Assembly: GCA_965116595.1 (NCBI GenBank)
Contig: OZ220708.1
Span: forward strand, 1,078,875-1,142,874
Reading direction: 5' to 3'
DNA from: Arenicellales bacterium
GTDB taxonomy: Bacteria; Pseudomonadota; Gammaproteobacteria; Arenicellales; Poriferihabitantaceae
Length of the DNA stretch: 64,000 nucleotides
The position numbers were made by a program, and so were the translations under genes. Under the pieces are notes generated by a model. The model ran no database searches. It worked only from the letters and a program-made list of their open reading frames with translations, and was not told the origin of the DNA. Below, one piece after another: positions 1 through 64,000 of the stretch (position 1 is its first letter; each line of letters opens with the position of its first letter).

Positions 1-678
1 GGATACCGGCACTTTTTGTGCCAGGGTAAGTTGTGTATCACCCGTTCCCGGCGGCATGTCCACGATCAGATAATCAAGATCATCCCATTGAGTATCGTTA
101 AGAAGCTGTTCCAGCGCCTGGGTGACCATTGGCCCCCGCCAGATCATCGGTGATTCCTCATCGACCAGAAAACCAATTGACATCGCCTGCAAATGATAGC
201 TGTTCATCGGTTCCAGGGTCTTGCCGTCCTTTGAGGTCGGCTGCCCGCTCACACCCAGCATCCTGGGCTGACTCGGGCCATAAATATCCGCATCCAGAAT
301 GCCCACCCTTGCCCCTTCTCCAGACAATGCGAGGGCAAGATTGACAGATACGGTGGATTTTCCGACTCCCCCCTTACCGGAAGCCACTGCAATGATATTT
401 TTCACATTCCTTAATGGCTTGACTCCTTCCTGCACCTCGTGGGAAACCATGTTCGAACGGACTGTCACTGTCGCTTCGGGCACTACCGCTTCGATGAGTT
501 TTTGCAGTTCCGGCTCCCAGCTTTTTGCCGGATAGCCTAAAACGATGTGAATTTCCAGATCATCCCCGTTGATTTCGATTCGATTGACCGACTTGCCTGA
601 AACCAGGCCCTTGCCGGTATGAGGGTCAATCACCCCTTCGAGAAGTGCTTCAACCGACTCCTTACTCATTGCTGTCAT
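1..678 (-). CDS. apbC: Mrp/ApbC-type Fe-S cluster carrier ATPase. The N-terminal ~226 codons are in the window; the 3' end runs off the left edge.
   Basis: My reverse-strand translation from ATG 678 (alternative 669) reads [26 protein letters not shown]...[26 protein letters not shown]...[11 protein letters not shown]...[11 protein letters not shown]. It has the deviant Walker [10 protein letters not shown]. It is divergent from metG, as is common. It is absent from the ORF track because it has no stop codon in the window. Confidence 0.85.
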
Positions 679-809
679 AGCGCTGTAACCTGTTTGGGGG
701 AAAAGATGGTGTTTAAATCCAACCGTTCAAGGGTGACATCAAATATAATACATTGTATCTCAATACGATCATCGACTGACGCAATTTTTTCTGATCCTTA
801 AGGTTTCCC

Positions 810-2834
810 ATGATATCCCAAGAGAATCATCGCACAAGAAAGATAATGATTACCTGTGCATTACCGTATGCCAATGGGAAGGTCCATCTGGGTCACCTCC
901 TGGAACATATTCAGGCGGATATCCAGGCTCGATTCCAGCGCATGCGTGGCAATTGCTGCTACTTTATTTGCGCAGATGATGCCCATGGCACACCGATCAT
1001 GTTGAAAGCGGAAGAGGAAGGGATTTCTCCCAAACAACTGATTGATCGGGTCCTGGTCGAACATAAGCGTGATTTCGATGATTTTCTGATTTCATTTGAT
1101 AACTACTACACCACCCATTCCCCGGAAAACCGGTTTTACGCTGAATTGATTTACAGCCGGTTGAATGAAAACGGACATATCAATCGAAGAACCATCAAGC
1201 AGCTTTATGATCCGGAAAGGAAAATGTTCCTGCCCGACCGATTCGTCAAGGGAACCTGCCCTGTATGCCGTGCGGAAAATCAATATGGTGATAATTGCGA
1301 AGCATGCGGCAGTACCTATTCTTCCTCGGAGTTGATCAATCCTGTCTCTGCCGTGTCCGGCGCCACGCCGCAGACGCGGGAATCCGAGCAACTGTTTTTC
1401 AAACTGGGTGATTTCAAGGACTTCATGACCGAATGGTTTGAACAGGGGCATACTCAAAAAGAGATCGCCAATAAACAAATGGAATTGTTCGCGCAGGAAT
1501 TGGTCGAATGGGATATTTCGCGCAACGCCCCGTACTGGGGTTTCGAAATACCGGGTGAGAAAGATAAGTATTTCTATGTCTGGCTGGATGCGCCTATTGG
1601 CTATCTGGCGAGTTTCAAAAACCTGTGTGATCGGGAAAACCTGGATTTTGATGAGTTCTTCCGCAAGGACAGTGAATGTGAACTGTATCATTACGTTGGC
1701 AAGGATGTTGCACGCTTTCATGCCCTGTTCTGGCCAGCCGAGCTCCATGGCGCCGGGTTTCGCACCCCCAGCGCAGTATGGGTGCATGGCTTTTTGACCG
1801 TCAATGGCCAGAAGATGTCGAAGTCCAGGGGAACGTTCATCATGGCTGAGACCTATATCAACCACCTGAGCCCCGAATATATTCGATACTACTTTGCCGG
1901 CAAGCTGGACAATACGATTGATGACATTGATCTCAATCTGACCGACTTCCAGACTCGGGTGAACTCGGACCTGGTCGGCAAGCTGGTCAATATCGCCAGC
2001 CGTTGCGCTGGCTTCATCACAAAGACGTTCGATGGAAAGCTGAGTGATGCCCTTGACGATGTAACCATGTTTGAGGAATTTGCCGAAGCCGGAGGAAAAA
2101 TCGCGGCATCTTATGAAAGTCGCCGTTACAGCCGTGCAATTCGTAATGTCATGGCTCTGGCTGATCGGGCCAACCAGTACATAGACGCTGCAAAACCCTG
2201 GGTTTTGGTGAAAAATGACGATACCCGCGGCCAGGTACAGTTAATCTGCACCCAGGGTCTGAATCTTTTCAGATTATTGATGATTTATCTGAAACCCGTA
2301 TTGCCGAAAACTGCCGGTAATGTGGAGTTGTTCCTGAATGTTCCACCATTAAAATGGGAAGATGCCGGGCAGCCGCTGCTGAACCATCGAATCAACAGAT
2401 TCAAACCCTTGTTGACCCGGATCGAAGACAAACAGATTGAAGCTATGGTTGAAGAAACCAGGGCAGAGCCAAAACTTTCCGGGCCGCTCACTGACATGCC
2501 TGTAGCCGATCAAATCAGCATCGATGATTTTTCCAGAGTAGATCTGCGAGTCGCGAGAATTGTGGACGCGAGCCATGTCGAGGGGGCGGAGAAACTGCTC
2601 CAGCTTACGCTCGACCTCGGCGGAAAGAACCGGAATATCTTTGCAGGGATCAAGTCCGCCTACCGGCCCGAAGACATCAAGGGAAGGTTAACCGTGGTGG
2701 TAGCCAATCTGGCGCCGAGAAAAATGAAATTCGGGACATCGGAAGGCATGGTGCTCTGCGCCGGTCCCGGCGGCAAAGACCTGTTTCTGCTCAGTCCCGA
2801 CGAAGGCGCCATACCCGGAATGCGTATAACCTGA
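810..2834 (+). CDS. metG: methionine--tRNA ligase
   Basis: 674 aa. It has [22 protein letters not shown] (HIGH-type motif), QKMSKSRG (KMSKS), a zinc knuckle [18 protein letters not shown], and a C-terminal tRNA-binding domain ([20 protein letters not shown]). Confidence 0.97.
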
Positions 2835-2893
2835 TGACTGAAAATTGCACGAGTGGCCTGCCTGACCACGGACTGAATAGACGGACTGAATAG

Positions 2894-4375
2894 TCAGCGC
2901 ATCACGAAAGGATTTGCCATCGGCTGGCTTGATGTATTGATCCAGACTGTTTTTGTCCGGGTATAGTCCAGCACCGCCTCAATGCCTGCTTCGCGGCCAA
3001 ATCCACTGTGACCAAATCCTCCGAAAGGCGCAATAGGGGAAATTGCGCGATAGGTATTCACCCACAGGATTCCTGAGCGGATTTTCGAACTCACCCGATG
3101 GGCCCGCGCCAGATTTTCTGTGAAGACACCCGCCCCCAGTCCAAATTTTGTGTTGTTGGCCATGGCTATCCCTTCATCTTCATCCTTGAACCTGAGTGCG
3201 CTCAATACAGGACCGAACATTTCATGCTGGACGGTTTCAATTTTCTGATCAGGACAACCCAGGATAGTGGGTTCGTAATAAAATCCCTTGTCGAATGAGT
3301 CAGGTCGCCTGCCCCCATAATGCAGTTCGGCGCCTTGTTCGCAGGATTTACCTACTGCCGCGACAATACGATCCAATTGCGCCCTGGTTGCCAGAGGACC
3401 CATCTGGGTATCGTCCGCCAACGGGTCACCGATCCGGATCTGTTTCGCCCTCTCTACGACACGAGCAATGATTTCGTCGTGAATTCCTTCCTGTATGAAC
3501 ACCCGTGACCCGGCTACACAGCTTTGCCCGGAAGCGCCGAAATTGCCAGCGATAATGCCATTCACCGCGCCTTCCGGGTCCGCGTCGTCAAACACTACGA
3601 TAGGGGATTTCCCGCCCAACTCCAACGAAACCAGGGCATAGTTGCGACTGGTATTTTCGATCACTCTCGAAGCCGTCCCCGGTCCGCCGGTGAAGGCCAC
3701 CTTGGCCACATCGGGGTGGCTGGTCAGGGCCCGGCCACAGGGTTCGCCATAGCCGGTAATGATATTGATCACCCCGGGCGGGAAACCTGCTTGATCGACA
3801 ATTTTTGCGAACTCGAACATCGGAGCGGGCGCATCTTCGGAAGCCTTCAAAACAACCGTATTACCCGCCGCCAGCGCAGGACCGAGTTTGGTTGCGGTCA
3901 AAAACATCTGTGCATTCCACGGTACCACTGCAGCGACTACACCGACCGGTTCACGCGTAGTAAAAACATGCATATCGGGCTTGTCAATCGGCAGCGTTGC
4001 GCCTTCGATCTTGTCGGCCATGCCAGCGAAATAGTGATAATAGTCACAGACATATCCTGTTTGACCCCTGGTTTCCTTGAGCAATTTTCCGCTGTCCCTG
4101 GTTTCAATATCGCCGAGATGATCCGCCTTACCCGCAACCAGGTCACCCAGCCTGTGCAGGATTCTCCCGCGGGCAGTCGGTGTCATGTTTGACCAGGGAC
4201 CGTCAAAGAGCGCGTGTTTAGCAGCATCGACCGCCCGGTTCACATCGTCTTGCGTAGCGGCGGGAGCCTGTGCCCAGGGTTCTTCATTGGACGGATTTGT
4301 CGAAATCAGAGTCCCTCCGTCTGAAGCATCACTCCATTCGCCATTAATATAATGCTGATATTTCTGCATGGTCAA
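2894..4375 (-). CDS. NAD(P)-dependent aldehyde dehydrogenase
   Basis: 493 aa. ALDH motifs LELGGKSPIVV and the catalytic-Cys region FGASGQSCVAGSR are present. Its start overlaps the upstream gene's stop by 4 nt. Confidence 0.93.
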   Translation of the reverse strand: MTMQKYQHYINGEWSDASDGGTLISTNPSNEEPWAQAPAATQDDVNRAVDAAKHALFDGPWSNMTPTARGRILHRLGDLVAGKADHLGDIETRDSGKLLKETRGQTGYVCDYYHYFAGMADKIEGATLPIDKPDMHVFTTREPVGVVAAVVPWNAQMFLTATKLGPALAAGNTVVLKASEDAPAPMFEFAKIVDQAGFPPGVINIITGYGEPCGRALTSHPDVAKVAFTGGPGTASRVIENTSRNYALVSLELGGKSPIVVFDDADPEGAVNGIIAGNFGASGQSCVAGSRVFIQEGIHDEIIARVVERAKQIRIGDPLADDTQMGPLATRAQLDRIVAAVGKSCEQGAELHYGGRRPDSFDKGFYYEPTILGCPDQKIETVQHEMFGPVLSALRFKDEDEGIAMANNTKFGLGAGVFTENLARAHRVSSKIRSGILWVNTYRAISPIAPFGGFGHSGFGREAGIEAVLDYTRTKTVWINTSSQPMANPFVMR

Positions 4376-5190
4376 TTTTCGCCTGTTTGATGTTTGTTGA
4401 GAAATGATAACACTTGAGTGGCCAGTAAATCGGCGTGCTCAACCGGCGCCATATGATAATGCCCGGGATTGATAATCAACTCCGGGTGAGACAGGTCAAA
4501 AGCCAGCGCCTGCGACATCTCGGGAGTGGACCCGGTCTCAGCCGAGCCTGTGATCACCAGGGCGGGGCGTTCAAACTGATTCAACGCATATCGCTTCATT
4601 TCAGCTTCCGCGTAACAAAAGAAATAATAGGCTTTCAGGTAGCCATCGTCATTGTGTTGCGAAAATATTCGACGGATGTCATCCATTATATCCGGATTGC
4701 GGTTACTGTATTCTTCGCTGAACCAGCGCTTGATCGCCAACTCGACCGTCGCCATCGGACCCTGATCCCGGGTAATCAGATAACGGCGTCTGACCGCCTC
4801 GCATTGCGCCTCGGTTCTCTGATATACACTATGCAAAAACACTGCATGGGTCAATCTGGAACCATACAACGATGCCACTGCCTGGGTAACCACGGCGCCG
4901 AGCGAAAACCCGATCAGCGCAAATTGGTCAATTCCAAGATAATCGACCAGATCCATGAGCTGATCGACAAAATCCCCGGCAGAACGAGGCCCGTCGGGAT
5001 TGACTGAATGACCATGTCCGAACAGGTCAAAAGTCAGCACATCATGGTCTTGCGATAAAAGCGGAATCCATGTCTGCCACATGTCCTGATTCAATCCTAC
5101 ACCATGTATCAGAACAATAACCGGTTTTTGCCTGTCTTGTCCGGTCAGCCTGTAGCAGGTTCCCCGGTGAAACTGTACCTCGGCGCTCAT
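4372..5190 (-). CDS. alpha/beta-fold hydrolase
   Basis: 272 aa. It has the oxyanion region VLIHGVG, the nucleophile elbow GFSLGA and a C-terminal His (GHYHMAPVEH). Confidence 0.85.
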   Translation of the reverse strand: MSAEVQFHRGTCYRLTGQDRQKPVIVLIHGVGLNQDMWQTWIPLLSQDHDVLTFDLFGHGHSVNPDGPRSAGDFVDQLMDLVDYLGIDQFALIGFSLGAVVTQAVASLYGSRLTHAVFLHSVYQRTEAQCEAVRRRYLITRDQGPMATVELAIKRWFSEEYSNRNPDIMDDIRRIFSQHNDDGYLKAYYFFCYAEAEMKRYALNQFERPALVITGSAETGSTPEMSQALAFDLSHPELIINPGHYHMAPVEHADLLATQVLSFLNKHQTGEN

Positions 5191-5207
5191 ATAACCTGAG
5201 CCTTCGA

Positions 5208-6248
5208 TCAGGTTGAAAATGCGGGCATGACCTGATCAATGAATAATTGCAGTGTTTTCTTTTTTTGTGCGTGATCCATGCCATTGTCCAGCCATATCGA
5301 AAATTCATCATAGCCGAGGGATTCATAAAACTTTAATCGTTCAATCACTTCATCAGGGGTTCCGATAATGAGATTCCTGCGCATGTTTTCCGGTGAAAAC
5401 ATTTCGATTTGGGCACGTTCCTCAGCGCTCACTGGCTCCATTGAGCCATTATTGACTTCACGATTATTCTTGAACCAGCCTCCGAAAGTGCAATACCATT
5501 TACTCAATTGTTCAGAGGCCAGGGTCAGGTCAGCCTCAGTTTCACCCACATGGATATGTCGTAATACCATGATTTGAGGTCTTGGAACATCCGGATTGTG
5601 TGCCAACGCCGTGTTGAACTTTGCCATCAGATTCTCTACTTCATGATCGCCCTGCCATAACGGCGTAACTTGCAGACTACAACCGTTGGCCACTGCAAAA
5701 TTGTGCGTGTCCGGGTCGCGCGCGGCAATCCAAAGCGGCGGATGGGGGGTCTGTACGGGTTTCGGGATCGAAGTCGTGGCAGGAAACTGCCAATGCTTTC
5801 CGTTATGAGCATAATCTCCCGCCCACATTGCCTGCAATGTCGGGATCATTTCCCGCAATTTCTCGCCAGCGGTCCAGGCATCAAGTCCCGGATGCAGTCG
5901 TTCGTATTCAAACTCGTAAGCGCCTCGGGACAGACAGATATCGAGACGGCCATGTGTAATGATGTCTACCATGGAACTTTCGCCCACCAGCTTGATTGGA
6001 TGCCAGAATGGAGCGACTACAGTGGCTGTACCCAGACGTACATTACGGGTTTTATTCGCCAGATCGCAAATCTGGGAAAACGGGTTTGGCGCAATCGTGA
6101 AATCCATACCATGGTGCTCACCAATCCAGATTGTACTGAAACCATTCTGGTCCGCCATCCGGCATAACTCGACGAAATTCGAGTACAACTTCTGATGGGA
6201 TGCAAGCTCATCTGTTCTTTCCATGTGAGCAAACAAGGAAATTTTCAT
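5208..6248 (-). CDS. LLM-class (luciferase-like) flavin-dependent monooxygenase
   Basis: 346 aa. The N-terminus MKISLFAHME...FSTIWIGEHHG is typical of the bacterial luciferase-like family. A flavin reductase gene lies immediately upstream. Confidence 0.85.
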   Translation of the reverse strand: MKISLFAHMERTDELASHQKLYSNFVELCRMADQNGFSTIWIGEHHGMDFTIAPNPFSQICDLANKTRNVRLGTATVVAPFWHPIKLVGESSMVDIITHGRLDICLSRGAYEFEYERLHPGLDAWTAGEKLREMIPTLQAMWAGDYAHNGKHWQFPATTSIPKPVQTPHPPLWIAARDPDTHNFAVANGCSLQVTPLWQGDHEVENLMAKFNTALAHNPDVPRPQIMVLRHIHVGETEADLTLASEQLSKWYCTFGGWFKNNREVNNGSMEPVSAEERAQIEMFSPENMRRNLIIGTPDEVIERLKFYESLGYDEFSIWLDNGMDHAQKKKTLQLFIDQVMPAFST

Positions 6249-6285
6249 CGTGTCATTGCTCCAGTATCAAGATTTTAACTATTGC

Positions 6286-7209
6286 CTATTCCGTGAGTGT
6301 CCTGACCGCACCATCACGGTGGCCGCCGAAATATACGCCATATCTACCACATTCGGATTCTGAAATATATCGTTGAAGCATGGTATGAGTAGCAGTGGAT
6401 TTGATACGGCGCCACGGAATTTCTTCGGGCGACCAGAAATCACTCCCTGATAATTCAGTGCTTGCCTTAGCGCGATAGTAAATGAACTGCTGCCCGGATT
6501 GTTCGTGCTCAAAGACCGCAAACAACGAACTGATACTGATCTCGATACCCAGGTTCGACAGGATTCTGTGCAGCTTGCTCAAAGACCCGGGTTCCCCACT
6601 CATCCCGCTTGCCGGAACAGTTAATTCTCCCGTCTCGGCATCGTTGATCAATAATAATTTGCCCTCATACTCGACAATTGCCCCGACAATCACATCTGCA
6701 CTTGCAGCAGCCGCCTTTAACGCGGATTGCTCCAGGCCCAGCCTGAGGTAACCGCCGCGCATATAACCCAGGCCGATCTTGTCGTTATAATCAAAACTCA
6801 AAATCTCGCCCAGAATTATGACATGGTCCCCGGCATCGATTACCTGACTACGCCGGCAATCGAACCAGGCACAGGACCCATTCAACAGAGGGTAACCGGT
6901 TAAGCTTTCAGTCCAGCCTGTAATATCAAATTTATCCGGCCGTTTCGAGGCAAACAGTCCCGATGTCTCGATCTGTTCCTCGGCCAGTATGTTGACAGCA
7001 AACCCCGGGGATTCCGTAAACACCCTGAAACTTTCGGCGGTTTTGTCTACGCACATCAACAATATGGGCGGATCCAGCGAAACTGAAGTAAAGGAATTGG
7101 CAGTAAATCCACGGGGAATGCCTCCTTTTTCCCGGGTCGTTACAACGGTCACTCCGGTCAGGAATGTGCCAAAGGCGTTTCTTAAATCAGTTAAGTCAGG
7201 CTTTCTCAA
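6286..7209 (-). CDS. flavin reductase domain protein with a C-terminal degenerate Nudix-like domain
   Basis: 307 aa. The N-terminal ~160 aa read FGTFLTGVTVVTT...GFTANSFTSVSLDPPILLMCV (flavin reductase/HpaC-like). The C-terminal ~130 aa have a Nudix-fold-like pattern (GAIVEYEGKLLLIND...VPASGMSGEPGSLSKLHRILSNLGI) but lack the REx2EE catalytic box. Confidence 0.8.
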   Translation of the reverse strand: MRKPDLTDLRNAFGTFLTGVTVVTTREKGGIPRGFTANSFTSVSLDPPILLMCVDKTAESFRVFTESPGFAVNILAEEQIETSGLFASKRPDKFDITGWTESLTGYPLLNGSCAWFDCRRSQVIDAGDHVIILGEILSFDYNDKIGLGYMRGGYLRLGLEQSALKAAAASADVIVGAIVEYEGKLLLINDAETGELTVPASGMSGEPGSLSKLHRILSNLGIEISISSLFAVFEHEQSGQQFIYYRAKASTELSGSDFWSPEEIPWRRIKSTATHTMLQRYISESECGRYGVYFGGHRDGAVRTLTE

Positions 7210-7375
7210 AATCCGCAGCCATTTATTATCGTCATCAAATAGTCAAACCGGGGTGTAATTCGATTGCGGGAATCACCCTGTCATATTCCAGGATTCAGGA
7301 CATATTCTAACCGATTTATAAATTATTAAACATTTGTGTGATATTCTCCCACCCGCATCCATCAAGGCATAGGAC

Positions 7376-7675
7376 ATGACAGAAGACAACCGCAAGGCGC
7401 GTGTCGTAATGGCGACAGACAGCGAATGGCAGATTATCGGCGAGCGGGCGGAGAAGGCCCGCATGTCAACTTCAGGCTTCATCGGTGACCGCGCCATCGC
7501 AGCCGCGCAAGGAGAGTCCGATGACAACCTGCCGACACCGATTTGGCGCAGGGTAGCGCGGGATGTGCTGCTCCTGTCCCGTGTCGAGGAGCTACGCTAT
7601 CAGGAAGCGGGTGAGACCGGGGCATGGGAGGAGATCGTCGCCGCAGCCGAAGCGCCCCTCACGCCTCCCTCGTAA
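7376..7675 (+). CDS. ribbon-helix-helix protein, MobC/CopG-like (orphan)
   Basis: 99 aa. The segment KARVVMATDSEWQIIGERAEKARMSTSGFIGDRAI follows the beta-strand/helix/helix pattern of MobC-type RHH proteins. No relaxase is nearby. Confidence 0.55.
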   Translation: MTEDNRKARVVMATDSEWQIIGERAEKARMSTSGFIGDRAIAAAQGESDDNLPTPIWRRVARDVLLLSRVEELRYQEAGETGAWEEIVAAAEAPLTPPS

Positions 7676-7790
7676 TCTGGTCTGATTACCAAGGAATTTC
7701 AATCATACAAGTGATTCCCACACCCGCTAACACGGACAGGCAGTGGCCTGAGGTGTACTGACTTTGGTGGACCGTTGTATTAAGCGTTGC

Positions 7791-7850
7791 GTAGGGGCGG
7801 GTCCCCGTGCCCACCCGCCAACCTTGGATTCCCGCTTACGCGAGAATACC
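7791..7850. repeat. REP-like intergenic palindromic element, copy A
   Basis: It contains gtaggggcgggtccccgtgcccacccgcc followed by attcccgcttacgcgagaat, an imperfect ATTCCC-N8-GGGAAT palindrome. Related modules recur at 23120-23233 and 51118-51150. Confidence 0.5.
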
Positions 7851-7860
7851 CCCAACCGGC

Positions 7861-10800
7861 TCACCACAGCAACCGCAGTCCCAGTCCGGCGCCCAGGTCC
7901 GTCTCCTCCCCGACCGGTTGATCCATACCCAAATACAGGTCCAGTTGCAGATCAACCACCGACTCGTTACTCCGCCCCGAAGATACCCGGTAACCAAACC
8001 GCACTTTCTCCGGATGATCGTCTCCGGCCAGCGTCAGATACGGACTCCCCACCCGTCCGCGCCCGTAGGTGTGCATTCCGTAAGCCGCCTGCGCCCGCCA
8101 TTGCCTTTGGGTGTCGTCGAAGTCCCGGTCATTCCAAAATCCCTCGTCAAACAGCAGGGACGACCCGACATCGCCGGCATCCAGTCCCAGGCTCGCGGAA
8201 AGCCCCAGGGCGCTGCCCGGCCTGGGGTCCCAGTCCACTGACACCGACAGGGATCGGTCTTGCAGTTCTTCCTGTGACCGCAGGGTCACTGTGCGCCCTT
8301 GCATCGAACCCCCAAGTCCACTCGGGTTCGACCAACGGATTCCGGCGCCAATCTCTACTCCCCGGCCTCTCTCGGCGTCCCCGCCGTCCCGACGCAGTCC
8401 AATCTCCAGAGACGGTCGCACGGTAGCGCCATTCCCCAATTCCTGTGTCTTGCTTCCTTCAATACCCAGTCGCGCACGGGTGACTCGTCCCGATGTAGAA
8501 CCAATTCCACCAACCGGGTCGGACTGCGTCCGGGTGCGGCGGACGTCTCCGTTCAGGGAGAATTCGACTCCGTCCAGAAACAGCCCTTGCTCGGTCAACC
8601 GCTCACTATCGAGGTTACGCCGGAATCCCGCCGCCAGCATCCGCCAGGCCGTGTCGGTAGTAGTTGATTGATCCGCGCTTTGAATCTCCATATCACCCCG
8701 GCCCCAACCCAGGGCGCCCCACAGCCGAAGGTCTTGCGACAGTTCCATGGAGCCATACGGAACCAGAGTCGTCAGACTGTGTTCGACTTGTCCCCGGTCT
8801 TTCGCCACCAGCCAGTCATCCTCGCCGAGATTGCGGGACAATAAAGCGCCCGCTAGCCAGGGTTGACCTCCCGACAATCGTCCGCTCATATCGTGACCCA
8901 GAAATACGCTGGTCACTTCCCCGTCTACTCGAATCCCGTCTTCTTCGCCTTGATAATTACCCAGGGCGCCGTTCCCCCAGAAACCCGCCAGATGGCCGGT
9001 TCGGGCACGACTCGACAGGGTGAATGCCGCTCCTTGCAGCAGGTCCGAGCGCGTGACTTCAAGACCTTCGGCGCCGACCCGGCCCAAGGATTCTACCCGC
9101 CCAAGAACGCCATCCAGAACCTGGCCGGTTACGGTACGGCCAAAACGCAACAGGGATACCGAGGACGATGTCGTCGCCATCGGTTCGATTGGCTTTGCGG
9201 GCTCTGGTTCGGGTTCGGGTTGTGGTCGCGTTCCCGAATCGTTGTCAGTGACGGTCAATGTGTGTTCGATGTTTGCGCTCTGGTTCAGCGTGTAGCCTTC
9301 ACCATCGACCAGGGTCAGGATTACAGTCTCGTCTGACTCGGCTTCTTCATCGTCGGTCAGGGTGACCGGGATGACCACGCGGCTCTGCCCGGCTGCAACC
9401 ATCACCGAACCGATGCGCGGGAGGATCTGGAAGTCCGCGTCTGTACCCATCGAGGCGGTGCCCGCTACGGTGTAGCGGAGTGTCACGGCATCAGTGGGCG
9501 CCGGAGTCAGCAGAATCTCGACTTCAACCTGGCCATCATCTTCGGTAACCCGGTGCGACACGGAGCCGAACGAGACTTGTGGAACCTGCGGGTCGGTCGG
9601 GTCAGTCGTCGGGCCGGTCGGACCGGTCGTAGTCGTGTCGTCATCATCATTGATCGTCACGGTGGCCGAGGACGGGCTGCCTTTGGTGATTCCGAGCGGT
9701 ACAGTCCCGATAGCGATGTTGAATGTCTCGTTGTCCTCGTCTTCGTTGTCTTCGGTAGTCGGAATGTTGAAGGTGGCAAAGCCGGTATCGGCCGGAATGG
9801 TGACGCTGGTCTGACTGTTGTTGTAGTCGCTACTGCCCGCCGTGCCGTTGGTATAGGTAATCGGGAGGATCGTGGCGGTACTGCGCTGCGGATTGATGTT
9901 GACCCGGACTCTGATCTCGTCGCCTTCGTTTCCACTGTAGGCCGAACTGCCGAAACTCACGGTCGTGGCGGTCGTGCCATCATCATCATTGATCGTCACA
10001 GTGGCTGTGGACGGGCTGCCTTTGGTGATTCCGGACGGTACAGTCCCGATAGCGATGTTGAAGGTCTCGTTGTCCTCGTCTTCGTTGTCTCCGGTAGTCG
10101 GAATGTTGAATTCGGCAAAACCGGTATTGGCTGGAATCGTGACGCTGGACGGGCTTTTGCTGTAGTCGCCGTTGCCCGCCGTACCGTTGGTATAGGTGAT
10201 CGGGAGGATCGTGGGGGTACTGCGCTGCGGACTGATGTTGACCCGGACAGAAACCGGATCGCCTTCGTTTCCACTGTAGGCCAAACTGCCGAACCTCACG
10301 GTTGAATCGTCGTCATTGATCGTCACGGTGGCCGAGGACGGGCTGCCTTTGGTGATTCCGAACGGTACAGTCCCGATAGCAACAGTGAAGGTCTCGTTAG
10401 CCTCGTCGGCGTTGTCTTCGGTAGTCGGAATGTTGAAGGTGGCAAAACCGGTATTGGCCGGAATCGTGACACTGGACGGGCTTTTACTGTAGTCACCGTT
10501 ACTCGCCGTGCCGTTGGTGTAGGTGATCGGGAGGGTCGTGGCGGTATTGCGCGGTGGACTGATGTTGACCCGGACGCTGATGCCGTCGCCTTCGTCGCCA
10601 CTGTAGGTCGAACTGCTGAAATTCACGGTCGAAGTGGGTAGTGGGCCGTCATTGTCGGTGACGGTCACCGAAGCCGAGGAAGGGTTGCCTATCGTGTAGA
10701 GAGCGCCAGGTAGAACTTTTACCGTAATCGGTCCGTTCAGCTCGGCGGTGGAGTCGGCATCTGTTTGGACAAAAAATTGTGTTCTGGAGGTTCCACCCAG

Positions 10801-11160
10801 GAAAGGACGTGTCCTCGCCCCCTCCCCCTCACTCCCCGACGAAAGGAAGTTTGCGTTCGGCGCGTCCGTGACTTGCAGATTCACGGCAAATGACCCGTTG
10901 TGTGGCGATGACAAACTCACCCAGAAACGTATTCTCGTACCCTCTGCCACTGACGCGGGACCATCCCGAGTGATGGTGACCGACGGCAGTGTCTGGGCGA
11001 AGACATTCGGCGCGAAAGCGCTGAGCAGAGGGAGAATGAACAAGACTGACAACAGGCCAAGCCGCAACCCGTGCAGGGTGGAACCGGCGTTGGCGAGAAT
11101 GCCCCGGCGCCCCGAAGCAGAAACCGGACGGTATGGAGTCCCCCGATCAGGGGCGCTCAT
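7861..11160 (-). CDS. type Va autotransporter with a Calx-beta repeat passenger
   Basis: 1099 aa. The signal peptide is LRLGLLSVLFILPLLSAFAPNVFA|Q. About five Calx-beta-like modules are present, three of them near identical (VSFGSSAYSGNEGD..VRVNI.PQRST.TILPITYTNGTAG..DY....SVTIPA.TGFA.FNIPTT.DNEDEDNETFNIAIGTVP.GITKGSPS.ATVTINDDD). A PEPEPEP linker follows. The C-terminal ~400 aa show an alternating beta-barrel pattern ending ...GLGLRLLW (terminal aromatic). The start is uncertain: a TTG at 11067 would give MRLGLLSV..., a textbook signal peptide. Confidence 0.85.
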   Translation of the reverse strand: MSAPDRGTPYRPVSASGRRGILANAGSTLHGLRLGLLSVLFILPLLSAFAPNVFAQTLPSVTITRDGPASVAEGTRIRFWVSLSSPHNGSFAVNLQVTDAPNANFLSSGSEGEGARTRPFLGGTSRTQFFVQTDADSTAELNGPITVKVLPGALYTIGNPSSASVTVTDNDGPLPTSTVNFSSSTYSGDEGDGISVRVNISPPRNTATTLPITYTNGTASNGDYSKSPSSVTIPANTGFATFNIPTTEDNADEANETFTVAIGTVPFGITKGSPSSATVTINDDDSTVRFGSLAYSGNEGDPVSVRVNISPQRSTPTILPITYTNGTAGNGDYSKSPSSVTIPANTGFAEFNIPTTGDNEDEDNETFNIAIGTVPSGITKGSPSTATVTINDDDGTTATTVSFGSSAYSGNEGDEIRVRVNINPQRSTATILPITYTNGTAGSSDYNNSQTSVTIPADTGFATFNIPTTEDNEDEDNETFNIAIGTVPLGITKGSPSSATVTINDDDDTTTTGPTGPTTDPTDPQVPQVSFGSVSHRVTEDDGQVEVEILLTPAPTDAVTLRYTVAGTASMGTDADFQILPRIGSVMVAAGQSRVVIPVTLTDDEEAESDETVILTLVDGEGYTLNQSANIEHTLTVTDNDSGTRPQPEPEPEPAKPIEPMATTSSSVSLLRFGRTVTGQVLDGVLGRVESLGRVGAEGLEVTRSDLLQGAAFTLSSRARTGHLAGFWGNGALGNYQGEEDGIRVDGEVTSVFLGHDMSGRLSGGQPWLAGALLSRNLGEDDWLVAKDRGQVEHSLTTLVPYGSMELSQDLRLWGALGWGRGDMEIQSADQSTTTDTAWRMLAAGFRRNLDSERLTEQGLFLDGVEFSLNGDVRRTRTQSDPVGGIGSTSGRVTRARLGIEGSKTQELGNGATVRPSLEIGLRRDGGDAERGRGVEIGAGIRWSNPSGLGGSMQGRTVTLRSQEELQDRSLSVSVDWDPRPGSALGLSASLGLDAGDVGSSLLFDEGFWNDRDFDDTQRQWRAQAAYGMHTYGRGRVGSPYLTLAGDDHPEKVRFGYRVSSGRSNESVVDLQLDLYLGMDQPVGEETDLGAGLGLRLLW
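9640..10629. repeat. three tandem ~327-339-bp DNA repeats encoding the near-identical Calx-beta modules
   Basis: Protein residues ~178-507 form three units of 109-113 aa with very high identity. The ORF track also shows periodic 92-aa shadow ORFs at 9657, 9996 and 10323. Confidence 0.85.
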
Positions 11161-11186
11161 GACCGACGCACGGGCGCGGGTTGGGC

Positions 11187-11322
11187 CGAACCAGCGAACC
11201 AGCGAACCAGCGAACCAGCGAACCAGCGAACCAGCGAACCAGCGAACCAGCGAACCAGCGAACCAGCGAACCAGCGAACCAGCGAACCAGCGAACCAGCG
11301 AACCAGCGAACCAGCGAACCAG
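11187..11322. repeat. octanucleotide simple sequence repeat (CGAACCAG)x17
   Basis: I counted 17 perfect head-to-tail copies directly in the sequence. The tract starts 27 nt upstream of the autotransporter ATG (11160), in the divergent intergenic region shared with the DrmA-like gene. Confidence 0.97.
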
Positions 11323-11826
11323 CCGATTTTATGCTACCTCCACCCTTTGTCAACCCCTGGAAACCCGTTTCTCCCGAACTCCGACAACTGAGTAAACGAA
11401 TAAATCGTGAATACCGGCCCGTCATCAACCTACCCTCAATGAATATGAATCAAAAAAGCAGATCGGCTTTTCAGCCCCATCTGCCCACAGAGCGGAATCT
11501 ATCACAAAAAACCGGACATTTCTATTTGCTCTTAACACCGTCGAGGAGGCGGATGTGATATTGCTGACCGATGCGACCATCGGCCGATTCTACACGCGAT
11601 TGTGGGGAAAAGATTGTGTGGCTGCAAATCCGGACAATCCGGGTATTTGTCGGCATGGCCCACAATCTCCTTGCAGTCATCCCCGGTCTGTGACATATAT
11701 CGGTCAGGCGCCGCCGGACACAACGGGACACAACGTTCACGGCAGTGGCTAACCAACAGGAATGGGAGAGATGGACGATTTGGAAGAAATTCGAATGCCC
11801 GACTTCTTTTATAGAGCCGATGGCCG

Positions 11827-14800
11827 GTGGTGAATGCCGCCCGCGCCTGGATCGCGCTTGAACATCCATCCCCGGACAGCAACCCCGCCTTTCCCGGCTG
11901 TACACTCGAACTGAACGGACCGCCGAGCCTGTTTTCCGCGATCACGGAACACGACTGGATACTCGTGGTTACGCCGGATGGTGAATTCGTACGCACCGGG
12001 CAGGTCCTTCGTGTTCGTACCGATACCGATAAGGCAACCGTTTATTTCTATCGCCTGCTGAGCGCAAGCAACCAGGTTGCAGTCAAGACCGCCGGTCTGA
12101 TATTGCCTGAGATTGCTGTCCGTCGTCTGCAATGGGATACTTTTGCAAGGGCTGTGGAGATGCTTGCCGGCAGGGCCGTTGACGATGCCCTCCTGATTGA
12201 AAATCAAGCCTATATCAGGGAGTTGCTTCAGCTGGCGGTGATGGACGAGCTGCTTGGACCGGCCAACGGGCCAATTGAACAAATCGTCGATATGAATGTA
12301 CGCGACCGGTATCTGGTCGGTAGACTCTCGCCAATGAAATCAGGCATTGCAGGAGAAGAGCCATTATCCATCGAAGCCGACGAGGGAGAGCCCGGTGATC
12401 CTGATGTGCATAAGGGCAACCAATCTCTCGTCCCGTCCAGTTTCGGAATGACCGTTTGCGTCGACAGCAAAGTCGACATCATTGAAGTCGAGGCGCGATG
12501 GGGGCGTTACCGCCGCGACTACGAAATCGAAGTTTTCAAGACAAAAACAGATCACGACACCAAAGACAAAAATCATGAACACAGAGCGAAGGTATGGCAA
12601 CGCGTCCCCTGCGGAGGCGTCATCAGTATCGACTTGCGGGAAGGGCCGGTCCAGCAAGTGTCGCCAGACGCCGACAACCCGAAAGTTCGCATCCATGGCA
12701 CAGTGCGCGGTAACAGCGTAAACGGCGATCGTCTGGTTACGTTATTTCTCGTCAACACACAGAAAGAGCCTGATGAAAACAAGGACATTGCCTGGGTATT
12801 CCAACCGGAGCTGATCGTTCGCACACCCGCCGATGCGCGCCGGAAAAACGCATTCTGCCGCAAAGTGTCGGTTCACAGGAATGCCGACGACCCGGAGCAT
12901 GATGCACTCGAAATGATTTACCGCAAACATGTCGAATTCGCGGTTGGTCACGGCGTCGCCGTACATGCCGAAACTGCCCCCGGGGAAACTGATCGCGTGA
13001 TCGAGGTGCGCACCGTCGTAATACCCCAATACGAAGTTCCGGTAGCCGAGACGCCAGGACTTCGTCCCGGGGACCGCGCCGCGATGCGGGAGATGGTCGA
13101 GAACGGATTTCTCGATATGGCGCAGCTCGCCGGGATGGACAGGCCGAGGCTGATCAAGGCCCTGACCATTCTTGCAGACGACTACAGGGCATGGATAGAA
13201 GAGCAGCGCGACCGCATTGGAACTGACGTCTTTGGTTTTGGCGAACACGCGGATGCAGCCCTGGAACGTTGCTCTGACATTCACCAACGCCTCGAAAAAG
13301 GCATTAGCCTACTGGACGCTGAGGGAGATGGAACGGCCCTCGAAGCGTTCAGATTTGCCAATCGCGTGATGGCTGAACAACGTATACACAGTATCTATTC
13401 ACTGGCACGGCGGCGCCGGGAAACAGTCGAACTCAAGGATTTCGACGAACCCGGCAACCGGTCGTGGCGTCCGTTCCAGCTTGCCTTCATCCTGCTCTGC
13501 CTGCCGTGTCTGGCCGATCCGGCGCATGCCGACCGAACCAGTCCGGAACAGGCGTTGGCCGATTTACTCTGGTTCCCTACGGGTGGTGGCAAGACCGAAG
13601 CCTACCTTGGTGTCGCTGCCTTCGCGATGGCGATTCGACGCTTGCAGGGCGTAACCGGGGGATACGACAGCAGTCGTGGTCTGGCAGTCATCATGCGTTA
13701 TACGCTCCGCCTGCTGACGTTACAGCAGTTCCAGCGTGCGGCGACGCTGATCTGTGCCATGGAAGTCGTTCGGAAAAAAGCGCTCGCCTCCGGTGACGAC
13801 AAGCTTGGCGCCGAACCCTTCACGGTCGGCTTATGGGTCGGAAACACGGTCACGCCTGGTACGACAGCAGGCATCCACTCGGCAATAGAACGCATTCGTG
13901 ATTCAGGTAAATACGATGCAAGCCGAACGTCGCCGGCACAATTGACGAGCTGTCCATGGTGCGGCACGGAAGTATCGGACAGGCGTGATGTTGAAGTTGA
14001 CAAAATTGCCCTGCGCACGAAGATCTACTGCGGCGACAAGAAGGGGCTATGTGCCTTCTCCAGGGGGCAGTCGAGCAACGAAGTCCATCCCGGCCTGCCG
14101 ATCCTCGTCGTCGACGAAGAGATTTACCACCGTCCGCCGACCATGATGATCGCCACTGTCGATAAGTTCGCCATGATGGCCTGGCGTGGCGAAACACGTA
14201 CCCTGTTCGGGCGTGCGACAGAGGAGTGTCCACGGCACGGCCTGCTCTGGCCGGATGCGAAATGCACCGGAAACCACCACACACAGGGCGGCCTGCCAGC
14301 GACCAGAGTCAAGAGCATCCGGTCGATCCGTCCGCCGGATCTGATCATACAGGACGAATTCCATCTTATCAGCGGACCGCTCGGTACCATGGTTGGCCTC
14401 TACGAGACAGCTGTAGACGAACTCTGCGCCTGGAATCTCGGTGACAAGATCGTAAAACCCAAGATTATCGCTTCAACCGCGACAGTCCGAAAAGCGAAAG
14501 ACCAGGTCAACAACGTCTTTATGCGACGGAGCTCAATCTTCCCACCGAGTGGGCTCGACGTTGCGGATAATTTCTTCTCCGTACTAAGACCCATCAGCCA
14601 GAATCCGGGGCGCCGATATGTAGGCCTCTGTTCTCCCGGAAGCTCGCGCCCGGCGATTCTTATCCGAATTTACACGGCCTTTCTGACCGCTGCACAGGCG
14701 CTGTTCGACAGGTTCGGCCAGATAGCCGATCCCTACCTGACGACGGTTGGCTACTTCAATTCGCTGCGCGAACTCGGGGGCATGAAACGCCTTGCGGAAG

Positions 14801-15750
14801 ACGACGTGCAGACCCGGTGTTTCCGGGTCCAAATGGGCCTGGTTGATCGCCCCGGTCTCGCCCAGCGTAGTGTACGTCATATCCGGGAACTGACATCCCG
14901 TGTTTCGAACCGGGACATCCCCGGATATCTCGACCAATTGGAAGTAAAGTTCAAAGCTGATTTCGACAACGTGAAGGGGAAGTTCATCACACAATGGGAT
15001 GAAGGTGAGACTCGCTCCATCGACATTGTCCTGGCCACGAACATGCTTTCGGTCGGCGTTGACGTGAATCGACTCAGCCTTATGGTCGTCAATGGGCAGC
15101 CGAAAGGAACGGCGGAATATATCCAGGCTACCAGCCGAGTCGGCCGATTCTTTCCGGGGTTGATCTGCACGGTGCTTGCCTGGGCACAGCCGAGAGACCT
15201 GTCCCATTACGAAACCTTCGAGCACTACCACTCGACTTTCTACAAGCATGTCGAAGCCCAGTCGGTAACACCGTTCTCGCCCCGCGCCATGGACCGCGGC
15301 CTGACCGGAGCAATGCTGAGCGTCCTCAGACTCGAAAACACCCGATTCAATTCCAACACAGGAGCGGGCGCACTCAATCGCGCCGACATGGACGAAGTCG
15401 TTCACGTCATCGACGTAATGGTCAGGCGCGCGTGGTTCATATCCGGGCAATCCGCCGTCGGAGAACGCGCTTGTGCCGAGATCAGGGAACGTATCGACGA
15501 ATGGGTCACAGAAGCGGACAAGGGCGGCCGAACCCTGGCCTATGAAAAGAAAGGCAGAAGCAAGGACATGATAGTGCCGCTGCTGCACCGGCCCGGTATT
15601 AAGCCGCGGAATAATTTCACGATCCCGATATCGATGCGCGAAGTCGAGCCCGGCGTACGGTTGGTCATGAACTCGACAAGGTTCGATAATCACGGCCCTG
15701 CCTGGACGCCGCCACCGGCAACCGGTGATGAGGGGGAGGACATATCGTAA
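11827..15750 (+). CDS. drmA: DrmA-like SF2 DExH helicase (DISARM-type large helicase)
   Basis: 1307 aa. It has a ~560-aa N-terminal region. Motif I is LWFPTGGGKTEAYLG, motif II LIIQDEFHLISGPLG, motif III IIASTATV and motif VI YIQATSRVGR. Cys-rich inserts lie between motifs I and II (CPWCGTEV...YCGDKKGLC; CPRHG...AKC). A DUF1998 gene follows it. The GTG start is uncertain. Confidence 0.7.
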   Translation: MVNAARAWIALEHPSPDSNPAFPGCTLELNGPPSLFSAITEHDWILVVTPDGEFVRTGQVLRVRTDTDKATVYFYRLLSASNQVAVKTAGLILPEIAVRRLQWDTFARAVEMLAGRAVDDALLIENQAYIRELLQLAVMDELLGPANGPIEQIVDMNVRDRYLVGRLSPMKSGIAGEEPLSIEADEGEPGDPDVHKGNQSLVPSSFGMTVCVDSKVDIIEVEARWGRYRRDYEIEVFKTKTDHDTKDKNHEHRAKVWQRVPCGGVISIDLREGPVQQVSPDADNPKVRIHGTVRGNSVNGDRLVTLFLVNTQKEPDENKDIAWVFQPELIVRTPADARRKNAFCRKVSVHRNADDPEHDALEMIYRKHVEFAVGHGVAVHAETAPGETDRVIEVRTVVIPQYEVPVAETPGLRPGDRAAMREMVENGFLDMAQLAGMDRPRLIKALTILADDYRAWIEEQRDRIGTDVFGFGEHADAALERCSDIHQRLEKGISLLDAEGDGTALEAFRFANRVMAEQRIHSIYSLARRRRETVELKDFDEPGNRSWRPFQLAFILLCLPCLADPAHADRTSPEQALADLLWFPTGGGKTEAYLGVAAFAMAIRRLQGVTGGYDSSRGLAVIMRYTLRLLTLQQFQRAATLICAMEVVRKKALASGDDKLGAEPFTVGLWVGNTVTPGTTAGIHSAIERIRDSGKYDASRTSPAQLTSCPWCGTEVSDRRDVEVDKIALRTKIYCGDKKGLCAFSRGQSSNEVHPGLPILVVDEEIYHRPPTMMIATVDKFAMMAWRGETRTLFGRATEECPRHGLLWPDAKCTGNHHTQGGLPATRVKSIRSIRPPDLIIQDEFHLISGPLGTMVGLYETAVDELCAWNLGDKIVKPKIIASTATVRKAKDQVNNVFMRRSSIFPPSGLDVADNFFSVLRPISQNPGRRYVGLCSPGSSRPAILIRIYTAFLTAAQALFDRFGQIADPYLTTVGYFNSLRELGGMKRLAEDDVQTRCFRVQMGLVDRPGLAQRSVRHIRELTSRVSNRDIPGYLDQLEVKFKADFDNVKGKFITQWDEGETRSIDIVLATNMLSVGVDVNRLSLMVVNGQPKGTAEYIQATSRVGRFFPGLICTVLAWAQPRDLSHYETFEHYHSTFYKHVEAQSVTPFSPRAMDRGLTGAMLSVLRLENTRFNSNTGAGALNRADMDEVVHVIDVMVRRAWFISGQSAVGERACAEIRERIDEWVTEADKGGRTLAYEKKGRSKDMIVPLLHRPGIKPRNNFTIPISMREVEPGVRLVMNSTRFDNHGPAWTPPPATGDEGEDIS

Positions 15751-15815
15751 ACGATACAACCCCCGTCGGCGAAATCCGCTCAAGTCAAATACTCTGGAAC
15801 TACGGCCCGGGAGCA

Positions 15816-17438
15816 TTGATCGAACTGCCCAACCTGTCCGTGGTCACGATGGGGACCGATCGATGGCAAAAGGACCGGTGCATACAAATCGAGGAAGCCC
15901 GACTATTGTCGGCGGTTCAAAGTGTGCTCGGTCACCAGGTGGAAAGCCTGCGCATGCCTCCGTCCAACAGAAGTGAGGACGATCATCAAAACGACGAAGT
16001 ACTGATTGGTATCCCGGTCAGACCATTTCCGCGCTGGCTGCGCTGCGTCAAATGCGGCCTGTTATCCGAGTTTGATCTCGGCCTCTTCAAGATCAGGAAG
16101 AATCGATTCCGCCCGGAGAACACGCGGTTTGTTCACGGGAACTGCAAGGGATCAAAAGGTAACCTGCCCTCCAGAGACGCGGATGCCGTGCCAGCGCGAT
16201 TCCTGTTCGCCTGCAGAAACGGTCACCTCGACGATTTTCCGTGGCGCTACTTCGTGCACAGTGGACCATCAGCCTGCACGGGCACGTTGCGATTCTTCGA
16301 GAGCGGCGCATCTCTGCAAACCGGAAATCTGTGGGTCAAATGCGACCAATGCAGTACTTCGCGCAACATGGCCCTTGCTTTCGGTAAATCCGGTGAGGAA
16401 AACCTGCCACGATGCCGCGGGCGCCACCCGCATCTCGACCACTACGACGATGATTGCAGGGAACAGGCGCGGACCGTACTGCTGGGCGCAACCAACAGTT
16501 GGTTCCCGATCACACTGTCCGCGCTGGCGATTCCGGTCTCGCGGGATCCGGTCCACCAGCTTGTCCGCAATTGTGGGGATTATTTCAAAGCGGGAATCAA
16601 GGGACCCGAGTGGGAGGCGCTGACCGATCCCGCCCCGTCCAGGGGCGGGCCACATTTCCTGAGCAAACCGGCGCCCGTGCCGACCGGATTTGAGAACCGG
16701 ATTTCCGGCATCCTGTTGCTTGAACGGTTGAGAGAAGTGAATGCGTTGCTCGGTTTCACACGGGTCGAAGCGCCAGAAGAGGGCGGTCCCGACGAGCGTC
16801 CGCTCATGGCCAGACTTTGCAGTGGAGCGCCAACATGGGTTCCCTCCGGCCAAGTGCACGGTGAAGGAATATTCATCCGTTTCGATGAAGACGCACTTCG
16901 GAAATGGGAACAACGGGACAGCGTCCGGGCGAGGGAGATTAAACTGGTATCCGGACACAAGAGCTGGCGGAACTCGCGAAAACTTGATCCCAACGAGGAC
17001 TATCCAGGTGTTCGCTACACGCTGTTGCATACGGTCGCGCACCTGCTGGTTCGTGAACTCGCTCTTGAATGCGGCTATAATTCCGCCAGCATTCGGGAAC
17101 GAATATACGCCGATAACGATAGCGAACAACCGCAGGCCGGTATTCTGGTTTACACCGCTGCCATCGACTCCGACGGCACGCTTGGCGGGCTGGTAGACCT
17201 TGGCAAACCCGAGAATCTCGGCAGACTTCTTATGCAAGCCCTGTCGCGAGCCGAAGTTTGCTCGTCAGATCCGCTCTGCGCGGAACACGAACCGGACAAA
17301 GACCGATCACTGCATGCCGCCTCCTGCCACGCATGCTCTTTCGTTTCGGAAACCTCTTGCGAACGCCAAAACCGTTACCTGGACCGTGCGCTGGTCGTCC
17401 CCACACTGGAAGTTACCGATGCGGCATTTTTCTGTTGA
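15816..17438 (+). CDS. drmB: DrmB-like DUF1998 (MrfA-type Zn-binding) protein
   Basis: 540 aa from a TTG. It has Cys clusters RWLRCVKCG, CRNGHLDDFPW and CDQCS. The C-terminal DUF1998 signature is HAASCHACSFVSETSCERQNRYLDRALV. Coding-like sequence (VGEIRSSQILWNYGPGA) continues upstream of the TTG, so the true start is probably earlier. Confidence 0.7.
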   Translation: MIELPNLSVVTMGTDRWQKDRCIQIEEARLLSAVQSVLGHQVESLRMPPSNRSEDDHQNDEVLIGIPVRPFPRWLRCVKCGLLSEFDLGLFKIRKNRFRPENTRFVHGNCKGSKGNLPSRDADAVPARFLFACRNGHLDDFPWRYFVHSGPSACTGTLRFFESGASLQTGNLWVKCDQCSTSRNMALAFGKSGEENLPRCRGRHPHLDHYDDDCREQARTVLLGATNSWFPITLSALAIPVSRDPVHQLVRNCGDYFKAGIKGPEWEALTDPAPSRGGPHFLSKPAPVPTGFENRISGILLLERLREVNALLGFTRVEAPEEGGPDERPLMARLCSGAPTWVPSGQVHGEGIFIRFDEDALRKWEQRDSVRAREIKLVSGHKSWRNSRKLDPNEDYPGVRYTLLHTVAHLLVRELALECGYNSASIRERIYADNDSEQPQAGILVYTAAIDSDGTLGGLVDLGKPENLGRLLMQALSRAEVCSSDPLCAEHEPDKDRSLHAASCHACSFVSETSCERQNRYLDRALVVPTLEVTDAAFFC

Positions 17439-17469
17439 GGATCGATTGAAGTACTGACCTTCGTCAGCT

Positions 17470-18198
17470 TTAACTTAAGTTCTCAAGCTCGGCTTTATGG
17501 GCCTGTGCCATGTCAAGCATACTATTGAATACGAAATCGTATTTCGGCATTTTACCCGGATTCATCGTTGCGCCAAAGCCCTCCTGGTCATGACGTCTGT
17601 AGATCCAGCAGTTCGCAAGACCATGTTTATTTGCCGGTGCATGGTCATGGAACATGCTTTCCGCTGTATGCAGTATGTCTTTGCGTTCAAGTCCGAGTGC
17701 TGCAAGTCTATCCAGAAAATAGTTGAAATTGCGATCGGAAGGTTTGTATGACCCACAATCTTCAGCAGTGTAAACAGCATCGAATTTAACTTGCAGACGG
17801 GCGTTGCTATAGGCGAAGCTTGCATTGTCGACGTTAGACAGGATGATCAATTTGAAATGTTGCTTCAGATAGGTGAGCGCCTCGACGGAATCTGAAAAAG
17901 CAGGCCAGCGCTTCACCGATTGGCCGTAAGTTCTGGCTTCCTCGTGCGTATGATCGACACCCCATTCTTCGGCGAGGCGCTTGTAAACGATGGATAGTAA
18001 ATCCTGATACAGCATTCCGGGTGTCTGCGCTTGTTGCGCAGATTCGTAGCGGGCGTGCGCTTCCAGAACGACGTCGCGTGACAGGGTGAAATCAGCTTTC
18101 TCTATCAATGAAGCCAGGCCCGTCATCATTCCTGATTCCCAGTCTATCAGAGTACCATAGCAATCGAATACCAGCGCTTTGTAATCAGATAGTTTCAT
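17470..18198 (-). CDS. haloacid dehalogenase type II / HAD-superfamily hydrolase
   Basis: I trimmed the start to MKLSDYKALVFDCYGTLIDWE (DxYGT HAD motif I; ATG at 18198). The longer track ORF (to 18444) would overlap rpsI. SNVDN and the YKP region are consistent with L-2-haloacid dehalogenases. Confidence 0.85.
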   Translation of the reverse strand: MKLSDYKALVFDCYGTLIDWESGMMTGLASLIEKADFTLSRDVVLEAHARYESAQQAQTPGMLYQDLLSIVYKRLAEEWGVDHTHEEARTYGQSVKRWPAFSDSVEALTYLKQHFKLIILSNVDNASFAYSNARLQVKFDAVYTAEDCGSYKPSDRNFNYFLDRLAALGLERKDILHTAESMFHDHAPANKHGLANCWIYRRHDQEGFGATMNPGKMPKYDFVFNSMLDMAQAHKAELENLS

Positions 18199-18256
18199 AT
18201 CTCGACTGCGTAGTTGAGAGCAGACAGTAGGCGGTGTCGGGCCGACGGGCCCGGGT

Positions 18257-18655
18257 CTAACGTTTGGAGTACTGTGGACGCTTTCTGGCCTTGTGCAAGC
18301 CCACTTTTTTGCGTTCAACTTCCCGCGCATCGCGGGTAACAAATCCTGCCTGCCGCAAGGAACTGCGAAGCTCTTCATCGTAAGTGATGAGTGCACGGGT
18401 GATGCCGTGTCGAATAGCGCCAGCCTGACCACTGTTGCCGCCACCGCTTACATTTACCCTGACATCCACCTTGTCGAGCATTTCAACCAGTTCCAGAGGC
18501 TGGCGAACAATCATTCGCGAGGTCTCGCGTCCAAAGTATTCTTCCAGAGGAACCTTGTTGACAACAATGCTGCCGGCGCCGCGTTCAAGATAAACTCGAG
18601 CTGTTGAAGATTTACGACGTCCGGTTCCCCGCCAGGTTTCTTGAGTCTGTGCCAT
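18257..18655 (-). CDS. rpsI: 30S ribosomal protein S9
   Basis: 132 aa. It reads [14 protein letters not shown]...[19 protein letters not shown]...[11 protein letters not shown]. Confidence 0.97.
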
Positions 18656-18699
18656 ATCAAATACGATAACGTTTGATTTAATTCTGAATTTTCATTCTG

Positions 18700-19128
18700 T
18701 CAGATTTCCAGAACCCTGGGTTGCTGGGCCTGATGTTGATGCTGCTCTCCTGCATATACCTTGAGTTTTGAAAACATGGCCCTGCCAAGCTTGTTGCGCG
18801 GCAACATGCCTTTAACTGCACTTTCGATCACACGGGCAGGGTGATTTCCGATCATCTCACGAAATGAAGTCTCCTTGATCCCTCCCGGGTATCCTGTGTG
18901 GCGATAATACTTCTTCGCATTGGCCTTATTACCTGTCACCGCAATCTTCTCTGCATTCACTACGATAACATAATCCCCGGTATCGACATGGGGGGTATAT
19001 TCAGCCTTGTGCTTGCCTCTCAAGCGATGTGCGATTTCAGAAGCCAATCTACCCAAAACCTTGTTATTGGCATCAATCACGAACCAGTCGCGTTTTACTG
19101 TTTGAGGATTTGCTGAGAACGTTTTCAT
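18700..19128 (-). CDS. rplM: 50S ribosomal protein L13
   Basis: 142 aa. It reads [52 protein letters not shown] and lies upstream of rpsI, as is canonical. Confidence 0.97.
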
Positions 19129-19244
19129 TTGTTATAAACGAAATTCAGGTAAAAAACGGAGCGCGGATCATACTAAAGACAGAAGCGTGATACAAGTATC
19201 CCGTAACTTTTTTCAGGTATTTAAACTCAAATGCGCCACACAGG

Positions 19245-20456
19245 CTATATCAATAACTCAATCCAGTGCTTGACAGGCTCAGAACTGACATTGTTCAAGT
19301 GAACCTGGCAACCGACATTTGCCGTGCATACGATATCGGGATCGTTCTCCTGTAACGCAGCGATTTTACTGGTTTGCAGTTGTCCTGACAGTCCCGGTTG
19401 CAACAGAGAGTATGCGCCAGCCGAACCACAGCATAAGTGGGAATCCTCCACTGCACAGATCTGATACCCTGCGCGCTCCAGAATTCGTTCTACCTTACCC
19501 TTGATCCTCTGACCATGCTGAAGCGTACAGGGGGAATGAAAGGCTACCTTTGATCCGGCAGCCTTCACCCGATGGATCGAGTCGGGCTCTCTCTCGACCA
19601 CCTCCGAAAGATCAAGGGTTTTCCCGGATATGAGCCGGGCCTTTTCATAATATTCTTCATCCTCCGAGAACAAATTTTCGTATTCCTTGATCGTGACAGC
19701 ACATCCACTGGCAGTCACAATAAAACCATCCACTCCCTGATCGAGGTAAGGCCACCATGCATCAATCAGTTTGCGTGCATGTTGTCTGGCCTTGCGCTCA
19801 TTGGTCGTATGCAAGTCCAGGGAGCCACAACACCCGGCAGCCTTCGCTTCAATCAATGATATTCCCGACCTTCCCAGTATCACTGCGGCTGCGGCATTGG
19901 TATCCGGTGTCAGGGTTCCCTGCACACACCCGGCCAGAACGATCATTTTTCTGGAATGCACCGGCTTTGGCCATCGAATTCGATCTTCGGCCAGGGGTTT
20001 CGGTATCTTGTTTTTGAGTATCCCGGGCAAAACCGGCCTTACAAATTGTCCTGCCCGAAGCAAAAATGAAAACAGTCCCGGACGCGTGATTATTGCAGCA
20101 AGCACAGCCCTTGAATAATTTTCCGACCGCTTTGCCGGCACGCGTTTGTCTAAGAAATACCGCCCCGTTTCCAGTAACTTCCCATATTCCACCCCTGATG
20201 GACAAGTCGTCTCACACGCCCGACAGGTCAGGCAACGATCAAGATGTACCCTTGATGACTTGTTCACCTGTTCACCTTCAAGTAATTGCTTGATCAGATA
20301 GATTCTTCCCCGCGGACCATCTCTCTCGTCTCCCAATAGCTGGTAGGTGGGGCAGGTTGCATTACAAAAACCGCAATGCACGCATTTGCGGAGAATCCGG
20401 TTCGCGATTTTACCTTTGGAGGTAGCCGCAATTTCGCTTGTCAATGACGTTTGCAT
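19245..20456 (-). CDS. glcF: glycolate oxidase iron-sulfur subunit
   Basis: 403 aa. It has two ferredoxin-type motifs (CVHCGFCNATCP, CLTCRACETTCP) and CCG-domain cysteines (CCGS, HLCCGSAG). It lies downstream of glcD and glcE. Confidence 0.9.
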   Translation of the reverse strand: MQTSLTSEIAATSKGKIANRILRKCVHCGFCNATCPTYQLLGDERDGPRGRIYLIKQLLEGEQVNKSSRVHLDRCLTCRACETTCPSGVEYGKLLETGRYFLDKRVPAKRSENYSRAVLAAIITRPGLFSFLLRAGQFVRPVLPGILKNKIPKPLAEDRIRWPKPVHSRKMIVLAGCVQGTLTPDTNAAAAVILGRSGISLIEAKAAGCCGSLDLHTTNERKARQHARKLIDAWWPYLDQGVDGFIVTASGCAVTIKEYENLFSEDEEYYEKARLISGKTLDLSEVVEREPDSIHRVKAAGSKVAFHSPCTLQHGQRIKGKVERILERAGYQICAVEDSHLCCGSAGAYSLLQPGLSGQLQTSKIAALQENDPDIVCTANVGCQVHLNNVSSEPVKHWIELLI

Positions 20457-20458
20457 GG

Positions 20459-21523
20459 TTATAAATCTGCGTACATTCTCCCGGGATTCAGAATCCTGTC
20501 CGGATCAAAGGCATTCTTCAGGCGTTGATGGTATTTCATCATTGCCGGATCAATTGGATCGAACACTTCCCTTGCTCTGTCAGCATTCCTGAACCGGGTA
20601 ACATGGCCCCTGTGTGAACGGATGTGTTGCTCGAAATCGCTTTTATCCTGATCACCGCAAACCCATCGTACCGCCCCTCCCCAATCGATCAGTTGTGGCG
20701 ATAGCGGACAATTCACTGGAGTTGCAGGCGCCACCGAACCGCGTACGACCTGCTCGCTGTTTTGAAAAAACTCATGACTGTGTTGCCGGACACTGTCCCA
20801 GAACGAGGCCCCCTGGTCATCCACCTCACCTCCAATCTGTCTTATCGCCGAATCAACCCCGGCATCCGAGCCTGACAGCCGCAATCGGGTCCTTCCCCCG
20901 ACCCAGCAGGCCGCTGAAACCGGTAAAGGTTTGCGTGCCAGTGAACTGATCAGTTCCAGTGACTCATCGGGCTGCGCATGTTCCAGTCTGACTGTGGTTT
21001 CACGCAGCGGACACGGCAACACCTTGAGCGATACTTCCAGAATGACACCCAGGCATCCCATGGCGCCGACCATCAATCGGGAAACATCAAAACCGGCCAC
21101 ATTTTTGATTACCTGGCCTCCGAATCGAAGCACCTCCCCTTTCCCTGTCAACACCTTCATACCCAGAACAAAATCACTCACCGACCCGGCGTAGGGACGA
21201 CGGGGCCCAGCCAGACCGGTAGCAATGGCTCCGCCCAGAGTCGCGAATGGTGAAAACAGGGGTGGTTCGAAACCCAGCATCTGATTCTGACTGGCCAGGG
21301 TTGTTTGAATTTCTTCCAGTAATGTTCCCGCCCGTGCAGTGATCACCAGTTCCGTTGGATGATAATCAAGGATCCCGCCATGCTGCCTGGTTGAAAGCGT
21401 CTCTCCTGTTATTTCCCGGCCATAAAAATCCTTGCTCCCGCCACCGCGAATCGCCAGAGGCGTGGATTCCCTGTGAGCACGGAATACACACTCCTGCAAT
21501 TCCTTTTCCTGATCCCCCCCCAC
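20459..21523 (-). CDS. glcE: glycolate oxidase FAD-binding subunit
   Basis: 354 aa with an FAD_binding_4-like N-terminus (PLAIRGGGSKDFYG). It sits between glcD and glcF, and its start overlaps the glcD stop. Confidence 0.88.
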   Translation of the reverse strand: MGGDQEKELQECVFRAHRESTPLAIRGGGSKDFYGREITGETLSTRQHGGILDYHPTELVITARAGTLLEEIQTTLASQNQMLGFEPPLFSPFATLGGAIATGLAGPRRPYAGSVSDFVLGMKVLTGKGEVLRFGGQVIKNVAGFDVSRLMVGAMGCLGVILEVSLKVLPCPLRETTVRLEHAQPDESLELISSLARKPLPVSAACWVGGRTRLRLSGSDAGVDSAIRQIGGEVDDQGASFWDSVRQHSHEFFQNSEQVVRGSVAPATPVNCPLSPQLIDWGGAVRWVCGDQDKSDFEQHIRSHRGHVTRFRNADRAREVFDPIDPAMMKYHQRLKNAFDPDRILNPGRMYADL

Positions 21524-22989
21524 TAAAAACGATCCAGTTCGGGGAAAGGCAGTTCTCCTGCATGGACATGCATGGCATTATGCTCTGCACATCTGGCAAG
21601 GGTGGGTATGGCTTTCCCCGGATTGAGTAACCTGGCCTGATCGAAGCATTCACGTACTGCATGGAATTGCCCACGCTCCTGATCGTTGAACTGGATGCAC
21701 ATTTCACCGATTTTCTCTACACCCACGCCATGCTCGCCGGTGATGGTGCCGCCCACCGCAATACACAATTGAAGAATTTCACTGCCCAGTTTTTCGGTTT
21801 TTTCCAACTCCCCGGGCTGGTTGGCGTCATAAAGAATCAGCGGATGCAGATTGCCGTCCCCCGCATGGAACACATTGGCAACCGGTAACTGATACTGCTC
21901 GGAGAGACTGTTAATTTCAGTCAGCACGTGGCCCAAAGATTTACGCGGAATAGTGCCATCGATACAATAATAATCCGGTGAAATCCGACCGACCGCAGGA
22001 AATGCGGCCTTTCTGCCTGACCAGAACAACTCTCTCTCGTGCTCATCCCTGGCAACCCGACTCTCGACAGCGCCATTTTGATCAAACATTTGTTTGACAC
22101 GCTCAATTTGATCATCCACTTCAGTCGGCGTGCCATCGAGTTCACACAACAATATCGCGCTGGCCGCGGTTGGATAACCTGCCTTGACAAAGTCTTCGGC
22201 AGCGCATATCGCCGGGTTATCCATCATTTCAATACCCGCTGGAATGATGCCATTACCGATAATGTCAGCCACGCTGTCCCCGGCATTCTTAACCGAATCG
22301 AACACCCCCATGATGACTTTCGCCGTATCCGGTATCGGCAATAATTTCACGCCCACTTCAACCACAACACCCAGCATTCCCTCGGACCCTATCATCAGTG
22401 AAAGCAGGTTGAATCCCGGATTATCCAGGCTGCATCCACCGATCTCAACAAGATCACCTTCCATGGTCGCTATCTTCAAACAGGTAATGTTGTGTAGTGT
22501 TAATCCATATTTCAAGCAGTGTACCCCACCCGCATTTTCTGCGACATTTCCACCGATGGTGCATGCGATCTGGGATGAAGGGTCCGGTGCATAATAGAGC
22601 CCGTGTTTTTTGACCGCATCAGAGATTGCAAGGTTTCGTATCCCCGGTTCAACCCTTGCAGTGCGGTTGGCCAGATCCAGCTCCAGCATCCGATTCATTT
22701 TTGCCAGACTCAGAACAATACCCTCCCTGTGGGGCAAGGCGCCCCCCGACAGACTGGTTCCACCCCCCCTGCTGACTATTGGAAGAGAGTGTTCCCTGCA
22801 GATTGCCATGGTCCGTTGAACCTGCTCAACGCTATCGGGTAATACCACCAGCTTTGGGATTTGCCTGTAGGCGCTCAGTCCATCGCACTCATAAACCCGC
22901 AACTCGGTCTTGTCTGAAACGATGGACTCCGATGGCAGGACATTTTCGAACAGTCCCCTGATTTCATTTGTGTTCATTGAAGTCGTCAA
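21523..22989 (-). CDS. glcD: glycolate oxidase subunit GlcD (FAD-linked oxidase)
   Basis: 488 aa. It has an FAD-binding PCMH domain (IVSRGGGTSLSGGALP) and a C-terminal FAD-oxidase domain (GTITGEHGVG). Confidence 0.92.
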   Translation of the reverse strand: MTTSMNTNEIRGLFENVLPSESIVSDKTELRVYECDGLSAYRQIPKLVVLPDSVEQVQRTMAICREHSLPIVSRGGGTSLSGGALPHREGIVLSLAKMNRMLELDLANRTARVEPGIRNLAISDAVKKHGLYYAPDPSSQIACTIGGNVAENAGGVHCLKYGLTLHNITCLKIATMEGDLVEIGGCSLDNPGFNLLSLMIGSEGMLGVVVEVGVKLLPIPDTAKVIMGVFDSVKNAGDSVADIIGNGIIPAGIEMMDNPAICAAEDFVKAGYPTAASAILLCELDGTPTEVDDQIERVKQMFDQNGAVESRVARDEHERELFWSGRKAAFPAVGRISPDYYCIDGTIPRKSLGHVLTEINSLSEQYQLPVANVFHAGDGNLHPLILYDANQPGELEKTEKLGSEILQLCIAVGGTITGEHGVGVEKIGEMCIQFNDQERGQFHAVRECFDQARLLNPGKAIPTLARCAEHNAMHVHAGELPFPELDRF

Positions 22990-23119
22990 GAATATTTACG
23001 TTTCCCCTGTCTTTGGTTTGTGTTTGCAGGATATAACAGGAGAGGAAGCAGAGCAAATCCCTTTCCCTGGACCACGACGAAATTTCGATGTAGGCCAGAG
23101 CCTGCCCCCAACCGTAATC

Positions 23120-23233
23120 GTAGGGGCGGGTCCCCGGCCCCCGATCAGGCCGAGGGCAGGCCTTGATCGGGGAGCGGGTCTCCGTGCCCGCCCACAGAAT
23201 CCCATAACCCGCCCCAAATTTCGTCATTCCCGC
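23120..23233. repeat. REP-like element, copy B, with a nested hairpin insertion and a half dRS3-like site
   Basis: The sequence is gtaggggcgggtcccc / 38-bp palindrome (ccccgatcaggcc...ggccttgatcgggg) / gcgggtctccgtgcccgcccac ... aaatttcgtcattcccgc. It shares modules with copies A and C. Confidence 0.5.
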
Positions 23234-23299
23234 AATAGCCTACCTTACCCTCGCGAGGAACAATCAGGTATCATAAACACCAATCCACCCTATGAAGCG

Positions 23300-24012
23300 A
23301 TGGATGGATTATCCATTCAGCGGAGACTTCCAACCATCCCGGAATCTGAATGTATTGACGAACCCGCCTCCCAGCGGCAACACAATGAAGACCGGATGCG
23401 CCGCGCCGACGCCTGGATCAAGCGCAGCAAGCAGGATGATACGGAAGACATCGAGCGCTTCATGTTTTTCTGGGTTGCTTTCAATGCGGCCTATGGCAAT
23501 GAGGCGGCACTGCGTGATTTCGTCGATGGGGAGGAAGGAAGGGAGAGCGAATCCCACTACTTCATGGTATTTCTCAAGAATATTGTGGAACAGGATGTAT
23601 CAGGCGCCTTGGAAAGAATCGTATGGGGAGAGTTCTCCGGCCCGATCCGGACAACCACTACGTGTTCCACCCCTTCTGGAAGTCGGTCTGGGACCTCAAG
23701 CCGGAACGTGACTGGAAGAGACACTTCAAGAGCGAAAAGAACAGAGTGAGGAAGGCCCTGTCGAGACGGGACGTCCTTCCCATCCTGTCGGTCGTGTTCC
23801 GCCGTCTCTATACATTGCGCAACCAGATATTCCATGGTGGCGCAACCTATCCCAGCGGCTTCGGTCGCACCCAGATCCGGGACGGAAGCCGGATCATGGC
23901 CTCCCTCGTGCCGGCGATCATCGACATCATGAAGCAAGATCTCAGCCGCGACTCAGACTCGGAAACCTGGGGAAAGGTCGCGTATCCGCGTATCAACGCT
24001 GAACCGGAATAG
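23300..24012 (+). pseudogene. HEPN-domain protein gene disrupted by a frameshift
   Basis: Two overlapping ORFs lie in different frames. One is MDGLSIQRRL...FMFFWVAFNAAYG...ERIVWGEFSGPIR. The other is ...DNHYVFHPFWKSVW...LYTLRNQIFHGGATY and carries the Rx4H HEPN motif. The frames switch at about 23640-23652, and the span of 713 nt is not a multiple of 3. Confidence 0.55.
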
Positions 24013-24254
24013 CATCCTTCGTTCGCCTGGCGCCAATCACACCAAACCCTCCGGGAATCCACCGCCCGCAAGATACACACCCGCCATCACCACCGCCCCG
24101 CCACCCGAACCCCGAGGCGGTGCGGCGGCGGGGCGTTGCCGTCACCGTGACCGTCGCTATGCCATCCGAAATCGGGAGACTCACCGGCAATCCTCCGACG
24201 CCACTGCTCAAGTCTGAATAGTCAAAAGCGGGCAATGAAGGTCAGCCCGACTTC

Positions 24255-24640
24255 GTGTTGCGGCCGGGTTCCCGCTGTACTGCCTGCCTTACTCCGTTGC
24301 GTTTCCACCAGAATATCCCGATAGCCAGCTTTATCTTTTTGTCCGGCAGGTGTGGATTTTGCGGCATTCGAATTTCGCCGCGTTATCCGGTCGTCGAGAT
24401 GATCTCTGCGGTGATGGCCGTCACGCTCGGAGTCGTATATGAGCCTGACTGGCAACTTGCAGCCGTGATGGTTTTTGTCTGTACCTTGCTCACATTGAGC
24501 CTGATCGATATGGATCACCAGGTCTTGCCGGACCTGATTGTCCTGCCGCTGCTGTGGGCCGGAGTGCTGTTCATTTCCCTGTCTCTTTTTGTTGACCTGC
24601 ATTTAGCGGTATGGGGCGCGGTTGCCGGGTATCTGGCGCA
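24255..24640 (+). pseudogene. pilD: internal fragment of prepilin peptidase/N-methyltransferase
   Basis: LRPGSRCTACLTPLRFHQNIPIASFIFLSGRCGFCGIRISPRYPVVE is the PilD Cys-box region, and LIDMDHQVLPD is the first catalytic Asp motif. The first ~65 aa and the C-terminal half with the second Asp are missing. Similarity ends near 24640 (AGYLAQCLSLFVPNERF). Confidence 0.7.
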
Positions 24641-25520
24641 ATGTTTGTCTTTATTTGTGCCAAATGAACGGTTTGCGGCTCAGATCAGTGGTGATATCGG
24701 AGACATTCATGACTTGTGGCACCATCTCTATGGTAAGCTTCCTGGCCTCTTTGTATCGACTAAACCGTTATCTGAATTCGATATATCGTCCTGCAATTAT
24801 CATTTCTTTTCGCTTAAAAGACCTTGGCGAGGGGAGCGAAGTGGAAGCTATGGGCGAATTTCACCATTTGGGAGACAAACAAATTCGTTAGCGCCGACAA
24901 AACAACACAAAGGAGATATAAGAAAACTTTGGCGATCAAGACGAAAATACCAGTAGAGGATGCTCCTTGGCAGCGTCAGAATGTTTGCCGATTGCGAGTC
25001 CTGCCGCACCCTTTCCTGAACTAGGCCGGAGGTTGAAACCTCCCCAAATTTATTGATCAAGCTTCGTCTCTCTTTCCTGATGAATGGGTTTGCGGGGAGA
25101 ATATTGAAACTGGGGTTGACAGAACTGAACGGCGACCTAGTCGATGTGATCGATCATAAATTGTCGAGATCGCCAATGTAAATGATCGTCTATAGAGTCG
25201 CCTAGAGGAGTTGCCGGAATGTAGTCAACACTGGTCTCGAACTTCATTTAACCGTTATCCTTGTGCATTTATTTGTTATTTCTCAGCCTGCCAGTACAAA
25301 GTTCTGGTTGTTCAATGCTGGCTCACGTCGCCTTCGAACCGCTTACCCTGTGATACAATTTCAGGGCGAAATTATTAACACTGCCAACTAAGGAAACGTT
25401 TCTTGAAAAGGTAAGTTGTCTAACCGGAGTAACCTAGAACCAAATCGACGCGGAGATCAAATCACCAAACGCATCAGACTTGGTGATAGTTAGCCATTAA
25501 AGCAGATAAGGAGTGACACA

Positions 25521-26651
25521 TTGTACAACGATGAATTAACCGAGCAAACAATCTCCATAGACAGTCTATACTTGGACCCGAACAATCCAAGGTTTTGGGA
25601 TCAGCAGAGCCGTCGACAGATTCCTGATACCCGGGCAACAGAAGAAACAATTCAACGACGAGTCGAACAGTCCATCCGGCGCCATGATATCGAAGAGCTT
25701 CAGTTTAGCATCTTAAGGAATGGCTTCCTTCCACTAGATAGGATTGTTGTTCGTCCACTAGAGTCGCACGACGATAAATTTGTAGTAGTTGAAGGAAATC
25801 GTCGTCTTGCCGCCCTGAAGCTCTTACGAGAAAGAATCAGAGAGGGTCTTGTCGCAGAGGAAAATATTTCTGAAGAATACTTGAGTAATCTGTTAGATCA
25901 AACAAAAGAACTTTCGGTTCTAGTTTATAACGGTTCCTATTCCAATGATATTTCCTGGATTTTCCAAGGAATCAGGCATATCGGCGGAATACGGCAGTGG
26001 GAGCCGGCTCAACGCGCAAAACTAGTTGCCGACCAATTTGACAACGGTTCCTCCACCTTTACTGAAACCGGGCAAAAATTCGGACTTAGTGCCAGAGCCG
26101 TGGGACGATTGTATCGCTCCTACAAGGCTCTTGAACAAATGCGAGCGGATGATGAGTATGGCAAGAAAGCCAGAAACAACTATTTCAGTTTGTTCGAAGA
26201 AGCCTATCGAAATGCGGACGTCCGAAAGTGGCTAAATTGGGATGAAGAAGAGTATCACTTTCAGCATCTCGAAAACCTTCGTATGTTTTATGCTTGGATC
26301 TGCCAGGACGAAGAGGATGAACCAGAACAGAGACGAAGAATCCACAACCCGAAGCAAGTAAAGTGCCTAGGGACTTTGATAGCTGGCGATCATCAGGCGC
26401 TTATATCGAAAGTAGATCGCCACGAAGTTCCCATTGAAACAGCGGAAATAACTGCACTCAATGTACAACCAGCGGATTCGTGGAAGGAACGCCTATTAAA
26501 CAGCCTGGATGTGATTCGATCACTTCCAACCGAAGTGATTACAAAAAATCCTAGGGATTATGGTGAATTATTGGCGGATATGATCAGAGAAATCCAGCAG
26601 TACAAGGTTATGGCAGATGCATTGTTGGTTGGGGATGATGAATCTGAATAA
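25521..26651 (+). CDS. ParB/Srx-fold N-terminal domain protein with an HTH
   Basis: 376 aa. The TTG start lies 7 nt after AAGGAG. ISIDSLYLDPNNPRF and VVVEGNRRLAALKLL match the ParB box II GxRR motif. An HTH-like segment follows (TFTETGQKFGLSARAVGRLYRSYKAL). The gene has lower GC than its neighbours. Confidence 0.7.
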   Translation: MYNDELTEQTISIDSLYLDPNNPRFWDQQSRRQIPDTRATEETIQRRVEQSIRRHDIEELQFSILRNGFLPLDRIVVRPLESHDDKFVVVEGNRRLAALKLLRERIREGLVAEENISEEYLSNLLDQTKELSVLVYNGSYSNDISWIFQGIRHIGGIRQWEPAQRAKLVADQFDNGSSTFTETGQKFGLSARAVGRLYRSYKALEQMRADDEYGKKARNNYFSLFEEAYRNADVRKWLNWDEEEYHFQHLENLRMFYAWICQDEEDEPEQRRRIHNPKQVKCLGTLIAGDHQALISKVDRHEVPIETAEITALNVQPADSWKERLLNSLDVIRSLPTEVITKNPRDYGELLADMIREIQQYKVMADALLVGDDESE

Positions 26652-27516
26652 TTCGAGTCGGACTTTTTTGATTTCCAAGTTGGTTCCGTGCGTGGTCTCT
26701 CCCTCCGCACCAAAAGTCTTGAATTTGTTTGACGCGTTTATAGCTCATGTGAGTGAGGAGAAGAAATGGGGGCCCATTCGCTCCACTGAATTTGTGACAA
26801 AGCATTTCGGCCATTTGTGTGATTTATTAGAGAGGCATTTTAGTGATTGGGATGTGCAAGGAATTCCTCGACCGATCGCGCAAACTGACCAAGAACGTGT
26901 ATTTGTTGCGTGGCCACACGAACAATTTCGACGCTTTTCCGGTTTGGAGGAAACCATTGATAGGAATTTCTGCGAAGTATTCGAGTTTATTCAAAGCTTG
27001 AGCGGGAGGCCATTCCTGATAATTTGCGCATTATGGCTAAAGTGTATGAAGTTTCGAACAATTTACATAAGTGATGCAAAAGGGGATGAAGGAGTAGACT
27101 TGCTTGGCCTGCTTGATCAAGGTGGGCTACGGGCGTTGATTGCTGTTGTTCAGGCTAAAACCTCAAACGAGGCAGTAACAAAAGGCACAGTGATGGCGGA
27201 GTACGGAAAGTACAAGTCCCTCATTCATACCGAAAAGTATATGGAATACCGTAAAGCCTTGGATATCGATGGTAGTATTCAGGGCAGCACATGGACTTAC
27301 GTCATTATGGCGAATCAAGCGTTTAATGGCCCAGCTCGTGTGGCCGCGCGTCAATTGGGGATACTGCTGCGGTCCCTTCATCAGATTAGTTTTGACATAG
27401 CGAAAGAATATACAAAGAGTCAGATTGAGTCCGAAGTAAATAGGATAGTGAACGCGGAAGAGGGTGCGCCGAGAGTGGACTTGACGACAAACTTTTATAA
27501 TCAACTGAGGATATAG
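26617..27516 (+). CDS. Mrr-cat (PD-(D/E)xK) restriction endonuclease-like protein
   Basis: 299 aa. The nuclease core is ISDAKGDEGVDLLGL...ALIAVVQAKTSNEAVTKGTV (D...D...QxK). It overlaps the upstream stop. ATGs at 26617, 26635 and 26638 are all possible starts. Confidence 0.7.
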   Translation: MHCWLGMMNLNNSSRTFLISKLVPCVVSPSAPKVLNLFDAFIAHVSEEKKWGPIRSTEFVTKHFGHLCDLLERHFSDWDVQGIPRPIAQTDQERVFVAWPHEQFRRFSGLEETIDRNFCEVFEFIQSLSGRPFLIICALWLKCMKFRTIYISDAKGDEGVDLLGLLDQGGLRALIAVVQAKTSNEAVTKGTVMAEYGKYKSLIHTEKYMEYRKALDIDGSIQGSTWTYVIMANQAFNGPARVAARQLGILLRSLHQISFDIAKEYTKSQIESEVNRIVNAEEGAPRVDLTTNFYNQLRI

Positions 27517-28187
27517 TTGAGCATGCGTAGACCGGCGCAATTGCAAATATAAAACGCGCGGATAGTGGAACAGCGCACTAGACCATGGCTGCCGCTTGTA
27601 TAGATTTGACTAGGCTGGGGTTCAGTTGAAACCTACACCATCGAGGGCGCGGGGGCATGAGGGTCACACACAGATGAAAAGGTTCCGGGAACTTGAACAG
27701 GTAGAGGAACAGGTCGCCAACGAGACTATACAGGGTGGCGGTGGCAAGTACGAAAGCGACACCCGGTGGGCGAGGAGGGTCGTGCGGTGATTCTGAGGGA
27801 GGCGGCAGGTTCCTTGCGATGTGCCTCCACATTGACGAAGTTTAGGACGGCAATCAGGACGGAAACGGGGAAGGCTCTCATCCTCATACTATTTCAACCC
27901 ATACACCATGCGGAGAAGGTCGGCTGCCTCGTCCCGGTTGAAGGGAACGTCAAGTCTCCCGGGGACTGTCTGATGGACCATAACCACCTATTAGATGAGT
28001 TTGTCTCTATGTCCATCCCCGGCCAGCACGTCATCGAGATCAGATTTGGCCAGCCTCGGCTGCGCGTACAGTCACGCCGAGTCTCCCGCCGTCATATCGC
28101 CAGCCTCGATGGCAGTGTTGCGCTCACGGCTGGATTGTCTGAGTTGCCTAGAGGCGAGGTGAAGCAACGAACTGTGGAACGTTTCCC

Positions 28188-29144
28188 ATGACGCCTAACC
28201 AGTTGCAGAGTCTGTTCGCCAATCTCAAGGTTTGGCACGTGCAAGGATGGCGGGCTCCAAACAAGCCCTTACTTGCATTATGGGCGATTGGGCGGTGTCT
28301 ACGGAACGAGGCGCGTCTGGTGCCATACGATGAGATCGCCCATGAACTGGGGGGCTTGCTGCGTCGTTTCGGGCCACCGCGTAAGCGCGTAAACCCGGAC
28401 TTGCCATTCTGGCATCTACAGCACGATGGTGTCTGGGAAGTACCGGAGGCCGGCCGTATCACTCAGACACTGAGCGGCCACGCGCATATCGCCTCATTGC
28501 GTCGGGAAGGGGCGCGGGGCGGATTGCCAGCTGATGTGTTTCTGTCGCTTCAGCAGGATAGAGTAACGGCACTCGACATTGCGTATTCACTGCTCGACGC
28601 CCACTTTCCGGATACCCTGCATATTGACATACTGCGCGCGGTTGGGATTGACACTGGGTATGTGGCACCCGGTGTGTCGGATGTCGGCATCCAGGGAAGA
28701 CAAGGAATCGGACAGGACTTCAAGCAAGTTCGGCGCAGGTTGCGTGATCCGGCGTTCTCCAAGGCGGTTCTGGGCGCATATGGCGAACGGTGCGCCGTAT
28801 GCGCCTTCTCCGTTCGCCTGCATGGTGTGCCGGTGGCGCTGGATGCAGCGCATATCAGGTGGCACCGGGCTGGTGGCCGTGACCGAGACAAGGTAAGCAA
28901 TGGGCTTTCGCTATGTGCCTTGCATCATCGGCTATTCGATGCCGGTGCATTCACGCTCTCGCCGAGTTATACGGTCGTTATTGCGACTGCAGCGGTGGGC
29001 CCCGGTGCAGACCGAACCCTTGAGAAGTTTTCGCACTGCTCGATCCTACTGCCCGAAAACACGGAAGACTATCCAGATTTGAGATCCTTGAAATGGCATC
29101 ACCGCGAAGTCTTCGGTCCCGTCATTGAGAGCGTCGACTATTAG
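28188..29144 (+). CDS. phosphorothioate-DNA-sensing restriction endonuclease (SBD + HNH, SprMcrA/ScoMcrA-like)
   Basis: 318 aa. The N-terminus WRAPNKPLLALWAIGR...RVNPDLPFWHLQHDGVWEV matches my recollection of the sulfur-binding domain family. The C-terminal HNH region is CAVCAF...LDAAHIRWHRAGG...NGLSLCALHHRLFDAGAF. Confidence 0.7.
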   Translation: MTPNQLQSLFANLKVWHVQGWRAPNKPLLALWAIGRCLRNEARLVPYDEIAHELGGLLRRFGPPRKRVNPDLPFWHLQHDGVWEVPEAGRITQTLSGHAHIASLRREGARGGLPADVFLSLQQDRVTALDIAYSLLDAHFPDTLHIDILRAVGIDTGYVAPGVSDVGIQGRQGIGQDFKQVRRRLRDPAFSKAVLGAYGERCAVCAFSVRLHGVPVALDAAHIRWHRAGGRDRDKVSNGLSLCALHHRLFDAGAFTLSPSYTVVIATAAVGPGADRTLEKFSHCSILLPENTEDYPDLRSLKWHHREVFGPVIESVDY

Positions 29145-29735
29145 GTAGGAGTCTGGCGGCTTCCCTTCATCCCGCAGGCACTCGTCCCCACCGGAACCAA
29201 GCCGGAGGGATTTCTGCGCTTTCCTACCTTCACGCTCGGAACGACCCAAGAATTACTAGGCACACAGGGTAGCCACAAGTACGCTGTCGGCCCTCGGCGA
29301 CAAGTCGATTTGCACACGAATTCGTCTTCTCGGTAGCAGATCGATGTAATAGTCCTTCACGTATTCCAAGCGCAGGAACTGGATATCGGACGGTCGGCAA
29401 CGTGTCAATGTCCGTTCGTGCCGTCGCGCGGAATTATGGAGATGACGGGTAACCGCAGGAATTCGAGTTGAGTCTATTACAATGATATATTGATCCGCCG
29501 CTCCGGATACGAACCAGTCTTCCCGCCTCGTCTAGGAACCGTGTTAAGACTAGGTGGAAGTGAGCATTCCCAAGTGCAGATTGTGCACAGTTGATACCGA
29601 AGACGGAGAATAGAGAAGTCTCAAGGTTCAGAGTGACAAACGCCTACGGTCAACGTAGGTCTAAGGTTCTATGGGTTTAAATTTTATTTGACTTCCAAAC
29701 AGACTTCCATTAACTTCCATCAAAGGAAGAAAGCC

Positions 29736-30824
29736 ATGAGCAATTTCTATTCATTTTCAGCAATTCGAGGGATGCAAGCAGGTCATCCATATTACACAGT
29801 GATGATTCCGCTATGTCAGGTACCGCGAATTTTCAGTTTTGACGATGAGACATTACCGCCAGACCTGCGAACCCAGCGTGTGCTCTCGAAGGCTCGGGTT
29901 CCCCAGATCGCCGACTACCTGTCGACGAACTGGGATAATTACATTCTTTCATCGCTCTGCGCGTCGGTGGATGGAGACCTGAATTTCAAGTCGGCGTCCG
30001 ATGATCTCTCGTTGCGCAATGTGGGAATTCTAACCATTTCCATGGACGCTCGCATTCTCCTGAACGACGGACAGCATCGCCGTGCCGCAATCGAAGAGGC
30101 ACTCAAGACGAGGCCTGAACTTGAAAATGAGACTATTTCCGTTGTGCTGTTCGCTGATCGCGGACTGGGGCGCTGTCAGCAAATGTTCGCCGATCTCAAC
30201 AAAAACGCGGTGCGTCCGTCTGGCTCACTGAACGTCCTCTTCGATCACCGCAATCCCCTGGCTCGTCTGTCGGCGCATGTCCTGAGCGAGGTTGAGTTTT
30301 TCAGGCGCTTCACCGATTTAGAACGCAGTTCCATCCCGAACCGGGGGACGGCTCTCTATACGCTTTCCAGCCTCAACCGCGCCAATGAATGGCTCGCAGG
30401 GAAGACCGCAGACCGCTTTGGCGAAGACACTCCCGCACTCGCGGCGGCCTATTGGGGTGCGCTCTACCAAGCAATGATCGACTGGCAGCGCCTTGATGCG
30501 GGGTCCTTAAAATCCTGCGATCTGCGTCAAGCGACGGTCCACGCCCATGGCGTGTTGCTGCAGTCCTTCGGACTCCTTGGTAGACGTCTCCTAGCCGAAA
30601 AGCCGAAATCGTGGCGCAAATACCTTTCAAGCCTCAAATCCTTGGACTGGTCGCGCCGGAATGCCGATCTCTGGGAGGGTCGAGTGATGAATAGCGCGCG
30701 GATGAACGGCCAAAAGCGGGCGGTCCTGCTCGGCGCCAATGTACTCTGCCAAACTGTTGGTCTGCCCCTCGACGAGCGGGGTCGCCAAGCCGAGTCGAGC
30801 TTTGGTGAAAAGGAGGCTGCGTAA
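29736..30824 (+). CDS. dndB: DNA phosphorothioation regulator/associated protein DndB
   Basis: It carries the DGQHR-domain signature LLNDGQHRRAAIEEA. I chose the ATG at 29736 (preceded by AAGGAAG) over the upstream TTG in the ORF track. Confidence 0.9.
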   Translation: MSNFYSFSAIRGMQAGHPYYTVMIPLCQVPRIFSFDDETLPPDLRTQRVLSKARVPQIADYLSTNWDNYILSSLCASVDGDLNFKSASDDLSLRNVGILTISMDARILLNDGQHRRAAIEEALKTRPELENETISVVLFADRGLGRCQQMFADLNKNAVRPSGSLNVLFDHRNPLARLSAHVLSEVEFFRRFTDLERSSIPNRGTALYTLSSLNRANEWLAGKTADRFGEDTPALAAAYWGALYQAMIDWQRLDAGSLKSCDLRQATVHAHGVLLQSFGLLGRRLLAEKPKSWRKYLSSLKSLDWSRRNADLWEGRVMNSARMNGQKRAVLLGANVLCQTVGLPLDERGRQAESSFGEKEAA

Positions 30825-30825
30825 G

Positions 30826-32268
30826 TTGGCGACCTTGATTGACGACTTTGATTCGACATCCGAATCCGAAGTTCCCGGCCGCTCCATTATGGACATCGTA
30901 GAAGAAGTCCGCTGGCTCTATGGCAGCGATGACCGCCCTTGGGTGATCGGTTATAGTGGCGGCAAGGATTCGACCTGTGCACTGCAACTCATCTGGTCGG
31001 CCTTGTCAGGATTGCCGAAGAAAAAGAGAAAGAAGCAGGTATATGTCTTGAGCTCCGACACACTGGTCGAGACGCCTGTCATCGTCGACTATATCGATAA
31101 TACGATCTCCAACATCAACGCAGCTGCCAAGGCGCAATCGATCCCAGTTGAGGCACACAAGGTGGTACCGGATATTTCCGACAGTTTCTGGGTTAACTTG
31201 CTGGGACGCGGCTACCCGGCTCCATCCAAACGATTTCGTTGGTGCACAGAGCGGCTAAAGATTGATCCTGCAAATGCGTTCATCAAAGAGAAAGTGGCAG
31301 AGTTCGGCGAGGTCGTCATGGTGCTGGGTGTACGCCGCGCCGAAAGCGCAACCCGCGCCCAAGTTATGTCACTTCATCGGATCAAGAACAGCGTTCTCTC
31401 CCGCCATACGACATTGCTCGGTGCCTATGTATATACGCCAATTGAAGCATTTAGTACTGATGATGTATGGAGCTATTTACTCCAGAACAGTAATCCGTGG
31501 GGCGGAGACAATCGCCATCTCCTCGCAATGTATCGGAATGCCCAAGCGGGCGAGTGCCCACTCGTGGTGGATAAGAACACTGAAAGCTGCGGCAACTCCA
31601 GATTCGGTTGTTGGGTCTGCACTGTGGTCACGAAGGACAAGGCCATGGAGGCTATGATCGACAATGGCGAGACATGGCTAGAACCTTTGCTTGACCTTAG
31701 AGATGAACTCGCGGCTACCCAAGACCCGTCGGAGAAGTCGAAAGTCCGCGATTTCCGACGGCGGAACGGAAGTGTGACCTTTAAGGCTGGCAGCAATGAG
31801 ATGATCCCGGGACCCTACCGGATATCCTTCCGAAAGAGCTTCCTGAAGAAACTTCTGGAAGCGCAAATGGAGGTGAACCGGAACGCTCCGCCAGGAGAAA
31901 AGACAATACTCATTCATGATGCAGAACTTCTGGAAATCCAGCGCCTTTGGCGATCCGAAGCTGGCGATTGGGACGACACTATCGCAACTCTTGTGCACGA
32001 GGTTCTCGGCCGTGAGTTGCCCATCGAAGACGACGGCGCTTACAAGTTCAACGGCGAAGACGGTGCAATCCTGGAAGAGGTGTGCGAGGAATATTGTGTG
32101 CCGCCGGCACTCCTTGCTCAACTCTTGGAGGTTGAACGATCCGTCCGTGGTTTGAAACGTCGAGCCGCCGTCCACCAGAAGATCGGCGCAGTGATGGAGC
32201 GCGAGTGGCGCGCTGAGGACGACGTGATCTCCGAGCGTAATATAAGGATGCGAAAAGGTGCGTCATGA
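30826..32268 (+). CDS. dndC: DNA phosphorothioation protein DndC (PAPS-reductase-like ATP pyrophosphatase, Fe-S)
   Basis: It has the PP-loop WVIGYSGGKDST and the Cys cluster CGNSRFGCWVC. The start is set to TTG 30826, which lies 9 nt after AGGAGG and 2 nt after the dndB stop. GTG 30805 and ATG 30889 are alternatives; the track ORF begins at 30739. Confidence 0.92.
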   Translation: MATLIDDFDSTSESEVPGRSIMDIVEEVRWLYGSDDRPWVIGYSGGKDSTCALQLIWSALSGLPKKKRKKQVYVLSSDTLVETPVIVDYIDNTISNINAAAKAQSIPVEAHKVVPDISDSFWVNLLGRGYPAPSKRFRWCTERLKIDPANAFIKEKVAEFGEVVMVLGVRRAESATRAQVMSLHRIKNSVLSRHTTLLGAYVYTPIEAFSTDDVWSYLLQNSNPWGGDNRHLLAMYRNAQAGECPLVVDKNTESCGNSRFGCWVCTVVTKDKAMEAMIDNGETWLEPLLDLRDELAATQDPSEKSKVRDFRRRNGSVTFKAGSNEMIPGPYRISFRKSFLKKLLEAQMEVNRNAPPGEKTILIHDAELLEIQRLWRSEAGDWDDTIATLVHEVLGRELPIEDDGAYKFNGEDGAILEEVCEEYCVPPALLAQLLEVERSVRGLKRRAAVHQKIGAVMEREWRAEDDVISERNIRMRKGAS

Positions 32269-34208
32269 TCCTCGAGACGCTGACTCTCAATAATTTTGGC
32301 CTGTACGGCGGCGAGTATCAGTTCAATCTGTCTCCGGCCACCGATGACGAACGCCCCGTGATCCTCGTACTCGGTCACAATGGCGGTGGCAAGACGACTT
32401 TCCTCGAGGCGGTTCGACTCGCCCTCTACGGCAAGCGCGCCCTTGGCGCTCGGGTGGCGCGCTCCGACTATGAAGCCTATCTCCTGCGGCGCATTCATAT
32501 TCTCGCTGAAGAACGGGCCGCCTCTGTGACATTGTCGTTTTCGCGCCATGAAGAAGGGCGTACTGTGCATTATGAAGTTCAGCGTGCTTGGGCGGCACGC
32601 GACACATCAGTCATTGATTCCATCGAACTCACCTGCGACGGCATGCTGGTCAATGACATTCCACCCGAGGATTGGGATCATTATTTAGAAGATATGATCC
32701 CGTCGGGTATCTCGCAGCTCTTCTTCTTCGACGGCGAGAAAATCCAGGACATCGCTGACGACACCTCCACGGATGGGGTGAGAGATTCAATCCGTTCCCT
32801 TCTTGGCCTAGACCTGATTGATCAACTCCGCAGTGACCTTGCGCTTTATACCGCGCGACGGAATCCATCAAGGGCAAATGTGGACCTCGAAGCGATTGAG
32901 CGCGATTTGAAGGCGGCAAAGACAGAGCTTGTCGTCCTGGAAGAAAATGCAGCCCAGGACCGCGCCGACCGTGGCCGGGCCGATCGGCAGATCGCTAAAG
33001 CGCAAATGGCGTTTAACACCGAGGGTGGGGCCGCCGCGCTGGACCGGACTGGGCTGAAACAGACCTTGCAAGAAGTGGAGAAGCGGATCGACTGGTTGCA
33101 AAGCGATTTAAAACGTCTCGCCGAGAGCACGTTGCCTCTCGGTCTTGCCCCGAATCTGTTGGGTCGATTGAACGACGTTGTTTCCCAACGTGGTTTTTCA
33201 GCCAGTACAGAGGCGATTGGGGAGTTCCTCGACGCTTTTCAGTCCAGCGACAGAACCAAGGCGTCAAAGCGACCGTATTGGACCAAGAGCCATTTCTCAG
33301 CCCTAAGTGCATTCCTCGACGAGGCTTGCGATGATTCTGACGACATCACGCTCGACGCAGATCCGGCCTGGGTCAAGAACCGAATCGATGTGATCGATAT
33401 GGGTTTGAGGGGCCAAGCGGCTGATCTTGGCAGAGAGTTTGATGCGGCGCGGCACCGCCAAGCATGGCTTAAGAAACAGCTACGGAACTTCGATGAGAAC
33501 GCGGCGCACGAGACTCTCGAGATCCTGAGGACGGCCGAATATGAGCGTGGGCGTGCCGAGGCGCAACTGATGGAAAAGGAAAAGGCAATCTCAAGTCTGC
33601 GTTACCGGATCGGTCAACTTGAAAAAGAGCGGGACCGCGCGCTTGATGTGGAACTCGACACAGCGCTGGCGTTTCACAAGATCGATCTAGGCGAACGCGC
33701 TAGAGCCGCCCTTGCGGTCTATGAGTCTCGTGTCCTCGAACGGCGGATTGTTTCGCTTTCCAAGCATTTCGTGGAGTGTTTTAATGGGCTGATCCGGAAG
33801 AAACGGCTTCTCAGCAGTGTGCAGATCGATCCGAACACGTTCGACATCACGCTTATCGGGGCCGAAAGCGTCGAAATCCCCAAAGAGGCGTTGTCGGCAG
33901 GTGAGCGGCAGATCTTCGCGATCTCCATGCTTTGGGCGCTTGGCAAGACCTCGGGGCGCGATTTGCCAATGATTATCGACACGCCTCTGTCACGGCTCGA
34001 TCAGGCGCACCGGAAATCTCTTATGCGCGATTACGTGCCCGTGGCGAGCCGGCAGATAATCCTTTTGTGTACCGATAGCGAGTTGACGCCGGATCTCGAT
34101 AAACTGATCTCGCCCTTCGTGGCTCGCCGCTATGAGATCGGCGTTTCCCTGAGCGATCATCGAACCCACATAACGCCACACTCGCCGGATGTAGTAAATG
34201 CACATTAG
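32265..34208 (+). CDS. dndD: DNA phosphorothioation protein DndD (SMC/ABC-like ATPase)
   Basis: 647 aa. It has Walker A LGHNGGGKTT, a long coiled-coil middle, the signature LSAGERQIFAISML and Walker B PMIIDTPLSRLD. An ATGA overlap joins it to dndC. Confidence 0.9.
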   Translation: MILETLTLNNFGLYGGEYQFNLSPATDDERPVILVLGHNGGGKTTFLEAVRLALYGKRALGARVARSDYEAYLLRRIHILAEERAASVTLSFSRHEEGRTVHYEVQRAWAARDTSVIDSIELTCDGMLVNDIPPEDWDHYLEDMIPSGISQLFFFDGEKIQDIADDTSTDGVRDSIRSLLGLDLIDQLRSDLALYTARRNPSRANVDLEAIERDLKAAKTELVVLEENAAQDRADRGRADRQIAKAQMAFNTEGGAAALDRTGLKQTLQEVEKRIDWLQSDLKRLAESTLPLGLAPNLLGRLNDVVSQRGFSASTEAIGEFLDAFQSSDRTKASKRPYWTKSHFSALSAFLDEACDDSDDITLDADPAWVKNRIDVIDMGLRGQAADLGREFDAARHRQAWLKKQLRNFDENAAHETLEILRTAEYERGRAEAQLMEKEKAISSLRYRIGQLEKERDRALDVELDTALAFHKIDLGERARAALAVYESRVLERRIVSLSKHFVECFNGLIRKKRLLSSVQIDPNTFDITLIGAESVEIPKEALSAGERQIFAISMLWALGKTSGRDLPMIIDTPLSRLDQAHRKSLMRDYVPVASRQIILLCTDSELTPDLDKLISPFVARRYEIGVSLSDHRTHITPHSPDVVNAH

Positions 34209-34575
34209 CAAGTTTCGCGTGTCCAGTGAGGCGACCAGCCGCCTGCGCGTACTGCGTCAGCGAGCAGCGCTTACGCCTAACCTCCTTTGCCGTATGGCCA
34301 TGGCTATGTCTTTCGAGATGGGCAAGGTCGGTCCGGCCTCGGAGATCGAGGAAGGTCAGGAGTTCAACGCCTATACGCTTTTCGGCGGAGACCAGCCGAT
34401 CTACATCACGCTGCTAAGATGGGTGGAAACCGAAGACGGGGAAGAGGTCGATGACCGAGAATTAGTCCTCCGTTTGCGTACACATATTGATCGGGGTCTG
34501 TCAGCAATTTTTACGCGGGTGAAGTCTCCGGGTGACGCCGCACGGCTCTTGGCAGGAGATTCGGCAGCCCGATGA
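34198..34575 (+). CDS. dndE: DNA phosphorothioation protein DndE
   Basis: 125 aa. It sits between dndD and the cysteine desulfurase gene and overlaps both neighbours. The N-terminus is FRVSSEATSRLRVLRQRAALTPNLLCRMA. Confidence 0.85.
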   Translation: MHISKFRVSSEATSRLRVLRQRAALTPNLLCRMAMAMSFEMGKVGPASEIEEGQEFNAYTLFGGDQPIYITLLRWVETEDGEEVDDRELVLRLRTHIDRGLSAIFTRVKSPGDAARLLAGDSAAR

Positions 34576-35738
34576 CCAGCCCGGTCTATCTCGATCACAA
34601 CGCTTCGACACCAATGGACTCCGTCGTCATCGACGTGATGACGGAGGCCATTCGCACCCATTTTGCCAATCCGTCGAGCGGTGAACATGCGGCTGGTGCT
34701 GCCGCCTCTCAGGCAGTCGAACATGCTCGGGGAACCATCGCAAAGGCCATCGGCGCCCGTCCGACGGAGATCATCTTCTGCAGTGGATCAACGGAAGCGA
34801 ACAATTTGGCACTCATGGGGGCATTCCCTGATTTGAAGGCAAAAGGAAAGACCCAAATCATTACCTCCGCCATTGAACACCCGTCGGTCATGGAACCACT
34901 AAGGCAGCTCGAGGCTGTAGAAGACGCGGAGATCGTCCGTGTGGCGGTAGGTGAAGATGGTCGGGTGTCCCCAGGTGCAATCGAAGAAGTCCTAGGCAAG
35001 AACACCGGCCTGGTAACTATCATGGCAGCGAACAACGAGACCGGGATTCTCCAACCCATCGATCAGATTGGCGCCCTCTGTACAGAGCGCAATATCCTAT
35101 TCCATACGGACTATTCGCAGGCTACCGCCTACCGTGCGCTCGATGTCCTAGCAGCCAATGTTCATCTTGCGAGTTTCTCTGGGCACAAAATGTACGGGCC
35201 GAAGGGCATCGGGATCCTTTATCGGCGCTTACGAAAACCGCGCGTGGAAATCACGTCCATCATTCACGGCGGCGGCCAGGAGCGAGGCCTACGATCAGGC
35301 ACCTTGAATACGCCAGCGATTGTCGCTTTGGGGGCAGCGTTTGAACAAGTCATCCGGTTTCGCGCTAAGGATGTGGAGACCATTGCGGAACGACGTGATG
35401 AACTCGTTGATGGATTGCTCCAGATTGGGGGAGTCTACACAAACGGTGACCGCGCCCAGGTCTTGCCGAACACGGTTTCGCTTTCGGTGGAAGACATCGA
35501 ACCGCTAGCATTGATGCGTTTGTTGAAGAATGAAGTCGTATTCTCCGCATCGAGTGCATGTTCAACGGACCGCATAGAAACGTCTCACGTGCTGAAGTGT
35601 ATGCTTGGCGACACGCTGCGGGCGCGTCAGGCATTTCGATTGGGTCTTGGGCGCGGTACCACCGATGCGGATATTGAGCGGGCAGTCTCCGCGTTCACGT
35701 GGGGCGTCACCCGACTTCGATCAGGACGCTTAACCTGA
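34572..35738 (+). CDS. dndA: cysteine desulfurase DndA (NifS/IscS-like)
   Basis: 388 aa. It reads VYLDHNASTP, SGHKMYGPKGIG (PLP lysine) and SASSACS (catalytic Cys loop). Confidence 0.9.
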   Translation: MTSPVYLDHNASTPMDSVVIDVMTEAIRTHFANPSSGEHAAGAAASQAVEHARGTIAKAIGARPTEIIFCSGSTEANNLALMGAFPDLKAKGKTQIITSAIEHPSVMEPLRQLEAVEDAEIVRVAVGEDGRVSPGAIEEVLGKNTGLVTIMAANNETGILQPIDQIGALCTERNILFHTDYSQATAYRALDVLAANVHLASFSGHKMYGPKGIGILYRRLRKPRVEITSIIHGGGQERGLRSGTLNTPAIVALGAAFEQVIRFRAKDVETIAERRDELVDGLLQIGGVYTNGDRAQVLPNTVSLSVEDIEPLALMRLLKNEVVFSASSACSTDRIETSHVLKCMLGDTLRARQAFRLGLGRGTTDADIERAVSAFTWGVTRLRSGRLT

Positions 35739-36212
35739 AACGGTGTCGTCGCCAGACCGCCAAAGATCGGCATAGGCAACGAGGAATTCATCGACGCTGC
35801 GGGGTCCACCCATGGCGTCCCGGAGGATTTCGAACCCTTTAGCTGCGTAACGGTTCATGAACCTTACCCCGTCCTCGCTCAGACCCAAAGGAGAGCGAGG
35901 GTCGAGCAGTTTGACGGTCTCCTTCTCGATTAGATCGCGGTTATTCGAATCGAGCTTGCGCCTGCGGATTTCCGCCTCAACTAAGAGCCCGAGCAGGTAA
36001 CTGTCATAGGCTTGGTAGGCCTCTGGATACTTCGCGCCAGCCGCAATGAAAGGCTGCATAAACTGGGAGTCGCTCGCCATCTGACCAGCGCGAAGCCCCA
36101 GCATGAGGCATGAGTAGAATTTGTCGATGTCCAGGAACCGAACACCTTTAATCGAGTGATCATGGATCTTGGAAAAAAACGCGTCCGCGTCTTCGGTCAA
36201 CCGGAGGCTCAT
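35730..36212 (-). CDS. hypothetical protein, last gene of the convergent 4-gene module (PbeD-like position)
   Basis: 160 aa with no motif I recognise. Its start overlaps the upstream stop by 4 nt, and its 3' end overlaps the dndA stop by 9 nt. Confidence 0.6.
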   Translation of the reverse strand: MSLRLTEDADAFFSKIHDHSIKGVRFLDIDKFYSCLMLGLRAGQMASDSQFMQPFIAAGAKYPEAYQAYDSYLLGLLVEAEIRRRKLDSNNRDLIEKETVKLLDPRSPLGLSEDGVRFMNRYAAKGFEILRDAMGGPRSVDEFLVAYADLWRSGDDTVSG

Positions 36213-38161
36213 GTGGTTTCCCCATCGGTCGTTTGGCGTCTGAATTCTTCAAGTCCATAATGGGTCTCGACACGTCCATTCGCAGTTTGTCTAAGCGTGA
36301 TGAACTGTGCGTCTTCACGCTCGTAAAAATTCTCTGCAAAGGCAGCTTGTTCGCTTGAAATCACAAACAGGATCATCTGTTCGAACAACGTTGGAATGAC
36401 GCGGCTGACCTCTTCGCGCACCTCAAGATCGAGCGAGACGGCCGGACTGTCAACGATGAAAGGCAATTCAAATGGCGCCTTTGAAAGAAGGGCCGTCAGG
36501 AAGGCGTATGCGACCGACAGGCTCTGTCCCTCGCTCACATCGTCCTTACTCGACGCTTTGTTTGAACTCAGTTCCAACGCGCCGTCGATCCGTTCAACAC
36601 GAAGGTCTTCCATCTGAACAAGGGTTGCGAGCCGATCATTGGTTTCTTTACGAATGACTTCGCGCAGGCCTGTTAGCGCCTTTGCCTCGACACGCTCCAG
36701 CTGATCAAGGAGTCGGTCGCGCCGCAGTGACAGATGATAGGAGGCTTCAACCTCATCAAGGGTCGCTTTGCAGTCATCGCAATATCGGCGGGCAAGCGGG
36801 ATATTGGTTCTTTTGGTGCATTGGTGCGCCCTCTGTTTCACTGGATCAGCAGTTTCAAGACCTCCAATCTCTGTTTCAAGCGCCGTCAGTTTGACCTTTA
36901 TTTCACCTTCTCGCTCCGTGAGCGGGCGCATATCCTCATCACCGCGTTCTTCGGCCTCCAGTTTCAAACGCGCCATCGCCTTCTCATTGGCTTGGCGATC
37001 TTCTAGCTTCTCTTGAAGGATTTCGCAGGAGTCGAGAAAGCTAGTCTCGGTCGCCGCACTAGAATTGAGGCGTTCTTTCATGGTCGCGATAGCAGATATC
37101 TGATCCTGCGCCAGATATTGTTCCTTTCGCTGGATAAGCACAGCGCGTTCCGCCGGTCCGATTGGTCGACCGCAGATGCACTCGCCTTCGTCAGCAACCT
37201 CCTCGAAAAAGTCCGAAGATACGCTTTTCGGGAGCCGCGCCCGAGTCAAGGTTGCCCCAAGATCCGTGAGGCAAGACGTAATAACCGATGAAAGCGTGGC
37301 GGGATTTCGATAAGCCAGGATTGCTTGGCTTGTCGATGACTGAATATCGCCAGCAAGATCTTCGGCTTCGGCAACCAGCTTAATACGGCGTTTCTCTAGG
37401 TCGCCGTTACGCGCAATGTGTGACTCAATTTCCGTGCGGACCCCTTCCAGTACTTTTTCGAGTTCGACGTAAGCGGATCTTTTTTCTCTCAGAGATTCTT
37501 CCAGTGTCCTTAATTGATGCGTTGCATCATCCACCAACTTCCGATACCGCGAAACTGCCTTTTTCGTTTTTCCCGAGGTGCGCTCCAAAGCATCTTGACG
37601 CTTCGTCACCACGTGAGCAACATGCTGCCGTAGAGTAGCGATATCGTCGAGTTGATATAGCGTTCGAATCGCGCGATCGGCGGCCGCCTTGTTGAGGTCG
37701 CGGATATCGCGCGCCAGTTCACCATCAAAAACGAATAGCCTGATGAACTCCGATTTCAAGATGTGTTTAAGGTCGGGAGGAAGAACCAATCCACGCTCAT
37801 GGCCACCACCGCGCTCTACGGCTCTCAAGGTCGAATACTGATAGCTCCCGTCTCTGAAATCGAAATTAGCGGTCAGACGATAATGGTTCGGAGGTCCGCC
37901 GCGTCGTCCTTCGATGAGCAAACCAAGTTCGAATACGCCGGTTTCGACAGCGTCACTGGCCCTAAAGCCGCAGACTTTTTCGGGGCTGAGCTTCTCCTCG
38001 CCTAGCACTGCGCGGATAAGGGTCATGGTGGAAGTCTTGCCGAGCCCATTCGGCATCTGAATGAGCGACCAGCGCGCTGGGGGATTGCCGAGCTCAAAGG
38101 ACTCAACCCCTTCGCCAATCCGCAGGTTTTCGCATCGCCAGTCCGTGATCCTAATCTTCAT
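36209..38161 (-). CDS. SMC/DndD-like P-loop ATPase (PbeC-like position)
   Basis: The start is trimmed to MKIRITDWRCENL. It has Walker A MPNGLGKTS, a ~350-aa coiled-coil region, the signature-like SEGQSLSVAYAFLTALL and Walker B PFIVDSPAVSLD. Confidence 0.8.
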   Translation of the reverse strand: MKIRITDWRCENLRIGEGVESFELGNPPARWSLIQMPNGLGKTSTMTLIRAVLGEEKLSPEKVCGFRASDAVETGVFELGLLIEGRRGGPPNHYRLTANFDFRDGSYQYSTLRAVERGGGHERGLVLPPDLKHILKSEFIRLFVFDGELARDIRDLNKAAADRAIRTLYQLDDIATLRQHVAHVVTKRQDALERTSGKTKKAVSRYRKLVDDATHQLRTLEESLREKRSAYVELEKVLEGVRTEIESHIARNGDLEKRRIKLVAEAEDLAGDIQSSTSQAILAYRNPATLSSVITSCLTDLGATLTRARLPKSVSSDFFEEVADEGECICGRPIGPAERAVLIQRKEQYLAQDQISAIATMKERLNSSAATETSFLDSCEILQEKLEDRQANEKAMARLKLEAEERGDEDMRPLTEREGEIKVKLTALETEIGGLETADPVKQRAHQCTKRTNIPLARRYCDDCKATLDEVEASYHLSLRRDRLLDQLERVEAKALTGLREVIRKETNDRLATLVQMEDLRVERIDGALELSSNKASSKDDVSEGQSLSVAYAFLTALLSKAPFELPFIVDSPAVSLDLEVREEVSRVIPTLFEQMILFVISSEQAAFAENFYEREDAQFITLRQTANGRVETHYGLEEFRRQTTDGETT

Positions 38162-38333
38162 CTGTGCGATCCCCAACATCGATTTGGTCCAAAAGATCGT
38201 GAATGTCGGATGGATCGAGATTGTCGAGCATCGCATTCTCGATAAGTGCCGCTAACGCATTCTTATAAGTCTCGTCCATACCGTCTTCGTTGCAAACGAC
38301 CTCGACCGCCTCGCGGACTGCTTTGTCGATCAT
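38151..38333 (-). CDS. small acidic protein (PbeB-like position)
   Basis: 60 aa: MIDKAVREAVEVVCNEDGMDETYKNALAALIENAMLDNLDPSDIHDLLDQIDVGDRTDED. GGAGG lies ~10 nt upstream of its ATG, and it overlaps the next gene's start by 11 nt. Confidence 0.5.
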   Translation of the reverse strand: MIDKAVREAVEVVCNEDGMDETYKNALAALIENAMLDNLDPSDIHDLLDQIDVGDRTDED

Positions 38334-38359
38334 GATGAATTGGCCTCCACACTCTCCAT

Positions 38360-40318
38360 TCAAACCGCCGCCAGCCCTTGAAACCAAGCGCGCCGCTTGT
38401 CGTCTGTCGACAAAGGTGCATCGGGCGGCAGTGGCTCATCGTCATCGTAGGTCCTGATGAAATCGACGACCGTTGCGCGCTTGTTCCTGTTTTTGGGATC
38501 GATTCGAAGGCATCGTCCAACCCGCTGTACGGTTTCGATTGGTGCCTTTGCGGTCGCGAACAGCACGATGTTGTTTACGGACTGGATATCAATACCCTCA
38601 GAAATTCGCTTGCAGGCAATAAGACAATCTAGCTCGCCTCGGGCAAAGCGTTTAAGATTTTCCCGGTCATCATCACCGTAATATGTATGATAATCAATCC
38701 GCTCTTGCAGCAAAAGTGGTTGCAGTAGTAATCCGTAATCAGCCTGTTCGACAAACAAGATGCATCGTCGAAGGATACCAGGATTACGTGCGACATAGTC
38801 TTCAAAGAGCGGAACCTTCTCCTTGGATAGCTTCTTAATCCGAGCGAGGTCCATGTAGAGCTGCTTGCGATCAGTATCACCGTCGGATTCACGTCCGTGC
38901 TGCCGAACGAAAGCAGCTTGTACCTCGGCTCGATCATCGTCAGAGTACTGAAACTCAATGGGGTGGTAATCCAGTTCGCATAGAATGCCGCGTCGGATCG
39001 CATCATGGATTTCGAACCGGAAGATGACAGGTCCGATTTCACGCTCGATGAAATCGTTCCCTTCGTCGTCGTATTCGCGCGTTGGAGTCGCACTCAGTCC
39101 TAATCGGTAGGGGAATTGCCTAAGTTTTTCATTTAGAGATGTGACCAAGCTGCTTTCGCCGAAACCGTGTACCTCGTCGCAAATGATTAGTGTTTCCGAA
39201 ATACGTTTCGGTGATAAGCGAGGAATGATATCAGCGAGCTTGCGACGGTTCGTTAACAGGCAGGCAGGCCGCTTCGACAGCCGGAACTTGTCAGCCTCGT
39301 AATAGTTTCCGTAGGCTCGATAAACCAAGTCGACCTGATCATGCTTAACAAGTTCGCCGTACCACTGATCGAGCAGGTCAGTACCATATGCCGCGATGAT
39401 AGTCGAGCGTACGAGTGCGCGTTCTCTTAATTCGGCGTCTATTATAAGTGCCGTCCGGGTTTTCCCCGTGCCGGTTGCCATGGCGAGGACGCCGGCGCGC
39501 GCTTTCATGAACGCGGCTAAAGCGTCGTTTTGATGCCGCCACTTGCTCTGGGCCGAAAGCTTTAAGCGCTTCGGGAGGACGTAAGGGCGCACAGTCTTTT
39601 TTGCGAACTTGACGAGTCTCTTCTGAATCGCAGTAGGGAGTTCATAGCTACGCACATTTGGGTCGTGTTTGTTCCAGATCCGATCAAACGTCTTCGCTAT
39701 CGAATTTGCGTGAGCCGCATCACGGTCGTCCGTCCAACCAAGATGGATGTGCAATTTCTCGAAATTCTGGAAACCTCCGACAGTTTCGTTCGGTGAACCA
39801 TTGAAGGCGATGTAGTTGCCCTGTGAGTCTTCGAAAACGCCGATCTTTATGTGGAAGTCACCGCTAAGTTTCGCTGTGGGGATAGCGATGCGCATGTCGA
39901 GGAACCCGTCGGCGATCATCCATGCCAATACCCTGAGTGGTTCTGATTTCGCTACACCTTCCAAATCGTCGATCACGCCGTTGAGCGTGGAAAGTATCTG
40001 GGGGTCGGACTTAGCGTCCTCTCCCTGCTTCACCGCGCTCCAGTCTTCTGGGGAAAGATACGGGCTGGTAATGAGTCGCATTTTGCCGCCGTTCTCGGCG
40101 AAGGTTGCGAGGCCTTCAGCAACGTAGGTTAGCCACCCAGAGGTAAAATAGCCGACGCCCCGGTCATATCGAACTGCAGTGCTCATGGCGGGCATGTATA
40201 AATCACCGACAACATCATCTTCAGACGTGTCGAGCGACTCAGGGAGATCAAGATCACGCAGACTACCCGGCCCACAACTCTCTTCCGCTTGGTTTTCGTC
40301 GTTTTGCTCTGCCCTCAT
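38360..40318 (-). CDS. PLD-family (HKD) nuclease domain fused to an SF2 (res-subunit-like) helicase (PbeA-like position)
   Basis: 652 aa. It reads YDRGVGYFTSGWL and HIKIGVFED...AFNGSPNET (HxK...GSxN). The helicase motifs are I AMATGTGKT, II LIICDEVH and VI QRVGRCLR. Confidence 0.85.
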   Translation of the reverse strand: MRAEQNDENQAEESCGPGSLRDLDLPESLDTSEDDVVGDLYMPAMSTAVRYDRGVGYFTSGWLTYVAEGLATFAENGGKMRLITSPYLSPEDWSAVKQGEDAKSDPQILSTLNGVIDDLEGVAKSEPLRVLAWMIADGFLDMRIAIPTAKLSGDFHIKIGVFEDSQGNYIAFNGSPNETVGGFQNFEKLHIHLGWTDDRDAAHANSIAKTFDRIWNKHDPNVRSYELPTAIQKRLVKFAKKTVRPYVLPKRLKLSAQSKWRHQNDALAAFMKARAGVLAMATGTGKTRTALIIDAELRERALVRSTIIAAYGTDLLDQWYGELVKHDQVDLVYRAYGNYYEADKFRLSKRPACLLTNRRKLADIIPRLSPKRISETLIICDEVHGFGESSLVTSLNEKLRQFPYRLGLSATPTREYDDEGNDFIEREIGPVIFRFEIHDAIRRGILCELDYHPIEFQYSDDDRAEVQAAFVRQHGRESDGDTDRKQLYMDLARIKKLSKEKVPLFEDYVARNPGILRRCILFVEQADYGLLLQPLLLQERIDYHTYYGDDDRENLKRFARGELDCLIACKRISEGIDIQSVNNIVLFATAKAPIETVQRVGRCLRIDPKNRNKRATVVDFIRTYDDDEPLPPDAPLSTDDKRRAWFQGLAAV

Positions 40319-40642
40319 TTGTCATTCCGGCAACGTGAATTGGGGTAAGGTGGATACGCTCTCTACTACCTGAGGCAGGATGTCGTATTATCACATACTA
40401 ACATCAGGAGCGTACCCACCATGTCAGTGTCGCAACATCCCCCCGCTTCGCCCACTGATGTTTCGGACCTACCGCTCCGAATAGTAGAGGCGGTTGTGCG
40501 GATGCCTGCGATTCCCTTGATCAAATTGAATAAACACATAGTCTGCTTTTTTCCAAAATATCAGACACATGCCTTATACTTATTCCCAGTCCTCGCGTCC
40601 CTCCGAAGGGAGGAACGTCTACACGCCCTGAACGCTATATTG

Positions 40643-40855
40643 CTACTTTGAATTTTTGGCACCGCTCAGATCAAATTTAGTATCCGAGGTGACGACTGGC
40701 CGTGCAGGAAAGCAGACATACTCTCGCCCGGATTCATCCTGCATTGCCCGGATGTTCCGGAAGATTGCCGCTAAGTCATAGCCGAAACGGGTTGCTTGCG
40801 CGTCGTGCACGGCCCTCACCTCAGAGATGACCGGGTCAGTCTGTTGATTCAGCAT
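40643..40855 (-). CDS. small hypothetical protein
   Basis: 70 aa: MLNQQTDPVISEVRAVHDAQATRFGYDLAAIFRNIRAMQDESGREYV. It resembles a widespread small-protein family that I cannot name. Confidence 0.45.
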   Translation of the reverse strand: MLNQQTDPVISEVRAVHDAQATRFGYDLAAIFRNIRAMQDESGREYVCFPARPVVTSDTKFDLSGAKNSK

Positions 40856-41176
40856 GGTTCACTTCCATCAGTTCGTTTGGTGTGCAGATGACTGGTGCTC
40901 ATAGCCTGCTTGTCGTGTCGATGCTTTCAATCCACGGCCTACCCAAGTTGCGACTTTGCATCCCCAAACCTGGAATCCCTTGAATTTCTTGGAAGTTCGA
41001 TTTCCTACACTCATTTTTCCCAACTACAGTTCATCAAATTTGTTTAAGGGCCGATTAACTGTCAGCCGATTGCGAAACATCGTTTCGGGTTGCGTGTCAT
41101 CCTGGGTAAGCAGTAATAGCACTCCGTGTAACAAAGTAATCGACACTGACGTAAAGGGGAAAACCCCACAACCGGC

Positions 41177-42442
41177 TCAGTCTCTACTTTCCCCGGCCGC
41201 GAGAAAATCGCTGTAAGCCTGGTCCCAATCGATGAACGGAAACGCTTCTTTGATCGCGTCGATAAATTCCTTACAGTTCAGCGTCTCGAAAGTCACGTCC
41301 TTGTAGTTCACATCGAGCTGCATCTTCTGAAGGAGATTCCGGGCTTTTGGAAAAATCCGTTCCAGTTCTCTGTTGAGCCAGACCCTTGCCTCCTTCTCCC
41401 CGATTACCAGAAACTGGCCACGCATCGCTTCAGGCGGATCATTGCTCACTTTCGGCACGTAATAATCAACGATTTGCTTCCGCGACTCGACGAGTTTTTC
41501 TTGCAATTCATTTTCCACAGTTTCCTGGTGGGTCTTCAAGTCCTTCCGAAACTGGTCAAGCCTTTCCTCAAGATCCGCCTTTGCAATCTTCAGCACAACG
41601 CGCCCATGGACCTTGCCGAGCGAGGGCGTGAAATTCCTCCGTATCTCATTCAGACTAATTTCAAGTTTTTTGGACGACAATCTGCCATCCTTTTCAATCA
41701 GATCGAATGTTGTCTTTAGCCGACCCTCAAGGTCCTCTGAACCACCTAATCTCTGGATGCTCGGCGGAATGGCAAGGCGGTGACGCTGAATGGCTGCACC
41801 ACTCAGCTTGATTTCGACATATTGCATGTACGCACTGTAAACACGGACTTGCCGGGCAACATCGAAATTTACAGGCGGTGCTTCCTCCAGACTTTTCTGG
41901 ACATTTTCGAAGTCTGTGTCCTCAACCTTTTCAGATGGCATTTCCACGGCCTGTTCGTGTATCCGTTCACGCTCCTCATCTGTCTTAGCCATCGCAACGG
42001 CAATGACCTTTGCACTTGGGGATAGTCGGGCAAGAGCTTCCTTTACCTGCTCTTCGGATAATCTCATCGCATTTTTTGCCGTGTCGGGTTTCTTATCCGC
42101 CTCGAGATACAAGGCATTGGGGGTGAAGATGTACCCGGTATCGTCGATGACCATCAGTCCTGTACGTAGACCCGATATTGTGCGAATCTTAATCCCGGCA
42201 TCCCGCAAAACCTTCACAGCATCGAGGGTCCCGAATCCCATCCGCATTACACGCTCATCGAAGTCGAGACAAACGGTGATCATATCAGGGCCGATTTTTC
42301 GGGCGCGAGCAGCGAGTGCCTCGGCTGGCTCTTCCTGTATTCCGGGTGCTGCATAACAGACGTTTTGCACAGCCCGCGTGATTTTACGCGCCAGTTGACT
42401 CGAATCGAGTGACAGAAACAGATTTTCAGGCATATCAGTCAA
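41177..42442 (-). CDS. hypothetical protein (421 aa)
   Basis: It is a long clean ORF. The N-terminal ~130 aa have a PLD-like beta-alpha pattern (ITVCLDFDERV...VLRDAGIKIRTISGLRTGLMVIDDTGYIFTPNA) but no HxK motif. The middle is coiled-coil rich. No confident family call is possible. Confidence 0.65.
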   Translation of the reverse strand: MTDMPENLFLSLDSSQLARKITRAVQNVCYAAPGIQEEPAEALAARARKIGPDMITVCLDFDERVMRMGFGTLDAVKVLRDAGIKIRTISGLRTGLMVIDDTGYIFTPNALYLEADKKPDTAKNAMRLSEEQVKEALARLSPSAKVIAVAMAKTDEERERIHEQAVEMPSEKVEDTDFENVQKSLEEAPPVNFDVARQVRVYSAYMQYVEIKLSGAAIQRHRLAIPPSIQRLGGSEDLEGRLKTTFDLIEKDGRLSSKKLEISLNEIRRNFTPSLGKVHGRVVLKIAKADLEERLDQFRKDLKTHQETVENELQEKLVESRKQIVDYYVPKVSNDPPEAMRGQFLVIGEKEARVWLNRELERIFPKARNLLQKMQLDVNYKDVTFETLNCKEFIDAIKEAFPFIDWDQAYSDFLAAGESRD

Positions 42443-42883
42443 GTTTTCTCTGCCAATATTCCTATCACAACTGCATCACACTATTTTTGGAGCAATCATT
42501 TTCGCGGAATGAATTTTACGTTGTGCCGGACGAAGTATCCCTTGTGAAGAAGATACTCCTCTACAATCTGCTCCAATATGTCCTCTTTCGTCGCCATTAT
42601 TTCTGGTACTCAATAGTCAATTTCAATTTCAGCCACAACTGCATTAATAAGACTGCGTATTCGAGAACGAAGTCTATCGGACCGCGCATAATAAGGCCAA
42701 TGATCGTCGTAATCTCGGTTCGAATTAGCCGTGACCGTGACCGCATCGTGACCAAATCCTATCTGGAGCGTGGATTTTGTTCAGGACCGTCTGTTCCGGG
42801 GTTTCTTCCAGTCCGCACCACAGGGTGAATTGAAAAGAGGAAGTGTATCCCAGGGTAACAATCTAGCGTCAAATGTACATCAT

Positions 42884-43684
42884 TCACTCAAGCCAGCCGG
42901 ACACCTTTAATTTCGCCTCGACAATATTCTTGTATAAATCCATACTGGCTACCTTTCCGCATTGTTTTGGCAGATCTATCACGATCTTCTTGAACCCTCG
43001 AACCATCTCGATCAGTTCATATTTCTCGTCAGTGCTTAGGCCCAATTCCTTGTACTTGGCTCGCGTGTCCAGATCGTCGCAGAACTCTTCGAAGATGGCT
43101 GATCGGGCCTGATCTGCGGTCATTACACCCTTGAAGTTTGGTGGAAGGGGAATATCTTTTGCATTCTCCAAGTCAGACCACATCTTGGAGATCAGTCTCT
43201 TCACCTCGTGGGTCTCCGTTTCCTTTCCGCGTTCCCGGATCCTCGCGGCAATGACATCCTTGAGTTCCTGCTGGGTGTCCAGCAACTTGCGCAAATTCCA
43301 CCTGATTTGTTTGAACTGTCGTATGTCGAAGGGAATTTGACCGACAAGATCCTCTCGACACATCCAGATCACCGGCTTTTTGTAGTATGCGTATCCCGCC
43401 TCGAATATCACGCTTCCCCTCAGACCGGTTTTGCGATCGTGGGTCAAATCGACGACCATCATGTCGGACTTGTCGATTTCAGCCAAAATAGTTTCGTCTA
43501 TCTTGTCTACTGCTGGATCGTGATCGACTCGGTAGGGCTTCAGGCCGTGGTGCTCCAAGGCCGGCTTGATCACGATGTCAAAGAGTTGATTCATCTCGTT
43601 TGTAGAATCTTCGTCGGACCCGAACCACATGGCCGCGAAGCATTGGGGTCTATCGTCACGTTCGATGTTATCGCTGTCATTCAT
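42884..43684 (-). CDS. nucleoside 2-deoxyribosyltransferase-like / TIR-like Rossmann domain protein
   Basis: The start is set to MNDSDNIE (ATG 43684, an ATGA overlap with the upstream ORF). The segment CFAAMWFG...IVIKPALEHHGLKPYRVDH...ILAEIDKSDMMVVDLT...SVIFEAGYAYYKKPVIWM follows the CF(V/A)xMPFG...DLT...NV.YE.G pattern of that fold. The C-terminal ~110 aa are unknown. Confidence 0.6.
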   Translation of the reverse strand: MNDSDNIERDDRPQCFAAMWFGSDEDSTNEMNQLFDIVIKPALEHHGLKPYRVDHDPAVDKIDETILAEIDKSDMMVVDLTHDRKTGLRGSVIFEAGYAYYKKPVIWMCREDLVGQIPFDIRQFKQIRWNLRKLLDTQQELKDVIAARIRERGKETETHEVKRLISKMWSDLENAKDIPLPPNFKGVMTADQARSAIFEEFCDDLDTRAKYKELGLSTDEKYELIEMVRGFKKIVIDLPKQCGKVASMDLYKNIVEAKLKVSGWLE

Positions 43685-44028
43685 CTTGTAGTGGGCAGAA
43701 TCCCTGTTTTTCCATACTGGTTGTACCTGTTTGATTGTGGCCCAGGCTGATTGTACCTGCAAATGACCATAACCCGGTATTCGGGCATCCTGACCAGTCC
43801 GAAAATATCCGGTTTCCTGTAAGCCCGCTCATGGGCTTTTCCCGCCCGGCCCCTTGCCACGGCATGGTTGAAATCCGGTTCCGATAGCGATTCGCGGCCT
43901 ACAATCCAGAGCTTGGCGCGGGGAATGCTATCACCGGATCCGGTAGGCCGGCGCCGATCGTGCGAGCTGAAGAACATTTGCGATAGTGTTTTGCACCGCC
44001 GACACAAACCCGGGACAGAGCGGTTCAA
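43681..44028 (-). CDS. doubtful basic ORF linking the two flanking genes
   Basis: 115 codons from a TTG. The TTG overlaps the upstream TGA (TTGA), and its own TGA overlaps the downstream ATG (ATGA). The composition is Arg/Cys rich with no motif, so this could instead be an untranslated spacer. Confidence 0.25.
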   Translation of the reverse strand: MNRSVPGLCRRCKTLSQMFFSSHDRRRPTGSGDSIPRAKLWIVGRESLSEPDFNHAVARGRAGKAHERAYRKPDIFGLVRMPEYRVMVICRYNQPGPQSNRYNQYGKTGILPTTR

Positions 44029-45050
44029 GACCGCCTCAGGTACCCCCGGGCAAGGAGCCGCATGAAAGAATCTCGACCGCAGAACACGAAGGGTACGTGA
44101 TAATTTTTCGAAAGTTTGCCCATCTGCTCTTTGAGGTCTTCTGAGGCTTCCGCGTCGGTAACCAACAGCACCACGGCAATCACCTGGTTCGCCTCGTTTC
44201 GCGAGCGGAACGCGGTCTCAAGTTGCTCGGCGACATCCCCGCCAACCTCGCCGCCATAGTCCTTGACCTGCACCGGGATTATCCAATCGCGATTCTCTTC
44301 GAACGGATTCGGTATCACGATCTCGATATCCGCACCGCGCTCGTCCCGCCCACCGGTATGGTGTACGGATACCGGGAACAGGGGCTCAAGCGCCGACTGC
44401 AGAACGCGCTCCCACTCTTCGCTCCGCACCGTACTTGGCAGATTCGCGCCGATCCGCTCCGCCATCAGGTTCAGAGGCTCCGTGATCAACTCCGAGACCA
44501 CACTTTCGGCCTGTTCGGCCGGTTCGACTCCTTGAGAGAAATCTCCCGGTTGCCGTTGAGCTTTAAGGATGGTGTTCAAGCATTTCCGATGCGGCGTGAT
44601 GTTCCACATTCGCGACTGACAGCGAAAACTCCGGCGAAGAGCTGCGTGAACTAACTCATGGGTGTTGGCTACGCCCCCCTTCGGCCCCACGACCTGCACC
44701 GGACGAATGTGACCAAAGTCATCGTGATTCCGGTCAATCCTGAAATCGTACTCGCCCGTAATCCTGCAAATCGTGAACAGCCCATCCACCGGCATGTTGG
44801 GAACCACGACTAGGTCGTTGACCTGCATGTAATCTTCTCCTGCACCGTTTCCCATCCGCCAGTGCCTACCCGCTTCCCGCTGTTCGGGCGTCAATTCAAC
44901 GCTGTTCGCCCAACTGGTTTCGATAACCCGAAGATCCTGACTCTCGTCCGACCCCCATCCCTGGCGCAGTCGTCCTGCGCTCAGCTCATCCTGTATAAAC
45001 CGCCTCGACTTCTCATCATCGCGGCACGTGCGCATTGCCCAATAGTTCAT
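44025..45050 (-). CDS. PUA/EVE-like N-terminal domain fused to an Mrr-cat restriction endonuclease domain (candidate type IV enzyme)
   Basis: 341 aa. The N-terminus MNYWAMRTC...GRLRQGWG...VNDLVVVPNMPVDGLFTICRITGEYDF...FGHIRPVQVV has a PUA-like reader pattern. The C-terminus GGRDERGADIEIVIP...WIIPVQVKDYGG is a D...(Q)xK nuclease core. Confidence 0.7.
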   Translation of the reverse strand: MNYWAMRTCRDDEKSRRFIQDELSAGRLRQGWGSDESQDLRVIETSWANSVELTPEQREAGRHWRMGNGAGEDYMQVNDLVVVPNMPVDGLFTICRITGEYDFRIDRNHDDFGHIRPVQVVGPKGGVANTHELVHAALRRSFRCQSRMWNITPHRKCLNTILKAQRQPGDFSQGVEPAEQAESVVSELITEPLNLMAERIGANLPSTVRSEEWERVLQSALEPLFPVSVHHTGGRDERGADIEIVIPNPFEENRDWIIPVQVKDYGGEVGGDVAEQLETAFRSRNEANQVIAVVLLVTDAEASEDLKEQMGKLSKNYHVPFVFCGRDSFMRLLARGYLRRS

Positions 45051-45058
45051 GCCACCTC

Positions 45059-45150
45059 CTAAAATTGTAATTGTTCATAACCAACCTGAACCGTGATTCT
45101 CCAAACGAATGAAGCCTTCCAGTCCCGGATCGGCATTGTCCATTCTTCGA
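45059..45150 (-). mobile_element. 3'-terminal remnant of a second IS256-family element
   Basis: It encodes ...EEWTMPIRDWKA. The stretch 45113-45143 is the reverse complement of 47236-47266 in the intact IS transposase gene, with 30 of 31 nt identical. Confidence 0.5.
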
Positions 45151-45485
45151 TGCGTTTGTCAACGTGATTATCAGAGCCTTGACATCCTCCCCGACCTGAA
45201 GGCCGGAGATTCCTACGGCGCTCCAAGCGCGGGGCATTGAGCGATGGCGCGGGAAATGCCATCGCCGGAGGCGGGCCAATGATCGTTCATATTGTCTGGT
45301 GCATCCAGATGGCCACCGTGACCGGCTCGGCCATCGTCCTACTGATCGCCGGGTTGCTGGTCGCCCTGGTGGGATGGGTCCACGGGATTTGTGTCATGCT
45401 GGGCTTCGGGGGGTGGTTGTGAGCCAGCGATCAGAGGGTGGCCGAATGTAACAGCTTAACAACATAACAACTAGCTGTTAAGGTG

Positions 45486-45734
45486 TTACTTAATCGACGG
45501 GTACCCATACTTCCTGAACAGGTCGTTTATAGCCTCCCGAAACAGCTCTGCCTGTGTTGTATCTTCCCCATGAGCGATCAGTTTCAACTGCTTTTTAACG
45601 GCCGGGTCGATATAGGTTACCAGGGTAACCGGCCCTTTCCTGGTGGTCTGGCCGGTCACTTTATTTTCGTAGAAACTATTAGGAAGTTTACCCTCACTCG
45701 TACTAGTCATAATCTCGAACAACTCTCGATCCAT
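45486..45734 (-). CDS. ribbon-helix-helix (ParG/Arc-like) protein, antitoxin-like
   Basis: 82 aa. The C-terminal half PVTLVTYIDPAVKKQLKLIAHGEDTTQAELFREAINDLFRKYG fits an RHH strand-helix-helix pattern. No cognate toxin is evident. Confidence 0.55.
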   Translation of the reverse strand: MDRELFEIMTSTSEGKLPNSFYENKVTGQTTRKGPVTLVTYIDPAVKKQLKLIAHGEDTTQAELFREAINDLFRKYGYPSIK

Positions 45735-46019
45735 AGGTACTACTCTTTATCAGATGGAACTAATTGTTAAAAACATGGAAGGCAAGAGACTCAAATTACA
45801 GGGAATTGGTGTCATAATGAAATCATGGAAAAACTTGCTCAATGGATCACGCAAGAAGCTATTAACTTCGGTGCACGTTCTTTTAAGGAATAGAGAATGA
45901 AGACTATTAAATTACCTAAGGGTTATAAGCTCGGTAAGGTCATAGAGCCTCTTCCTGAGTGGAACCCAGAATTGATCCAAGAAAATGGATTAAATGGGAT
46001 AAGGACTGTGAGAGTTGGT

Positions 46020-47354
46020 GAGGGTGTAAACAAAACTGTGTAAATGGTCATCCATTATAATTTCTCTTTTAGGAGGAGACGATGACCAAGCCCAAGCGAA
46101 CTGAAAAACAAGCATCCCTGCTCGACGAGCTAGTGGAAGATTTCAAAGGAGACCCGGAAGCGATTATGGGTCAACATGGTCTGATGAACGAATTGCGGAA
46201 GCGCGTAGTGGAGGCCATGCTGGATGGAGAGATGACCAGTCACTTGGGTTATCGTCGCCACGACCGGTCGGGTCATGGTGGCGGGAATTCTCGCAATGGT
46301 CATTCTACGAAGAAGGTTCAAAGCAAAGACGGTGAATTGGAGTTGGAGGTTCCGCGGGATCGGAACAGCCGCTTCGAGCCACAGGTTGTGCGCAAAGGAC
46401 AGCGCTGTATGCAGGGTATAGACGAGGTCATCATTGCCTTGTACGCCAGGGGGTTGAGTACCCGGAGTATTCAGGAGGAGTTGAAGGAGATGTACGGGGC
46501 GGAGGTATCTGCGACCCTGATCTCGAATGTGACCCACAGCGTGCTGGAAGAGGTACAGGCCTGGCAGACGCGGGCTCTGGACCCGGTCTACCCGATTCTT
46601 TACTTTGACTGCCTGTTTGTAAAATCACGTCAGGACGGCAGTATCCGTAACCAGGCGGTGTATCTGGCTCTTGGCATCAACCTGGAAGGCGAGAAGGAAC
46701 TGCTGGGGATGTGGCTGGGTGAGACCGAGGGCGCCAAGTTCTGGCTTAACGTGTTCAACGAGCTGAAGACCCGCGGGGTACAGGACTGCTTCATCGCCTG
46801 TGTGGATGGACTCAAGGGACTGCCGGAAGCCATTGAGACCGTGTATCCGCATACCCAGGTTCAGTTGTGTATCGTGCATCAGGTTCGCAACAGCTTGAGG
46901 TATGTCACCTGGAAAGATCGCAAGCGGGTAGCCGCTGACCTGCGGGCGATCTACACAGCGCCTACGGTGGAGGCCGCCAGAGTGGCCCTGGGTGCGTTTG
47001 CCGAACACTGGGATAGACAGTATCCGGCAATCGCGCCGGGCTGGGAGCGGAACTGGGAGCGCCTGACGCCGTTTTTTGGCTATCCGCCGGAGATCCGCAA
47101 GGGGGTCTACACCACCCATGCCATTGAGTCGCTGAATTACAGTCTGCGCAAAATCATCCAGGGGCGAGGGGCCTTTCCCCACGATGACGCGATCCGGAAA
47201 TTATTGTACCTCGGGTTGAAAAACGCATCAAAAAAATGGACCATGCCGATCCGGGACTGGAAGGCTGCACTGAATCAGTTTATTATTCTATTCGGTGACA
47301 GAGTGCCTCTCTGACATGATCCACGACCATTTACACAGAAATCTTTATACCCTC
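46020..47354 (+). mobile_element. IS256-family insertion sequence (about 1.34 kb)
   Basis: The imperfect 30-bp terminal inverted repeats are gagggtgtaaacaaaactgtgtaaatggtc (46020-46049) and the reverse complement of 47325-47354, gagggtataaagatttctgtgtaaatggtc. It has a single transposase ORF. I found no matching flanking direct repeats. Confidence 0.8.
46082..47314 (+). CDS. IS256-family (Mutator-type) transposase
   Basis: 410 aa. It reads GDPEAIMGQHGLMNELRKRVVEAMLDGEMTSHLGY...RNGHSTKKV...ELEVPRDRNSRFEPQVV...DGLKGLPEAIETVYPHTQVQLCIVHQVRNSL. Confidence 0.95.
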   Translation: MTKPKRTEKQASLLDELVEDFKGDPEAIMGQHGLMNELRKRVVEAMLDGEMTSHLGYRRHDRSGHGGGNSRNGHSTKKVQSKDGELELEVPRDRNSRFEPQVVRKGQRCMQGIDEVIIALYARGLSTRSIQEELKEMYGAEVSATLISNVTHSVLEEVQAWQTRALDPVYPILYFDCLFVKSRQDGSIRNQAVYLALGINLEGEKELLGMWLGETEGAKFWLNVFNELKTRGVQDCFIACVDGLKGLPEAIETVYPHTQVQLCIVHQVRNSLRYVTWKDRKRVAADLRAIYTAPTVEAARVALGAFAEHWDRQYPAIAPGWERNWERLTPFFGYPPEIRKGVYTTHAIESLNYSLRKIIQGRGAFPHDDAIRKLLYLGLKNASKKWTMPIRDWKAALNQFIILFGDRVPL

Positions 47355-47578
47355 GTCCGATAAGGCCCCTGTCTATGGTAAGCAGCCTGAGGCTCTCCTC
47401 CTGGGTCTGGACAAGCAGCAACTAATCAAATGGATCCTTGTGGCCGAGTGGCGTCTTTAGTGCACGCGCGGCATGGTACATGGTCATTGGCAGAAGCGTT
47501 ATGTTCTGATCTTCCAGTGCTTCGAGCACGTCCTCTGGGAGAAACGGCTCTTTTGTGCCCCCGACGGGTGGCGGGCAT
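47355..47578 (-). pseudogene. decayed PIN-domain (VapC-like) toxin gene abutting the IS256 end
   Basis: My minus-strand translation is ...PFLPEDVLEALEDQNITLLPMTMYHAARALKTPLGHKDPFD*LLLVQTQEESLRLLTIDRGLIG. The HKDPFDRLLIAQA-type motif is interrupted by an in-frame TAG (47422-47424), and a further stop lies upstream. The reading frame runs into the IS inverted repeat at 47354. Confidence 0.45.
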
Positions 47579-47725
47579 TATGCTTGAGCCGTATTTCCCA
47601 GATTGACACCGCACTTACATATAACTCTGTCTCGGCTATCCGTCGTCGAGACCCAGCACGCGTCGGCTGAAGGGAGCTGCGACAGCACTGACGAAACTAC
47701 CGGTCTGCCCACGCATGGAGTCGGA

Positions 47726-50632
47726 TTACCCGGCGACGCTTTTGCCCTGTGCCCTTTTAAACCTAATCTTCCGGGTATAGCCGCAAGCCGGGAAACCCGC
47801 ACATCCCAGGAAGCGGCCGTACCTGCCCATCCTGGCTTCCATCCAGTTGTCGCATTCAGGGCAGGCCTCGATGGACTGGCCGCAGTCGCGGCACTTGAAT
47901 TTCTCGCCGGTCTTGACCAGCAACCCTTCCCGGCATACCGGGCACGGCCGTTGACTGTACTCGCAGTAGGGATAGTTCGAGCAACTGTAGAAAACACTTC
48001 CATTCTGTCTGTTCTGACGTCTTATTAGCCGTCCCTCGACGCAGATCGGGCAGGAAACATCACGCTCCGGCGGCCTGCCGAAGACCGTGACGTCGTAACC
48101 GCCTCCAGTCAGTTCCGTTGCAAAAGAAGAAGGCGGACCGCCCTCGGCGAGCAGGAAGGTATGGCGTCTGGCGCGGGTGATGGCAACATAAAGCAAGCGC
48201 CTCTCTTCAGCGTTCGCATGCGCTTCCAGCGCAGCAAGCACCAGGTCGAGCAGCGGGTCGTCTGTAATTTCGGCAGGAAAGCCGTATTTTCCGGAATACA
48301 ATCCAAGCACCACGACATAGTCCGCTTCCAGCCCCTTGGACCTGTGCACGGTCTTGTACGTGAATTGCAGGCCGGGGTACTGTCGCACCAAGCTCGACAG
48401 GTTGGGTGGTCGCAGATGGTTATACCGTCCCAACAGCAATACGGTCGGGATTTCGTCGTATCCGGCGGCATCCTCAGCAATCCGGTCGAGCGCCTCTTTC
48501 AACAGTGAAAGTTTTTGTTCGCCCGGAAGTGCGATGTGGACACATGGACCTTCGGCCCGATGTATTGATCGGACCGTCTTTTGGATCTGCGCCGGGTTGC
48601 GCAGGATGAAGTCGGTGGCGACCGCGGCGATGCGGTCGGTGCAGCGGAAAGTGGTCTCCAGAGAGAGCCGTTCGCTGTCGCCGAAATGCTGCGAGAACTC
48701 CCGCATGATGCCGATGTCCGATCCGGCGAACCGGAATATGGCCTGCCAGTCATCCCCCACGGCAAACAGTTGTGCGCCTGGCGAACCATCGAGCAGCGCC
48801 TTCAGCAATCGAGCCCTGTCGGCTGAGATGTCCTGGAATTCATCGACCAGGATGTAGCCGAACGGACTGCGGTAGCGGCCGGCCTCGACATGCTCCGTGG
48901 CTCTGGCGATCATATCGTAAAAATCGATCTGCCCTGACTGTGCGAGCGTCTCCTCATGGCGCTCGAAGATTGGCCTGAACACCGCCAGAAAGGCTTCGGC
49001 CCGTACCCGATCCTTCATGTTCGCGGCTCGTTGCTTGACCTGTTCATGCGATAGCCGCGCGCCCTTGAAATACCGAAGGAAAGTCGCCACCAGACGCATG
49101 AACGGATCAATCCAGCCTTGTTCTTCCAAAGTGGCAAATGCCTCGGCAGGCGGGATCGGAGACAGGGTCACGCCGCAGGCCCGGAGTTTCTTCTCAAGAT
49201 TCCGAAGCAATGTACCGGCGGCGCACTCATGGCTGAAGGTTTCGACCAGGATGGTGCCGCGCTTCTCGTGCAACTCCTTTTTCCACGCCATCGACTCCAG
49301 GTACTCTTCCTGTGGCACATACGGAGCGGTCTTGCCTTCGGCGTCGATTCCAAAATGCTCGATCCAGATACCAGCATCCGGCAAAAAGAAGTCGGGTCGA
49401 TACGGCCCCTTCTCCGATGTGCCGGTCTCGTGTTCATAGGGACGTTCGTACTCGTAGTTGACGCCGTTGAGGTACAGGTAATTAGCGATCTCGCACTCCT
49501 CGAAGCTCTTGACCTGCTCTCCCTTCAGCGACCGGATTTCGTAGCGGCGGATGTAGTCATAATATGCCCCCCAGGTCTTGAACTCGTGCGGGCTGTGATA
49601 AGGTGCGAACTGCTCCCGGAACCAGGCCAGTATGGTTTGGGAGATACTCCGGTCGGCGATCAGTTCGGCGACGATTTCTTTCAGCAGACCAATCAGCGCC
49701 TGCTCATCTGCGGCCACCCTGGTCAACGCCGGACGCTGGCCCTCCACTTTGCCGATGATCGCCAGGCCCAGGCCGTGGAAAGTGCTCACCGTGATGCCCT
49801 GCGCCGAGGGGCCGTCGAGCCGCTTGCGGATCCGCTCCTCCATCCCCTTGCGGGCGTCCCGTGCAAAAGCCATCAGTAGCAACTCCGAAGGGCGCCGGTA
49901 GCCCCTGTGCAGCAGCCAGCCTGCCTTAGCCACAATCACCGAAGTCTTGCCGCTGCCGGCGGCGGCGATGACCAGGTTCCGGTCATCATCGACGACGACT
50001 GACTTGCGCTGCTCCCCGGTGAGCGGCCGTGACTCGATTCGATCGAACAATTCCTGCGACCGTTTCAATTCGTTCGCGACAAAAGCGGCGTTGGCCTGCC
50101 CCCGAAAACGATCAGGGTCCTCCAGAAAGTCCAGTATCACTTTCAGCATCCGGAATTCCGGCGTATCCGACAGCGCGTTCGGCCAGCAGCCCGTGAATGG
50201 TCCTGCCGCGCTTTGCGCTTCATTCCTGAGTTGGTTGAACGCACTGTGCGTCAGGTAAGTCGCAGGCTCTGCAAGCTGCGCCAGCCTGTCGCAGACCGAA
50301 CGAATTATCCCGATCTGAGGTGCAAGCTCCCGCTGCCACCAGCGGGTTCTGGCAATCTCCAGTGCCTTGACAAAGTCCTGTGCGACGTCTGACGACAAGC
50401 CCGACACGACTGACTCGCCACCGTCATGACAAAGTTGCACTGTGGACCAGATCCAGCCGGTTTTGATTTCGGCGGACTCGATCTTGCCAAGAGAGATTTC
50501 CGAAGAGCGGGATCCGTACTCCAGCCGCAAAGCGTTCGCATCCATCGTAACGGCTCTGGCGTACCGCGGATGCAGGATCGCGAACAGCAACGTCGCCAGT
50601 CCAGTACAGGCGACCCTATGAACTTTTATCAT
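47726..50632 (-). CDS. HelD (helicase IV)-like UvrD-family helicase with an inserted PD-(D/E)xK-like module and C-terminal topoisomerase-type zinc ribbons
   Basis: 968 aa. It has Walker A VIAAAGSGKTS, then ILVDEFQDIS and LLYVAITRARR. The insert is FEECEIANYLYLNGVNYEYERPY...YRPDFFLPDAGIWIEHFG. The C-terminus is CPICVEGRL...YSCSNYPYCEY...CPVCREG...CRDCG...CPECD...LGCAGFPACGY. Confidence 0.85.
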   Translation of the reverse strand: MIKVHRVACTGLATLLFAILHPRYARAVTMDANALRLEYGSRSSEISLGKIESAEIKTGWIWSTVQLCHDGGESVVSGLSSDVAQDFVKALEIARTRWWQRELAPQIGIIRSVCDRLAQLAEPATYLTHSAFNQLRNEAQSAAGPFTGCWPNALSDTPEFRMLKVILDFLEDPDRFRGQANAAFVANELKRSQELFDRIESRPLTGEQRKSVVVDDDRNLVIAAAGSGKTSVIVAKAGWLLHRGYRRPSELLLMAFARDARKGMEERIRKRLDGPSAQGITVSTFHGLGLAIIGKVEGQRPALTRVAADEQALIGLLKEIVAELIADRSISQTILAWFREQFAPYHSPHEFKTWGAYYDYIRRYEIRSLKGEQVKSFEECEIANYLYLNGVNYEYERPYEHETGTSEKGPYRPDFFLPDAGIWIEHFGIDAEGKTAPYVPQEEYLESMAWKKELHEKRGTILVETFSHECAAGTLLRNLEKKLRACGVTLSPIPPAEAFATLEEQGWIDPFMRLVATFLRYFKGARLSHEQVKQRAANMKDRVRAEAFLAVFRPIFERHEETLAQSGQIDFYDMIARATEHVEAGRYRSPFGYILVDEFQDISADRARLLKALLDGSPGAQLFAVGDDWQAIFRFAGSDIGIMREFSQHFGDSERLSLETTFRCTDRIAAVATDFILRNPAQIQKTVRSIHRAEGPCVHIALPGEQKLSLLKEALDRIAEDAAGYDEIPTVLLLGRYNHLRPPNLSSLVRQYPGLQFTYKTVHRSKGLEADYVVVLGLYSGKYGFPAEITDDPLLDLVLAALEAHANAEERRLLYVAITRARRHTFLLAEGGPPSSFATELTGGGYDVTVFGRPPERDVSCPICVEGRLIRRQNRQNGSVFYSCSNYPYCEYSQRPCPVCREGLLVKTGEKFKCRDCGQSIEACPECDNWMEARMGRYGRFLGCAGFPACGYTRKIRFKRAQGKSVAG

Positions 50633-50817
50633 TCATTAAGCAGGCAATGTATTTTTCCTGGAGAATCATAAACGATATTTTTAAACAAGTAATAAAGTAA
50701 AAAAGTTCGTTTTTGGTGTACTGCTTTGATTGATGGCCCCAGGCCCGCAAAGAGTTGTACAGGGAAATTATCCGTCAGGATAGTGAGATCATCCAGCAGT
50801 CGTGATAAGATCAAGCA

Positions 50818-51060
50818 ATGAGCGACAAAATCGATAATCTGGTCCTGGAACACCTGAAGGCCATTCGCGCGGATACAGGAAACCTCTCTGCCGATATGCG
50901 AGACGTAAAGGAGCGGCTTACTGAATTGGAGCGGGGCATGGCCATGGTGCTGTCCGGTCAGGCCGATGGATACGGCTCCCAGGTTCGCCAGCAGTCCACA
51001 ATTGACCGGCTGGCCGAACGCATTCAGCGGATCGAGAAAAGGCTGGAATTGGCCGACTAG
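50818..51060 (+). CDS. small coiled-coil hypothetical protein
   Basis: 80 aa: MSDKIDNLVLEHLKAIRADTGNLSADMRDVKERLTELERGM...IQRIEKRLELAD. It has heptad-like periodicity. The antisense 145-aa ORF looks non-coding. Confidence 0.5.
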   Translation: MSDKIDNLVLEHLKAIRADTGNLSADMRDVKERLTELERGMAMVLSGQADGYGSQVRQQSTIDRLAERIQRIEKRLELAD

Positions 51061-51117
51061 AACCACGAACTCCCGCGCTGTCAGACCCAGCGTTTCCGGT
51101 CCTGGGACATCCAGCCC

Positions 51118-51150
51118 GTAATTTCGTCATTCCCGCGCAGGCGGGAATCC
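51118..51150. repeat. REP-like element, copy C (perfect ATTCCC-N8-GGGAAT palindrome)
   Basis: The sequence is gtaatttcgtcattcccgcgcaggcgggaatcc. The 17 nt aatttcgtcattcccgc (51120-51136) are identical to 23217-23233. Confidence 0.55.
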
Positions 51151-51331
51151 ACATTACGATCATCAACCGCACTCGCACCGGCAGCTCCCGCTTATCCGTT
51201 GATTTCGTCTGTTCCTACGGTTCCGGTTCCGATTTAGTCGGGCCCAGAGACGCCATAAGCGTGTCAGCGTGCTCCTCACCAGACGACGCCTGAATTGGCC
51301 GACTGGTTCATATCCTGATACACTATATGTT

Positions 51332-52000
51332 ATGGAAAATCAACGTCAGTACAGCCGTCTCGATCATCTTGTCATCTGCGCCTCCCGGACACTCGATACG
51401 CTGTGTGTCAAAACCCGATCAAAGCCTGCCCCCGACCTGATCGGGGGCCGGGAATACCCCGCCACCGCCGCCGAAGACGCTCACATGAGCGCCCGCGACC
51501 GTACCCTGGCGGGTCGATACATGCGAGTCAACCATGTTGGTGAAATCTGTGCCCAGGCGCTGTACCAAAGTCAGGCTTTCACGGCCCACAACGATACAAC
51601 CCGTAAACAGATGCAACAGGCTGCTGTAGAGGAAACCGATCATCTGGCCTGGTGCGAGCAGCGCCTCGATGAACTTGGAAGCCGTAAAAGTGTTTTGAAT
51701 CCATTCTGGTATGGGGCTTCGTTTACGATTGGAGCCGTAGCCGGAATGGCTGGCGACAAATGGAACCTCGGCTTCGTTGCGGAAACCGAAAAACAGGTGG
51801 TTGCCCACCTGGACGATCACCTCGGCAGACTGCCGGACAAGGATGAGCGAAGTCGTCAGGTCATATCACAAATGCGGTCGGATGAAGCCAGCCATGCAGA
51901 GCAGGCTGTCAATGCAGGAGCCGCCGAGCTACCCACTGCAATCAAGGGATTGATGACACTGGCATCCAGATTCATGACCCGCACCGCCTACTGGATTTAA
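51332..52000 (+). CDS. coq7: 2-polyprenyl-3-methyl-6-methoxy-1,4-benzoquinone hydroxylase (Coq7 family di-iron hydroxylase)
   Basis: The start is trimmed to MENQRQYSRLDHL. It reads RVNHVGEICAQALYQSQ, EETDHLAWC and SDEASHAE (ExxH di-iron motifs). Confidence 0.88.
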   Translation: MENQRQYSRLDHLVICASRTLDTLCVKTRSKPAPDLIGGREYPATAAEDAHMSARDRTLAGRYMRVNHVGEICAQALYQSQAFTAHNDTTRKQMQQAAVEETDHLAWCEQRLDELGSRKSVLNPFWYGASFTIGAVAGMAGDKWNLGFVAETEKQVVAHLDDHLGRLPDKDERSRQVISQMRSDEASHAEQAVNAGAAELPTAIKGLMTLASRFMTRTAYWI

Positions 52001-52090
52001 CCCGGATCCTGGACGAACAAAGAAGTAAGGCTGCGAGTAAGCGATAATGCGGAAAACAGCTCAACGGGAAAATAGCTGATTGAGTACAGA

Positions 52091-52167
52091 TTGGTCGGGG
52101 TGAGAGGATTTGAACCTCCGGCCCCTGCCTCCCGAAGGCAGTGCTCTACCAGGCTGAGCTACACCCC
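52091..52167 (-). tRNA. tRNA-Pro (anticodon CGG)
   Basis: The reverse complement CGGGGTGTAGCTCAGCCTGGTAGAGCACTGCCTTCGGGAGGCAGGGGCCGGAGGTTCAAATCCTCTCACCCCGACCA folds as a cloverleaf. It has a 7-bp acceptor stem, a GCTC/GAGC D stem, a CTGCC/GGCAG anticodon stem with loop TTCGGGA, a TTCAAAT T-loop and an encoded CCA. Confidence 0.93.
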
Positions 52168-52428
52168 GATCCGTGTTGACGTTATAACGCCTTAACCGCC
52201 TTGCATCAAGTCACAGGGGTGCGATCAGCCGGGCAGGCACAGGGACTGATTCAGTACAGTCTGTACCATACCGGCAGTAACAATGGTATCATGGGCTGTC
52301 TGAGTTTACGTCGGTTATGCTGCTGGTTGCTGGCTGAAACGGGATGATATGTTTCGTCAAAACCCAGTAACAGCCCGTTCGGAGGAAACACAGCATTTTG
52401 AACAGGAACCCTGGATTTTAGCCAAGCC

Positions 52429-53058
52429 ATGCCCGGCATATTGATTCTTTCCGCGCCATCCGGTGGCGGGAAAACCAGTCTTGCCAAAGCACTGGTGGCA
52501 TCGCGCAACGATGCAGGTATCACGGTATCCCATACTACCCGCAAACGGCGTCCGGGAGAAAAAGACGGTGTTCACTACTATTTCATCGACAAACAGACAT
52601 TCGAAAATATGATGGAACAGGGTGATTTCATAGAATACGCCACTGTTTTTGATCATTATTACGGAACTTCGGTAAAATCGATCAAACACCAGATTTCAAG
52701 CGGCAGGCATGCTATTCTGGACATTGACTGGCAGGGCGCCAGAACGGTTCGGGAAAAGTTTCCCGGCGCCGTGTCTGTGTTCGTGATGCCACCCTCACTC
52801 GAGGCGCTTGAACGGCGCTTGTTGGAACGGGGACAGGATGGCGAGGGTGTGATAGCGAGAAGAATGAAAGAGGCGGCTGACCAGATCAGCCACAAAGACG
52901 AATTTGATATAATAATTGTGAATGACAATTTTGAAAATGCACTGAAGGAACTGGCGGATATTCTTGGTCGGCTCGCAAACCTGAACACATCCGGGATGAC
53001 CGGGGATTCTCAAGTCATGAATAATCAGGTCATGACAGATAATGAACGATTAATTTGA
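52429..53058 (+). CDS. gmk: guanylate kinase
   Basis: 209 aa. It reads [31 protein letters not shown] and YGT. Confidence 0.95.
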
Positions 53059-53074
53059 TTCAAGAGGTTTTATA

Positions 53075-53425
53075 ATGGCGCGTGTTACTGTAACCGATTG
53101 TCTGGAGCATGTAGACAATCGATTTGATCTTGTTTTGATCGCAACAAAAAGAACAAGACAATTGACCCTGGGGGCCGAACCCCTGGTCGAGCCGGAAAAT
53201 GACAAGCCGACGGTGATTGCCTTGCGGGAAATAGCGGAAGGCCTGGTGACCTCATCGATCCTGGATGAGGAGACCACTATCCCGGGGCTTCAATTTGATG
53301 ATGATGGAGAAATGATCAAAATGGATGATGAAGCAATGGAAGAAGCCATACGTCAGGCCATGCTTGGGCACACCGATGGAAATGCAGATGGTACTGGCCC
53401 AGAGGTGGAAGAAAAGACTAAGTGA
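53075..53425 (+). CDS. rpoZ: DNA-directed RNA polymerase subunit omega
   Basis: 116 aa. It reads [30 protein letters not shown] and sits between gmk and spoT. Confidence 0.95.
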
Positions 53426-55577
53426 CCTTCTGGAGAGGCACAGTTCCGCTGCCTCCCCACAGAAGGACAACCTGTTCAATGACCTGAACGGGGTACTGGA
53501 AAGCTATCTTGACGAGTCTGTTGTCCTTGAGATATATCGGGCAACCATTTATGGCGCCGAAGCCCATAAGGGCCAGAAGAGAAAAAGCGGCGAAGACTAT
53601 ATTCACCATCCTATTGCGGTTGCGCGAATTCTTGGAGAGATGCGCATGGACAGTCGTACCATCATCGCTGCAATCCTGCACGATGTGGTCGAAGACACCG
53701 ACATCACCTTGCAACAAATATCGCAGGAATTCGGAGAAGACATATCAATTCTGGTTGACGGGGTCAGCAAGGTCAGTCAACTGGAACTCGAATCAAGGGA
53801 GCACGCTGAAGCCGCCTCTTTTCGCAAGATGTTCATGGCCATGGCCCAGGACATCCGGGTGATTATTATCAAACTCGTCGACCGCCTGCATAACATGCAC
53901 ACCCTGGCATCATTGGACGACATCCGCAAACGCAGAATCGCACGCCAGACCCTGGAGATTTATGCGCCTATGGCCAATCGTCTCGGGATGCGTGAACTGG
54001 CGCAGAAACTCGAGGATTTGAGCCTGATCAACCTGTACCCGAAGCGTTTCAAGGCAATCGAGAAGAAACTCAGGACTTCCAGACGCGGTAGAAAATCCGT
54101 GGTCAACGAAGTCTGTAAAAACTTACAGAAAAAGCTGGAAATGAACGGCCTTGTTGCAGATGTCTACGGCCGCGAAAAAAATATCTACAGTGTCTATTGC
54201 AAGATGCAACAGAAAAAACTGTCACTCAAGGATGTCAAGGATATCAATGCAATTCGAGTCATTACTGAACGCCGACCGCATTGTTATCAGGCGCTGGGGG
54301 TCATTCATCAGCTCTATAAACCGAGGCCCGAAAGCTTCAAGGACTATGTTGCAATTCCCAAGATAAACGGCTACCAGTCGCTGCATACAGTGGTTGTCGG
54401 ACCGTATGGACAACCGGTGGAAGTCCAGATTCGAAGTCGGTCGATGCATCGAACTGCGGAAAAAGGGGTGGCATCCCATTGGCTTTACAAAACAGCAACC
54501 ACCGGGGAGCACGCACCACAGCAACTGGCGCAGCAGTGGCTGAGCAGTTTTCTTGAGTCCCAATCCATGTCGAGTGATTCGGGAGAATATCTTGAACATC
54601 TCAAAGCGGACCTGTTTCCGGATGAGGTCTATGTGTTTACACCAAAAGGAGATATCAAAAGGCTGCCCCGGGGTTCGACGGCGCTGGATTTTGCCTATGC
54701 CGTACACTCTGATATCGGTGACCATTGTGTGGGTGCACAGATCAATCAGGCGATGGTCCCTCTGCACGAAATTCTCTCGAATGGGGATCATGTCGAAGTA
54801 AAAACATCGCAATCTTCACGACCGATCCCTTCGTGGCTTGACTATGCGGTCACTTCCAGGGCCAGGGCTTCAATTCGCCATTATCTGAATCAGCAAAAAA
54901 AGAAGGAATCCCTGAGGCTCGGTCGAAAACTGCTCCGTTCCGCGCTTACCAACCAGGGTTATCGCCGGCCCAGGATTTCGAAATCCGATAAGGTCAACCT
55001 GTTAAAGCATCTCGGACTGGATGATTGGGAGCAACTTCTGATAGACATCGGTTTTGGCAGGCGATTGCCCAGACTGGTAGCAAAACAATTGATCGCGGAG
55101 TCTGCGGCGCAACATCACCCCGAATTACCTGAGCACAAGAGCCCTGCGTTGACCATAAGGGGAACCGAACGATTGTTGATCACTTATGCCAATTGTTGCA
55201 ATCCGGTCCCTGGGGATAAAATCATCGGAACCACAACCAGTGGCAGGGGACTCGTCGTCCATCGCTCCACTTGCAAGAACAGTAAAATTATCTTCCGCCA
55301 TCCCGACAACCTGTTTCATCTCAACTGGTCGGATGACACCAAAGGCAAATTCCAGGTGCAGATCAACGTAGAAGTGAAAGATACGCCCGGTGTACTTGCC
55401 AGGGTGAGCAATATCATTGCCAAATTCAATTCCAATATAAACAATGCCTCGGTGGATCAACGGCATAATACTTCCTTCATGACGTTCACTATTGAAGTCT
55501 CGGACCGGCAACACCTGGCCAGTATCATGCGGCGACTGCGCAACGAATCCAGTGTTGTCAAACTGGCGAGGGCCTGA
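53325..55577 (+). CDS. spoT: bifunctional (p)ppGpp synthetase/hydrolase SpoT/RelA family
   Basis: It has an HD domain ([21 protein letters not shown]...HDVVEDT), a RelA/SpoT synthetase domain (YSVYCKM...[16 protein letters not shown]), a TGS domain (VFTPKGD) and a C-terminal ACT domain. The track start overlaps rpoZ by 100 nt. The true start is probably just downstream of 53425, and no canonical start is obvious there. Confidence 0.92.
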
Positions 55578-55583
55578 CTGAAC

Positions 55584-56060
55584 ATGTCGCCACATAAAAT
55601 TATCTTTGTCTGTCTGGGTAATATATGCAGATCCCCCACAGCGGAAGGAGTGCTCAGGAAACAGGTATCCGAAAGGGGGCTGGAGAATCTGTTCGAAATC
55701 GATTCAGCGGGGACAGGTGACTGGCATCTGGGACATCCTCCTGACAAACGCGCCATTGAGGCCGCCCTGGCCCGGGGTATCGACTTGTCACCCCTGCGCG
55801 CGCGACAGATCACCGCCAGCGATATGCTTTATTACGACACCATCATTGCGATGGACAATCAGAATTTTTCCAGACTGAAATCTTTGGCGCCGGCCGATCA
55901 CCGACACAAGATCCGGCTTCTTTTACAGTACGGAAACTCTGGAAATCGGGAGGTACCCGATCCCTACTACGGAGGCGACCACGGATTCGACCTGGTGCTT
56001 GACCTGATTGAAGAGTCCTGCCAGGAATTGCTGGATCACCTGTTACCCGATCGACGATGA
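55584..56060 (+). CDS. low-molecular-weight protein-tyrosine phosphatase
   Basis: 158 aa. It has the CX5R(S/T) P-loop VCLGNICRSPTAEG and a DPYYG Asp loop. Confidence 0.9.
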   Translation: MSPHKIIFVCLGNICRSPTAEGVLRKQVSERGLENLFEIDSAGTGDWHLGHPPDKRAIEAALARGIDLSPLRARQITASDMLYYDTIIAMDNQNFSRLKSLAPADHRHKIRLLLQYGNSGNREVPDPYYGGDHGFDLVLDLIEESCQELLDHLLPDRR

Positions 56061-56548
56061 CCGCTGGCATCGCTCTTGATATTGATATCGGCGATCAAAC
56101 GCTGAAAGTGATTGATGAAAACGACTGCGTTTGCAAGACCTATCCTGTTTCGACAGCCGCACGTGGAGCGGGGCAACAAATGGATAGCGAATGTACTCCC
56201 ACAGGCAAACACGTCATCCGTGCCAAGATTGGGGCCGGCCAGCCGCTGAATACTGTTTTTCGTGGTCGCAGGCCGAGCGGTGAAATATACCGGACAGGCA
56301 TGCAGGACGCCGAACCCGGCAAGGACTGGATTCTGACCCGGATCCTCTGGTTAAGCGGATGCGAGCCTGGATTTAATCGTCTCGGAAATGTTGACAGCAT
56401 GCGTCGATATATTTACCTGCATGGCACACCTGATGAGGTTGAAATGGGTATTCCGGGTTCACACGGTTGTATACGGGTTCGTAATCATGATCTGCTTGAA
56501 CTGTTTGACATGGTTTCAGTAGGCACCATTGTCACTATCCGTGCCTGA
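56057..56548 (+). CDS. L,D-transpeptidase (YkuD) domain protein
   Basis: 163 aa with the catalytic motif HGTPDEVEMGIPGSHGCIRV. Confidence 0.8.
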   Translation: MTAGIALDIDIGDQTLKVIDENDCVCKTYPVSTAARGAGQQMDSECTPTGKHVIRAKIGAGQPLNTVFRGRRPSGEIYRTGMQDAEPGKDWILTRILWLSGCEPGFNRLGNVDSMRRYIYLHGTPDEVEMGIPGSHGCIRVRNHDLLELFDMVSVGTIVTIRA

Positions 56549-56553
56549 ACCGG

Positions 56554-57537
56554 ATGCGCAAGCCGATTGACCTGCCTTTGGGGCCGCTGATGGTGGATGT
56601 GGGCGGACTTGAACTTACCGACGATGACTTTGATCTACTTTCATTGCCTGCTGTCGGTGCGGTGATTCTGTTCAGTCGAAACTTTGAATCCCGGCCGCAG
56701 GTATCAGCGATGATCAATCGGATCAAATCAATTCGCAACCCCGCTTTACTGATCGCGGTGGATCAGGAAGGGGGCAGGGTGCAGAGATTCAGAAAGGGCT
56801 TTTCAGCCCTGCCCGCTGCCCTCGAATTCGGCAGGATTTACGACCATGACCCGGACCAGGCACTGGCGATGTGTCAGGATACAGGTAAGGTGATGGCCCG
56901 GGAACTGATTGAAGTCGGTGTCGATTTCAGTTTCGCACCGGTACTTGACTGTGCAAACAGCAATAGCAGCGTGATCGGCGATCGTGGCTTTCATCATCAC
57001 CCGAAAGTGATTTCGGAACTGGCCGGCGCCTTTATCAACGGTATGAACACCGGGGGAATGGCGGCCATCGGCAAGCACTTTCCGGGACACGGTGGAGTCA
57101 TTGAAGACTCGCACGCAGAGTTGCCGGTCGACAATCGCACCATGAAGGAACTGGAGGGCTGTGACCTGATACCCTATAAAAGTCTGGTTGACAGACTGGG
57201 GGGTATCATGACCGCCCATGTGCTTTTTCCGAATATCGATGTTGAGTTGCCGACTTATTCACCATTCTGGATACAGTCGATACTGCGGAAAAATCTGGGA
57301 TTCAGGGGCCTGGTTTTCAGCGATGACCTGAGCATGAAAGGAGCCGAGGGCGCCGGCACACCCCTGCAGCGGACACAACGTGCATTGCAGGCCGGCTGTG
57401 ACATGGCGCTGCTCTGCAATGACCGTCCGGCCGCCAATGAAGTCGCCCGAAAACTGGGAATACCGGAGCCAGGCACGCAAGACCCGGCCAAAATCAATCG
57501 CATCGAAAGAATGCGCGCCTCTGGCGCCGCCTCCTGA
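56554..57537 (+). CDS. nagZ: beta-N-acetylhexosaminidase (peptidoglycan recycling)
   Basis: 327 aa of GH3 type. It reads GAVILFSRNF, LIAVDQEGGRVQRF, KHFPGHG and VFSDDLSM. Confidence 0.92.
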   Translation: MRKPIDLPLGPLMVDVGGLELTDDDFDLLSLPAVGAVILFSRNFESRPQVSAMINRIKSIRNPALLIAVDQEGGRVQRFRKGFSALPAALEFGRIYDHDPDQALAMCQDTGKVMARELIEVGVDFSFAPVLDCANSNSSVIGDRGFHHHPKVISELAGAFINGMNTGGMAAIGKHFPGHGGVIEDSHAELPVDNRTMKELEGCDLIPYKSLVDRLGGIMTAHVLFPNIDVELPTYSPFWIQSILRKNLGFRGLVFSDDLSMKGAEGAGTPLQRTQRALQAGCDMALLCNDRPAANEVARKLGIPEPGTQDPAKINRIERMRASGAAS

Positions 57538-57690
57538 CATGGGCTGTTAAGGGCTTGTCCCCGACCCGGTCAGGCAGTATACTGACGAACATAGCGAAAG
57601 TGCATTCCGGGCAGTTCGCATATCCACGTCGGGTTGTAGTATGCACTTGATTCTTCGATAATTTTTCCATCTTACAAGAGGAGGCATACC

Positions 57691-58767
57691 ATGCGATTTT
57701 TCGCAAAAATCCCGGCTTTCATCGTTGCGGTCACTATGGGCATAACCACCGCCGCACAGGCGGAATCCCTACGGCTCCTGACCTGGGGTTCGTACGCTCC
57801 GGAAGAGTTGATTCAGAAATTCGAGGCGGAGTATCCAGACATTGACGTAGAGATCACCTATTCAAACAATGAAGAGATGATCGCCAAATTGCGGGCCACA
57901 GGCGGCGCCGGTTTCGACCTGGCGCAACCCAGCCATGACCGCATCCATGCCGCGCATCTGGAATACAACATTTACAAACCACTGGACTTGTCCCGGATCA
58001 ACACCGATGTCATGGAACCAGGTCTTCTGGACGGCGTGAAGGCGAATACCACGATTGACGGTGAAGTGTACGCGGTTCCGCATCAGTGGGGGACTTCCGG
58101 ATTGATGGCGGACATTTCCAAAGCCCCTGACCTGAAAAGCTGGGCGGATCTGTGCGACCCAAAATATAAAGGCAAGACTTCCATGCGCCTGAAGCGAACC
58201 ATTCTGCTCGGTACCGCATTCGCCATGGGCGAAGACCCGTTTGCGGCGTATGCCGACTTGGACAAGTATCAGTCGATTCTCGATGCGGCTGTCGAAAAAC
58301 TGATCGCCTGCAAGGACAATATCAAGGCTTACTGGGTAGGCGGTGACGACCTGTCGGCAATGATGCTGTCCGGCGAAATAGTCGCTTCTGAAACCTGGGA
58401 CTCCACTGCCTACAGACTATTCGGCCAGAATGAAAATATCGTCTTCGTCCCACCTGAAACCGGCGCATTGGCATGGATTGATACTTTCGCCCTGCCGCGC
58501 AAGGGCGAAGCCGATGATGCCGCATACAAGTGGATCAACTTCGTATTGAGGCCGGAAAACGTCACTGTGATGTCTGCGAGCTCCGGAGCTATTGCAGCGG
58601 TCAAGGGTGGTCCCGACCTGTTGCCGCCCGACAAGAAAGCGGCGGTGACTGCCGCCTTCAGCCCGGAAGACATTGCCAATCTGCAGTTCTTCGCGAACAT
58701 TCCTCCGGGCATCGAAGACATGGAAGGAAAGGCTCTTGAAAAAATCAAGGCGGCCACTGGTAACTAG
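57691..58767 (+). CDS. ABC transporter periplasmic substrate-binding protein (PotD/PotF polyamine-type)
   Basis: 358 aa. It has a signal peptide (AFIVAVTMGITTAAQA), a family-1 SBP pattern and PotABC-like genes downstream. Confidence 0.85.
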   Translation: MRFFAKIPAFIVAVTMGITTAAQAESLRLLTWGSYAPEELIQKFEAEYPDIDVEITYSNNEEMIAKLRATGGAGFDLAQPSHDRIHAAHLEYNIYKPLDLSRINTDVMEPGLLDGVKANTTIDGEVYAVPHQWGTSGLMADISKAPDLKSWADLCDPKYKGKTSMRLKRTILLGTAFAMGEDPFAAYADLDKYQSILDAAVEKLIACKDNIKAYWVGGDDLSAMMLSGEIVASETWDSTAYRLFGQNENIVFVPPETGALAWIDTFALPRKGEADDAAYKWINFVLRPENVTVMSASSGAIAAVKGGPDLLPPDKKAAVTAAFSPEDIANLQFFANIPPGIEDMEGKALEKIKAATGN

Positions 58768-58858
58768 AATTATTTGACTGTCTGTTCGGAGACGTTGTGC
58801 CCGATTTCATGTCTGCGCAACGACTCTCCGGACAAACTCATATTTTCCTGCCCGGTGG

Positions 58859-59992
58859 ATGTGCGCCTTGACCTCTTCCACAGTCCGAGACCTCGAATGC
58901 ATTGATCTTTGCAAGGACTTCGGCTCCATCCGCGCAGTGAAGAATGTCTCGTTTGACATTCCACAAGGATCGTTTTTCTCAATTCTCGGACCTTCCGGTT
59001 GCGGCAAGACGACCTTGATGAGAATGGTTGCCGGATTCGAGACCCCTGATTCCGGAGAAATCAGGATTCGCGGCAAATCTGTTGTAAATACACCGGCGAA
59101 CAAGCGTAACGTCAAGATGGTGTTCCAGCATCTCGCTCTTTTCCCGATGATGAATGTTTATGAGAACATTGCGTATGGCCTGAGGTGCAACGGCGTGCAG
59201 AAAACCGAAATAGAACACAGGGTGAAGGATGTTCTGAAACGGGTCGCACTGCCGGATGTCGCGGAACGGGAAATTCACGAATTGTCCGGCGGACAGAAAC
59301 AACGTATCGCGATCGCCAGGTGCATGGTCCTGGACCCGGACGTTCTGTTGCTTGACGAACCGCTTGGCGCACTGGATCTGAAGTTACGCGAAGCCATGAA
59401 GATTGAACTGAAACTGTTACAGCACCAGTTCAACACGACGTTCGTCTATATCACTCATGATCAGGGCGAGGCATTGGTGATGTCAGATCACGTGGCCATT
59501 ATGAACCAGGGTGAATTCGAGCAAGTAGGCACGCCCCAGGAGTTGTACCATGCCCCCGATACCGCCTTTGTAGCGGGGTTTGTGGGTGAAAGCAACCGCT
59601 GGACGGGACAGGTGGTCAATTTTGACGGAGAGACCGTAAAGGTCGATACGGACGGCGGACTGAGCCTGATCTGTAATGCGTCCGGATTAACCACGAGACA
59701 AATCGGGCAATCGGTAAAAGTGTTCGTGCGACCTGAATTCATTCGGTCCGGGCGGGTTGGGGGAGCATCGACAAATTCGCGGGAGGCAAAAGAGAACACC
59801 CACAAGGGCAAGGTGGACAGTCTTTTGTTCAACGGCGCCAACAGCCGGATTCTGGTTCGGGATCGGTCCGGTCAACTGATTGAAGCCGATGTAACCCTGA
59901 CCGGCGGAACCGACGACTTTCGTCCGGGTGAAGAAGTCAGGCTGGTCTGGTCTTCAGGCCAGACAATGTGCTTCGCGGCGCAATTTGACTGA
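58859..59992 (+). CDS. ABC transporter ATP-binding protein (PotA-like)
   Basis: 377 aa. It has Walker A GPSGCGKTT, the signature LSGGQKQRIAIAR and Walker B LLLDEP. Confidence 0.9.
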   Translation: MCALTSSTVRDLECIDLCKDFGSIRAVKNVSFDIPQGSFFSILGPSGCGKTTLMRMVAGFETPDSGEIRIRGKSVVNTPANKRNVKMVFQHLALFPMMNVYENIAYGLRCNGVQKTEIEHRVKDVLKRVALPDVAEREIHELSGGQKQRIAIARCMVLDPDVLLLDEPLGALDLKLREAMKIELKLLQHQFNTTFVYITHDQGEALVMSDHVAIMNQGEFEQVGTPQELYHAPDTAFVAGFVGESNRWTGQVVNFDGETVKVDTDGGLSLICNASGLTTRQIGQSVKVFVRPEFIRSGRVGGASTNSREAKENTHKGKVDSLLFNGANSRILVRDRSGQLIEADVTLTGGTDDFRPGEEVRLVWSSGQTMCFAAQFD

Positions 59993-59995
59993 GCC

Positions 59996-60859
59996 GTGCA
60001 TCAGGATCTAAAACGACTCTCGCTGTTCTTGCTGTTCCTTCCCTTCGGATTGTGGATTACCCTGTTGATCGTAGTACCGCATATCGGCATGGCTGTCCTG
60101 TCATTACGCGAAAAGGTGGCCCCCCGGGTGTACGAGTACGGGCTGGGCAACTACATCGAATTCATCAACGAGCCAATCTACTGGAACACGCTGTTGCGGA
60201 CTGGCTCCATGTCGCTGATTGTAACGATTCTGGCGTTATTGATCGGTTTCCCGATCGCTTACTACATCGCGAAGGTCGCCGGATACCGGACACGGGGCGC
60301 CTTGTTTCTGTTTTGCCTCATTCCTCTTTGGGTCAGCGACCTGATCAGGGCATTCGGGTGGATTCTATTACTGCGGGAGACCGGAGTGATTTCCGGGTTT
60401 TTGCAGTGGTCGGGGATTGTCGCTGAGCCGGTGGAGTTTCTGTACAACGACGTCACCGTCATTATCGGCCTCATCTACACGGTCATTTTGTTCATGATCG
60501 TTCCGATTGCTTCGACTCTGGACGGCATGGATAACTCCATGATTGAAGCCGGCTACAATCTGGGTGGCAGCGGGTTCACTGTGTTGAGACGCATCATCAT
60601 TCCCTACGCCATGCCGGGCATCGCCTCCGGGTGCATCGTCGTTTTCATGCTGACTGCGGGAAGTTACCTGACCCCGATTCTTTTGGGCGGCAAGAACTCA
60701 AGCTGGTTTACCGAGCAAATCTATGACCAGTTCATAACACGGTACAACTGGGAGTCGGGAGCGGCATTCGGCTTTTTCCTGCTGGCGTTTACGTCCATTG
60801 TCGTCTGGTTGGGATTGAAACTGACGGGTCAGACGCTGACCAACACGGTAGCGAGATAA
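59996..60859 (+). CDS. ABC transporter permease (PotB-like)
   Basis: 287 aa with multiple TM segments and an EAA-loop-like region (IEAGYNLGGSGFTVLRRIIIP). Confidence 0.88.
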   Translation: MHQDLKRLSLFLLFLPFGLWITLLIVVPHIGMAVLSLREKVAPRVYEYGLGNYIEFINEPIYWNTLLRTGSMSLIVTILALLIGFPIAYYIAKVAGYRTRGALFLFCLIPLWVSDLIRAFGWILLLRETGVISGFLQWSGIVAEPVEFLYNDVTVIIGLIYTVILFMIVPIASTLDGMDNSMIEAGYNLGGSGFTVLRRIIIPYAMPGIASGCIVVFMLTAGSYLTPILLGGKNSSWFTEQIYDQFITRYNWESGAAFGFFLLAFTSIVVWLGLKLTGQTLTNTVAR

Positions 60860-60871
60860 TCAGGACAGCCC

Positions 60872-61732
60872 ATGCCTCGAATCGACAACCCCGGCAGGTT
60901 TATCTGGTTATACCGGGCCTATATCCTGGCTTTCCTGATCTTTCTGGTCTCTCCGCTGGTGGCCGCAAGCATATTTGCGTTCAATGATTCCCTGTTTCCG
61001 ACCCTTCCATGGCAAGGCTTCACCCTGAACTGGTTTTTCAACGATTCAGAACCGCAGTTGGGCGTGTTTCATGACCGTCGATTACTTCGGGGACTCTATT
61101 ATTCATTCATTATCGCGCTGGCGGTTTCCACGTTGTCCGTATTCGTCGGCGCTTGTAACGCATTCCTGTTTGAGCGTGGCAATTTCCCCGGAAAAAACTT
61201 TTTTTATATCATGATGATCCTGCCGCTGGTGATTCCGGGGGTCATCTTGGGAATATCCATCCTGGTTCTGGCGAGCGTCGTCGCCAATGGCCTTGAGGAC
61301 AACTACAACATCGAATTCGATTTTTTGCGCCCCGGGATTTTCCTCGTCGTCTTTGGCCAGTTTTCATTCATAACGACCATAACCACCCTGATCATCGCGG
61401 CCAGATTGAAAAAATTCGATATTGCAATGGAGGAGGCCGCCCTGAATCTGGGCGCCAGTTGGAAGCGGGTACTGGCAACCGTGACCTTGCCGTTTCTTCG
61501 TCCGGCGATGATTGCGGCGGGAATTGTGGCGTTTCTGGTATCGTTTGAGAATTTCAACACGACCTTGTTCCTGGTCGGGTCAGAAGCTCCGCTTACGATC
61601 ACAATGTATGACCGCATGGCCAAAGTAGGTTCCACGCCGGCGCTCAACGCCATGTCGTTCCTGCTGATCGTGGGCTCGGGAATGCTGGCGCTGTTTTCCG
61701 TAGTGGTTCAGAGGGACAAATCCCGAAAATGA
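60872..61732 (+). CDS. ABC transporter permease (PotC-like)
   Basis: 286 aa with multiple TM segments and an EAA-loop-like region (MEEAALNLGASWKRVLATVTLP). Confidence 0.88.
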   Translation: MPRIDNPGRFIWLYRAYILAFLIFLVSPLVAASIFAFNDSLFPTLPWQGFTLNWFFNDSEPQLGVFHDRRLLRGLYYSFIIALAVSTLSVFVGACNAFLFERGNFPGKNFFYIMMILPLVIPGVILGISILVLASVVANGLEDNYNIEFDFLRPGIFLVVFGQFSFITTITTLIIAARLKKFDIAMEEAALNLGASWKRVLATVTLPFLRPAMIAAGIVAFLVSFENFNTTLFLVGSEAPLTITMYDRMAKVGSTPALNAMSFLLIVGSGMLALFSVVVQRDKSRK

Positions 61733-61883
61733 TCAAACAGTCCGACGGAGTACACGGTAACCGAAGCCGAATTCTAATAGCGCACCCCCGGACTGCGTCC
61801 ATTTCGCTTGCCTGCATCCCCAGCGCTCGAAACATACTATCTTGCCGGGCAGGAGATGCAGTTCAGATTATTCGATCATCGTA

Positions 61884-63068
61884 ATGAGCGCCGCCAATCT
61901 CCCTTTCGAGCAATCGGAATACGATGCCCGTATCGCCAGAACCCGCGCTGAAATGTCTGCGCGAGCTTTGGATACCCTGATCGTCAGCGACCCGTCGAAC
62001 ATGAACTGGTTGACCGGTTACGACGGCTGGTCATTCTATGTCCATCAATGCGTGATTCTGCCGATGGAGGGGAATCCGGTCTGTTTCGTTCGCGCACAGG
62101 ATGCCAACGGCGCAGTACGCACAGTCTGGATGCCCGATGAGGATGTTCACGGCTATGACGAAATACGGGTGCAGAATCCACCCCTTCATCCGATGCAGGA
62201 GCTAGCGGAAGTCCTGAAGGAGCGCGGCCTCGAATCAGGCCGCCTGGGGGTCGAAATGGACAATTACTGGTATTCCGCACGCGCCCATGCTGAACTGACC
62301 AGCGGATTGCCCTTCGCCGTCCTGACAGACAGTACCGGCCTGGTCAACTGGCAACGTGCGATCAAGAGTGAGAGGGAACTGGGATACATGAAAATCGCAG
62401 GCCGGATCGCGACCCGGATGCACGAACATATTCTGGAGCGTGTGCAACCGGGACTACGCAAAAACGAGATGGCCGCAGAGATTTTTCACACCGGTTGCAT
62501 AGGGGTAGATCACCACGGCGGAGACTACCCTGCAATTGTGCCATTGCTGTCTTCCGGCGCGGACGCCTCAGCGCCGCATCTGACCTGGACCGATGATCCT
62601 TTCAAAAGCGGAGAAGCGACGTTTTTCGAGATAGCGGGCTGCTACCGGCGCTACCATTGCCCAACCTCGCGCACCGTGTTCCTCGGCACGCCCCCGAAAA
62701 AGTTCCTGGAAATGGAAAAGGCGGTGGTGGAGGGCATCGATGCAGGGCTGGAAATGGCTCGACCCGGCAATCAATGCCAGCAGGTCGCGGAAGCGTTTTG
62801 CCGTATTCTGGAAAAACGCACCGGCATCAAAAAAGCAAGCCGGTGCGGCTACCCGATCGGCATTTCCTATCCCCCGGACTGGGGTGAACGCACCATGAGC
62901 CTGCGGCCGGGAGATGAAACCGTCCTCGAATGTGGAATGACGTTTCACTTTATCCCTGCCGTCTGGCAGCAAGACTGGGGCATGGAGATTACCGAAAGTT
63001 TCGTCGTCACCGGGCAGGGCGCCGAAACTCTCGCCCATGTCCCCCGCAAAATGTTCGTGAAAAAATAA
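61884..63068 (+). CDS. M24-family metallopeptidase (creatinase/Xaa-Pro peptidase/ectoine-hydrolase-like)
   Basis: The start is trimmed to MSAANLPFEQSEYDARI. It has a creatinase_N-like N-terminus and a C-terminal pita-bread fold with metal ligands (HTGCIGVDHHGGDY, FFEIAGCYRRYH, MTFHFIP). Confidence 0.85.
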   Translation: MSAANLPFEQSEYDARIARTRAEMSARALDTLIVSDPSNMNWLTGYDGWSFYVHQCVILPMEGNPVCFVRAQDANGAVRTVWMPDEDVHGYDEIRVQNPPLHPMQELAEVLKERGLESGRLGVEMDNYWYSARAHAELTSGLPFAVLTDSTGLVNWQRAIKSERELGYMKIAGRIATRMHEHILERVQPGLRKNEMAAEIFHTGCIGVDHHGGDYPAIVPLLSSGADASAPHLTWTDDPFKSGEATFFEIAGCYRRYHCPTSRTVFLGTPPKKFLEMEKAVVEGIDAGLEMARPGNQCQQVAEAFCRILEKRTGIKKASRCGYPIGISYPPDWGERTMSLRPGDETVLECGMTFHFIPAVWQQDWGMEITESFVVTGQGAETLAHVPRKMFVKK

Positions 63069-63100
63069 CCCACACGAAACCGCCGTGCTATAGTACGGCT

Positions 63101-63271
63101 ATGTTTAATCCGACCACAATACGCGAGGACATTCGCCGACTGGGAGTTATCCTTACTTCCGCCGGCCTGTTGAGCGCTATCCTTGAAGGTGGAAGGCTAC
63201 TGGTAGCCGCTGTCTTGGTGTCAGGTGGTGTGCTGACGCTGGTAGTTGGCAACCTGGAGATAAAATCATGA
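63101..63271 (+). CDS. possible small membrane protein
   Basis: 56 aa: MFNPTTIREDIRRLGVILTSAGLLSAILEGGRLLVAAVLVSGGVLTLVVGNLEIKS, with two hydrophobic stretches. A second tiny hydrophobic ORF follows at 63268. Support is weak. Confidence 0.3.
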   Translation: MFNPTTIREDIRRLGVILTSAGLLSAILEGGRLLVAAVLVSGGVLTLVVGNLEIKS

Positions 63272-63415
63272 ATGTAACGTTGTTAATGGCTGGGGCGATT
63301 GTGTTTGCCGGGGTACTGCTACTCGCTTGGTTGGCGTACCGCGAAGAACGCCGTAACAAATCCTCCTGATTCTCGGCAACAGGACGAATACCGTAAACGG
63401 CAAGTTCTAGCCTGT

Positions 63416-63838
63416 TCATGACTCGTTGCCAAGCGTATGTGCGGTGGATTTGATTTTTGCCACCATGTTGACCAGACCATTGGATCGGGCTGAGGACAGA
63501 TGCTCCCTTAATCCTATCTGATCAATGAAATAGAGCTCCGCGCCGCTTACTTGATTGACCGGCTGGTTGGACAGAACGCGAATCAATAACGCGATTATTC
63601 CCTTGGTAATAATGGCGTCGCTGTCTGCGGTAAATCTGATCCTGCCCTGTTCGAGTTCGGCATGCAGCCAAACCCGGCTTTGACAGCCCGGAACCAGATT
63701 GCCTTCGTGCCGGTATTGCTCCTCTATGAGTGGCAGTTTCCTGCCCAGGTCGATAATATATTCATACTTGTCCATCCATTGGTCAAAAATACCGAACTCT
63801 TCGATTATATCGTCCTGTATCTGGTCGATGGTCGCCAT
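63416..63838 (-). CDS. sufE: cysteine desulfuration (sulfur acceptor) protein SufE/CsdE
   Basis: 140 aa. It reads YIIDLGRKLP, VPGCQSRVWLHAE (the conserved Cys) and ADSDAIITKGIIALL. Confidence 0.9.
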   Translation of the reverse strand: MATIDQIQDDIIEEFGIFDQWMDKYEYIIDLGRKLPLIEEQYRHEGNLVPGCQSRVWLHAELEQGRIRFTADSDAIITKGIIALLIRVLSNQPVNQVSGAELYFIDQIGLREHLSSARSNGLVNMVAKIKSTAHTLGNES

Positions 63839-63865
63839 TTTTCTGTCCAGTCACAACTAACCGGT

Positions 63866-64000
63866 TCATAATAACAGCGAAGCGGCCTTGTTAATACCAG
63901 CAACCAGATGATCGATATCATCACGATTGTTGTACATGGCAAAAGAGGCGCGCGCTGTCCCCTGGATACCGTAAAAATCCATCAACGGCTGGGTACAGTG
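63866..64000 (-). CDS. sufS: cysteine desulfurase SufS/CsdA, C-terminal 44 codons (the 5' part lies outside the window)
   Basis: My reverse translation is HCTQPLMDFYGIQGTARASFAMYNNRDDIDHLVAGINKAASLLL*, the typical class V group II desulfurase C-terminus. It lies upstream of sufE. Confidence 0.8.
   Translation of the reverse strand, partial: HCTQPLMDFYGIQGTARASFAMYNNRDDIDHLVAGINKAASLLL

What the first reader, a model, noticed from the sequence alone, without database searches (positions are those of the whole stretch)
11827..17438. Stand-alone DrmA/DrmB-like pair (large DExH helicase plus DUF1998) with no methyltransferase, PLD or SNF2 partner
The 1307-aa helicase and the 540-aa DUF1998 protein match the core pair of DISARM systems. 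The helicase has motifs I, II, III and VI plus Cys-rich inserts between motifs I and II. The DUF1998 protein has the C-terminal CHAC...C..QN..LD signature.

Described DISARM loci also carry a DNA methyltransferase (drmMI or drmMII), and usually drmC (PLD) together with drmD or drmE. Here both flanks are unrelated genes on the opposite strand: the autotransporter on one side and the HAD hydrolase 31 nt away on the other.

Three explanations are possible. This may be a minimal, methylase-independent variant. It may be a decayed DISARM locus. Or it may rely on a modification made elsewhere, and the same window encodes dnd phosphorothioation 12 kb away. That last link is pure speculation.
Basis: partly seen in the sequence, partly recalled or inferred. 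Interest (0 to 1): 0.7.

Follow-up and report, generated by a model that had tools for sequence, protein, structure and literature searches.

The report
Methylase-less DrmA/DrmB pair, clade-conserved
The two genes are genuine DISARM anti-phage core proteins (DrmA helicase and DrmB). A clade of sponge-associated bacteria has kept them alone, without the usual methylase and partner genes, at one fixed chromosomal site under purifying selection, so this is a stripped-down variant of a known defence system and not a decayed leftover.

Summary
ORF 11827-15750 is a class-1-type DrmA (NCBIfam 1402 bits, cutoff 950). ORF 15816-17438 is DrmB (651 bits, cutoff 240). No DrmMI, DrmD or DrmC was found, intact or as a remnant, and no DNA methyltransferase was detected in the ORFs scanned across the 64 kb.

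The pair is not an isolated decay product. Nine genomes (sponge-associated Arenicellales / Ca. Poriferihabitaceae MAGs) carry drmA-drmB alone at the same site, next to rpsI-rplM-glcFED. Their DrmA form one clade (40/40 bootstrap) nested among complete class-1 DISARM loci. dN/dS is 0.09-0.25 and dS equals that of the flanking housekeeping genes.

The window's sublineage has further changes:
- Half of DrmA's autoinhibitory trigger loop was deleted in two steps.
- The canonical drmB start codon is lost (GTGA to GTAA), although 24 conserved N-terminal codons stay open.
- DrmB has a 50-aa in-frame deletion.
- The neighbouring MobF relaxase is reduced to 15 codons.

The best reading is a methylase-independent DrmAB module that senses DNA structure. 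This agrees with published deletion data for Serratia DISARM. The dnd link is not supported. Function is untested. This is a new variant of a known kind.

The parts
11827..15750 (+). drmA, 1307 aa, class-1-type DISARM SF2 helicase. All helicase motifs are intact and RecA1 carries two Cys-rich zinc-binding inserts.
   Evidence: It is about 60% identical over its full length to Serratia DrmA, PDB 7S9V chain A.
11827..12210 (+). N-terminal ~128 aa of DrmA, equivalent to the EVE-like (modified-base-reader-like) domain described for class-1 DrmA. It is the fastest-evolving part of the protein.
   Evidence: It aligns to Serratia DrmA residues 12-199. The domain assignment is taken from Bell et al. 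2025 and was not tested here. dN/dS is 0.38 in the AB-only clade and 0.36 in complete systems.
12337..12423 (+). Residual trigger loop of DrmA. The deletion junction lies at 12414/12415 (after K196). The window lacks 29 aa (GRHDPGAEFDNATGRVDAEVEAPDEIHTA), equivalent to Serratia residues ~200-226 of the 176-232 trigger loop.
   Evidence: The trigger-loop coordinates come from PMC9142583. L001 and L089 have an 18-aa deletion. The window has a further 11-aa (33-nt) deletion between GGGCA direct repeats.
13507..15231 (+). RecA1 (with zinc-binding modules) and RecA2 helicase core of DrmA.
   Evidence: Motifs read. dN/dS is 0.13 for RecA1 and 0.07 for RecA2.
15643..15714 (+). DrmA C-terminal 'pivot arm'. 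It includes V1273, the equivalent of Serratia V1296, the proposed DNA-base/methylation sensor.
   Evidence: Alignment to 7S9V_A. The role of V1296 and the pivot arm is from PMC9142583.
15744..15815 (+). 24 in-frame codons (I-V-NDTTPVGEIRSSQILWNYGPGA) encoding the family-conserved DrmB N-terminus, with no ATG/GTG/TTG available. The ancestral GTG that overlapped the drmA stop is now GTA (GTGA to GTAA). A strong SD-like GGGGGAGG lies just upstream.
   Evidence: Of 76 family loci, only WIN and L001 lack a canonical start ahead of this motif.
15816..17438 (+). drmB as mechanically called (540 aa from TTG). It is an OB-CON-DUF1998/MZB protein with all Zn-binding Cys intact. A 50-aa in-frame deletion has its junction at 16589/16590.
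   Evidence: The alignment with the 614-aa orthologues is and the match to 7S9V_B.
11581..11826 (.). Intergenic region upstream of drmA, conserved across the AB-only clade (the divergent relaxase/drmA control region). The window lacks about 75-100 nt of it just before drmA, apparently deleted between TCGAATG direct repeats.
11536..11580 (-). Remnant (first 15 codons, MVASVSNITSASSTV) of the MobF/TrwC relaxase-helicase gene. This gene is intact and divergently adjacent to drmA in six other clade members.
   Evidence: Relaxase dN/dS is about 0.2.
17454..17467 (+). Weak hairpin between the convergent drmB and HAD genes. It may act as a terminator.
   Evidence: This is a consensus match only.

Best explanation
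The locus is a lineage-specific two-gene derivative of a class-1 DISARM system.

Origin. An ancestor of a clade of sponge-associated Arenicellales / Ca. Poriferihabitaceae bacteria held drmA-drmB, divergently next to a MobF relaxase, between the flavin-reductase operon and rpsI-rplM. It either lost or never received drmD, drmMI and drmC. The pair has since been inherited vertically and kept by purifying selection.

Mechanism (inferred from the Serratia DrmAB structure and genetics). DrmA and DrmB form a heterodimeric SF2 translocase. It loads on single-stranded DNA or 5'-overhang DNA, the kind exposed by entering or replicating phage and plasmid DNA. It then hydrolyses ATP and blocks replication or circularisation of that DNA. 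Self versus non-self is decided by DNA structure and not by a cognate methylation mark. Any nuclease would have to be recruited from elsewhere.

The window's sublineage. The autoinhibitory trigger loop has been cut roughly in half. By analogy with the engineered loop deletion, this should loosen substrate gating. DrmB has lost its canonical start codon and a 50-aa segment. Both genes have nevertheless stayed under selection since these changes.

Shown here: identity, absence of partners, synteny, monophyly, selection and the lesions. Inferred: activity, its target, and how DrmB is initiated.
For: Identity:
- DrmA and DrmB pass their curated HMM cutoffs. They align full-length to PDB 7S9V chains A and B.

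Recurrence and origin:
- Of 80 related loci, about 65-70 are DrmD-DrmMI-(insert)-DrmA-DrmB-DrmC. Further complete systems appear.
- Only WIN, L001-L006, L010 and L084 are AB-only. All sit at the same site.
- They are monophyletic in 40/40 NJ bootstraps and nested among complete systems.
- No remnants of the partner genes were found.
- None of the 120 best DrmMI homologues lies on a contig with the length of any AB-only chromosome.

Selection:
- dN/dS is 0.15-0.17 for DrmA and 0.09-0.14 for DrmB, like neighbouring glcDEF. dS matches the flanks.
- WIN-L001 dN/dS is 0.25 and 0.235, with p=1e-23 and 1e-11 against neutrality. These two genomes diverged after the shared lesions arose.
- Catalytic motifs, the Zn-binding cysteines, the V1296 equivalent and the pivot arm are intact.

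Literature:
- Serratia class-1 DISARM shows no autoimmunity without its methylases. DrmABC without methylases still protects against M13. [quoted passage not shown]
- DrmAB selects targets by DNA structure through the trigger loop (PMC9142583).
Against: - No functional data exist for this or any two-gene DrmAB locus.
- For one Serratia phage (Nami), deleting drmD and drmMI nearly abolished protection. DrmAB alone may therefore be weak.
- No nuclease is linked.
- The window lineage carries four lesions: the trigger-loop deletion, the start-codon loss, the 50-aa DrmB deletion and the upstream deletion.
- In one close relative (L089, a 4x-coverage contig), drmA is cut by an integrase-bearing island. 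The pair is therefore dispensable.
- A fixed housekeeping-like location with long vertical inheritance is atypical for defence genes.
- A methyltransferase elsewhere in these genomes could not be excluded.
- The trees are NJ, dN/dS is pairwise NG86, and most relatives are MAGs.
Confidence: 0.6

Rival explanations
1. Domesticated housekeeping helicase. After losing its DISARM partners, the DrmAB pair was co-opted for host DNA repair or replication-fork processing, in the way the related YprA-family MrfA acts in repair. It no longer acts in defence.
For: - The pair sits at a fixed site among housekeeping genes, next to rpsI-rplM.
- Inheritance is vertical, with dS of about 1 equal to the flanks, and selection is as strong as on neighbouring metabolic genes.
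- The clade has 14 fixed substitutions at positions that are at least 95% conserved in other DrmA, against 0-3 in control clades.
- YprA-family members include repair helicases.
Against: - The fixed substitutions are mostly conservative, and the clade simply sits on a long branch.
- Defence-specific features are retained with unchanged relative constraint: the N-terminal EVE-like domain, the trigger-loop motif in most members, and the V1296 equivalent.
- The pair appears disrupted in L089, so it is not essential.
- The ancestral neighbour is a mobile-element relaxase.
- There is no MrfB-like exonuclease partner.
Confidence: 0.15
2. Decaying remnant in this genome. The clade-level pair was functional, but the window's allele is on its way to becoming a pseudogene.
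For: - The window and L001 uniquely lack a canonical drmB start codon among 76 loci.
- The trigger-loop deletion happened in steps.
- DrmB has a 50-aa deletion.
- Part of the conserved upstream region and the relaxase are deleted.
- The L089 sister has a truncated drmA.
- WIN-L001 dN/dS is somewhat higher (0.24-0.25) than the deeper comparisons.
Against: - All deletions are in frame, and 5.6 kb carries no stop codon or frameshift.
- The shared lesions predate the WIN-L001 split, yet dN/dS since then is far below 1 (p=1e-23 and 1e-11).
- The flanking housekeeping genes show the same rise in dN/dS at this short divergence (glcF 0.32).
- The 24 N-terminal DrmB codons keep the conserved motif intact in both genomes, and an SD-like GGGGGAGG appears only in this lineage.
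Confidence: 0.12
3. Split system. DrmAB still depends on a DNA modification made by unlinked genes, either the dnd phosphorothioation genes 12 kb away or an orphan methyltransferase elsewhere in the genome. That modification marks self DNA.
For: - DrmA keeps the proposed base/methylation-sensing valine and the EVE-like N-terminal domain.
- dndBCDEA is in the same window.
- One clade member (L084) has a small N6/N4 methyltransferase 3.4 kb upstream.
Against: - The dnd genes lie in a ~28-kb island inserted between glcD and COQ7. In L001 and L003, whose fetched flank reaches COQ7, that site carries no island.
- The island carries its own PbeA/PbeC-type restriction partner.
- The L084 methyltransferase is next to a transposase. 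It has no homologue in the window or, at a significant E-value, in the other AB-only loci searched (best match E=0.72).
- No DrmMI-like gene was traced to any AB-only chromosome.
- Class-1 DISARM is not autoimmune without its methylases.
Confidence: 0.1

Closest known systems
Class 1 DISARM (Serratia sp. SCBI drmD-drmMI-drmA-drmB-drmC-drmMII; DrmAB structures PDB 7S9V/7S9W)
   Same: DrmA and DrmB are full-length homologues (~60% identity) with the same domain order, helicase motifs, Zn sites, pivot arm and V1296 equivalent. The DrmA clade is nested inside class-1 DrmA.
   Different: There is no DrmD, DrmMI, DrmC or DrmMII. The location is a fixed chromosomal site next to ribosomal protein genes and not a defence island. 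In this window, half of the trigger loop is deleted, the drmA-stop/drmB-start overlap is destroyed, and DrmB lacks 50 aa.
Experimental partial DISARM constructs (DrmABC without methylases; DrmA delta-TL mutant)
   Same: These are laboratory versions of what this locus is naturally. A methylase-free core still protects against M13 and is not autoimmune. A trigger-loop deletion still forms the heterodimer and binds DNA more tightly and less selectively.
   Different: Those constructs are engineered in E. coli from a complete system. Here the state is natural and has been maintained by selection for a long time (dS ~1). It also lacks DrmC, and the loop deletion is partial (29 of ~57 residues).
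Class 2 DISARM (Bacillus paralicheniformis drmE-drmA-drmB-drmC-drmMII)
   Same: It shares the DrmA/DrmB core.
   Different: The window DrmA scores below the cutoff for the class-2-type model (NF038326: 695 bits against 999). In class 2 the methylase is required to avoid toxicity (as cited), and no such methylase is present here.
MrfA/MrfB (YprA/YprB) repair helicase-exonuclease pair
   Same: It belongs to the same YprA helicase superfamily with a DUF1998/MZB Zn domain, is a two-gene unit, and is chromosomal.
   Different: [quoted passage not shown] Here the module is a separate DrmB, no exonuclease is adjacent, and the HMMs place both proteins firmly in DrmA/DrmB.
Two-gene YprA-helicase defences (type III Druantia DruE-DruH)
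   Same: This is a compact two-gene system built on a YprA-family helicase. It acts on ssDNA-containing intermediates without a methylase (abstracts listed).
   Different: DruE carries a fused DUF1998 and a nuclease domain, and its partner DruH is unrelated to DrmB. The window proteins gave no PADLOC Druantia hit.

Membership tests
DISARM class 1 | DrmA: large SF2 helicase matching the DrmA model | tested here: met
   NF038325 scores 1402 bits (cutoff 950). PADLOC DrmA gives E=0.
DISARM class 1 | DrmB: DUF1998/MZB protein encoded immediately downstream of drmA | tested here: met
   NF038324 scores 650.7 bits (cutoff 240). PF09369 also hits.
DISARM class 1 | DrmMI: N6-adenine (PglX/Eco57I-like) methyltransferase in the operon | tested here: not met
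   tblastn found nothing in the 64-kb window or within +-10 kb of the seven AB-only loci searched. No MTase domain was found in the window ORFs scanned. None of the top 120 DrmMI homologues lies on an AB-only chromosome. The rest of the genome was not searchable.
DISARM class 1 | DrmD: SNF2-like helicase in the operon | tested here: not met
   No tblastn hit. The only other SF2 helicase in the window is PbeA, in the dnd island.
DISARM class 1 | DrmC: PLD-domain protein downstream of drmB (core in the original definition, experimentally dispensable) | tested here: not met
   No tblastn hit. drmB is followed 31 nt later by a convergent HAD gene.
DISARM class 1 | Anti-phage/anti-plasmid activity modulated by host methylation | not testable with these tools
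   This needs cloning, plaque and conjugation assays, and a methylome.
DrmAB core complex (as in PDB 7S9V) | Intact autoinhibitory trigger loop (Serratia residues 176-232; conserved motif GRHxPGAEFDxxTGRVDAE..DEI) | tested here: not met
   The window lacks 29 aa (~Serratia 200-226). The loop is intact in L002-L006, L010 and the complete systems aligned.
DrmAB core complex (as in PDB 7S9V) | DrmA C-terminal pivot arm and V1296, paired with the DrmB N-terminal region that it wraps | tested here: inconclusive
   The pivot arm and V1273 are present. The DrmB N-terminal 24 codons are conserved and open but have no canonical start codon.
MrfAB / YprAB repair pair | Helicase fused to OB-CON-DUF1998, plus an adjacent MrfB exonuclease | tested here: not met
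   The helicase and DUF1998 are separate genes, no exonuclease neighbour is present, and only DrmA/DrmB models exceed their cutoffs.
Dnd-associated restriction (DndFGH / PbeABCD-type partner of dnd modification) | Co-occurrence and linkage with the dnd modification genes | tested here: not met
   None of the AB-only relatives has dnd genes in the flanks fetched. In L001 and L003 the glcD-COQ7 site holds no such island. The island has its own PbeA/PbeC.

The most novel reading that the evidence does not exclude
DrmAB is a self-sufficient, methylation-independent module that a symbiont lineage has kept as a permanent chromosomal fixture.

The window's allele would be a natural 'open' version. 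The trigger loop is half-deleted. DrmB would be made either from a non-AUG codon (ATC at 15744, served by the lineage-specific GGGGGAGG) or as a DrmA-DrmB fusion by -1 slippage on the G5 run. Either route would recreate the single-chain YprA architecture.

This would mean DISARM's methylase, SNF2 and PLD genes are accessories to an autonomous DNA-structure sensor. That sensor might have been redirected here to host DNA maintenance or plasmid control.
Probability: 0.2. Interest if true: 0.7.

Novelty: new variant of a known kind. Interest (0 to 1): 0.5.

Why it matters
DISARM is defined as a restriction-modification-like system, yet its mechanism and the need for its methylases are unsettled. 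Deletion experiments in Serratia suggested that DrmAB does most of the work and that the methylases only tune it.

A lineage that has kept DrmAB alone under purifying selection is the natural counterpart of those experiments. The evidence spans synonymous divergence of about 1 and nine genomes. It offers ready-made alleles for testing what the core does by itself: a full trigger loop, an 18-aa deletion and a 29-aa deletion.

It also shows that standard defence-system finders, which to my recollection (not checked here) require three or more DISARM genes, will miss such loci.

Tried and rejected
- **Exact-sequence look-up of the window's DrmB:** not on record.
- **Remnants of partner genes:** tblastn with DrmD, DrmMI, DrmC, Dcm-like MTase and Vsr from seven complete systems found nothing. 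It covered the window and seven AB-only loci at E<=1e-2.
- **Methyltransferase in the window:** Pfam scans of the larger ORFs found none. A [DNS]PP[YFW] motif scan flagged only ORF 22910-23749 (NPPY). That ORF is low-complexity, has no family hit even at E<=10, and is rejected as a chance match. The small N6/N4 MTase seen in L084 has no homologue in the window.
- **DrmMI elsewhere in clade genomes:** I tried to trace it by matching contig lengths among the best 120 of 6399 DrmMI homologues. There was no match. This is negative but not exhaustive.
- **Rfam scan of 11000-19300:** nothing at E<=1.
- **drmA promoter:** the consensus scan found no convincing plus-strand promoter upstream of drmA.
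- **Relaxed constraint on the EVE-like domain:** I tested whether constraint relaxed after the methylase loss. It did not (0.38 against 0.36), but saturation in the comparison set limits this.
- **N-terminal DrmB codons:** selection on the 24 upstream codons shows 3 synonymous to 2 non-synonymous differences between WIN and L001. My estimate is p~0.09, which is only suggestive.
- **dnd dependence:** rejected on synteny grounds.
- **'Autotransporter' label for the upstream gene:** not supported.
- **Structure prediction:** skipped, because a solved homologue at about 60% identity exists.

Full report
**What is there.** The window has two co-directional ORFs, 11827-15750 (1307 aa) and 15816-17438 (540 aa).
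- The first passes the NCBIfam equivalog for the class-1-type DISARM helicase. NF038325 scores 1402 bits against a cutoff of 950. The class-2-type model NF038326 scores only 695 against 999.
- The second passes the DrmB family model (650.7 bits against 240) and Pfam MZB/DUF1998. PADLOC gives DrmA and DrmB with E-values down to 0.
- Both align end to end with the solved Serratia DrmA and DrmB (PDB 7S9V).
Bell et al. call the inserts zinc-binding modules.

**Surroundings.**
- Upstream lie metG, an aldehyde dehydrogenase, a hydrolase, a luciferase-like monooxygenase and a flavin reductase.
- Next comes a 1099-aa Calx-beta repeat protein on the opposite strand. It is not demonstrably an autotransporter.
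- Downstream, 31 nt after drmB, is a convergent type II haloacid dehalogenase. rpsI, rplM and glcFED follow.
- From about 23 kb to 51 kb there is a defence island between glcD and COQ7. It holds Mrr-like and HNH nucleases, dndBCD(E)A, PbeC-like and PbeA genes, a TIR protein, an IS256-family transposase and a UvrD/GajB-like helicase.
- No DNA methyltransferase domain turned up in the window ORFs scanned. tblastn with DrmD, DrmMI, DrmC, a Dcm-like MTase and Vsr from seven complete DISARM loci found nothing in the 64 kb.

**Does the two-gene form recur?** Yes, and in a very specific way.
- The closest DrmA homologues (91, 82 and 78% identity) sit on long contigs with drmA-drmB alone at the same chromosomal site, flavin reductase ... 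drmA drmB | rpsI rplM glcFED.
- A scan of one genome per species returned 80 loci. I called ORFs, clustered them and annotated cluster representatives with PADLOC.
- About 65-70 loci are canonical class-1 DISARM, DrmD-DrmMI-(variable insert)-DrmA-DrmB-DrmC, often with a C5 methylase and Vsr.
- The only loci with full flanks and no partners are WIN, L001-L006 (L007 duplicates L003), L010 and later L084. All are MAGs labelled Arenicellales or Candidatus Poriferihabitaceae. That family name occurs in one held paper, on a sponge genome and its associated metagenome.
- Their DrmA form one clade in 40 of 40 NJ bootstrap replicates. The clade is nested among complete systems, and the sisters are 69-73% identical to the window's DrmA.

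The two-gene state therefore arose once, from a class-1 ancestor.

**Is it decaying?** No, at least not at clade level.
- Pairwise Nei-Gojobori estimates give dN/dS of 0.15-0.17 for drmA and 0.09-0.14 for drmB. The flanking glcF, glcE and flavin reductase give 0.12-0.19.
- The dS values of drmAB track those of the flanking genes pair by pair: about 0.15 to L001, 0.5-0.7 to L002/L003 and 0.9-1.3 to the deepest members. This indicates vertical co-inheritance with the chromosome.
- There are no partner-gene remnants in any AB-only locus.
- None of the 120 best DrmMI homologues lies on a contig whose length matches an AB-only chromosome. This is a useful but not exhaustive negative.

**Features specific to this window's sublineage (WIN, L001, L089).**
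1. *Trigger loop.* Serratia residues 176-232 form a loop that occludes the DNA site and restricts binding to ssDNA and 5' overhangs (PMC9142583). The family alignment shows it carries a conserved motif, GRHxPGAEFDxxTGRVDAE..DEI.
   - L001 and L089 lack 18 residues of it.
   - The window lacks a further 11, giving 29 in total and corresponding to about Serratia 200-226.
   - Each deletion is flanked by short direct repeats.
2. *drmB start.* In all 74 other family loci a canonical start lies at or within two codons of the drmA stop, usually as NTGA. WIN and L001 have GTAA, and their first ATG/GTG/TTG is 23 codons downstream, after most of the conserved N-terminal motif (PVGEIRSSQILW.YGPGA).
   - The 24 codons remain open and the motif is intact in both genomes.
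   - A GGGGGAGG Shine-Dalgarno-like run exists only in this sublineage, 4 nt before an ATC and 7 nt before the former start.
   - In Serratia the DrmA C-terminus wraps the DrmB N-terminus, and this is the largest subunit interface. It therefore matters whether these codons are translated.
   - Non-AUG (ATC) initiation, initiation at the downstream TTG or ATG, or a -1 slip on the G-run giving a DrmA-DrmB fusion are all conceivable. None was testable here.
3. *DrmB deletion.* DrmB lacks 50 residues in frame, about Serratia 284-334.
4. *Upstream region.* About 75-100 nt of the otherwise conserved region upstream of drmA is missing.
5. *Relaxase.* The MobF/TrwC relaxase-helicase sits divergently next to drmA in six other clade members and is itself under purifying selection (dN/dS ~0.2). 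In the window it is reduced to its first 15 codons.

Lesions 2 and 3 are shared with L001 and so predate the WIN-L001 split. Since that split, drmA and drmB have accumulated 110 and 44 non-synonymous against 130 and 56 synonymous differences. That gives dN/dS of 0.25 and 0.235, with binomial p=1e-23 and 1e-11 against neutrality, and no stop codon or frameshift. The flanking genes show the same mild rise in dN/dS at this short distance. The window's alleles are therefore still being selected.

Against essentiality, the L089 contig (95% nucleotide identity, but only 4x coverage) has drmA cut at about codon 1152 by an island carrying integrases. No drmB is on that contig.

**How it probably works.** The mechanism is inferred from the Serratia work. 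DrmA and DrmB form a 1:1 complex that loads on ssDNA or 5'-overhang DNA once the trigger loop is displaced. The complex hydrolyses ATP and is proposed to block replication or circularisation of invading DNA. A PLD nuclease is dispensable, and nucleases may be borrowed.

Three published results bear directly on a methylase-less state:
- Serratia class-1 DISARM shows no autoimmunity when both methylases are deleted.
- DrmABC without methylases still protects against M13.
- The authors attribute protection 'primarily' to drmA and drmB.

I therefore commit to a methylase-independent DrmAB module that senses DNA structure and interferes with incoming phage or plasmid DNA. In the window's allele, gating is probably loosened by the shortened loop. 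The same paper shows that for phage Nami the loss of drmD and drmMI nearly abolishes protection. The stand-alone pair may therefore be narrow or weak.

**Rivals.**
- *Domestication into host DNA metabolism.* The fixed, housekeeping-like location and long vertical inheritance favour it. So do the 14 clade-fixed substitutions at family-conserved positions, against 0-3 in control clades. Against it, those changes are mostly conservative, defence-type features are retained with unchanged relative constraint, the ancestral neighbour is a relaxase, and the pair seems dispensable in L089.
- *Ongoing decay of this particular allele.* The lesions favour it, but the selection test argues against it.
- *Dependence on unlinked modification.* This cannot be excluded genome-wide. 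The specific dnd idea fails for three reasons. The dnd island is absent from the glcD-COQ7 site in L001 and L003. No AB-only relative has dnd genes in the flanks fetched. The island carries its own PbeA/PbeC partner.

**Comparison with the known, and novelty.** The proteins are members of the DrmA and DrmB families. The locus does not meet the definition of a DISARM system, because DrmMI, DrmD and DrmC were tested for and are absent. It works most like the DrmAB core of class-1 DISARM.

I found no description of a naturally conserved two-gene DrmAB lineage in the searchable literature. The recent YprA-family survey treats DISARM helicases within complete operons.

I rate this a new variant of a known kind. 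It is moderately interesting as a natural experiment on what the DISARM core does alone, and as a source of graded natural trigger-loop deletions. It is not categorically new.

**Caveats.**
- The survey covers the best 80 of at least 515 relatives.
- The trees are NJ, and dN/dS is pairwise and saturating at the deepest nodes.
- ORF calling in the loci was mechanical.
- Most relatives are MAGs.
- Nothing about expression or activity could be tested.

Noticed in passing
window 11187-11323 (with promoter-like site 11353-11326, minus strand): A perfect 8-nt tandem repeat (CGAACCAG x17.1) lies in the 5' leader of the Calx-beta repeat protein gene, between a near-consensus TTGACA-16-TAAAAT promoter and the gene's ATG at 11160. 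It may be a slipped-strand expression switch.
   Followed up: partly
window 11536-11580 (-); L003:6945-9647, L004-L006, L010, L084: A MobF/TrwC relaxase-helicase (~900 aa) is conserved divergently next to drmA in six clade members, under purifying selection (dN/dS ~0.2) and with no other conjugation genes nearby. The window keeps only its first 15 codons. Whether it works with DrmAB is unknown.
   Followed up: partly
window 22990-51268: A ~28-kb defence island is inserted between glcD and COQ7, which are adjacent in L003. It holds an A24 peptidase fragment, a PDC-M38A/PD-Lambda-5_A-like gene, Mrr-like and HNH nucleases, dndBCD(E)A, PbeC-like and PbeA genes, a TIR protein, a second Mrr-like gene, an IS256-family transposase and a UvrD/GajB-like helicase.
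   Followed up: partly
L008-L088, between drmMI and drmA: In complete class-1 DISARM loci the drmMI-drmA gap acts as a cargo slot with many alternative inserts. These include a 651-aa HATPase_c_3 protein in 29 loci, PDC-S39 in 8, an AspBHI/Mrr-like methyl-directed nuclease in 7, an unannotated 473+331-aa pair in 7, and others.
   Followed up: no
L089:13484-23504 (window equivalent 15283 onward): In a 95%-identical relative, drmA is cut at about codon 1152 by an element with two integrases, a 1105-aa TrwC relaxase and an A24 prepilin peptidase. The far end of the element matches window 23036-24649. Coverage is only 4x, so a chimeric assembly is possible.
   Followed up: partly
window 17470-18198 (-): A type II haloacid dehalogenase gene (TIGR01428: 165 bits, cutoff 125) lies between drmB and rpsI in the window and L001 only. 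The mechanically called 324-aa ORF overlaps rpsI and is probably too long.
   Followed up: partly
L084:5683-6591 (-): One AB-only genome has a 302-aa N6/N4 methyltransferase and a DDE transposase just beyond the relaxase. It has no significant homologue in the window or the other AB-only loci searched.
   Followed up: partly
window DrmA residues 667-699 (13825-13923): Four of the 14 clade-fixed substitutions at otherwise conserved DrmA positions cluster here (I667V, K674R/T, S683I/M, G699N/S), just before the first zinc-binding insert of RecA1. This could be a surface that lost a partner.
   Followed up: no

Follow-up and report, generated by a model that had tools for sequence, protein, structure and literature searches.

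A ParB-like protein paired with an Mrr/MspJI-type nuclease: probably an unnamed restriction arm of DNA phosphorothioation defense

The genome of an Arenicellales bacterium carries a ParB-like gene that overlaps a nuclease gene, and the question raised by this locus is whether the two genes form a defense system and, if so, of which kind. The pair lies in a 64,000-nucleotide stretch of contig OZ220708.1 (assembly GCA_965116595.1, positions 1,078,875 to 1,142,874), hereafter the window, and all coordinates refer to that stretch. A sequence-only reading had described a ParB-type protein with a GxRR box and a helix-turn-helix (HTH) segment, encoded in a low-GC block together with an Mrr-type nuclease that carries the motifs GDEGVDLLG and VVQAK and whose start region overlaps the stop of the first gene. 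Both open reading frames exist, gene A at 25521–26651 and gene B, of 299 codons, from 26617, and these descriptions of them were borne out. The GC content is 0.44–0.47 over 24500–27500 versus 0.55–0.60 on either side, and B overlaps the 3′ end of A (stop codon 26649–26651) by 14–35 nt, depending on which of two start codons is used.

Gene A (25521–26651, + strand) encodes a ParB/KorB/Noc-like protein of 376 residues in three parts: an N-terminal domain of the ParB-CTPase fold, a central HTH, and a helical C-terminal domain. Translation starts at a TTG codon, 7 nt after an AAGGAG ribosome-binding site (25508–25513) that belongs to an upstream leader (25441–25520, + strand) conserved in the orthologous cassette of the closest relative, locus L001. 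The alignment of the two leaders has a conserved core, AAACGCATCAGA-CTTGGTGA, and the leader presumably holds a promoter or operator. No sigma-70 consensus was found in it by a promoter scan, and promoter and terminator scans around the cassette yielded nothing informative. An 8-bp inverted repeat in the window, ATCACCAA/TTGGTGAT, was considered as a parS-like palindrome 5′ of A and rejected, as L001 does not preserve its left arm.

The AF2 model of A (pLDDT 81) matches ParB, KorB, and Noc in Foldseek searches with E values of 3e-6 to 3e-4 and a probability of 1.0, and these alignments span both the N-terminal and HTH domains. Two N-terminal motifs stand out, LDPNNPRF at residues 18–25 and VVEGNRRLAALKLL at residues 89–102. 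The core of the first, DPNNPRF (residues 19–25; 25575–25595, + strand), resembles the 'NPxQPR' element of ParB, and its residues D19, N22, P23, and R24 are kept in 69/69 paired homologues and are invariant in alignment A1. Its position in the predicted model suggests that it corresponds to the ParB motif, an inference that the sequence aligner did not confirm. The second contains EGNRR (residues 91–95; 25791–25805, + strand), which corresponds to box II, the GxRR phosphate-binding motif of ParB, except that Asn stands where ParB has Glu; the Caulobacter ParB segment 'VAGERRWRAA' aligns with 'VEGNRRLAAL' of A. E91, G92, N93, and R95 are present in all 69 homologues and R94 in 68 of them. The Glu of the ParB GERR box is, we assume, catalytic, and the title of PDB entry 7o0n, 'ParB E93A mutant', is consistent with this. 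Since A has Asn at that position, hydrolysis of a nucleoside triphosphate (NTP) may be slow or absent. That A binds NTP at all is an inference, as neither binding nor hydrolysis has been shown, and neither sequence nor AlphaFold3 models allow the nucleotide specificity of the ParB-CTPase fold to be predicted (PMC12704722). The DNA-binding HTH segment (approximately residues 162–208; 26004–26144, + strand) comprises model helices 162–175, 180–187, and 191–208, all inside the span of the structural alignments, and G184, F187, G188, G195, R196, Y198, and R199 are invariant within the clade of loci to which the window belongs. The C-terminal domain (approximately residues 277–376; 26349–26648, + strand) is modeled as long helices over residues 277–374. 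It is variable, being the least conserved stretch of alignment A1, and we can only infer that it is a candidate dimerization or partner-binding region.

With such a fold, A could be a chromosome or plasmid partition protein or a nucleoid-organizing ParB, with B as an unrelated neighbor. Weak matches to the NCBIfam models parB_part and Noc point the same way as the fold, but the parB_part score, 27.2 bits against a cut-off of 58.45, is far below that of a family member. Pfam ParB_N is not listed for A at E ≤ 0.1, and precomputed PF02195 matches on A homologues are mostly weak or faint. The neighbors of A in the window are a peptidase remnant, B, an SBD-HNH gene, and dnd genes; there is no ParA. 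The A family, which numbers 348 representatives at E ≤ 1e-30 (about 350 when clustered at 50% identity), each some 370 residues long, is drawn from many bacterial phyla and some archaea, and searches of 72,556 plasmids and 50,697 phages turned up no homologue. The absence of parA, which the sequence-only reading had asserted, is upheld, and A does not map to a known family with a non-defense role. A further differs from ParB, KorB, and Noc in lacking a parS context, in its C-terminal domain, in an insert of about 30 residues after the N-terminal motif, and in an obligate nuclease partner. The variable-island location of A and its obligate pairing and co-divergence with that nuclease, described below, argue against partition; the pairing statistics effectively refute it, and we regard it as extremely improbable.

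Gene B (26617–27516, + strand) encodes an Mrr/MspJI-type PD-(D/E)xK endonuclease of 299 residues if translated from the ATG at 26617. Its true start is likely the ATG at 26638 (MNLNN..., 292 residues), because the N-termini of homologous proteins align there, at MN(P/L).... Residues 125–194 match Pfam Mrr_cat (PF04471) with 23.6 bits, above the gathering score of 21. The AF2 model (pLDDT 92) matches the MspJI nuclease domain (E 5e-5), AspBHI, AF1548, and EndoMS in Foldseek, which places it in the restriction-endonuclease-like fold. The MspJI sequence 'GDGGVD...QAK' aligns with 'GDEGVD...QAK' of B, which carries GDEGVDLLG and VVQAKT. These catalytic core motifs, G156-D157-E158-G159-V160-D161 and Q179-A180-K181 in the 299-residue numbering, lie at 27082–27159 (+ strand). 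Among 69 homologues, position 157 is D or E in 68, D161 and Q179 are each kept in 68, and K181 in 67. Cleavage of DNA by B is inferred and has not been shown.

B shares with Mrr, MspJI, and AspBHI the Mrr_cat core, the D...QxK motif, and an MspJI-like fold, but it has neither the Mrr_N winged helix nor the SRA-like reader domains of MspJI and AspBHI, and it differs from all three in having a separate ParB-like partner. In place of those domains it carries an unclassified N-terminal domain of about 115 residues (26638–26988, + strand), predicted as α1-β1-α2-α3-β2-β3 and marked by the motif WDxQG(I/V)PRP...W.H. The domain may be described as winged-helix-like, a label that rests on the predicted topology only. 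With the N-terminal 118 residues of 16 homologues as queries, Pfam returned no match at E ≤ 10 beyond scattered single ones, and a comparison with PDB sequences gave nothing significant (best E 0.015). Assignments to HARE-HTH, Mrr_N, or SBD were considered and have no sequence evidence. A hidden Markov model of this domain found B proteins only in loci of the window's clade, which is the clade linked to dnd genes.

No named system in Pfam, NCBIfam, or PADLOC covers the A–B pair, and we found no description in the literature of a ParB plus Mrr defense pair or of a dnd-linked ParB/restriction endonuclease pair; the pair is therefore unnamed, as had been proposed. In PADLOC, A matches PDC-M38A (E 3e-49) and PD-Lambda-5_A (E 1.5e-19), in both cases through its ParB-like N-terminal part only, and B matches only the PDC-S02 and mREase_IV models. 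Membership of PDC-M38, a name that no paper found in our literature search mentions, was rejected: A matches positions 8–263 (up to about 365–367 in relatives) of 715, and B has no match. PD-Lambda-5 is described as a compact RM+Abi system whose top domain match is a methyltransferase (PMC9519451); it was rejected likewise, as A covers only the first 160–200 positions of profiles that mostly have 430–610 (roughly 440–500 for the A subunit) and has no methyltransferase match, and B does not match PD-Lambda-5_B. The PADLOC mad2 and mad3 models match 4 and 3 of 130 neighbor proteins, respectively, with the loci not assigned. A connection to MADS, suspected in an Anaerolineae block (L043, L049, L058, and L064), was discarded when Pfam identified the block as housekeeping synteny (ABC transporter, molybdopterin oxidoreductase, and NUDIX genes).

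Conservation of the pairing in other genomes was one point on which the sequence-only proposal could have failed, and it stood. Of 82 loci from other species, 73 have a homologue of B that begins at most 150 nt downstream of A in the same orientation, typically with an overlap of 3–7 nt. No gene besides A and B is conserved in every neighborhood, and the two proteins diverge in step (r = 0.89 between their pairwise identities, Mantel p = 0.001). Comparison with L001, whose orthologue is 88% identical, yields dN/dS ratios of 0.064 (A) and 0.092 (B); values below 0.1 for both indicate real genes under purifying selection. A and B are one conserved two-gene unit. Their physical interaction is inferred and has not been demonstrated. 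DNA homology between the window and L001 starts at 25441, at 79.5% over 2083 nt, so that the two share a low-GC A–B cassette in two different dnd arrangements. No convincing flanking repeats that would mark it as a mobile element were found. The ancestral form is best explained as a self-contained, mobile cassette.

A compact, overlapping cassette of anomalous GC content that moves between genomes, is inserted in housekeeping operons in some Anaerolineae, and leaves pseudogenized copies (L026, L061, and L079) could also be a selfish, toxin–antitoxin-like element, in which a toxic B would be held in check by A, the HTH would repress the operon, and any defense would come through abortive infection. 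We consider this improbable: A is large, at about 370 residues, with a strictly conserved NTP-binding motif, unlike typical antitoxins; the plasmids and phages in which addiction modules are common have no A homologue; and L020 and L027 have an A gene but no B, with A beside a DGQHR protein (B was not surveyed independently of A).

Few restriction partners of phosphorothioate (PT) immunity are known, namely DndFGH, DndI, SspE, SspFGH, and PbeABCD. For DndI and DndFGH, it is a puzzle how a sparsely marked genome, with only 10–15% of sites modified, avoids self-cleavage. Downstream of the A–B cassette in the window lies a gene for a phosphorothioate-DNA-binding SBD-HNH restriction endonuclease (28188–29144, + strand; NCBIfam NF045808, E 1.2e-77, 260.9 bits, cut-off 180). 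It is 81% identical in nucleotides to a gene just downstream of A–B in L001, where it is split by an IS21 element; the SBD-HNH gene thus travels with the cassette in the closest relative. The dnd modification module follows (29688–35738, + strand) with dndB (29688–30824; Pfam E 6e-117, NCBIfam TIGR03233), dndC (30739–32268), dndD (32265–34208), dndE (34198–34575; an open reading frame matching the DndE model), and dndA (34572–35738), and with PAPS_reduct, AAA_23/SMC_N, and Aminotran_5 matches in the module. On the opposite strand, a pbeABCD-type module (35730–40318) encodes a PbeD-like protein (35730–36212), PbeC (36209–38236; PADLOC E 2e-24), and PbeA (38360–40318; PADLOC E 1e-186), with an NCBIfam dnd_restrict_1 domain. 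SBD-HNH, PbeABCD, and, further off, DrmAB are three other candidate restriction arms near dnd in the window.

The link to dnd genes extends well beyond this genome. At least two dnd families occur within 10 kb in 22 of the 26 loci of the window's clade versus 2 of 56 outside it, and dnd genes accompany three of four further metagenome loci. Four loci of the clade have no dnd genes nearby, one of them being only a 2-kb contig. The linkage is kept over at least eight phyla and in many gene orders, and the pair frequently sits within the dnd or dndFGH operon, separated by gaps of 5–35 nt. In L001, L003, and L022 it comes after dndC-D-E(-A) as part of one operon, and in Colwellia and Alishewanella (L024 and L025) after dndF-G-H, the slot that dndI occupies in Salmonella (PMC11662687). 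The sequence-only proposal placed the pair in a defense island but missed the clade-specific dnd link, which is tighter than mere residence in an island.

Adjacency alone does not settle the matter, because Dnd loci attract many unrelated nucleases (PMC10853773), and the association could be island clustering; Rakesh et al. (2024) catalogue numerous nucleases next to dnd and mention ParB only as DndB. The pair might then be a stand-alone, Type IV-like or otherwise autonomous restriction system that is directed at some property of foreign DNA, modified bases for instance, and makes no use of the PT mark. In its nuclease domain, B comes closest to the modification-dependent enzymes MspJI and AspBHI, distant B homologues match the Type IV mREase_IV models of PADLOC, and 54 of the 56 loci outside the dnd-linked clade have the pair with no conserved third gene or methyltransferase, among heterogeneous and often housekeeping neighbors. 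Because dnd genes are missing around the pair in these distant loci, phosphorothioate cannot be the ancestral signal. GmrSD and BrxU, which are autonomous relatives of DndI and SspE (PMC12065111), offer an analogy. The linkage to dnd is, however, clade-wide and survives rearrangement across phyla, the pair is often placed within the operon itself, the same low-GC cassette sits beside dnd in two different arrangements, and the N-terminal domain of B is confined to the dnd-linked clade. An autonomous system that is merely clustered with dnd is therefore, in our judgment, unlikely, though of the alternatives considered here it has the most to recommend it. Given the heterogeneous, often housekeeping surroundings of the dnd-free distant loci, a defense role for those loci is unproven.

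The pair could instead serve the modification side, with A as a DndB-like regulator or a loading factor for DndCDE and B nicking or processing DNA for access. DndB is itself a ParB-superfamily regulator of PT levels (PMC4507180, PMC10853773), the dnd clusters of L001, L003, and L022 have no dndB within the span examined, and a DGQHR (DndB-like) protein precedes A in L017, L020, and L027. Yet a canonical dndB is also present in most dnd-linked loci, the window included, and A has no profile similarity to DndB: descent of A as a DndB paralogue was rejected by hhalign of the A family against the DndB of the window (probability 0.1%), and the NCBIfam DGQHR models do not match A. The pair also occurs in many genomes without nearby dnd genes, and an intact, near-universally conserved DNase site is more typical of an effector. 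A role in modification accordingly seems to us a weak prospect.

We favor, at somewhat better than even odds, the interpretation that A–B is a restriction module recruited by dnd loci, a split analogue of DndI and SspE. This lineage is probably an unnamed restriction arm of phosphorothioation defense, because it is nearly always found beside DNA-sulfur-modification genes. Restriction of phage or plasmid DNA by the pair is inferred from context. The window already has three other restriction candidates, and A stands without B in L020 and L027, two observations that qualify the restriction-arm interpretation.

DndI and SspE are ParB-superfamily NTPases joined to nuclease effectors that sense phosphorothioate (PMC11662687, PMC13251355), and DndI avoids self-cleavage by means of PT marks (PMC11662687). 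DndI of Salmonella Cerro 87 (IscS-DndBCDE-DndI; PDB 9JFL) resembles A–B in this combination and also in gene position, next to dndBCDE and after dndFGH, as for the pair in Colwellia and Alishewanella. It is, however, a single polypeptide of a DUF262 domain (DGQQR) and a DUF1524 HNH nickase, whereas A–B comprises two proteins, a canonical ParB-type domain (EGNRR) with an HTH and a PD-(D/E)xK nuclease of Mrr/MspJI type. SspE (SspABCD-SspE) and GmrSD/BrxU likewise gate a nuclease with a ParB-like NTPase sensor, but they are fused DUF262–DUF1524 (HNH) proteins, and A–B is split, belongs to a different ParB subfamily with an HTH as in true ParB, and uses a different nuclease superfamily. Against PDB sequences, A had no match to 9JFL, DndI, or SspE and no detectable similarity to them. 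It matches Pfam GmrSD_N only at E 0.048 (14.2 bits, cut-off 33.2) and lacks the DGQHR/DGQQR signature of DUF262, and no DUF1524 HNH is fused in the same polypeptide, the nuclease being a separate PD-(D/E)xK protein. In the GmrSD/SspE-type families, autonomous members exist alongside PT-recruited ones (PMC13251355, PMC12065111), which parallels the dnd-free and dnd-linked clades of A–B. As an NTPase–nuclease design is known from DndI, SspE, and GmrSD, the design principle of A–B is not of a new kind; the coupling of a nucleotide switch to a nuclease that was suggested from sequence fits the folds and conserved motifs.

For a dnd-recruited restriction module, A, with its N-terminal switch domain and HTH, would act as the DNA sensor or loader and B, with its extra N-terminal domain, as the effector DNase, in a clade that may have been recruited to Dnd loci as an additional restriction arm. 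The pair would most likely spare sulfur-marked host DNA and cut unmarked incoming DNA, in parallel with DndI and SspE, in which the ParB-like NTPase domain reads the phosphorothioate mark and gates the nuclease. For A–B, the sensing of phosphorothioate, and which protein or domain reads the mark, are inferred and have not been shown. ParB, KorB, and Noc, the best structural matches to A, with the GxRR of box II aligned, are CTP-dependent sliding clamps on DNA, and the pair therefore suggests a testable scanning mechanism. A could be an NTP-gated sliding clamp of the ParB type that scans DNA for PT; recognition of the mark, whether by A or by the N-terminal domain of B that is specific to the clade, would trigger hydrolysis and release, and on unmarked foreign DNA the clamp would persist and license cleavage by B. 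This mechanism is speculative and unlikely to be right.

Should the assignment as a restriction arm be correct, A–B would add to PT immunity a widespread restriction partner built on a canonical ParB-type switch rather than on DUF262, and should the clamp mechanism hold, it would be the first immune scanner based on a ParB clamp and a concrete answer to the puzzle of sparse marking. Non-segregation roles of the ParB-CTPase fold are only now being catalogued (PMC12704722), and A–B extends this fold to an obligate partnership with a nuclease. Pfam, NCBIfam, and PADLOC v2 leave A and B unnamed, and Dnd loci that have only A–B, for example L003 and L022, would be classed as encoding modification alone.

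The cassette consists of two overlapping genes on the forward strand. Gene A (25521-26651), an ORF of 376 aa for the ParB-like protein, begins with a TTG codon 7 nt past an AAGGAG ribosome-binding site. For gene B, the nuclease gene (26617/26638-27516), the longest ORF encodes 299 aa from the ATG at 26617, and its homologues begin at the position of the ATG at 26638 with MN(L/P)(N/S)...; its start thus lies 14-35 nt within the 3' end of gene A. The two ORFs proposed by the sequence-only reading are recovered by ORF calling, all of the motifs that it cited are found in A and B, and its low-GC block is borne out by a GC content of 0.44-0.47 over 24500-27500 versus 0.55-0.60 in the flanks. Between the window and the closest relative, locus L001, amino-acid identity is 88% for A and 74% for B (79.5% at the nucleotide level) and dN/dS is 0.064 and 0.092, respectively. 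Both genes are real and are held under purifying selection. The upstream ORF at 24255-24956 (+) is a prepilin peptidase remnant in which only A24_N positions 24-81 and Peptidase_A24 positions 1-59 are matched, followed by unrelated sequence. It may mark an insertion scar, because the GC drop of the cassette starts inside it (~24500).

Protein A has only a sub-threshold match to GmrSD_N in Pfam and sub-threshold matches to ParB, RepB and Noc in NCBIfam. The best solved-structure matches of its AlphaFold2 model (34 homologues as input, pLDDT 81) are ParB, KorB and Noc (E 3e-6 to 3e-4), and they span the nucleotide-binding N-terminal domain and the HTH; NTP binding by A is inferred. The family profile 'IEELRNSILRNGFL..IVVRP...VVEGNRRLAAL' is aligned with 'LEDLSNSIREKGVL..ILVRP...IVAGERRWRAA' of Caulobacter ParB, and on this alignment EGNRR of A is the ParB box II (GxRR) motif, with Asn at the position where GERR of ParB has Glu. 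In Myxococcus ParB, the catalytic residues are this Glu together with the Gln in the N-terminal motif NPxQPR, and PDB titles for Q52A and E93A mutants fit such a role. In the predicted model, the Asn of the A motif DPNNPRF probably occupies the position of the catalytic Gln, an equivalence left unconfirmed by the sequence aligner. Both motifs, DPNNPRF and EGNRR, show almost no variation among 69 full-length paired homologues, and the last 100 residues of A form helices and vary in sequence. When 1.84 billion representative proteins were searched exhaustively with a profile, 348 relatives of A emerged with E ≤ 1e-30, and 1,423 with E ≤ 1e-10. Almost all have ~360-390 aa and lack fusions, and the family as a whole is put at ~1,400-2,750 members. 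Neither the 72,556 plasmids nor the 50,697 phage genomes searched gave a homologue of A with E ≤ 1e-10. A role of A as a partition ParB is effectively excluded.

Protein B meets the gathering score of Pfam Mrr_cat, and its model (pLDDT 92) matches the nuclease domains of MspJI, AspBHI, AF1548 and EndoMS, with 'GDEGVDLLG...VVQAKT' aligned to 'GDGGVDFIG...GQAKC' of MspJI. Positions (D/E)157, G159, D161, Q179 and K181 are kept in 67-69 of 69 homologues; with this conservation B is expected to be an active DNase, DNA cleavage itself being inferred. The first ~115 residues form a separate domain of predicted topology a1-b1-a2-a3-b2-b3, winged-helix-like in the model, which has no Pfam or PDB sequence match and is detectable only among B proteins of the dnd-linked clade described below. 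A comprehensive reappraisal of Dnd (DNA phosphorothioation) neighbourhoods records nucleases of the HKD, SBD-HNH, HARE-HTH-REase, NERD and URI types and names ParB only as DndB (PMC10853773). It is possible that B is its 'HARE-HTH + REase' class; a Pfam search of the N-terminal domain gave no sequence evidence for HARE-HTH.

The comparison covered 80 loci from species-representative genomes and three from metagenomes (82 unique), in which ORFs were called and searched with iteratively built HMMs of A and B of the window; B was looked for only beside A, not independently. The pairing first proposed from the window is kept elsewhere: a B homologue starts ≤150 nt after the A stop on the same strand in 73 of the 82 loci, usually with an overlap of 3-7 nt, and lies ≤1.4 kb from A in 75. 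Among the seven loci that lack B are one at a contig end, one with a truncated A and two where A is flanked by a DGQHR protein instead. When the proteins of these neighbourhoods were clustered all against all, only A (in 81 loci) and B (in 68) recurred across the set, the next-largest clusters being Dnd proteins in 10-23 loci each. The two proteins diverge together, with correlated pairwise identities (r=0.89, Mantel p=0.001) and faster evolution in B (mean identity 21% versus 36% for A); physical interaction between them is inferred. That the pair is an addiction cassette is considered improbable. In Pseudomonas huaxiensis, P. serbiensis and Erwinia persicina (L017 8202-9967, L020 5539-7304 and L027 8237-9987), two proteins are encoded directly upstream of A, one of 170 aa and the other a DGQHR protein of 415 aa that is DndB-like yet distinct. 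B is missing in two of these three loci, which suggests that A is able to work with a different partner. In Dryocola sp. BD586 (L026 10001-11505), the pair is decaying, with A cut to 312 aa and B in two fragments of ~140 aa each, next to apparently intact dndEDC genes.

In the window, the cassette is followed by a gene for an SBD-HNH endonuclease that binds phosphorothioate (PT) DNA (28188-29144, +), by dndB, dndC, dndD, dndE and dndA (29688-35738, +) and, convergent with dndA, by a PbeABCD-type module of pbeD-like, pbeC and pbeA genes (35730-40318, -). In this module PbeA combines HKD and an SF2 helicase, PbeC is a CxC ABC ATPase and the PbeD-like protein has 160 aa; in the island, a single dnd cluster is therefore accompanied by three or more candidate restriction arms. 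The SBD-HNH family is described as targeting PT-DNA, and here its gene stands between A-B and dndB, beside the host's own PT genes.

A rough, midpoint-rooted neighbour-joining tree of A places the dnd-linked loci, with the window among them, in a single clade of 26. The sequence-only reading recognized the pair and missed this lineage-specific link: at least two dnd gene families lie within 10 kb in 22 of the 26 clade loci, one exception being a 2-kb contig, versus only two of the 56 loci outside (L028 and L080), whose associations look independent. These counts are not phylogenetically independent. Of four further metagenome loci in the clade, three are linked to dnd genes according to precomputed Pfam annotation. 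Cultivable relatives include Sphingobium sp. AS12, Pseudomonas huaxiensis and Colwellia sp. C2M11, and members of the clade come from Acidobacteriota, Verrucomicrobiota, Gemmatimonadota, Chloroflexota, Alpha- and Gammaproteobacteria, Bacillota and Cyanobacteria. Gene order varies. L003 has dndC-D-E(-A)-A-B as a single operon, L005, L028 and L085 have pbeA-(B)-C-D-A-B beside divergent dndBCDE, and A-B is divergent from dndB in L086 and L087. L001, L022 and L080 have dndC-D-[dndE::HerA/FtsK fusion]-A-B, in which the DndE::HerA/FtsK-type ATPase fusion of ~510-526 aa (6431-7966, 6162-7742 and 6296-7822, respectively) is directly upstream of A-B in the first two and separated from it by a 696-aa gene in L080; no dndB lies within the fetched span of these three. 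In Colwellia (L024, with a 30-nt gap) and Alishewanella, the order is dndF-dndG-dndH-A-B, with DndG and DndH checked against the solved DptG and DptH chains (E 5e-100 and 2e-176). A-B there occupies the same slot as dndI after dndFGH in Salmonella Cerro 87, where DndI joins a DUF262 NTPase of the ParB superfamily to an HNH nuclease in one protein and has an ATPase that is responsive to PT marks (PMC11662687). Common to the window and L001 are the low-GC cassette, 10-15 GC points under its surroundings in both, and the downstream SBD-HNH gene, and the dnd contexts around them differ. The L001 orthologue of SBD-HNH (10262-10552 and 12709-13492) is at the same place after A-B and is split by an IS21 element (rve + IstB).

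In the 56 distant loci, A is ~30-40% identical and B has ~245-290 aa. Their neighbours are heterogeneous, with a few DNA methyltransferases, AAA_21/AAA_15 ATPases, integrases, resolvases and many housekeeping genes, and in four Anaerolineae A-B lies inside an ABC-transporter cluster. The pair thus began as a self-contained, mobile unit, for which PT cannot have been the original cue. It is unlikely, though still possible, that A-B is an autonomous Type IV-like system merely clustered with dnd genes: the MspJI-like fold of B and the dnd-free majority of loci support this, and a dnd linkage that is clade-wide, reaches operon level and survives rearrangement speaks against it. A DndB-like role on the modification side is doubtful, given that canonical dndB is co-present, that A has no similarity to DndB and that the nuclease site of B is conserved. 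Metagenome locus L084 (385-4110; A 62% identical) is not beside canonical dndCDE; genes near A there encode another ParB_N protein, shorter at 274 aa, together with a cysteine desulfurase, an SNF2 helicase and an R-M pair of BamHI/BglII type, and the locus may represent a different sulfur- or modification-related system.

The best-supported reading is that A-B is a two-protein restriction-type module which, in the window's clade, was recruited into Dnd loci and there serves as one more restriction arm. A would act as an NTP-switch, HTH-bearing ParB-fold protein that senses DNA or loads on it, and would control B, the Mrr/MspJI-type DNase. Everything said here on function is drawn from homology, gene context and predicted structure, and both a defence phenotype and PT sensing are inferred. 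Candidates for the PT reader are A, on the analogy of DUF262 domains, and the clade-specific N-terminal domain of B, on that of SBD-type winged helices; the two are indistinguishable here. A model in which A scans DNA is attractive because its nearest structural relatives are sliding clamps, and it remains speculative and rather unlikely. The logic is analogous to that of the PT-linked effectors DndI and SspE, whereas A-B is built from different parts and split over two genes. DndI is reported to be toxic to a host with inactive dndC. A ParB-superfamily NTPase that gates a nuclease, sometimes tied to PT, is an established principle. The sequence-only reading did not recognize the pairing as a named system, and neither protein nor the pair is named by any Pfam, NCBIfam or PADLOC entry; the PADLOC candidate PDC-M38A and the experimentally found PD-Lambda-5_A have only the ParB-like portion in common with A. 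A 2025 survey of the ParB-CTPase fold describes no nuclease-partnered, dnd-linked family (PMC12704722), and a non-exhaustive literature search found no description of the pair.

An unannotated protein of ~495 aa without a Pfam match recurs beside dnd genes in several unrelated genomes (L002 11616-13103, L010 2186-3664, L086 2200-3684, also L013, L014 and L024) and may be another uncharacterised Dnd-associated component. Elsewhere in the window, DrmA (1307 aa) and DrmB (540 aa, MZB/DUF1998 domain; 11827-17438, +) are very strong PADLOC matches to the DISARM core. They may represent DISARM in a partial or minimal form, because a HAD hydrolase gene and glcDEF, not other DISARM genes, come directly next. 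At ~23300-24012 (+), overlapping ORFs in different frames (22910-23749 and 23623-24012) resemble one frameshifted gene; the second has no family library match and contains LRNQIFH, an Rx4H motif of the kind typical of HEPN RNases. Further defence-like or mobile genes at 42884-50632 encode a TIR-like effector (42884-43762, -), a PDC-S02 candidate (44025-45050, -), a transposase of the Mutator family (46082-47314, +) and a UvrD/helicase IV protein that carries two zinc ribbons of the topoisomerase type (47726-50632, -).

What the first reader, a model, noticed from the sequence alone, without database searches (positions are those of the whole stretch)
35730..40318. Convergent four-gene module replacing DndFGH (PLD-helicase, small acidic protein, SMC-like ATPase, small protein): PbeABCD-like or a new PT-dependent effector set
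The module is a minus-strand operon whose genes overlap one another:
- A 652-aa fusion of an HKD/PLD nuclease domain (HIKIGVFED...GSPNET) and an SF2 helicase (GTGKT, DEVH, QRVGRCLR).
- A 60-aa highly acidic protein.
- A ~650-aa DndD-like coiled-coil ATPase.
- A 160-aa protein of unknown function.

Its last gene overlaps the dndA stop by 9 nt, so the two operons are physically locked together. The order and size pattern fit what I remember of the PbeABCD module described alongside dndCDEA in haloarchaea. PbeABCD was reported to halt replication without cutting DNA. I cannot verify family membership from sequence alone. If this is not Pbe, it is an undescribed PT-linked restriction module.
Basis: partly seen in the sequence, partly recalled or inferred. 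Interest (0 to 1): 0.7.

Follow-up and report, generated by a model that had tools for sequence, protein, structure and literature searches.

The report
Bacterial PbeABCD module beside dndBCDEA
This four-gene block is a bacterial copy of the already described PbeABCD defence module, sitting tail-to-tail with the genes that put sulfur marks on the host's own DNA; it is a routine member of a known system whose killing mechanism is still unsolved.

Summary
Four intact minus-strand genes lie at 35730-40318, and the last one overlaps the dndA stop by 9 nt.

- Gene 1 (652 aa) matches PADLOC PbeA over its full length (E=1.3e-186). Its HKD nuclease motif and SF2 helicase motifs are intact.
- Gene 3 (650 aa) is a DndD-like ABC ATPase with a CIC motif at residue 328, the centre of the chain. 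This is the 'CxC' clade to which PbeC belongs. The window's own DndD lacks the motif.
- Gene 2 (60 aa, pI 4.05) and gene 4 (160 aa) match no library model. They occupy the PbeB and PbeD slots in size and position.

The order A, small protein, CxC ATPase, ~150-aa protein recurs in about 50 divergent loci. Of 25 relatives with at least 17 kb of sequence, 20 lie beside phosphorothioate (PT)-writing genes: 9 Dnd, 9 Ssp and 2 weaker Ssp-like.

Two membership points stay open. The small protein is not the type recognised by PADLOC's PbeB model and is only distantly Sp-CxC-like (hhalign 82%). The published claim that PbeD is a divergent DndE was not confirmed here.

This is a new member of a known kind, of low interest. 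How the module acts on DNA remains unknown.

The parts
38360..40318 (-). pbeA: 652-aa fusion of an N-terminal single-HKD (PLD-superfamily) nuclease domain with an SF2 (ResIII/Helicase_C) translocase
   Evidence: PADLOC PbeA PDLC02703 matches at E=1.3e-186, residues 21-628 against model positions 2-621 of 626. Pfam ResIII, DEAD and Helicase_C all match. H156, K158, G174, S175, N177 and helicase motifs I, II, III and VI are invariant in six homologues down to 38% identity. NCBIfam TIGR04095 dnd_restrict_1 scores 157 bits, below its 600-bit cut-off.
38151..38333 (-). pbeB-slot gene: 60-aa strongly acidic small protein (net charge -14, pI 4.05)
   Evidence: It has no Pfam, PADLOC or NCBIfam hit. 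A 49-108 aa ORF fills the same gap in 48 of 50 related loci. The L003 counterpart is Pfam Sp-CxC PF20304 at E=1.1e-24. hhalign of window-type versus Sp-CxC-type alignments gives probability 81.7%, E=1.1e-5. The AF2 model has three short helices plus a disordered acidic tail at pLDDT 62. Its stop overlaps the pbeC start by 11 nt.
36209..38161 (-). pbeC: 650-aa DndD-like coiled-coil ABC ATPase of the CxC (Zn-hook) clade
   Evidence: Motifs: Walker A GLGKT at residue 39, CIC at 328 of 650, signature SEGQ at 543, Walker B FIVDSP at 568. C(I/V)CGRPI is conserved in 8 PbeC homologues and falls in a gap in the window's own DndD. Best PADLOC PbeC match is E=1.5e-24. Of 50 downstream ATPases in related loci, 49 have a mid-chain CxC or CxxC. 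The start is inferred; the ORF could begin at 38236.
35730..36212 (-). pbeD-slot gene: 160-aa helical protein. The literature calls it a 'clade-2 DndE' partner of the CxC ATPase.
   Evidence: It overlaps the pbeC stop by 4 nt and the dndA stop by 9 nt. Homologues follow pbeC in L001-L005, and a 120-210 aa ORF follows in 41 of 46 loci. The family has 387 cluster representatives at E<=1e-3. The AF2 model has pLDDT 81 and pTM 0.81. DndE relationship is unproven: hhalign 0.3% and 6.4%, Foldseek places DndE 5wtu at rank 44 with E=6, and 0 of 43 members hit Pfam DndE.
29688..30824 (+). dndB (likely true start near 29736)
   Evidence: PADLOC DndB E=3.9e-133 and Pfam DndB E=6.3e-117. The L001 homologue starts at the internal Met.
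30739..32268 (+). dndC (start uncertain). Its C-terminal residues 440-487 resemble free-standing 'PbeB/Sp-DndD' small proteins.
   Evidence: PADLOC DndC E=1.7e-200. The PADLOC PbeB model hits residues 443-487 (E=2.3e-4) and Pfam Sp-DndD hits 440-483 (E=1.2e-4).
32265..34208 (+). dndD: canonical ABC ATPase without a CxC motif
   Evidence: PADLOC DndD E=7.8e-188. The alignment shows no CxC motif.
34198..34575 (+). dndE
   Evidence: PADLOC DndE E=9e-41 and Pfam DndE E=1e-19.
34572..35738 (+). dndA: cysteine desulfurase, convergent with pbeD
   Evidence: PADLOC DndA E=1.1e-125 and Pfam Aminotran_5 E=1.6e-69.

Best explanation
The block is a bacterial PbeABCD module, also called a 'CxC ABC-ATPase-centred system'. 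It is paired with a complete dndBCDEA phosphorothioate (PT) writer and together they form one defence unit.

Shown here:
- The four genes, their order and their catalytic motifs are those of the family.
- The module is kept next to PT-writing genes in relatives.

Taken from published experiments on the haloarchaeal founder (PMC6459918):
- DndCDEA marks host DNA with PT.
- All four Pbe proteins are needed to cut virus plaquing about 10^4-fold.
- Protection requires PT.
- Viral DNA stops replicating.

Inferred for this locus:
1. A PbeC dimer, held by its CxC zinc hook, loads on DNA together with PbeD and uses ATP to scan or loop it. This parallels what is proposed for DndD-DndE.
2. DNA lacking the host's PT pattern licenses PbeA.
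3. PbeA translocates with its SF2 motor and attacks or blocks the DNA through its HKD phosphodiesterase site. That site is invariant across homologues and so is probably catalytically used.
4. The acidic 60-aa PbeB is a regulatory or docking subunit, possibly an inhibitor or a DNA mimic.
For: Family assignment:
- PbeA matches the PADLOC PbeA model over its full length (E=1.3e-186).
- The CxC motif sits at the mid-point of PbeC, is conserved in homologues and is absent from the window's DndD.
- The A, small, C, D architecture recurs. Of 55 loci with enough downstream sequence, 50 have the ATPase. Of those 50, 49 carry the mid-chain Cys motif and 48 have the small ORF. 41 of 46 have the fourth ORF.

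Linkage to PT writers:
- dndBCDEA adjoins the module in all five closest genomes despite three different gene orientations.
- Among 25 loci of at least 17 kb, 9 adjoin Dnd, 9 adjoin SspABCD (identified with PADLOC in L028) and 2 adjoin weaker Ssp-like genes. Association with two unrelated PT writers argues for dependence on PT itself.

Active sites:
- The HKD residues and helicase motifs are invariant down to 38% identity.
- B/C and C/D overlaps of 11 and 4 nt suggest translational coupling.

Experimental basis for PT-dependent antiviral activity and the need for all four genes: PMC6459918.
Against: - No function was tested for this locus or for any bacterial member.
[quoted passage not shown] This conflicts with an active HKD nuclease, and a 2025 review calls the restriction event 'obscure' (PMC12707154).
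- In the literature only 42% of PbeAC lie within 10 kb of dndCD (PMC6459918), so PT dependence need not be universal.
- PbeB here is not recognised by PADLOC's PbeB model, which hits only DndC-tail-type small proteins.
- PbeD's proposed DndE-like DNA-binding fold was not confirmed, and the protein is acidic (pI 5.2).
- PADLOC's PbeC models also hit the window's DndD, and more strongly than they hit PbeC. The PbeC call therefore rests on the CxC motif and on gene position.
Confidence: 0.78

Rival explanations
1. Abortive-infection (suicide) model. PbeB holds the PbeA nuclease in check. A phage factor removes or modifies PbeB, and PbeA then cuts host DNA, stopping phage replication at the population level. 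PT would have only an indirect role or none.
For: This was proposed as an alternative in PMC10853773. It would explain why viral DNA stayed intact in PMC6459918. The small-protein slot evolves fast and is filled by unrelated families, as expected for a phage-contacted sensor or decoy. PbeB is very acidic and weakly structured.
Against: In PMC6459918, PT-modified virus escaped the system and loss of dndCDEA abolished protection without toxicity. That points to self/non-self marking, not suicide. The tight, orientation-independent linkage to two kinds of PT writer is not required by this model.
Confidence: 0.12
2. A stand-alone ATP-dependent restriction system (Type I/III-like helicase-nuclease plus an ABC scanning pair) that sits next to dnd only because both lie in a defence island.
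For: The region at about 25-51 kb is a defence island holding several other candidate systems. 58% of PbeAC in PMC6459918 lack dndCD within 10 kb, and many lie near methylases instead. PMC10853773 questions the functional coupling.
Against: Immediate adjacency to dnd is kept in all five closest genomes through rearrangements, including a 9-18 nt convergent overlap in the window and L001. 20 of 25 well-flanked loci carry a PT writer next door. No methyltransferase lies within the module.
Confidence: 0.07
3. PbeCD is a second DndDE-like targeting pair that directs a modification or repair activity instead of restriction. PbeA would then act in processing PT-related nicks.
For: PbeC is a sister clade of DndD. 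PbeD is claimed to be a DndE cognate (PMC10853773). Some CxC systems carry methylases (PMC10853773).
Against: The module contains no modification enzyme. The founder system is antiviral (PMC6459918). An HKD domain fused to an SF2 helicase is a typical restriction-effector architecture.
Confidence: 0.03

Closest known systems
PbeABCD of Haloterrigena jeotgali (Natrinema thermotolerans) A29 (Xiong et al. 2019, PMC6459918)
   Same: The gene order is the same: HKD-SF2 fusion, ~60-aa protein, ~650-aa coiled-coil ATPase, ~150-aa protein. Both sit directly beside dnd modification genes. PbeA shows full-length homology through the PADLOC models.
   Different: The host is bacterial: the closest relative is Rhizobium sp. 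L1K21, and the other four genome relatives are Pseudomonadota. dndB is present. The module is convergent with dndA and overlaps it. The small protein is not the type matched by PADLOC's PbeB model, which resembles the DndC C-terminus. There are no functional data.
CxC ABC-ATPase-centred systems (Aravind group; PMC10853773; Pfam Sp-CxC PF20304)
   Same: All listed components are present: HKD+SF2 effector, a rapidly evolving small protein, a CxC ATPase with the motif at the coiled-coil apex, and a small partner protein. The system lies in tandem with a DndD-centred system, as reported for 936 bacterial taxa.
   Different: The window's small protein does not reach the Pfam Sp-CxC threshold and is linked to it only by hhalign (81.7%). 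My tools did not reproduce the 'clade-2 DndE' assignment of the partner protein. There is no methylase or MTaX1 gene.
DndFGH restriction module
   Same: It has the same genomic role as a candidate restriction partner encoded next to dnd modification genes.
   Different: There is no sequence similarity. No DndF/G/H model hit any module protein or any other window ORF scanned. DndFGH nicks and translocates DNA, and losing PT is toxic. For Pbe, no cleavage was seen and PT loss was tolerated (PMC6459918).
Type I/III restriction R subunits and the DISARM PLD nuclease DrmC
   Same: PbeA has an SF2 ResIII-type motor (Pfam ResIII E=6e-16). It also has a PLD/HKD nuclease like DrmC, BfiI and Nuc.
   Different: The nuclease is HKD, not PD-(D/E)xK. 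It is fused N-terminally to the motor. It works with an ABC ATPase pair and not with a methyltransferase or specificity subunit.
Five-gene relatives carrying PADLOC 'Orf5' (DUF262-like protein with SspE-like N-terminus)
   Same: L002-L005 share the A-B-C-D genes at 38-50% PbeA identity and have the same dnd neighbours.
   Different: They carry a ~600-aa Orf5 gene after pbeD (PADLOC E=5.8e-196 for L002). The window and L001 lack it, so pbeD abuts dndA directly.

Membership tests
PbeABCD / CxC ABC-ATPase-centred system | PbeA: an N-terminal HKD (PLD-superfamily) domain fused to an SF2 helicase | tested here: met
   The PADLOC PbeA model matches over its full length at E=1.3e-186. Pfam ResIII, DEAD and Helicase_C match. 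The HxK...GSxN motif and helicase motifs are invariant in six homologues.
PbeABCD / CxC ABC-ATPase-centred system | PbeC: a DndD-like coiled-coil ABC ATPase with a CxC Zn-hook motif at the coiled-coil apex (PMC10853773) | tested here: met
   CIC lies at residue 328 of 650. C(I/V)CGRPI is conserved in 8 homologues and absent from the window's DndD. Walker A, signature and Walker B motifs are present. PADLOC PbeC hits reach only 1.5e-24, and these models also hit DndD, so they do not discriminate. Zinc binding itself was not tested.
PbeABCD / CxC ABC-ATPase-centred system | PbeB: a small (~55-75 aa), rapidly evolving protein encoded between pbeA and pbeC | tested here: met
   A 60-aa ORF lies in the slot, and its stop overlaps the pbeC start. 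The same slot is filled in 48 of 50 related loci.
PbeABCD / CxC ABC-ATPase-centred system | PbeB is homologous to the founder-type PbeB (PADLOC PDLC02708) | tested here: not met
   There is no hit even at E<=10. The model recognises only the DndC-tail-type small proteins of L035 and L084, and the DndC C-terminus itself.
PbeABCD / CxC ABC-ATPase-centred system | PbeB belongs to Pfam Sp-CxC (PF20304) | tested here: inconclusive
   There is no direct Pfam hit. The syntenic L003 protein hits at 1.1e-24. hhalign of window-type versus Sp-CxC-type profiles gives probability 81.7%, E=1.1e-5 over 44 columns.
PbeABCD / CxC ABC-ATPase-centred system | PbeD: a ~150-aa protein encoded immediately after pbeC | tested here: met
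   The protein is 160 aa and overlaps pbeC by 4 nt. Homologues hold the same position in L001-L008, L013 and L014. A 120-210 aa ORF follows the ATPase in 41 of 46 loci.
PbeABCD / CxC ABC-ATPase-centred system | PbeD is a 'clade-2' DndE (two RHH repeats with long loops and a long C-terminal helix; PMC10853773) | tested here: inconclusive
PbeABCD / CxC ABC-ATPase-centred system | The four genes form one transcription unit | not testable with these tools
   All four are on the same strand, with gaps of 26, -11 and -4 nt. No terminator-like site lies on the minus strand inside the module. Co-transcription was shown only for the founder (PMC6459918).
PbeABCD / CxC ABC-ATPase-centred system | Genomic linkage to PT modification genes | tested here: met
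   dndBCDEA lies immediately adjacent. Linkage is conserved in 5 of 5 genome relatives. Of 25 loci of at least 17 kb, 20 carry Dnd or Ssp writers.
PbeABCD / CxC ABC-ATPase-centred system | PT-dependent antiviral activity that halts replication without visible DNA cleavage | not testable with these tools
   This is known only from H. jeotgali genes expressed in Natrinema (PMC6459918).
DndFGH | Sequence homology to DndF, DndG or DndH | tested here: not met
   No DndF/G/H model appears among the PADLOC hits for any module protein or for the other window ORFs scanned.
   Pfam SMC_N scores 20.8 bits against a cut-off of 40. The whole protein is 650 aa and has a CxC motif where the hinge would be. 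The criteria come from PMC10853773.
NCBIfam TIGR04095 dnd_restrict_1 | Score at or above the 600-bit equivalog cut-off | tested here: not met
   The score is 157 bits, over the helicase part only (residues 249-626). PbeA is a related protein but not a member.

The most novel reading that the evidence does not exclude
The Pbe/CxC module may be a writer-agnostic reader of phosphorothioate. In the related loci I collected, the same A-small-C-D module sits next to either Dnd (double-strand PT) or SspABCD (single-strand PT) gene sets about equally often. The small-protein slot is filled by unrelated families, one of which is a free-standing copy of the DndC C-terminal segment.

If the pairing is functional, PbeCD would have to sense the sulfur mark or its absence, not a writer-specific motif. 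The small protein could then be the exchangeable adaptor that couples the module to a given writer or ATPase.

I did not find Ssp-Pbe adjacency stated in the papers I read. It may nevertheless be known. It concerns relatives, not this window.
Probability: 0.3. Interest if true: 0.5.

Novelty: new member of a known kind. Interest (0 to 1): 0.22.

Why it matters
For this window, little changes. The locus can be annotated as dndBCDEA-pbeABCD, a system described in 2019 and reclassified in 2024, and already reported from hundreds of bacterial genomes.

It has modest practical value in two respects. Current defence-finder models miss two of the four genes here (PbeB and PbeD). PADLOC's PbeC models also cross-hit DndD, so automated calls for this subfamily will be incomplete.

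More broadly, the mechanism of Pbe restriction is still unresolved. An HKD site conserved across homologues conflicts with the 'no cleavage' result for the founder. A compact, Orf5-less proteobacterial version could be a more tractable experimental model than the haloarchaeal one.

Tried and rejected
- **PbeD as a DndE.** I tried to confirm the published claim five ways.
  - Profile-profile comparison.
  - Pfam scan of 43 family members.
  - PDB profile search.
  - AF2 model plus Foldseek against PDB.
  - Outcome: only a weak, colinear hint, so I leave it open.
- **Direct family hits for PbeB and PbeD.** PADLOC, Pfam and NCBIfam gave none, even at E<=10.
- **Naming the source organism.**
  - Exact look-ups show the proteins are in NCBI on a 2.71-Mb contig, but without names.
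  - The look-up of encoding contigs had no record.
- **Solved structures.** PbeA matches only XPB-like helicases, and PbeC matches nothing.
- **Promoter and terminator scan.**
  - Fewer sites were found than in shuffled sequence, and none on the minus strand.
  - This says nothing for a non-E. coli host.
- **The 421-aa ORF upstream (41177-42442) as part of the module.**
  - It has no family hit and no homologue in any related locus.
  - It lies 858 nt from pbeA.
  - I therefore rejected it as a fifth component.
- **The second Cys pair in PbeC (CDDC at residue 461).** It is not conserved even in L001, so I rejected it as part of the hook.
- **SMC membership.** Rejected.


Full report
**1. What is in the sequence**

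On the minus strand between 35730 and 40318 there are four intact ORFs.

- 38360-40318 encodes 652 aa.
- 38151-38333 encodes 60 aa. It starts at an ATG with GGAGG 10 nt upstream.
- 36209-38161 encodes 650 aa, counted from the ATG that overlaps the preceding stop. The open frame reaches back to 38236.
- 35730-36212 encodes 160 aa.

Gene spacing is as follows.

- A and B are separated by 26 nt.
- B and C overlap by 11 nt.
- C and D overlap by 4 nt.
- The last gene overlaps the stop region of dndA (plus strand, 34572-35738) by 9 nt. I checked this overlap base by base.

Upstream on the plus strand lies a complete dndB-C-D-E-A set. Every gene has a strong PADLOC and Pfam match, from DndE at E=9e-41 to DndC at E=1.7e-200.

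**2. Identity of the four proteins**

*The 652-aa protein.*
- It matches PADLOC PbeA model PDLC02703 end to end (E=1.3e-186, residues 21-628 on model positions 2-621 of 626).
- Pfam finds ResIII, DEAD and Helicase_C.
- The N-terminal third carries a single HKD motif (H156-x-K158 ... G174-S-P-N177).
- In an alignment with five genomic homologues down to 38% identity, the HKD residues and helicase motifs I, II, III and VI are all invariant. Both activities are therefore under selection.
- NCBIfam's older 'DNA phosphorothioation system restriction enzyme' model (TIGR04095) is a relative but scores far below its cut-off: 157 bits against 600.

*The 650-aa protein.*
- It has Walker A (GLGKT, residue 39), an ABC signature (SEGQ, 543) and Walker B (FIVDSP, 568).
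- It has a CIC motif at residue 328, the mid-point of the chain.
- Aligned with seven homologues and the window's own DndD, the block C(I/V)CGRPI is conserved in every homologue and falls in a gap in DndD.
- According to PMC10853773, this is the feature that separates the 'CxC' ABC-ATPase clade, to which PbeC belongs, from DndD and from SMC proteins.
- PADLOC's PbeC models hit only moderately (best E=1.5e-24). They hit the window's DndD far better (E=2.8e-184). The model names do not discriminate, so the assignment rests on the motif and the gene position.

*The 60-aa and 160-aa proteins.* Neither matches anything in PADLOC, Pfam or NCBIfam, even at permissive thresholds.

**3. Conservation elsewhere**

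*Genome relatives.* A scan of species-representative genomes with PbeA found five relatives:
- Rhizobium sp. L1K21, at 76% identity;
- a Sphingomonadaceae MAG, a Pseudooceanicola sp. and two Pseudomonadota MAGs, at 38-50% identity.

In all five, PbeA is followed by a small ORF, a PbeC homologue and a PbeD homologue, and dndBCDEA is adjacent. The relative orientation takes three forms.
- Convergent: the window, L001 and L002.
- dndA co-directional upstream with dndBCDE divergent: L003 and L004.
- All co-directional: L005.

Adjacency that survives rearrangement argues for functional linkage.

*Metagenome relatives.* A metagenome scan with the PbeA alignment gave 80 more loci at 22-40% identity. 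I called ORFs and applied home-made HMMs and motif checks.
- 50 of 55 loci with at least 2.6 kb downstream carry an ATPase of at least 600 aa directly after PbeA.
- 49 of those 50 have a CxC or CxxC near mid-chain.
- 48 of the 50 have a 49-108-aa ORF in the gap.
- 41 of 46 loci have a 120-210-aa ORF next.

The four-gene architecture is thus a stable property of the family.

**4. The two small proteins**

*PbeB slot.*
- The window protein is strongly acidic: 18 D/E against 4 K/R, pI 4.05.
- AF2 predicts three short helices and a disordered acidic tail with low confidence (pLDDT 62).
- The syntenic protein in L003 is a clear member of Pfam Sp-CxC, 'small protein from certain CxC ATPase-based DNA modification systems' (E=1.1e-24). 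NCBI names its relatives accordingly.
- Profile-profile comparison links the window-type 60-mers to that family only moderately: 81.7% probability, E=1.1e-5.
- The link to a 62-aa type seen in L002 and L005 is strong, at 98.6%. Two members of the window-type alignment resemble that type, which may inflate the score.
- PADLOC's PbeB model does not recognise the window protein or seven other slot proteins I tested. It recognises only the L035 and L084 small proteins and the C-terminal segment of DndC itself.
- The slot is therefore occupied by at least two unrelated families, and this window does not carry the DndC-tail type that the PADLOC PbeB model recognises.

*PbeD slot.*
- The family is real and moderately large: 387 cluster representatives at E<=1e-3 among 1.84 billion.
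- It gives a confident helical AF2 model (pLDDT 81, pTM 0.81).
- PMC10853773 states that PbeD is a divergent 'clade-2' DndE. I could not confirm this.
  - hhalign against canonical DndE gave 0.3% with shallow profiles.
  - It gave 6.4% (P=0.0057) with deeper ones, although that alignment is colinear from the N-terminus and pairs a conserved Cys.
  - Foldseek against the PDB had no significant hit and placed DndE 5wtu at rank 44.
  - None of 43 fourth-gene proteins hits Pfam DndE.
  - A PDB profile search found nothing.
- I record this feature as inconclusive.

**5. Link to phosphorothioation**

My narrow Dnd HMMs found Dnd genes in 16 of 85 loci. Another group showed only weak DndC and DndA hits.

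PADLOC on one of those loci (L028, human gut) showed that the upstream genes are SspD, SspB, SspC and SspA. This is the other, non-homologous PT-writing system.

Searching all loci with the L028 proteins found a strong Ssp cluster in 10 loci and weaker or partial ones in 9.

Restricting to the 25 loci with at least 17 kb of sequence gives 9 next to Dnd, 9 next to Ssp, 2 next to Ssp-like genes and 5 with neither. Association with two unrelated PT writers is good comparative evidence that the module's function depends on PT.

**6. Mechanism**

*Published experiments* (PMC6459918), using the H. jeotgali genes expressed in Natrinema:
- Plaquing of virus SNJ1 fell about 10^4-fold.
- All four pbe genes and PT were required.
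- PT-modified virus escaped.
- Viral DNA stopped replicating without visible cleavage.
- Loss of dndCDEA was not toxic.

*Published inference* (PMC10853773): the CxC ATPase and its partner scan DNA, the HKD-SF2 protein is the effector and probably does cleave, and the small protein is a negative regulator.

A 2025 review still calls the restriction event 'obscure' (PMC12707154). No solved structure of a PbeA or PbeC relative exists in the PDB copy searched.

*My reading for this locus* is the self/non-self model with PbeC-PbeD as scanner, PbeA as motor-nuclease effector and PbeB as regulator. Only the parts list, the motif integrity and the PT linkage are shown here. The rest is inferred.

The invariant HKD site favours a catalytic role and sits awkwardly with the 'no cleavage' report.

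The alternatives are abortive infection, island co-location only, and a modification or repair role. They are less well supported, for the reasons given under rival explanations.

**7. Comparison and novelty**

The locus is a member of the PbeABCD / CxC-ABC-centred family. Tandem arrangement with a Dnd system has been reported for 235 bacterial pbeAC (PMC6459918) and for 936 bacterial taxa (PMC10853773).

It differs from the founder in these respects:
- a bacterial host;
- presence of dndB;
- a convergent arrangement that overlaps dndA;
- a different small-protein family;
- relative to its own 38-50% relatives, absence of the fifth gene (PADLOC 'Orf5', a DUF262-like protein with an SspE-like N-terminus).

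None of this departs from the known kind.

**8. Context**

The module lies in a defence island at about 24-51 kb, between glycolate-oxidase genes and a COQ7 gene next to tRNA-Pro. The island contains:
- PD-Lambda-5_A-like and Mrr-like genes;
- an HNH endonuclease just upstream of dndB;
- a TIR-like gene;
- a PDC-S02-like gene;
- an IS256-family transposase;
- a UvrD/GajB-like helicase.

A separate DrmA-DrmB pair lies at 11.8-17.4 kb. No DndF/G/H match was found among the window ORFs scanned. The rest of the genome could not be examined.

Noticed in passing
L023, L025, L028, L029, L032, L038, L041, L045, L062, L066 (e.g. L028:2565-9988 upstream of the PbeA homologue at 9998-12202): In many gut and other metagenome loci the same PbeA-small-CxC ATPase-PbeD module sits directly beside SspD-SspB-SspC-SspA instead of Dnd. 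Among 25 loci of at least 17 kb the split is 9 Dnd, 9 Ssp, 2 Ssp-like and 5 none. I did not find this Ssp-Pbe pairing stated in the papers I read.
   Followed up: partly
window 32056-32199 (DndC residues 440-487); L035:12027-12242; L084:1489-1704: PADLOC's PbeB model and Pfam Sp-DndD match the C-terminal segment of DndC. The small proteins in the PbeB slot of L035 and L084 match PADLOC DndC models at positions ~407-457. Some 'PbeB' proteins therefore look like free-standing copies of the DndC tail, while the window's PbeB belongs to a different family.
   Followed up: partly
L002:14613-16421, L003:14471-16393, L004:14561-16393, L005:14536-16380: The 38-50% relatives carry a fifth gene after pbeD, a ~600-aa protein. 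In L002 it matches PADLOC 'Orf5' (E=5.8e-196) and SspE N-terminal models. The window and L001 lack it, so pbeD abuts dndA.
   Followed up: partly
window 11827-17438: A DrmA homologue (1307 aa, PADLOC bits 1502) and a DrmB homologue (540 aa, E=7e-75) lie side by side, well away from the dnd-pbe island. No DrmC, DrmD, DrmE or methylase match was seen among the neighbours scanned. The neighbouring 1099-aa minus-strand ORF (7861-11160) is a Calx-beta repeat protein.
   Followed up: partly
window 25521-29144: Three candidate defence or nuclease genes lie just upstream of dndB. One is a PDC-M38A / PD-Lambda-5_A-like protein (25521-26651). The second is an overlapping Mrr_cat-domain protein (26617-27516). 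The third is a 318-aa HNH_2 endonuclease with a weak type IV restriction-like N-terminus (28188-29144).
   Followed up: partly
window 41177-50632: Beyond pbeA lie a 421-aa ORF with no family match (41177-42442), a TIR-effector-like protein (42884-43762) and a PDC-S02-like protein (44025-45050). After these come an IS256/Mutator-family transposase (46082-47314) and a 968-aa UvrD/GajB-like helicase (47726-50632). tRNA-Pro (52092-52168) and housekeeping genes follow, which suggests the island boundary.
   Followed up: partly
window 40643-40855 (minus strand): A 70-aa ORF sits in the 858-nt gap upstream of pbeA. It has no Pfam match, and I cannot say whether it is a real gene.
   Followed up: partly
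window 24255-24956: A prepilin-peptidase (A24) ORF matches only part of each Pfam domain: A24_N positions 24-81 of 84 and Peptidase_A24 positions 1-59 of 104. It may be a truncated gene at the left edge of the island.
   Followed up: no
window 58859-59992: A 377-aa protein matches the PADLOC 'mad3' (MADS system) model at E=8e-32. Its neighbours were not examined.
   Followed up: no
PADLOC model set: Several PADLOC 'PbeC' models score the window's canonical DndD far higher (E=2.8e-184) than its true CxC-clade PbeC (E=1.5e-24). Automated PbeC and DndD calls from these models can therefore be swapped or duplicated.
   Followed up: partly
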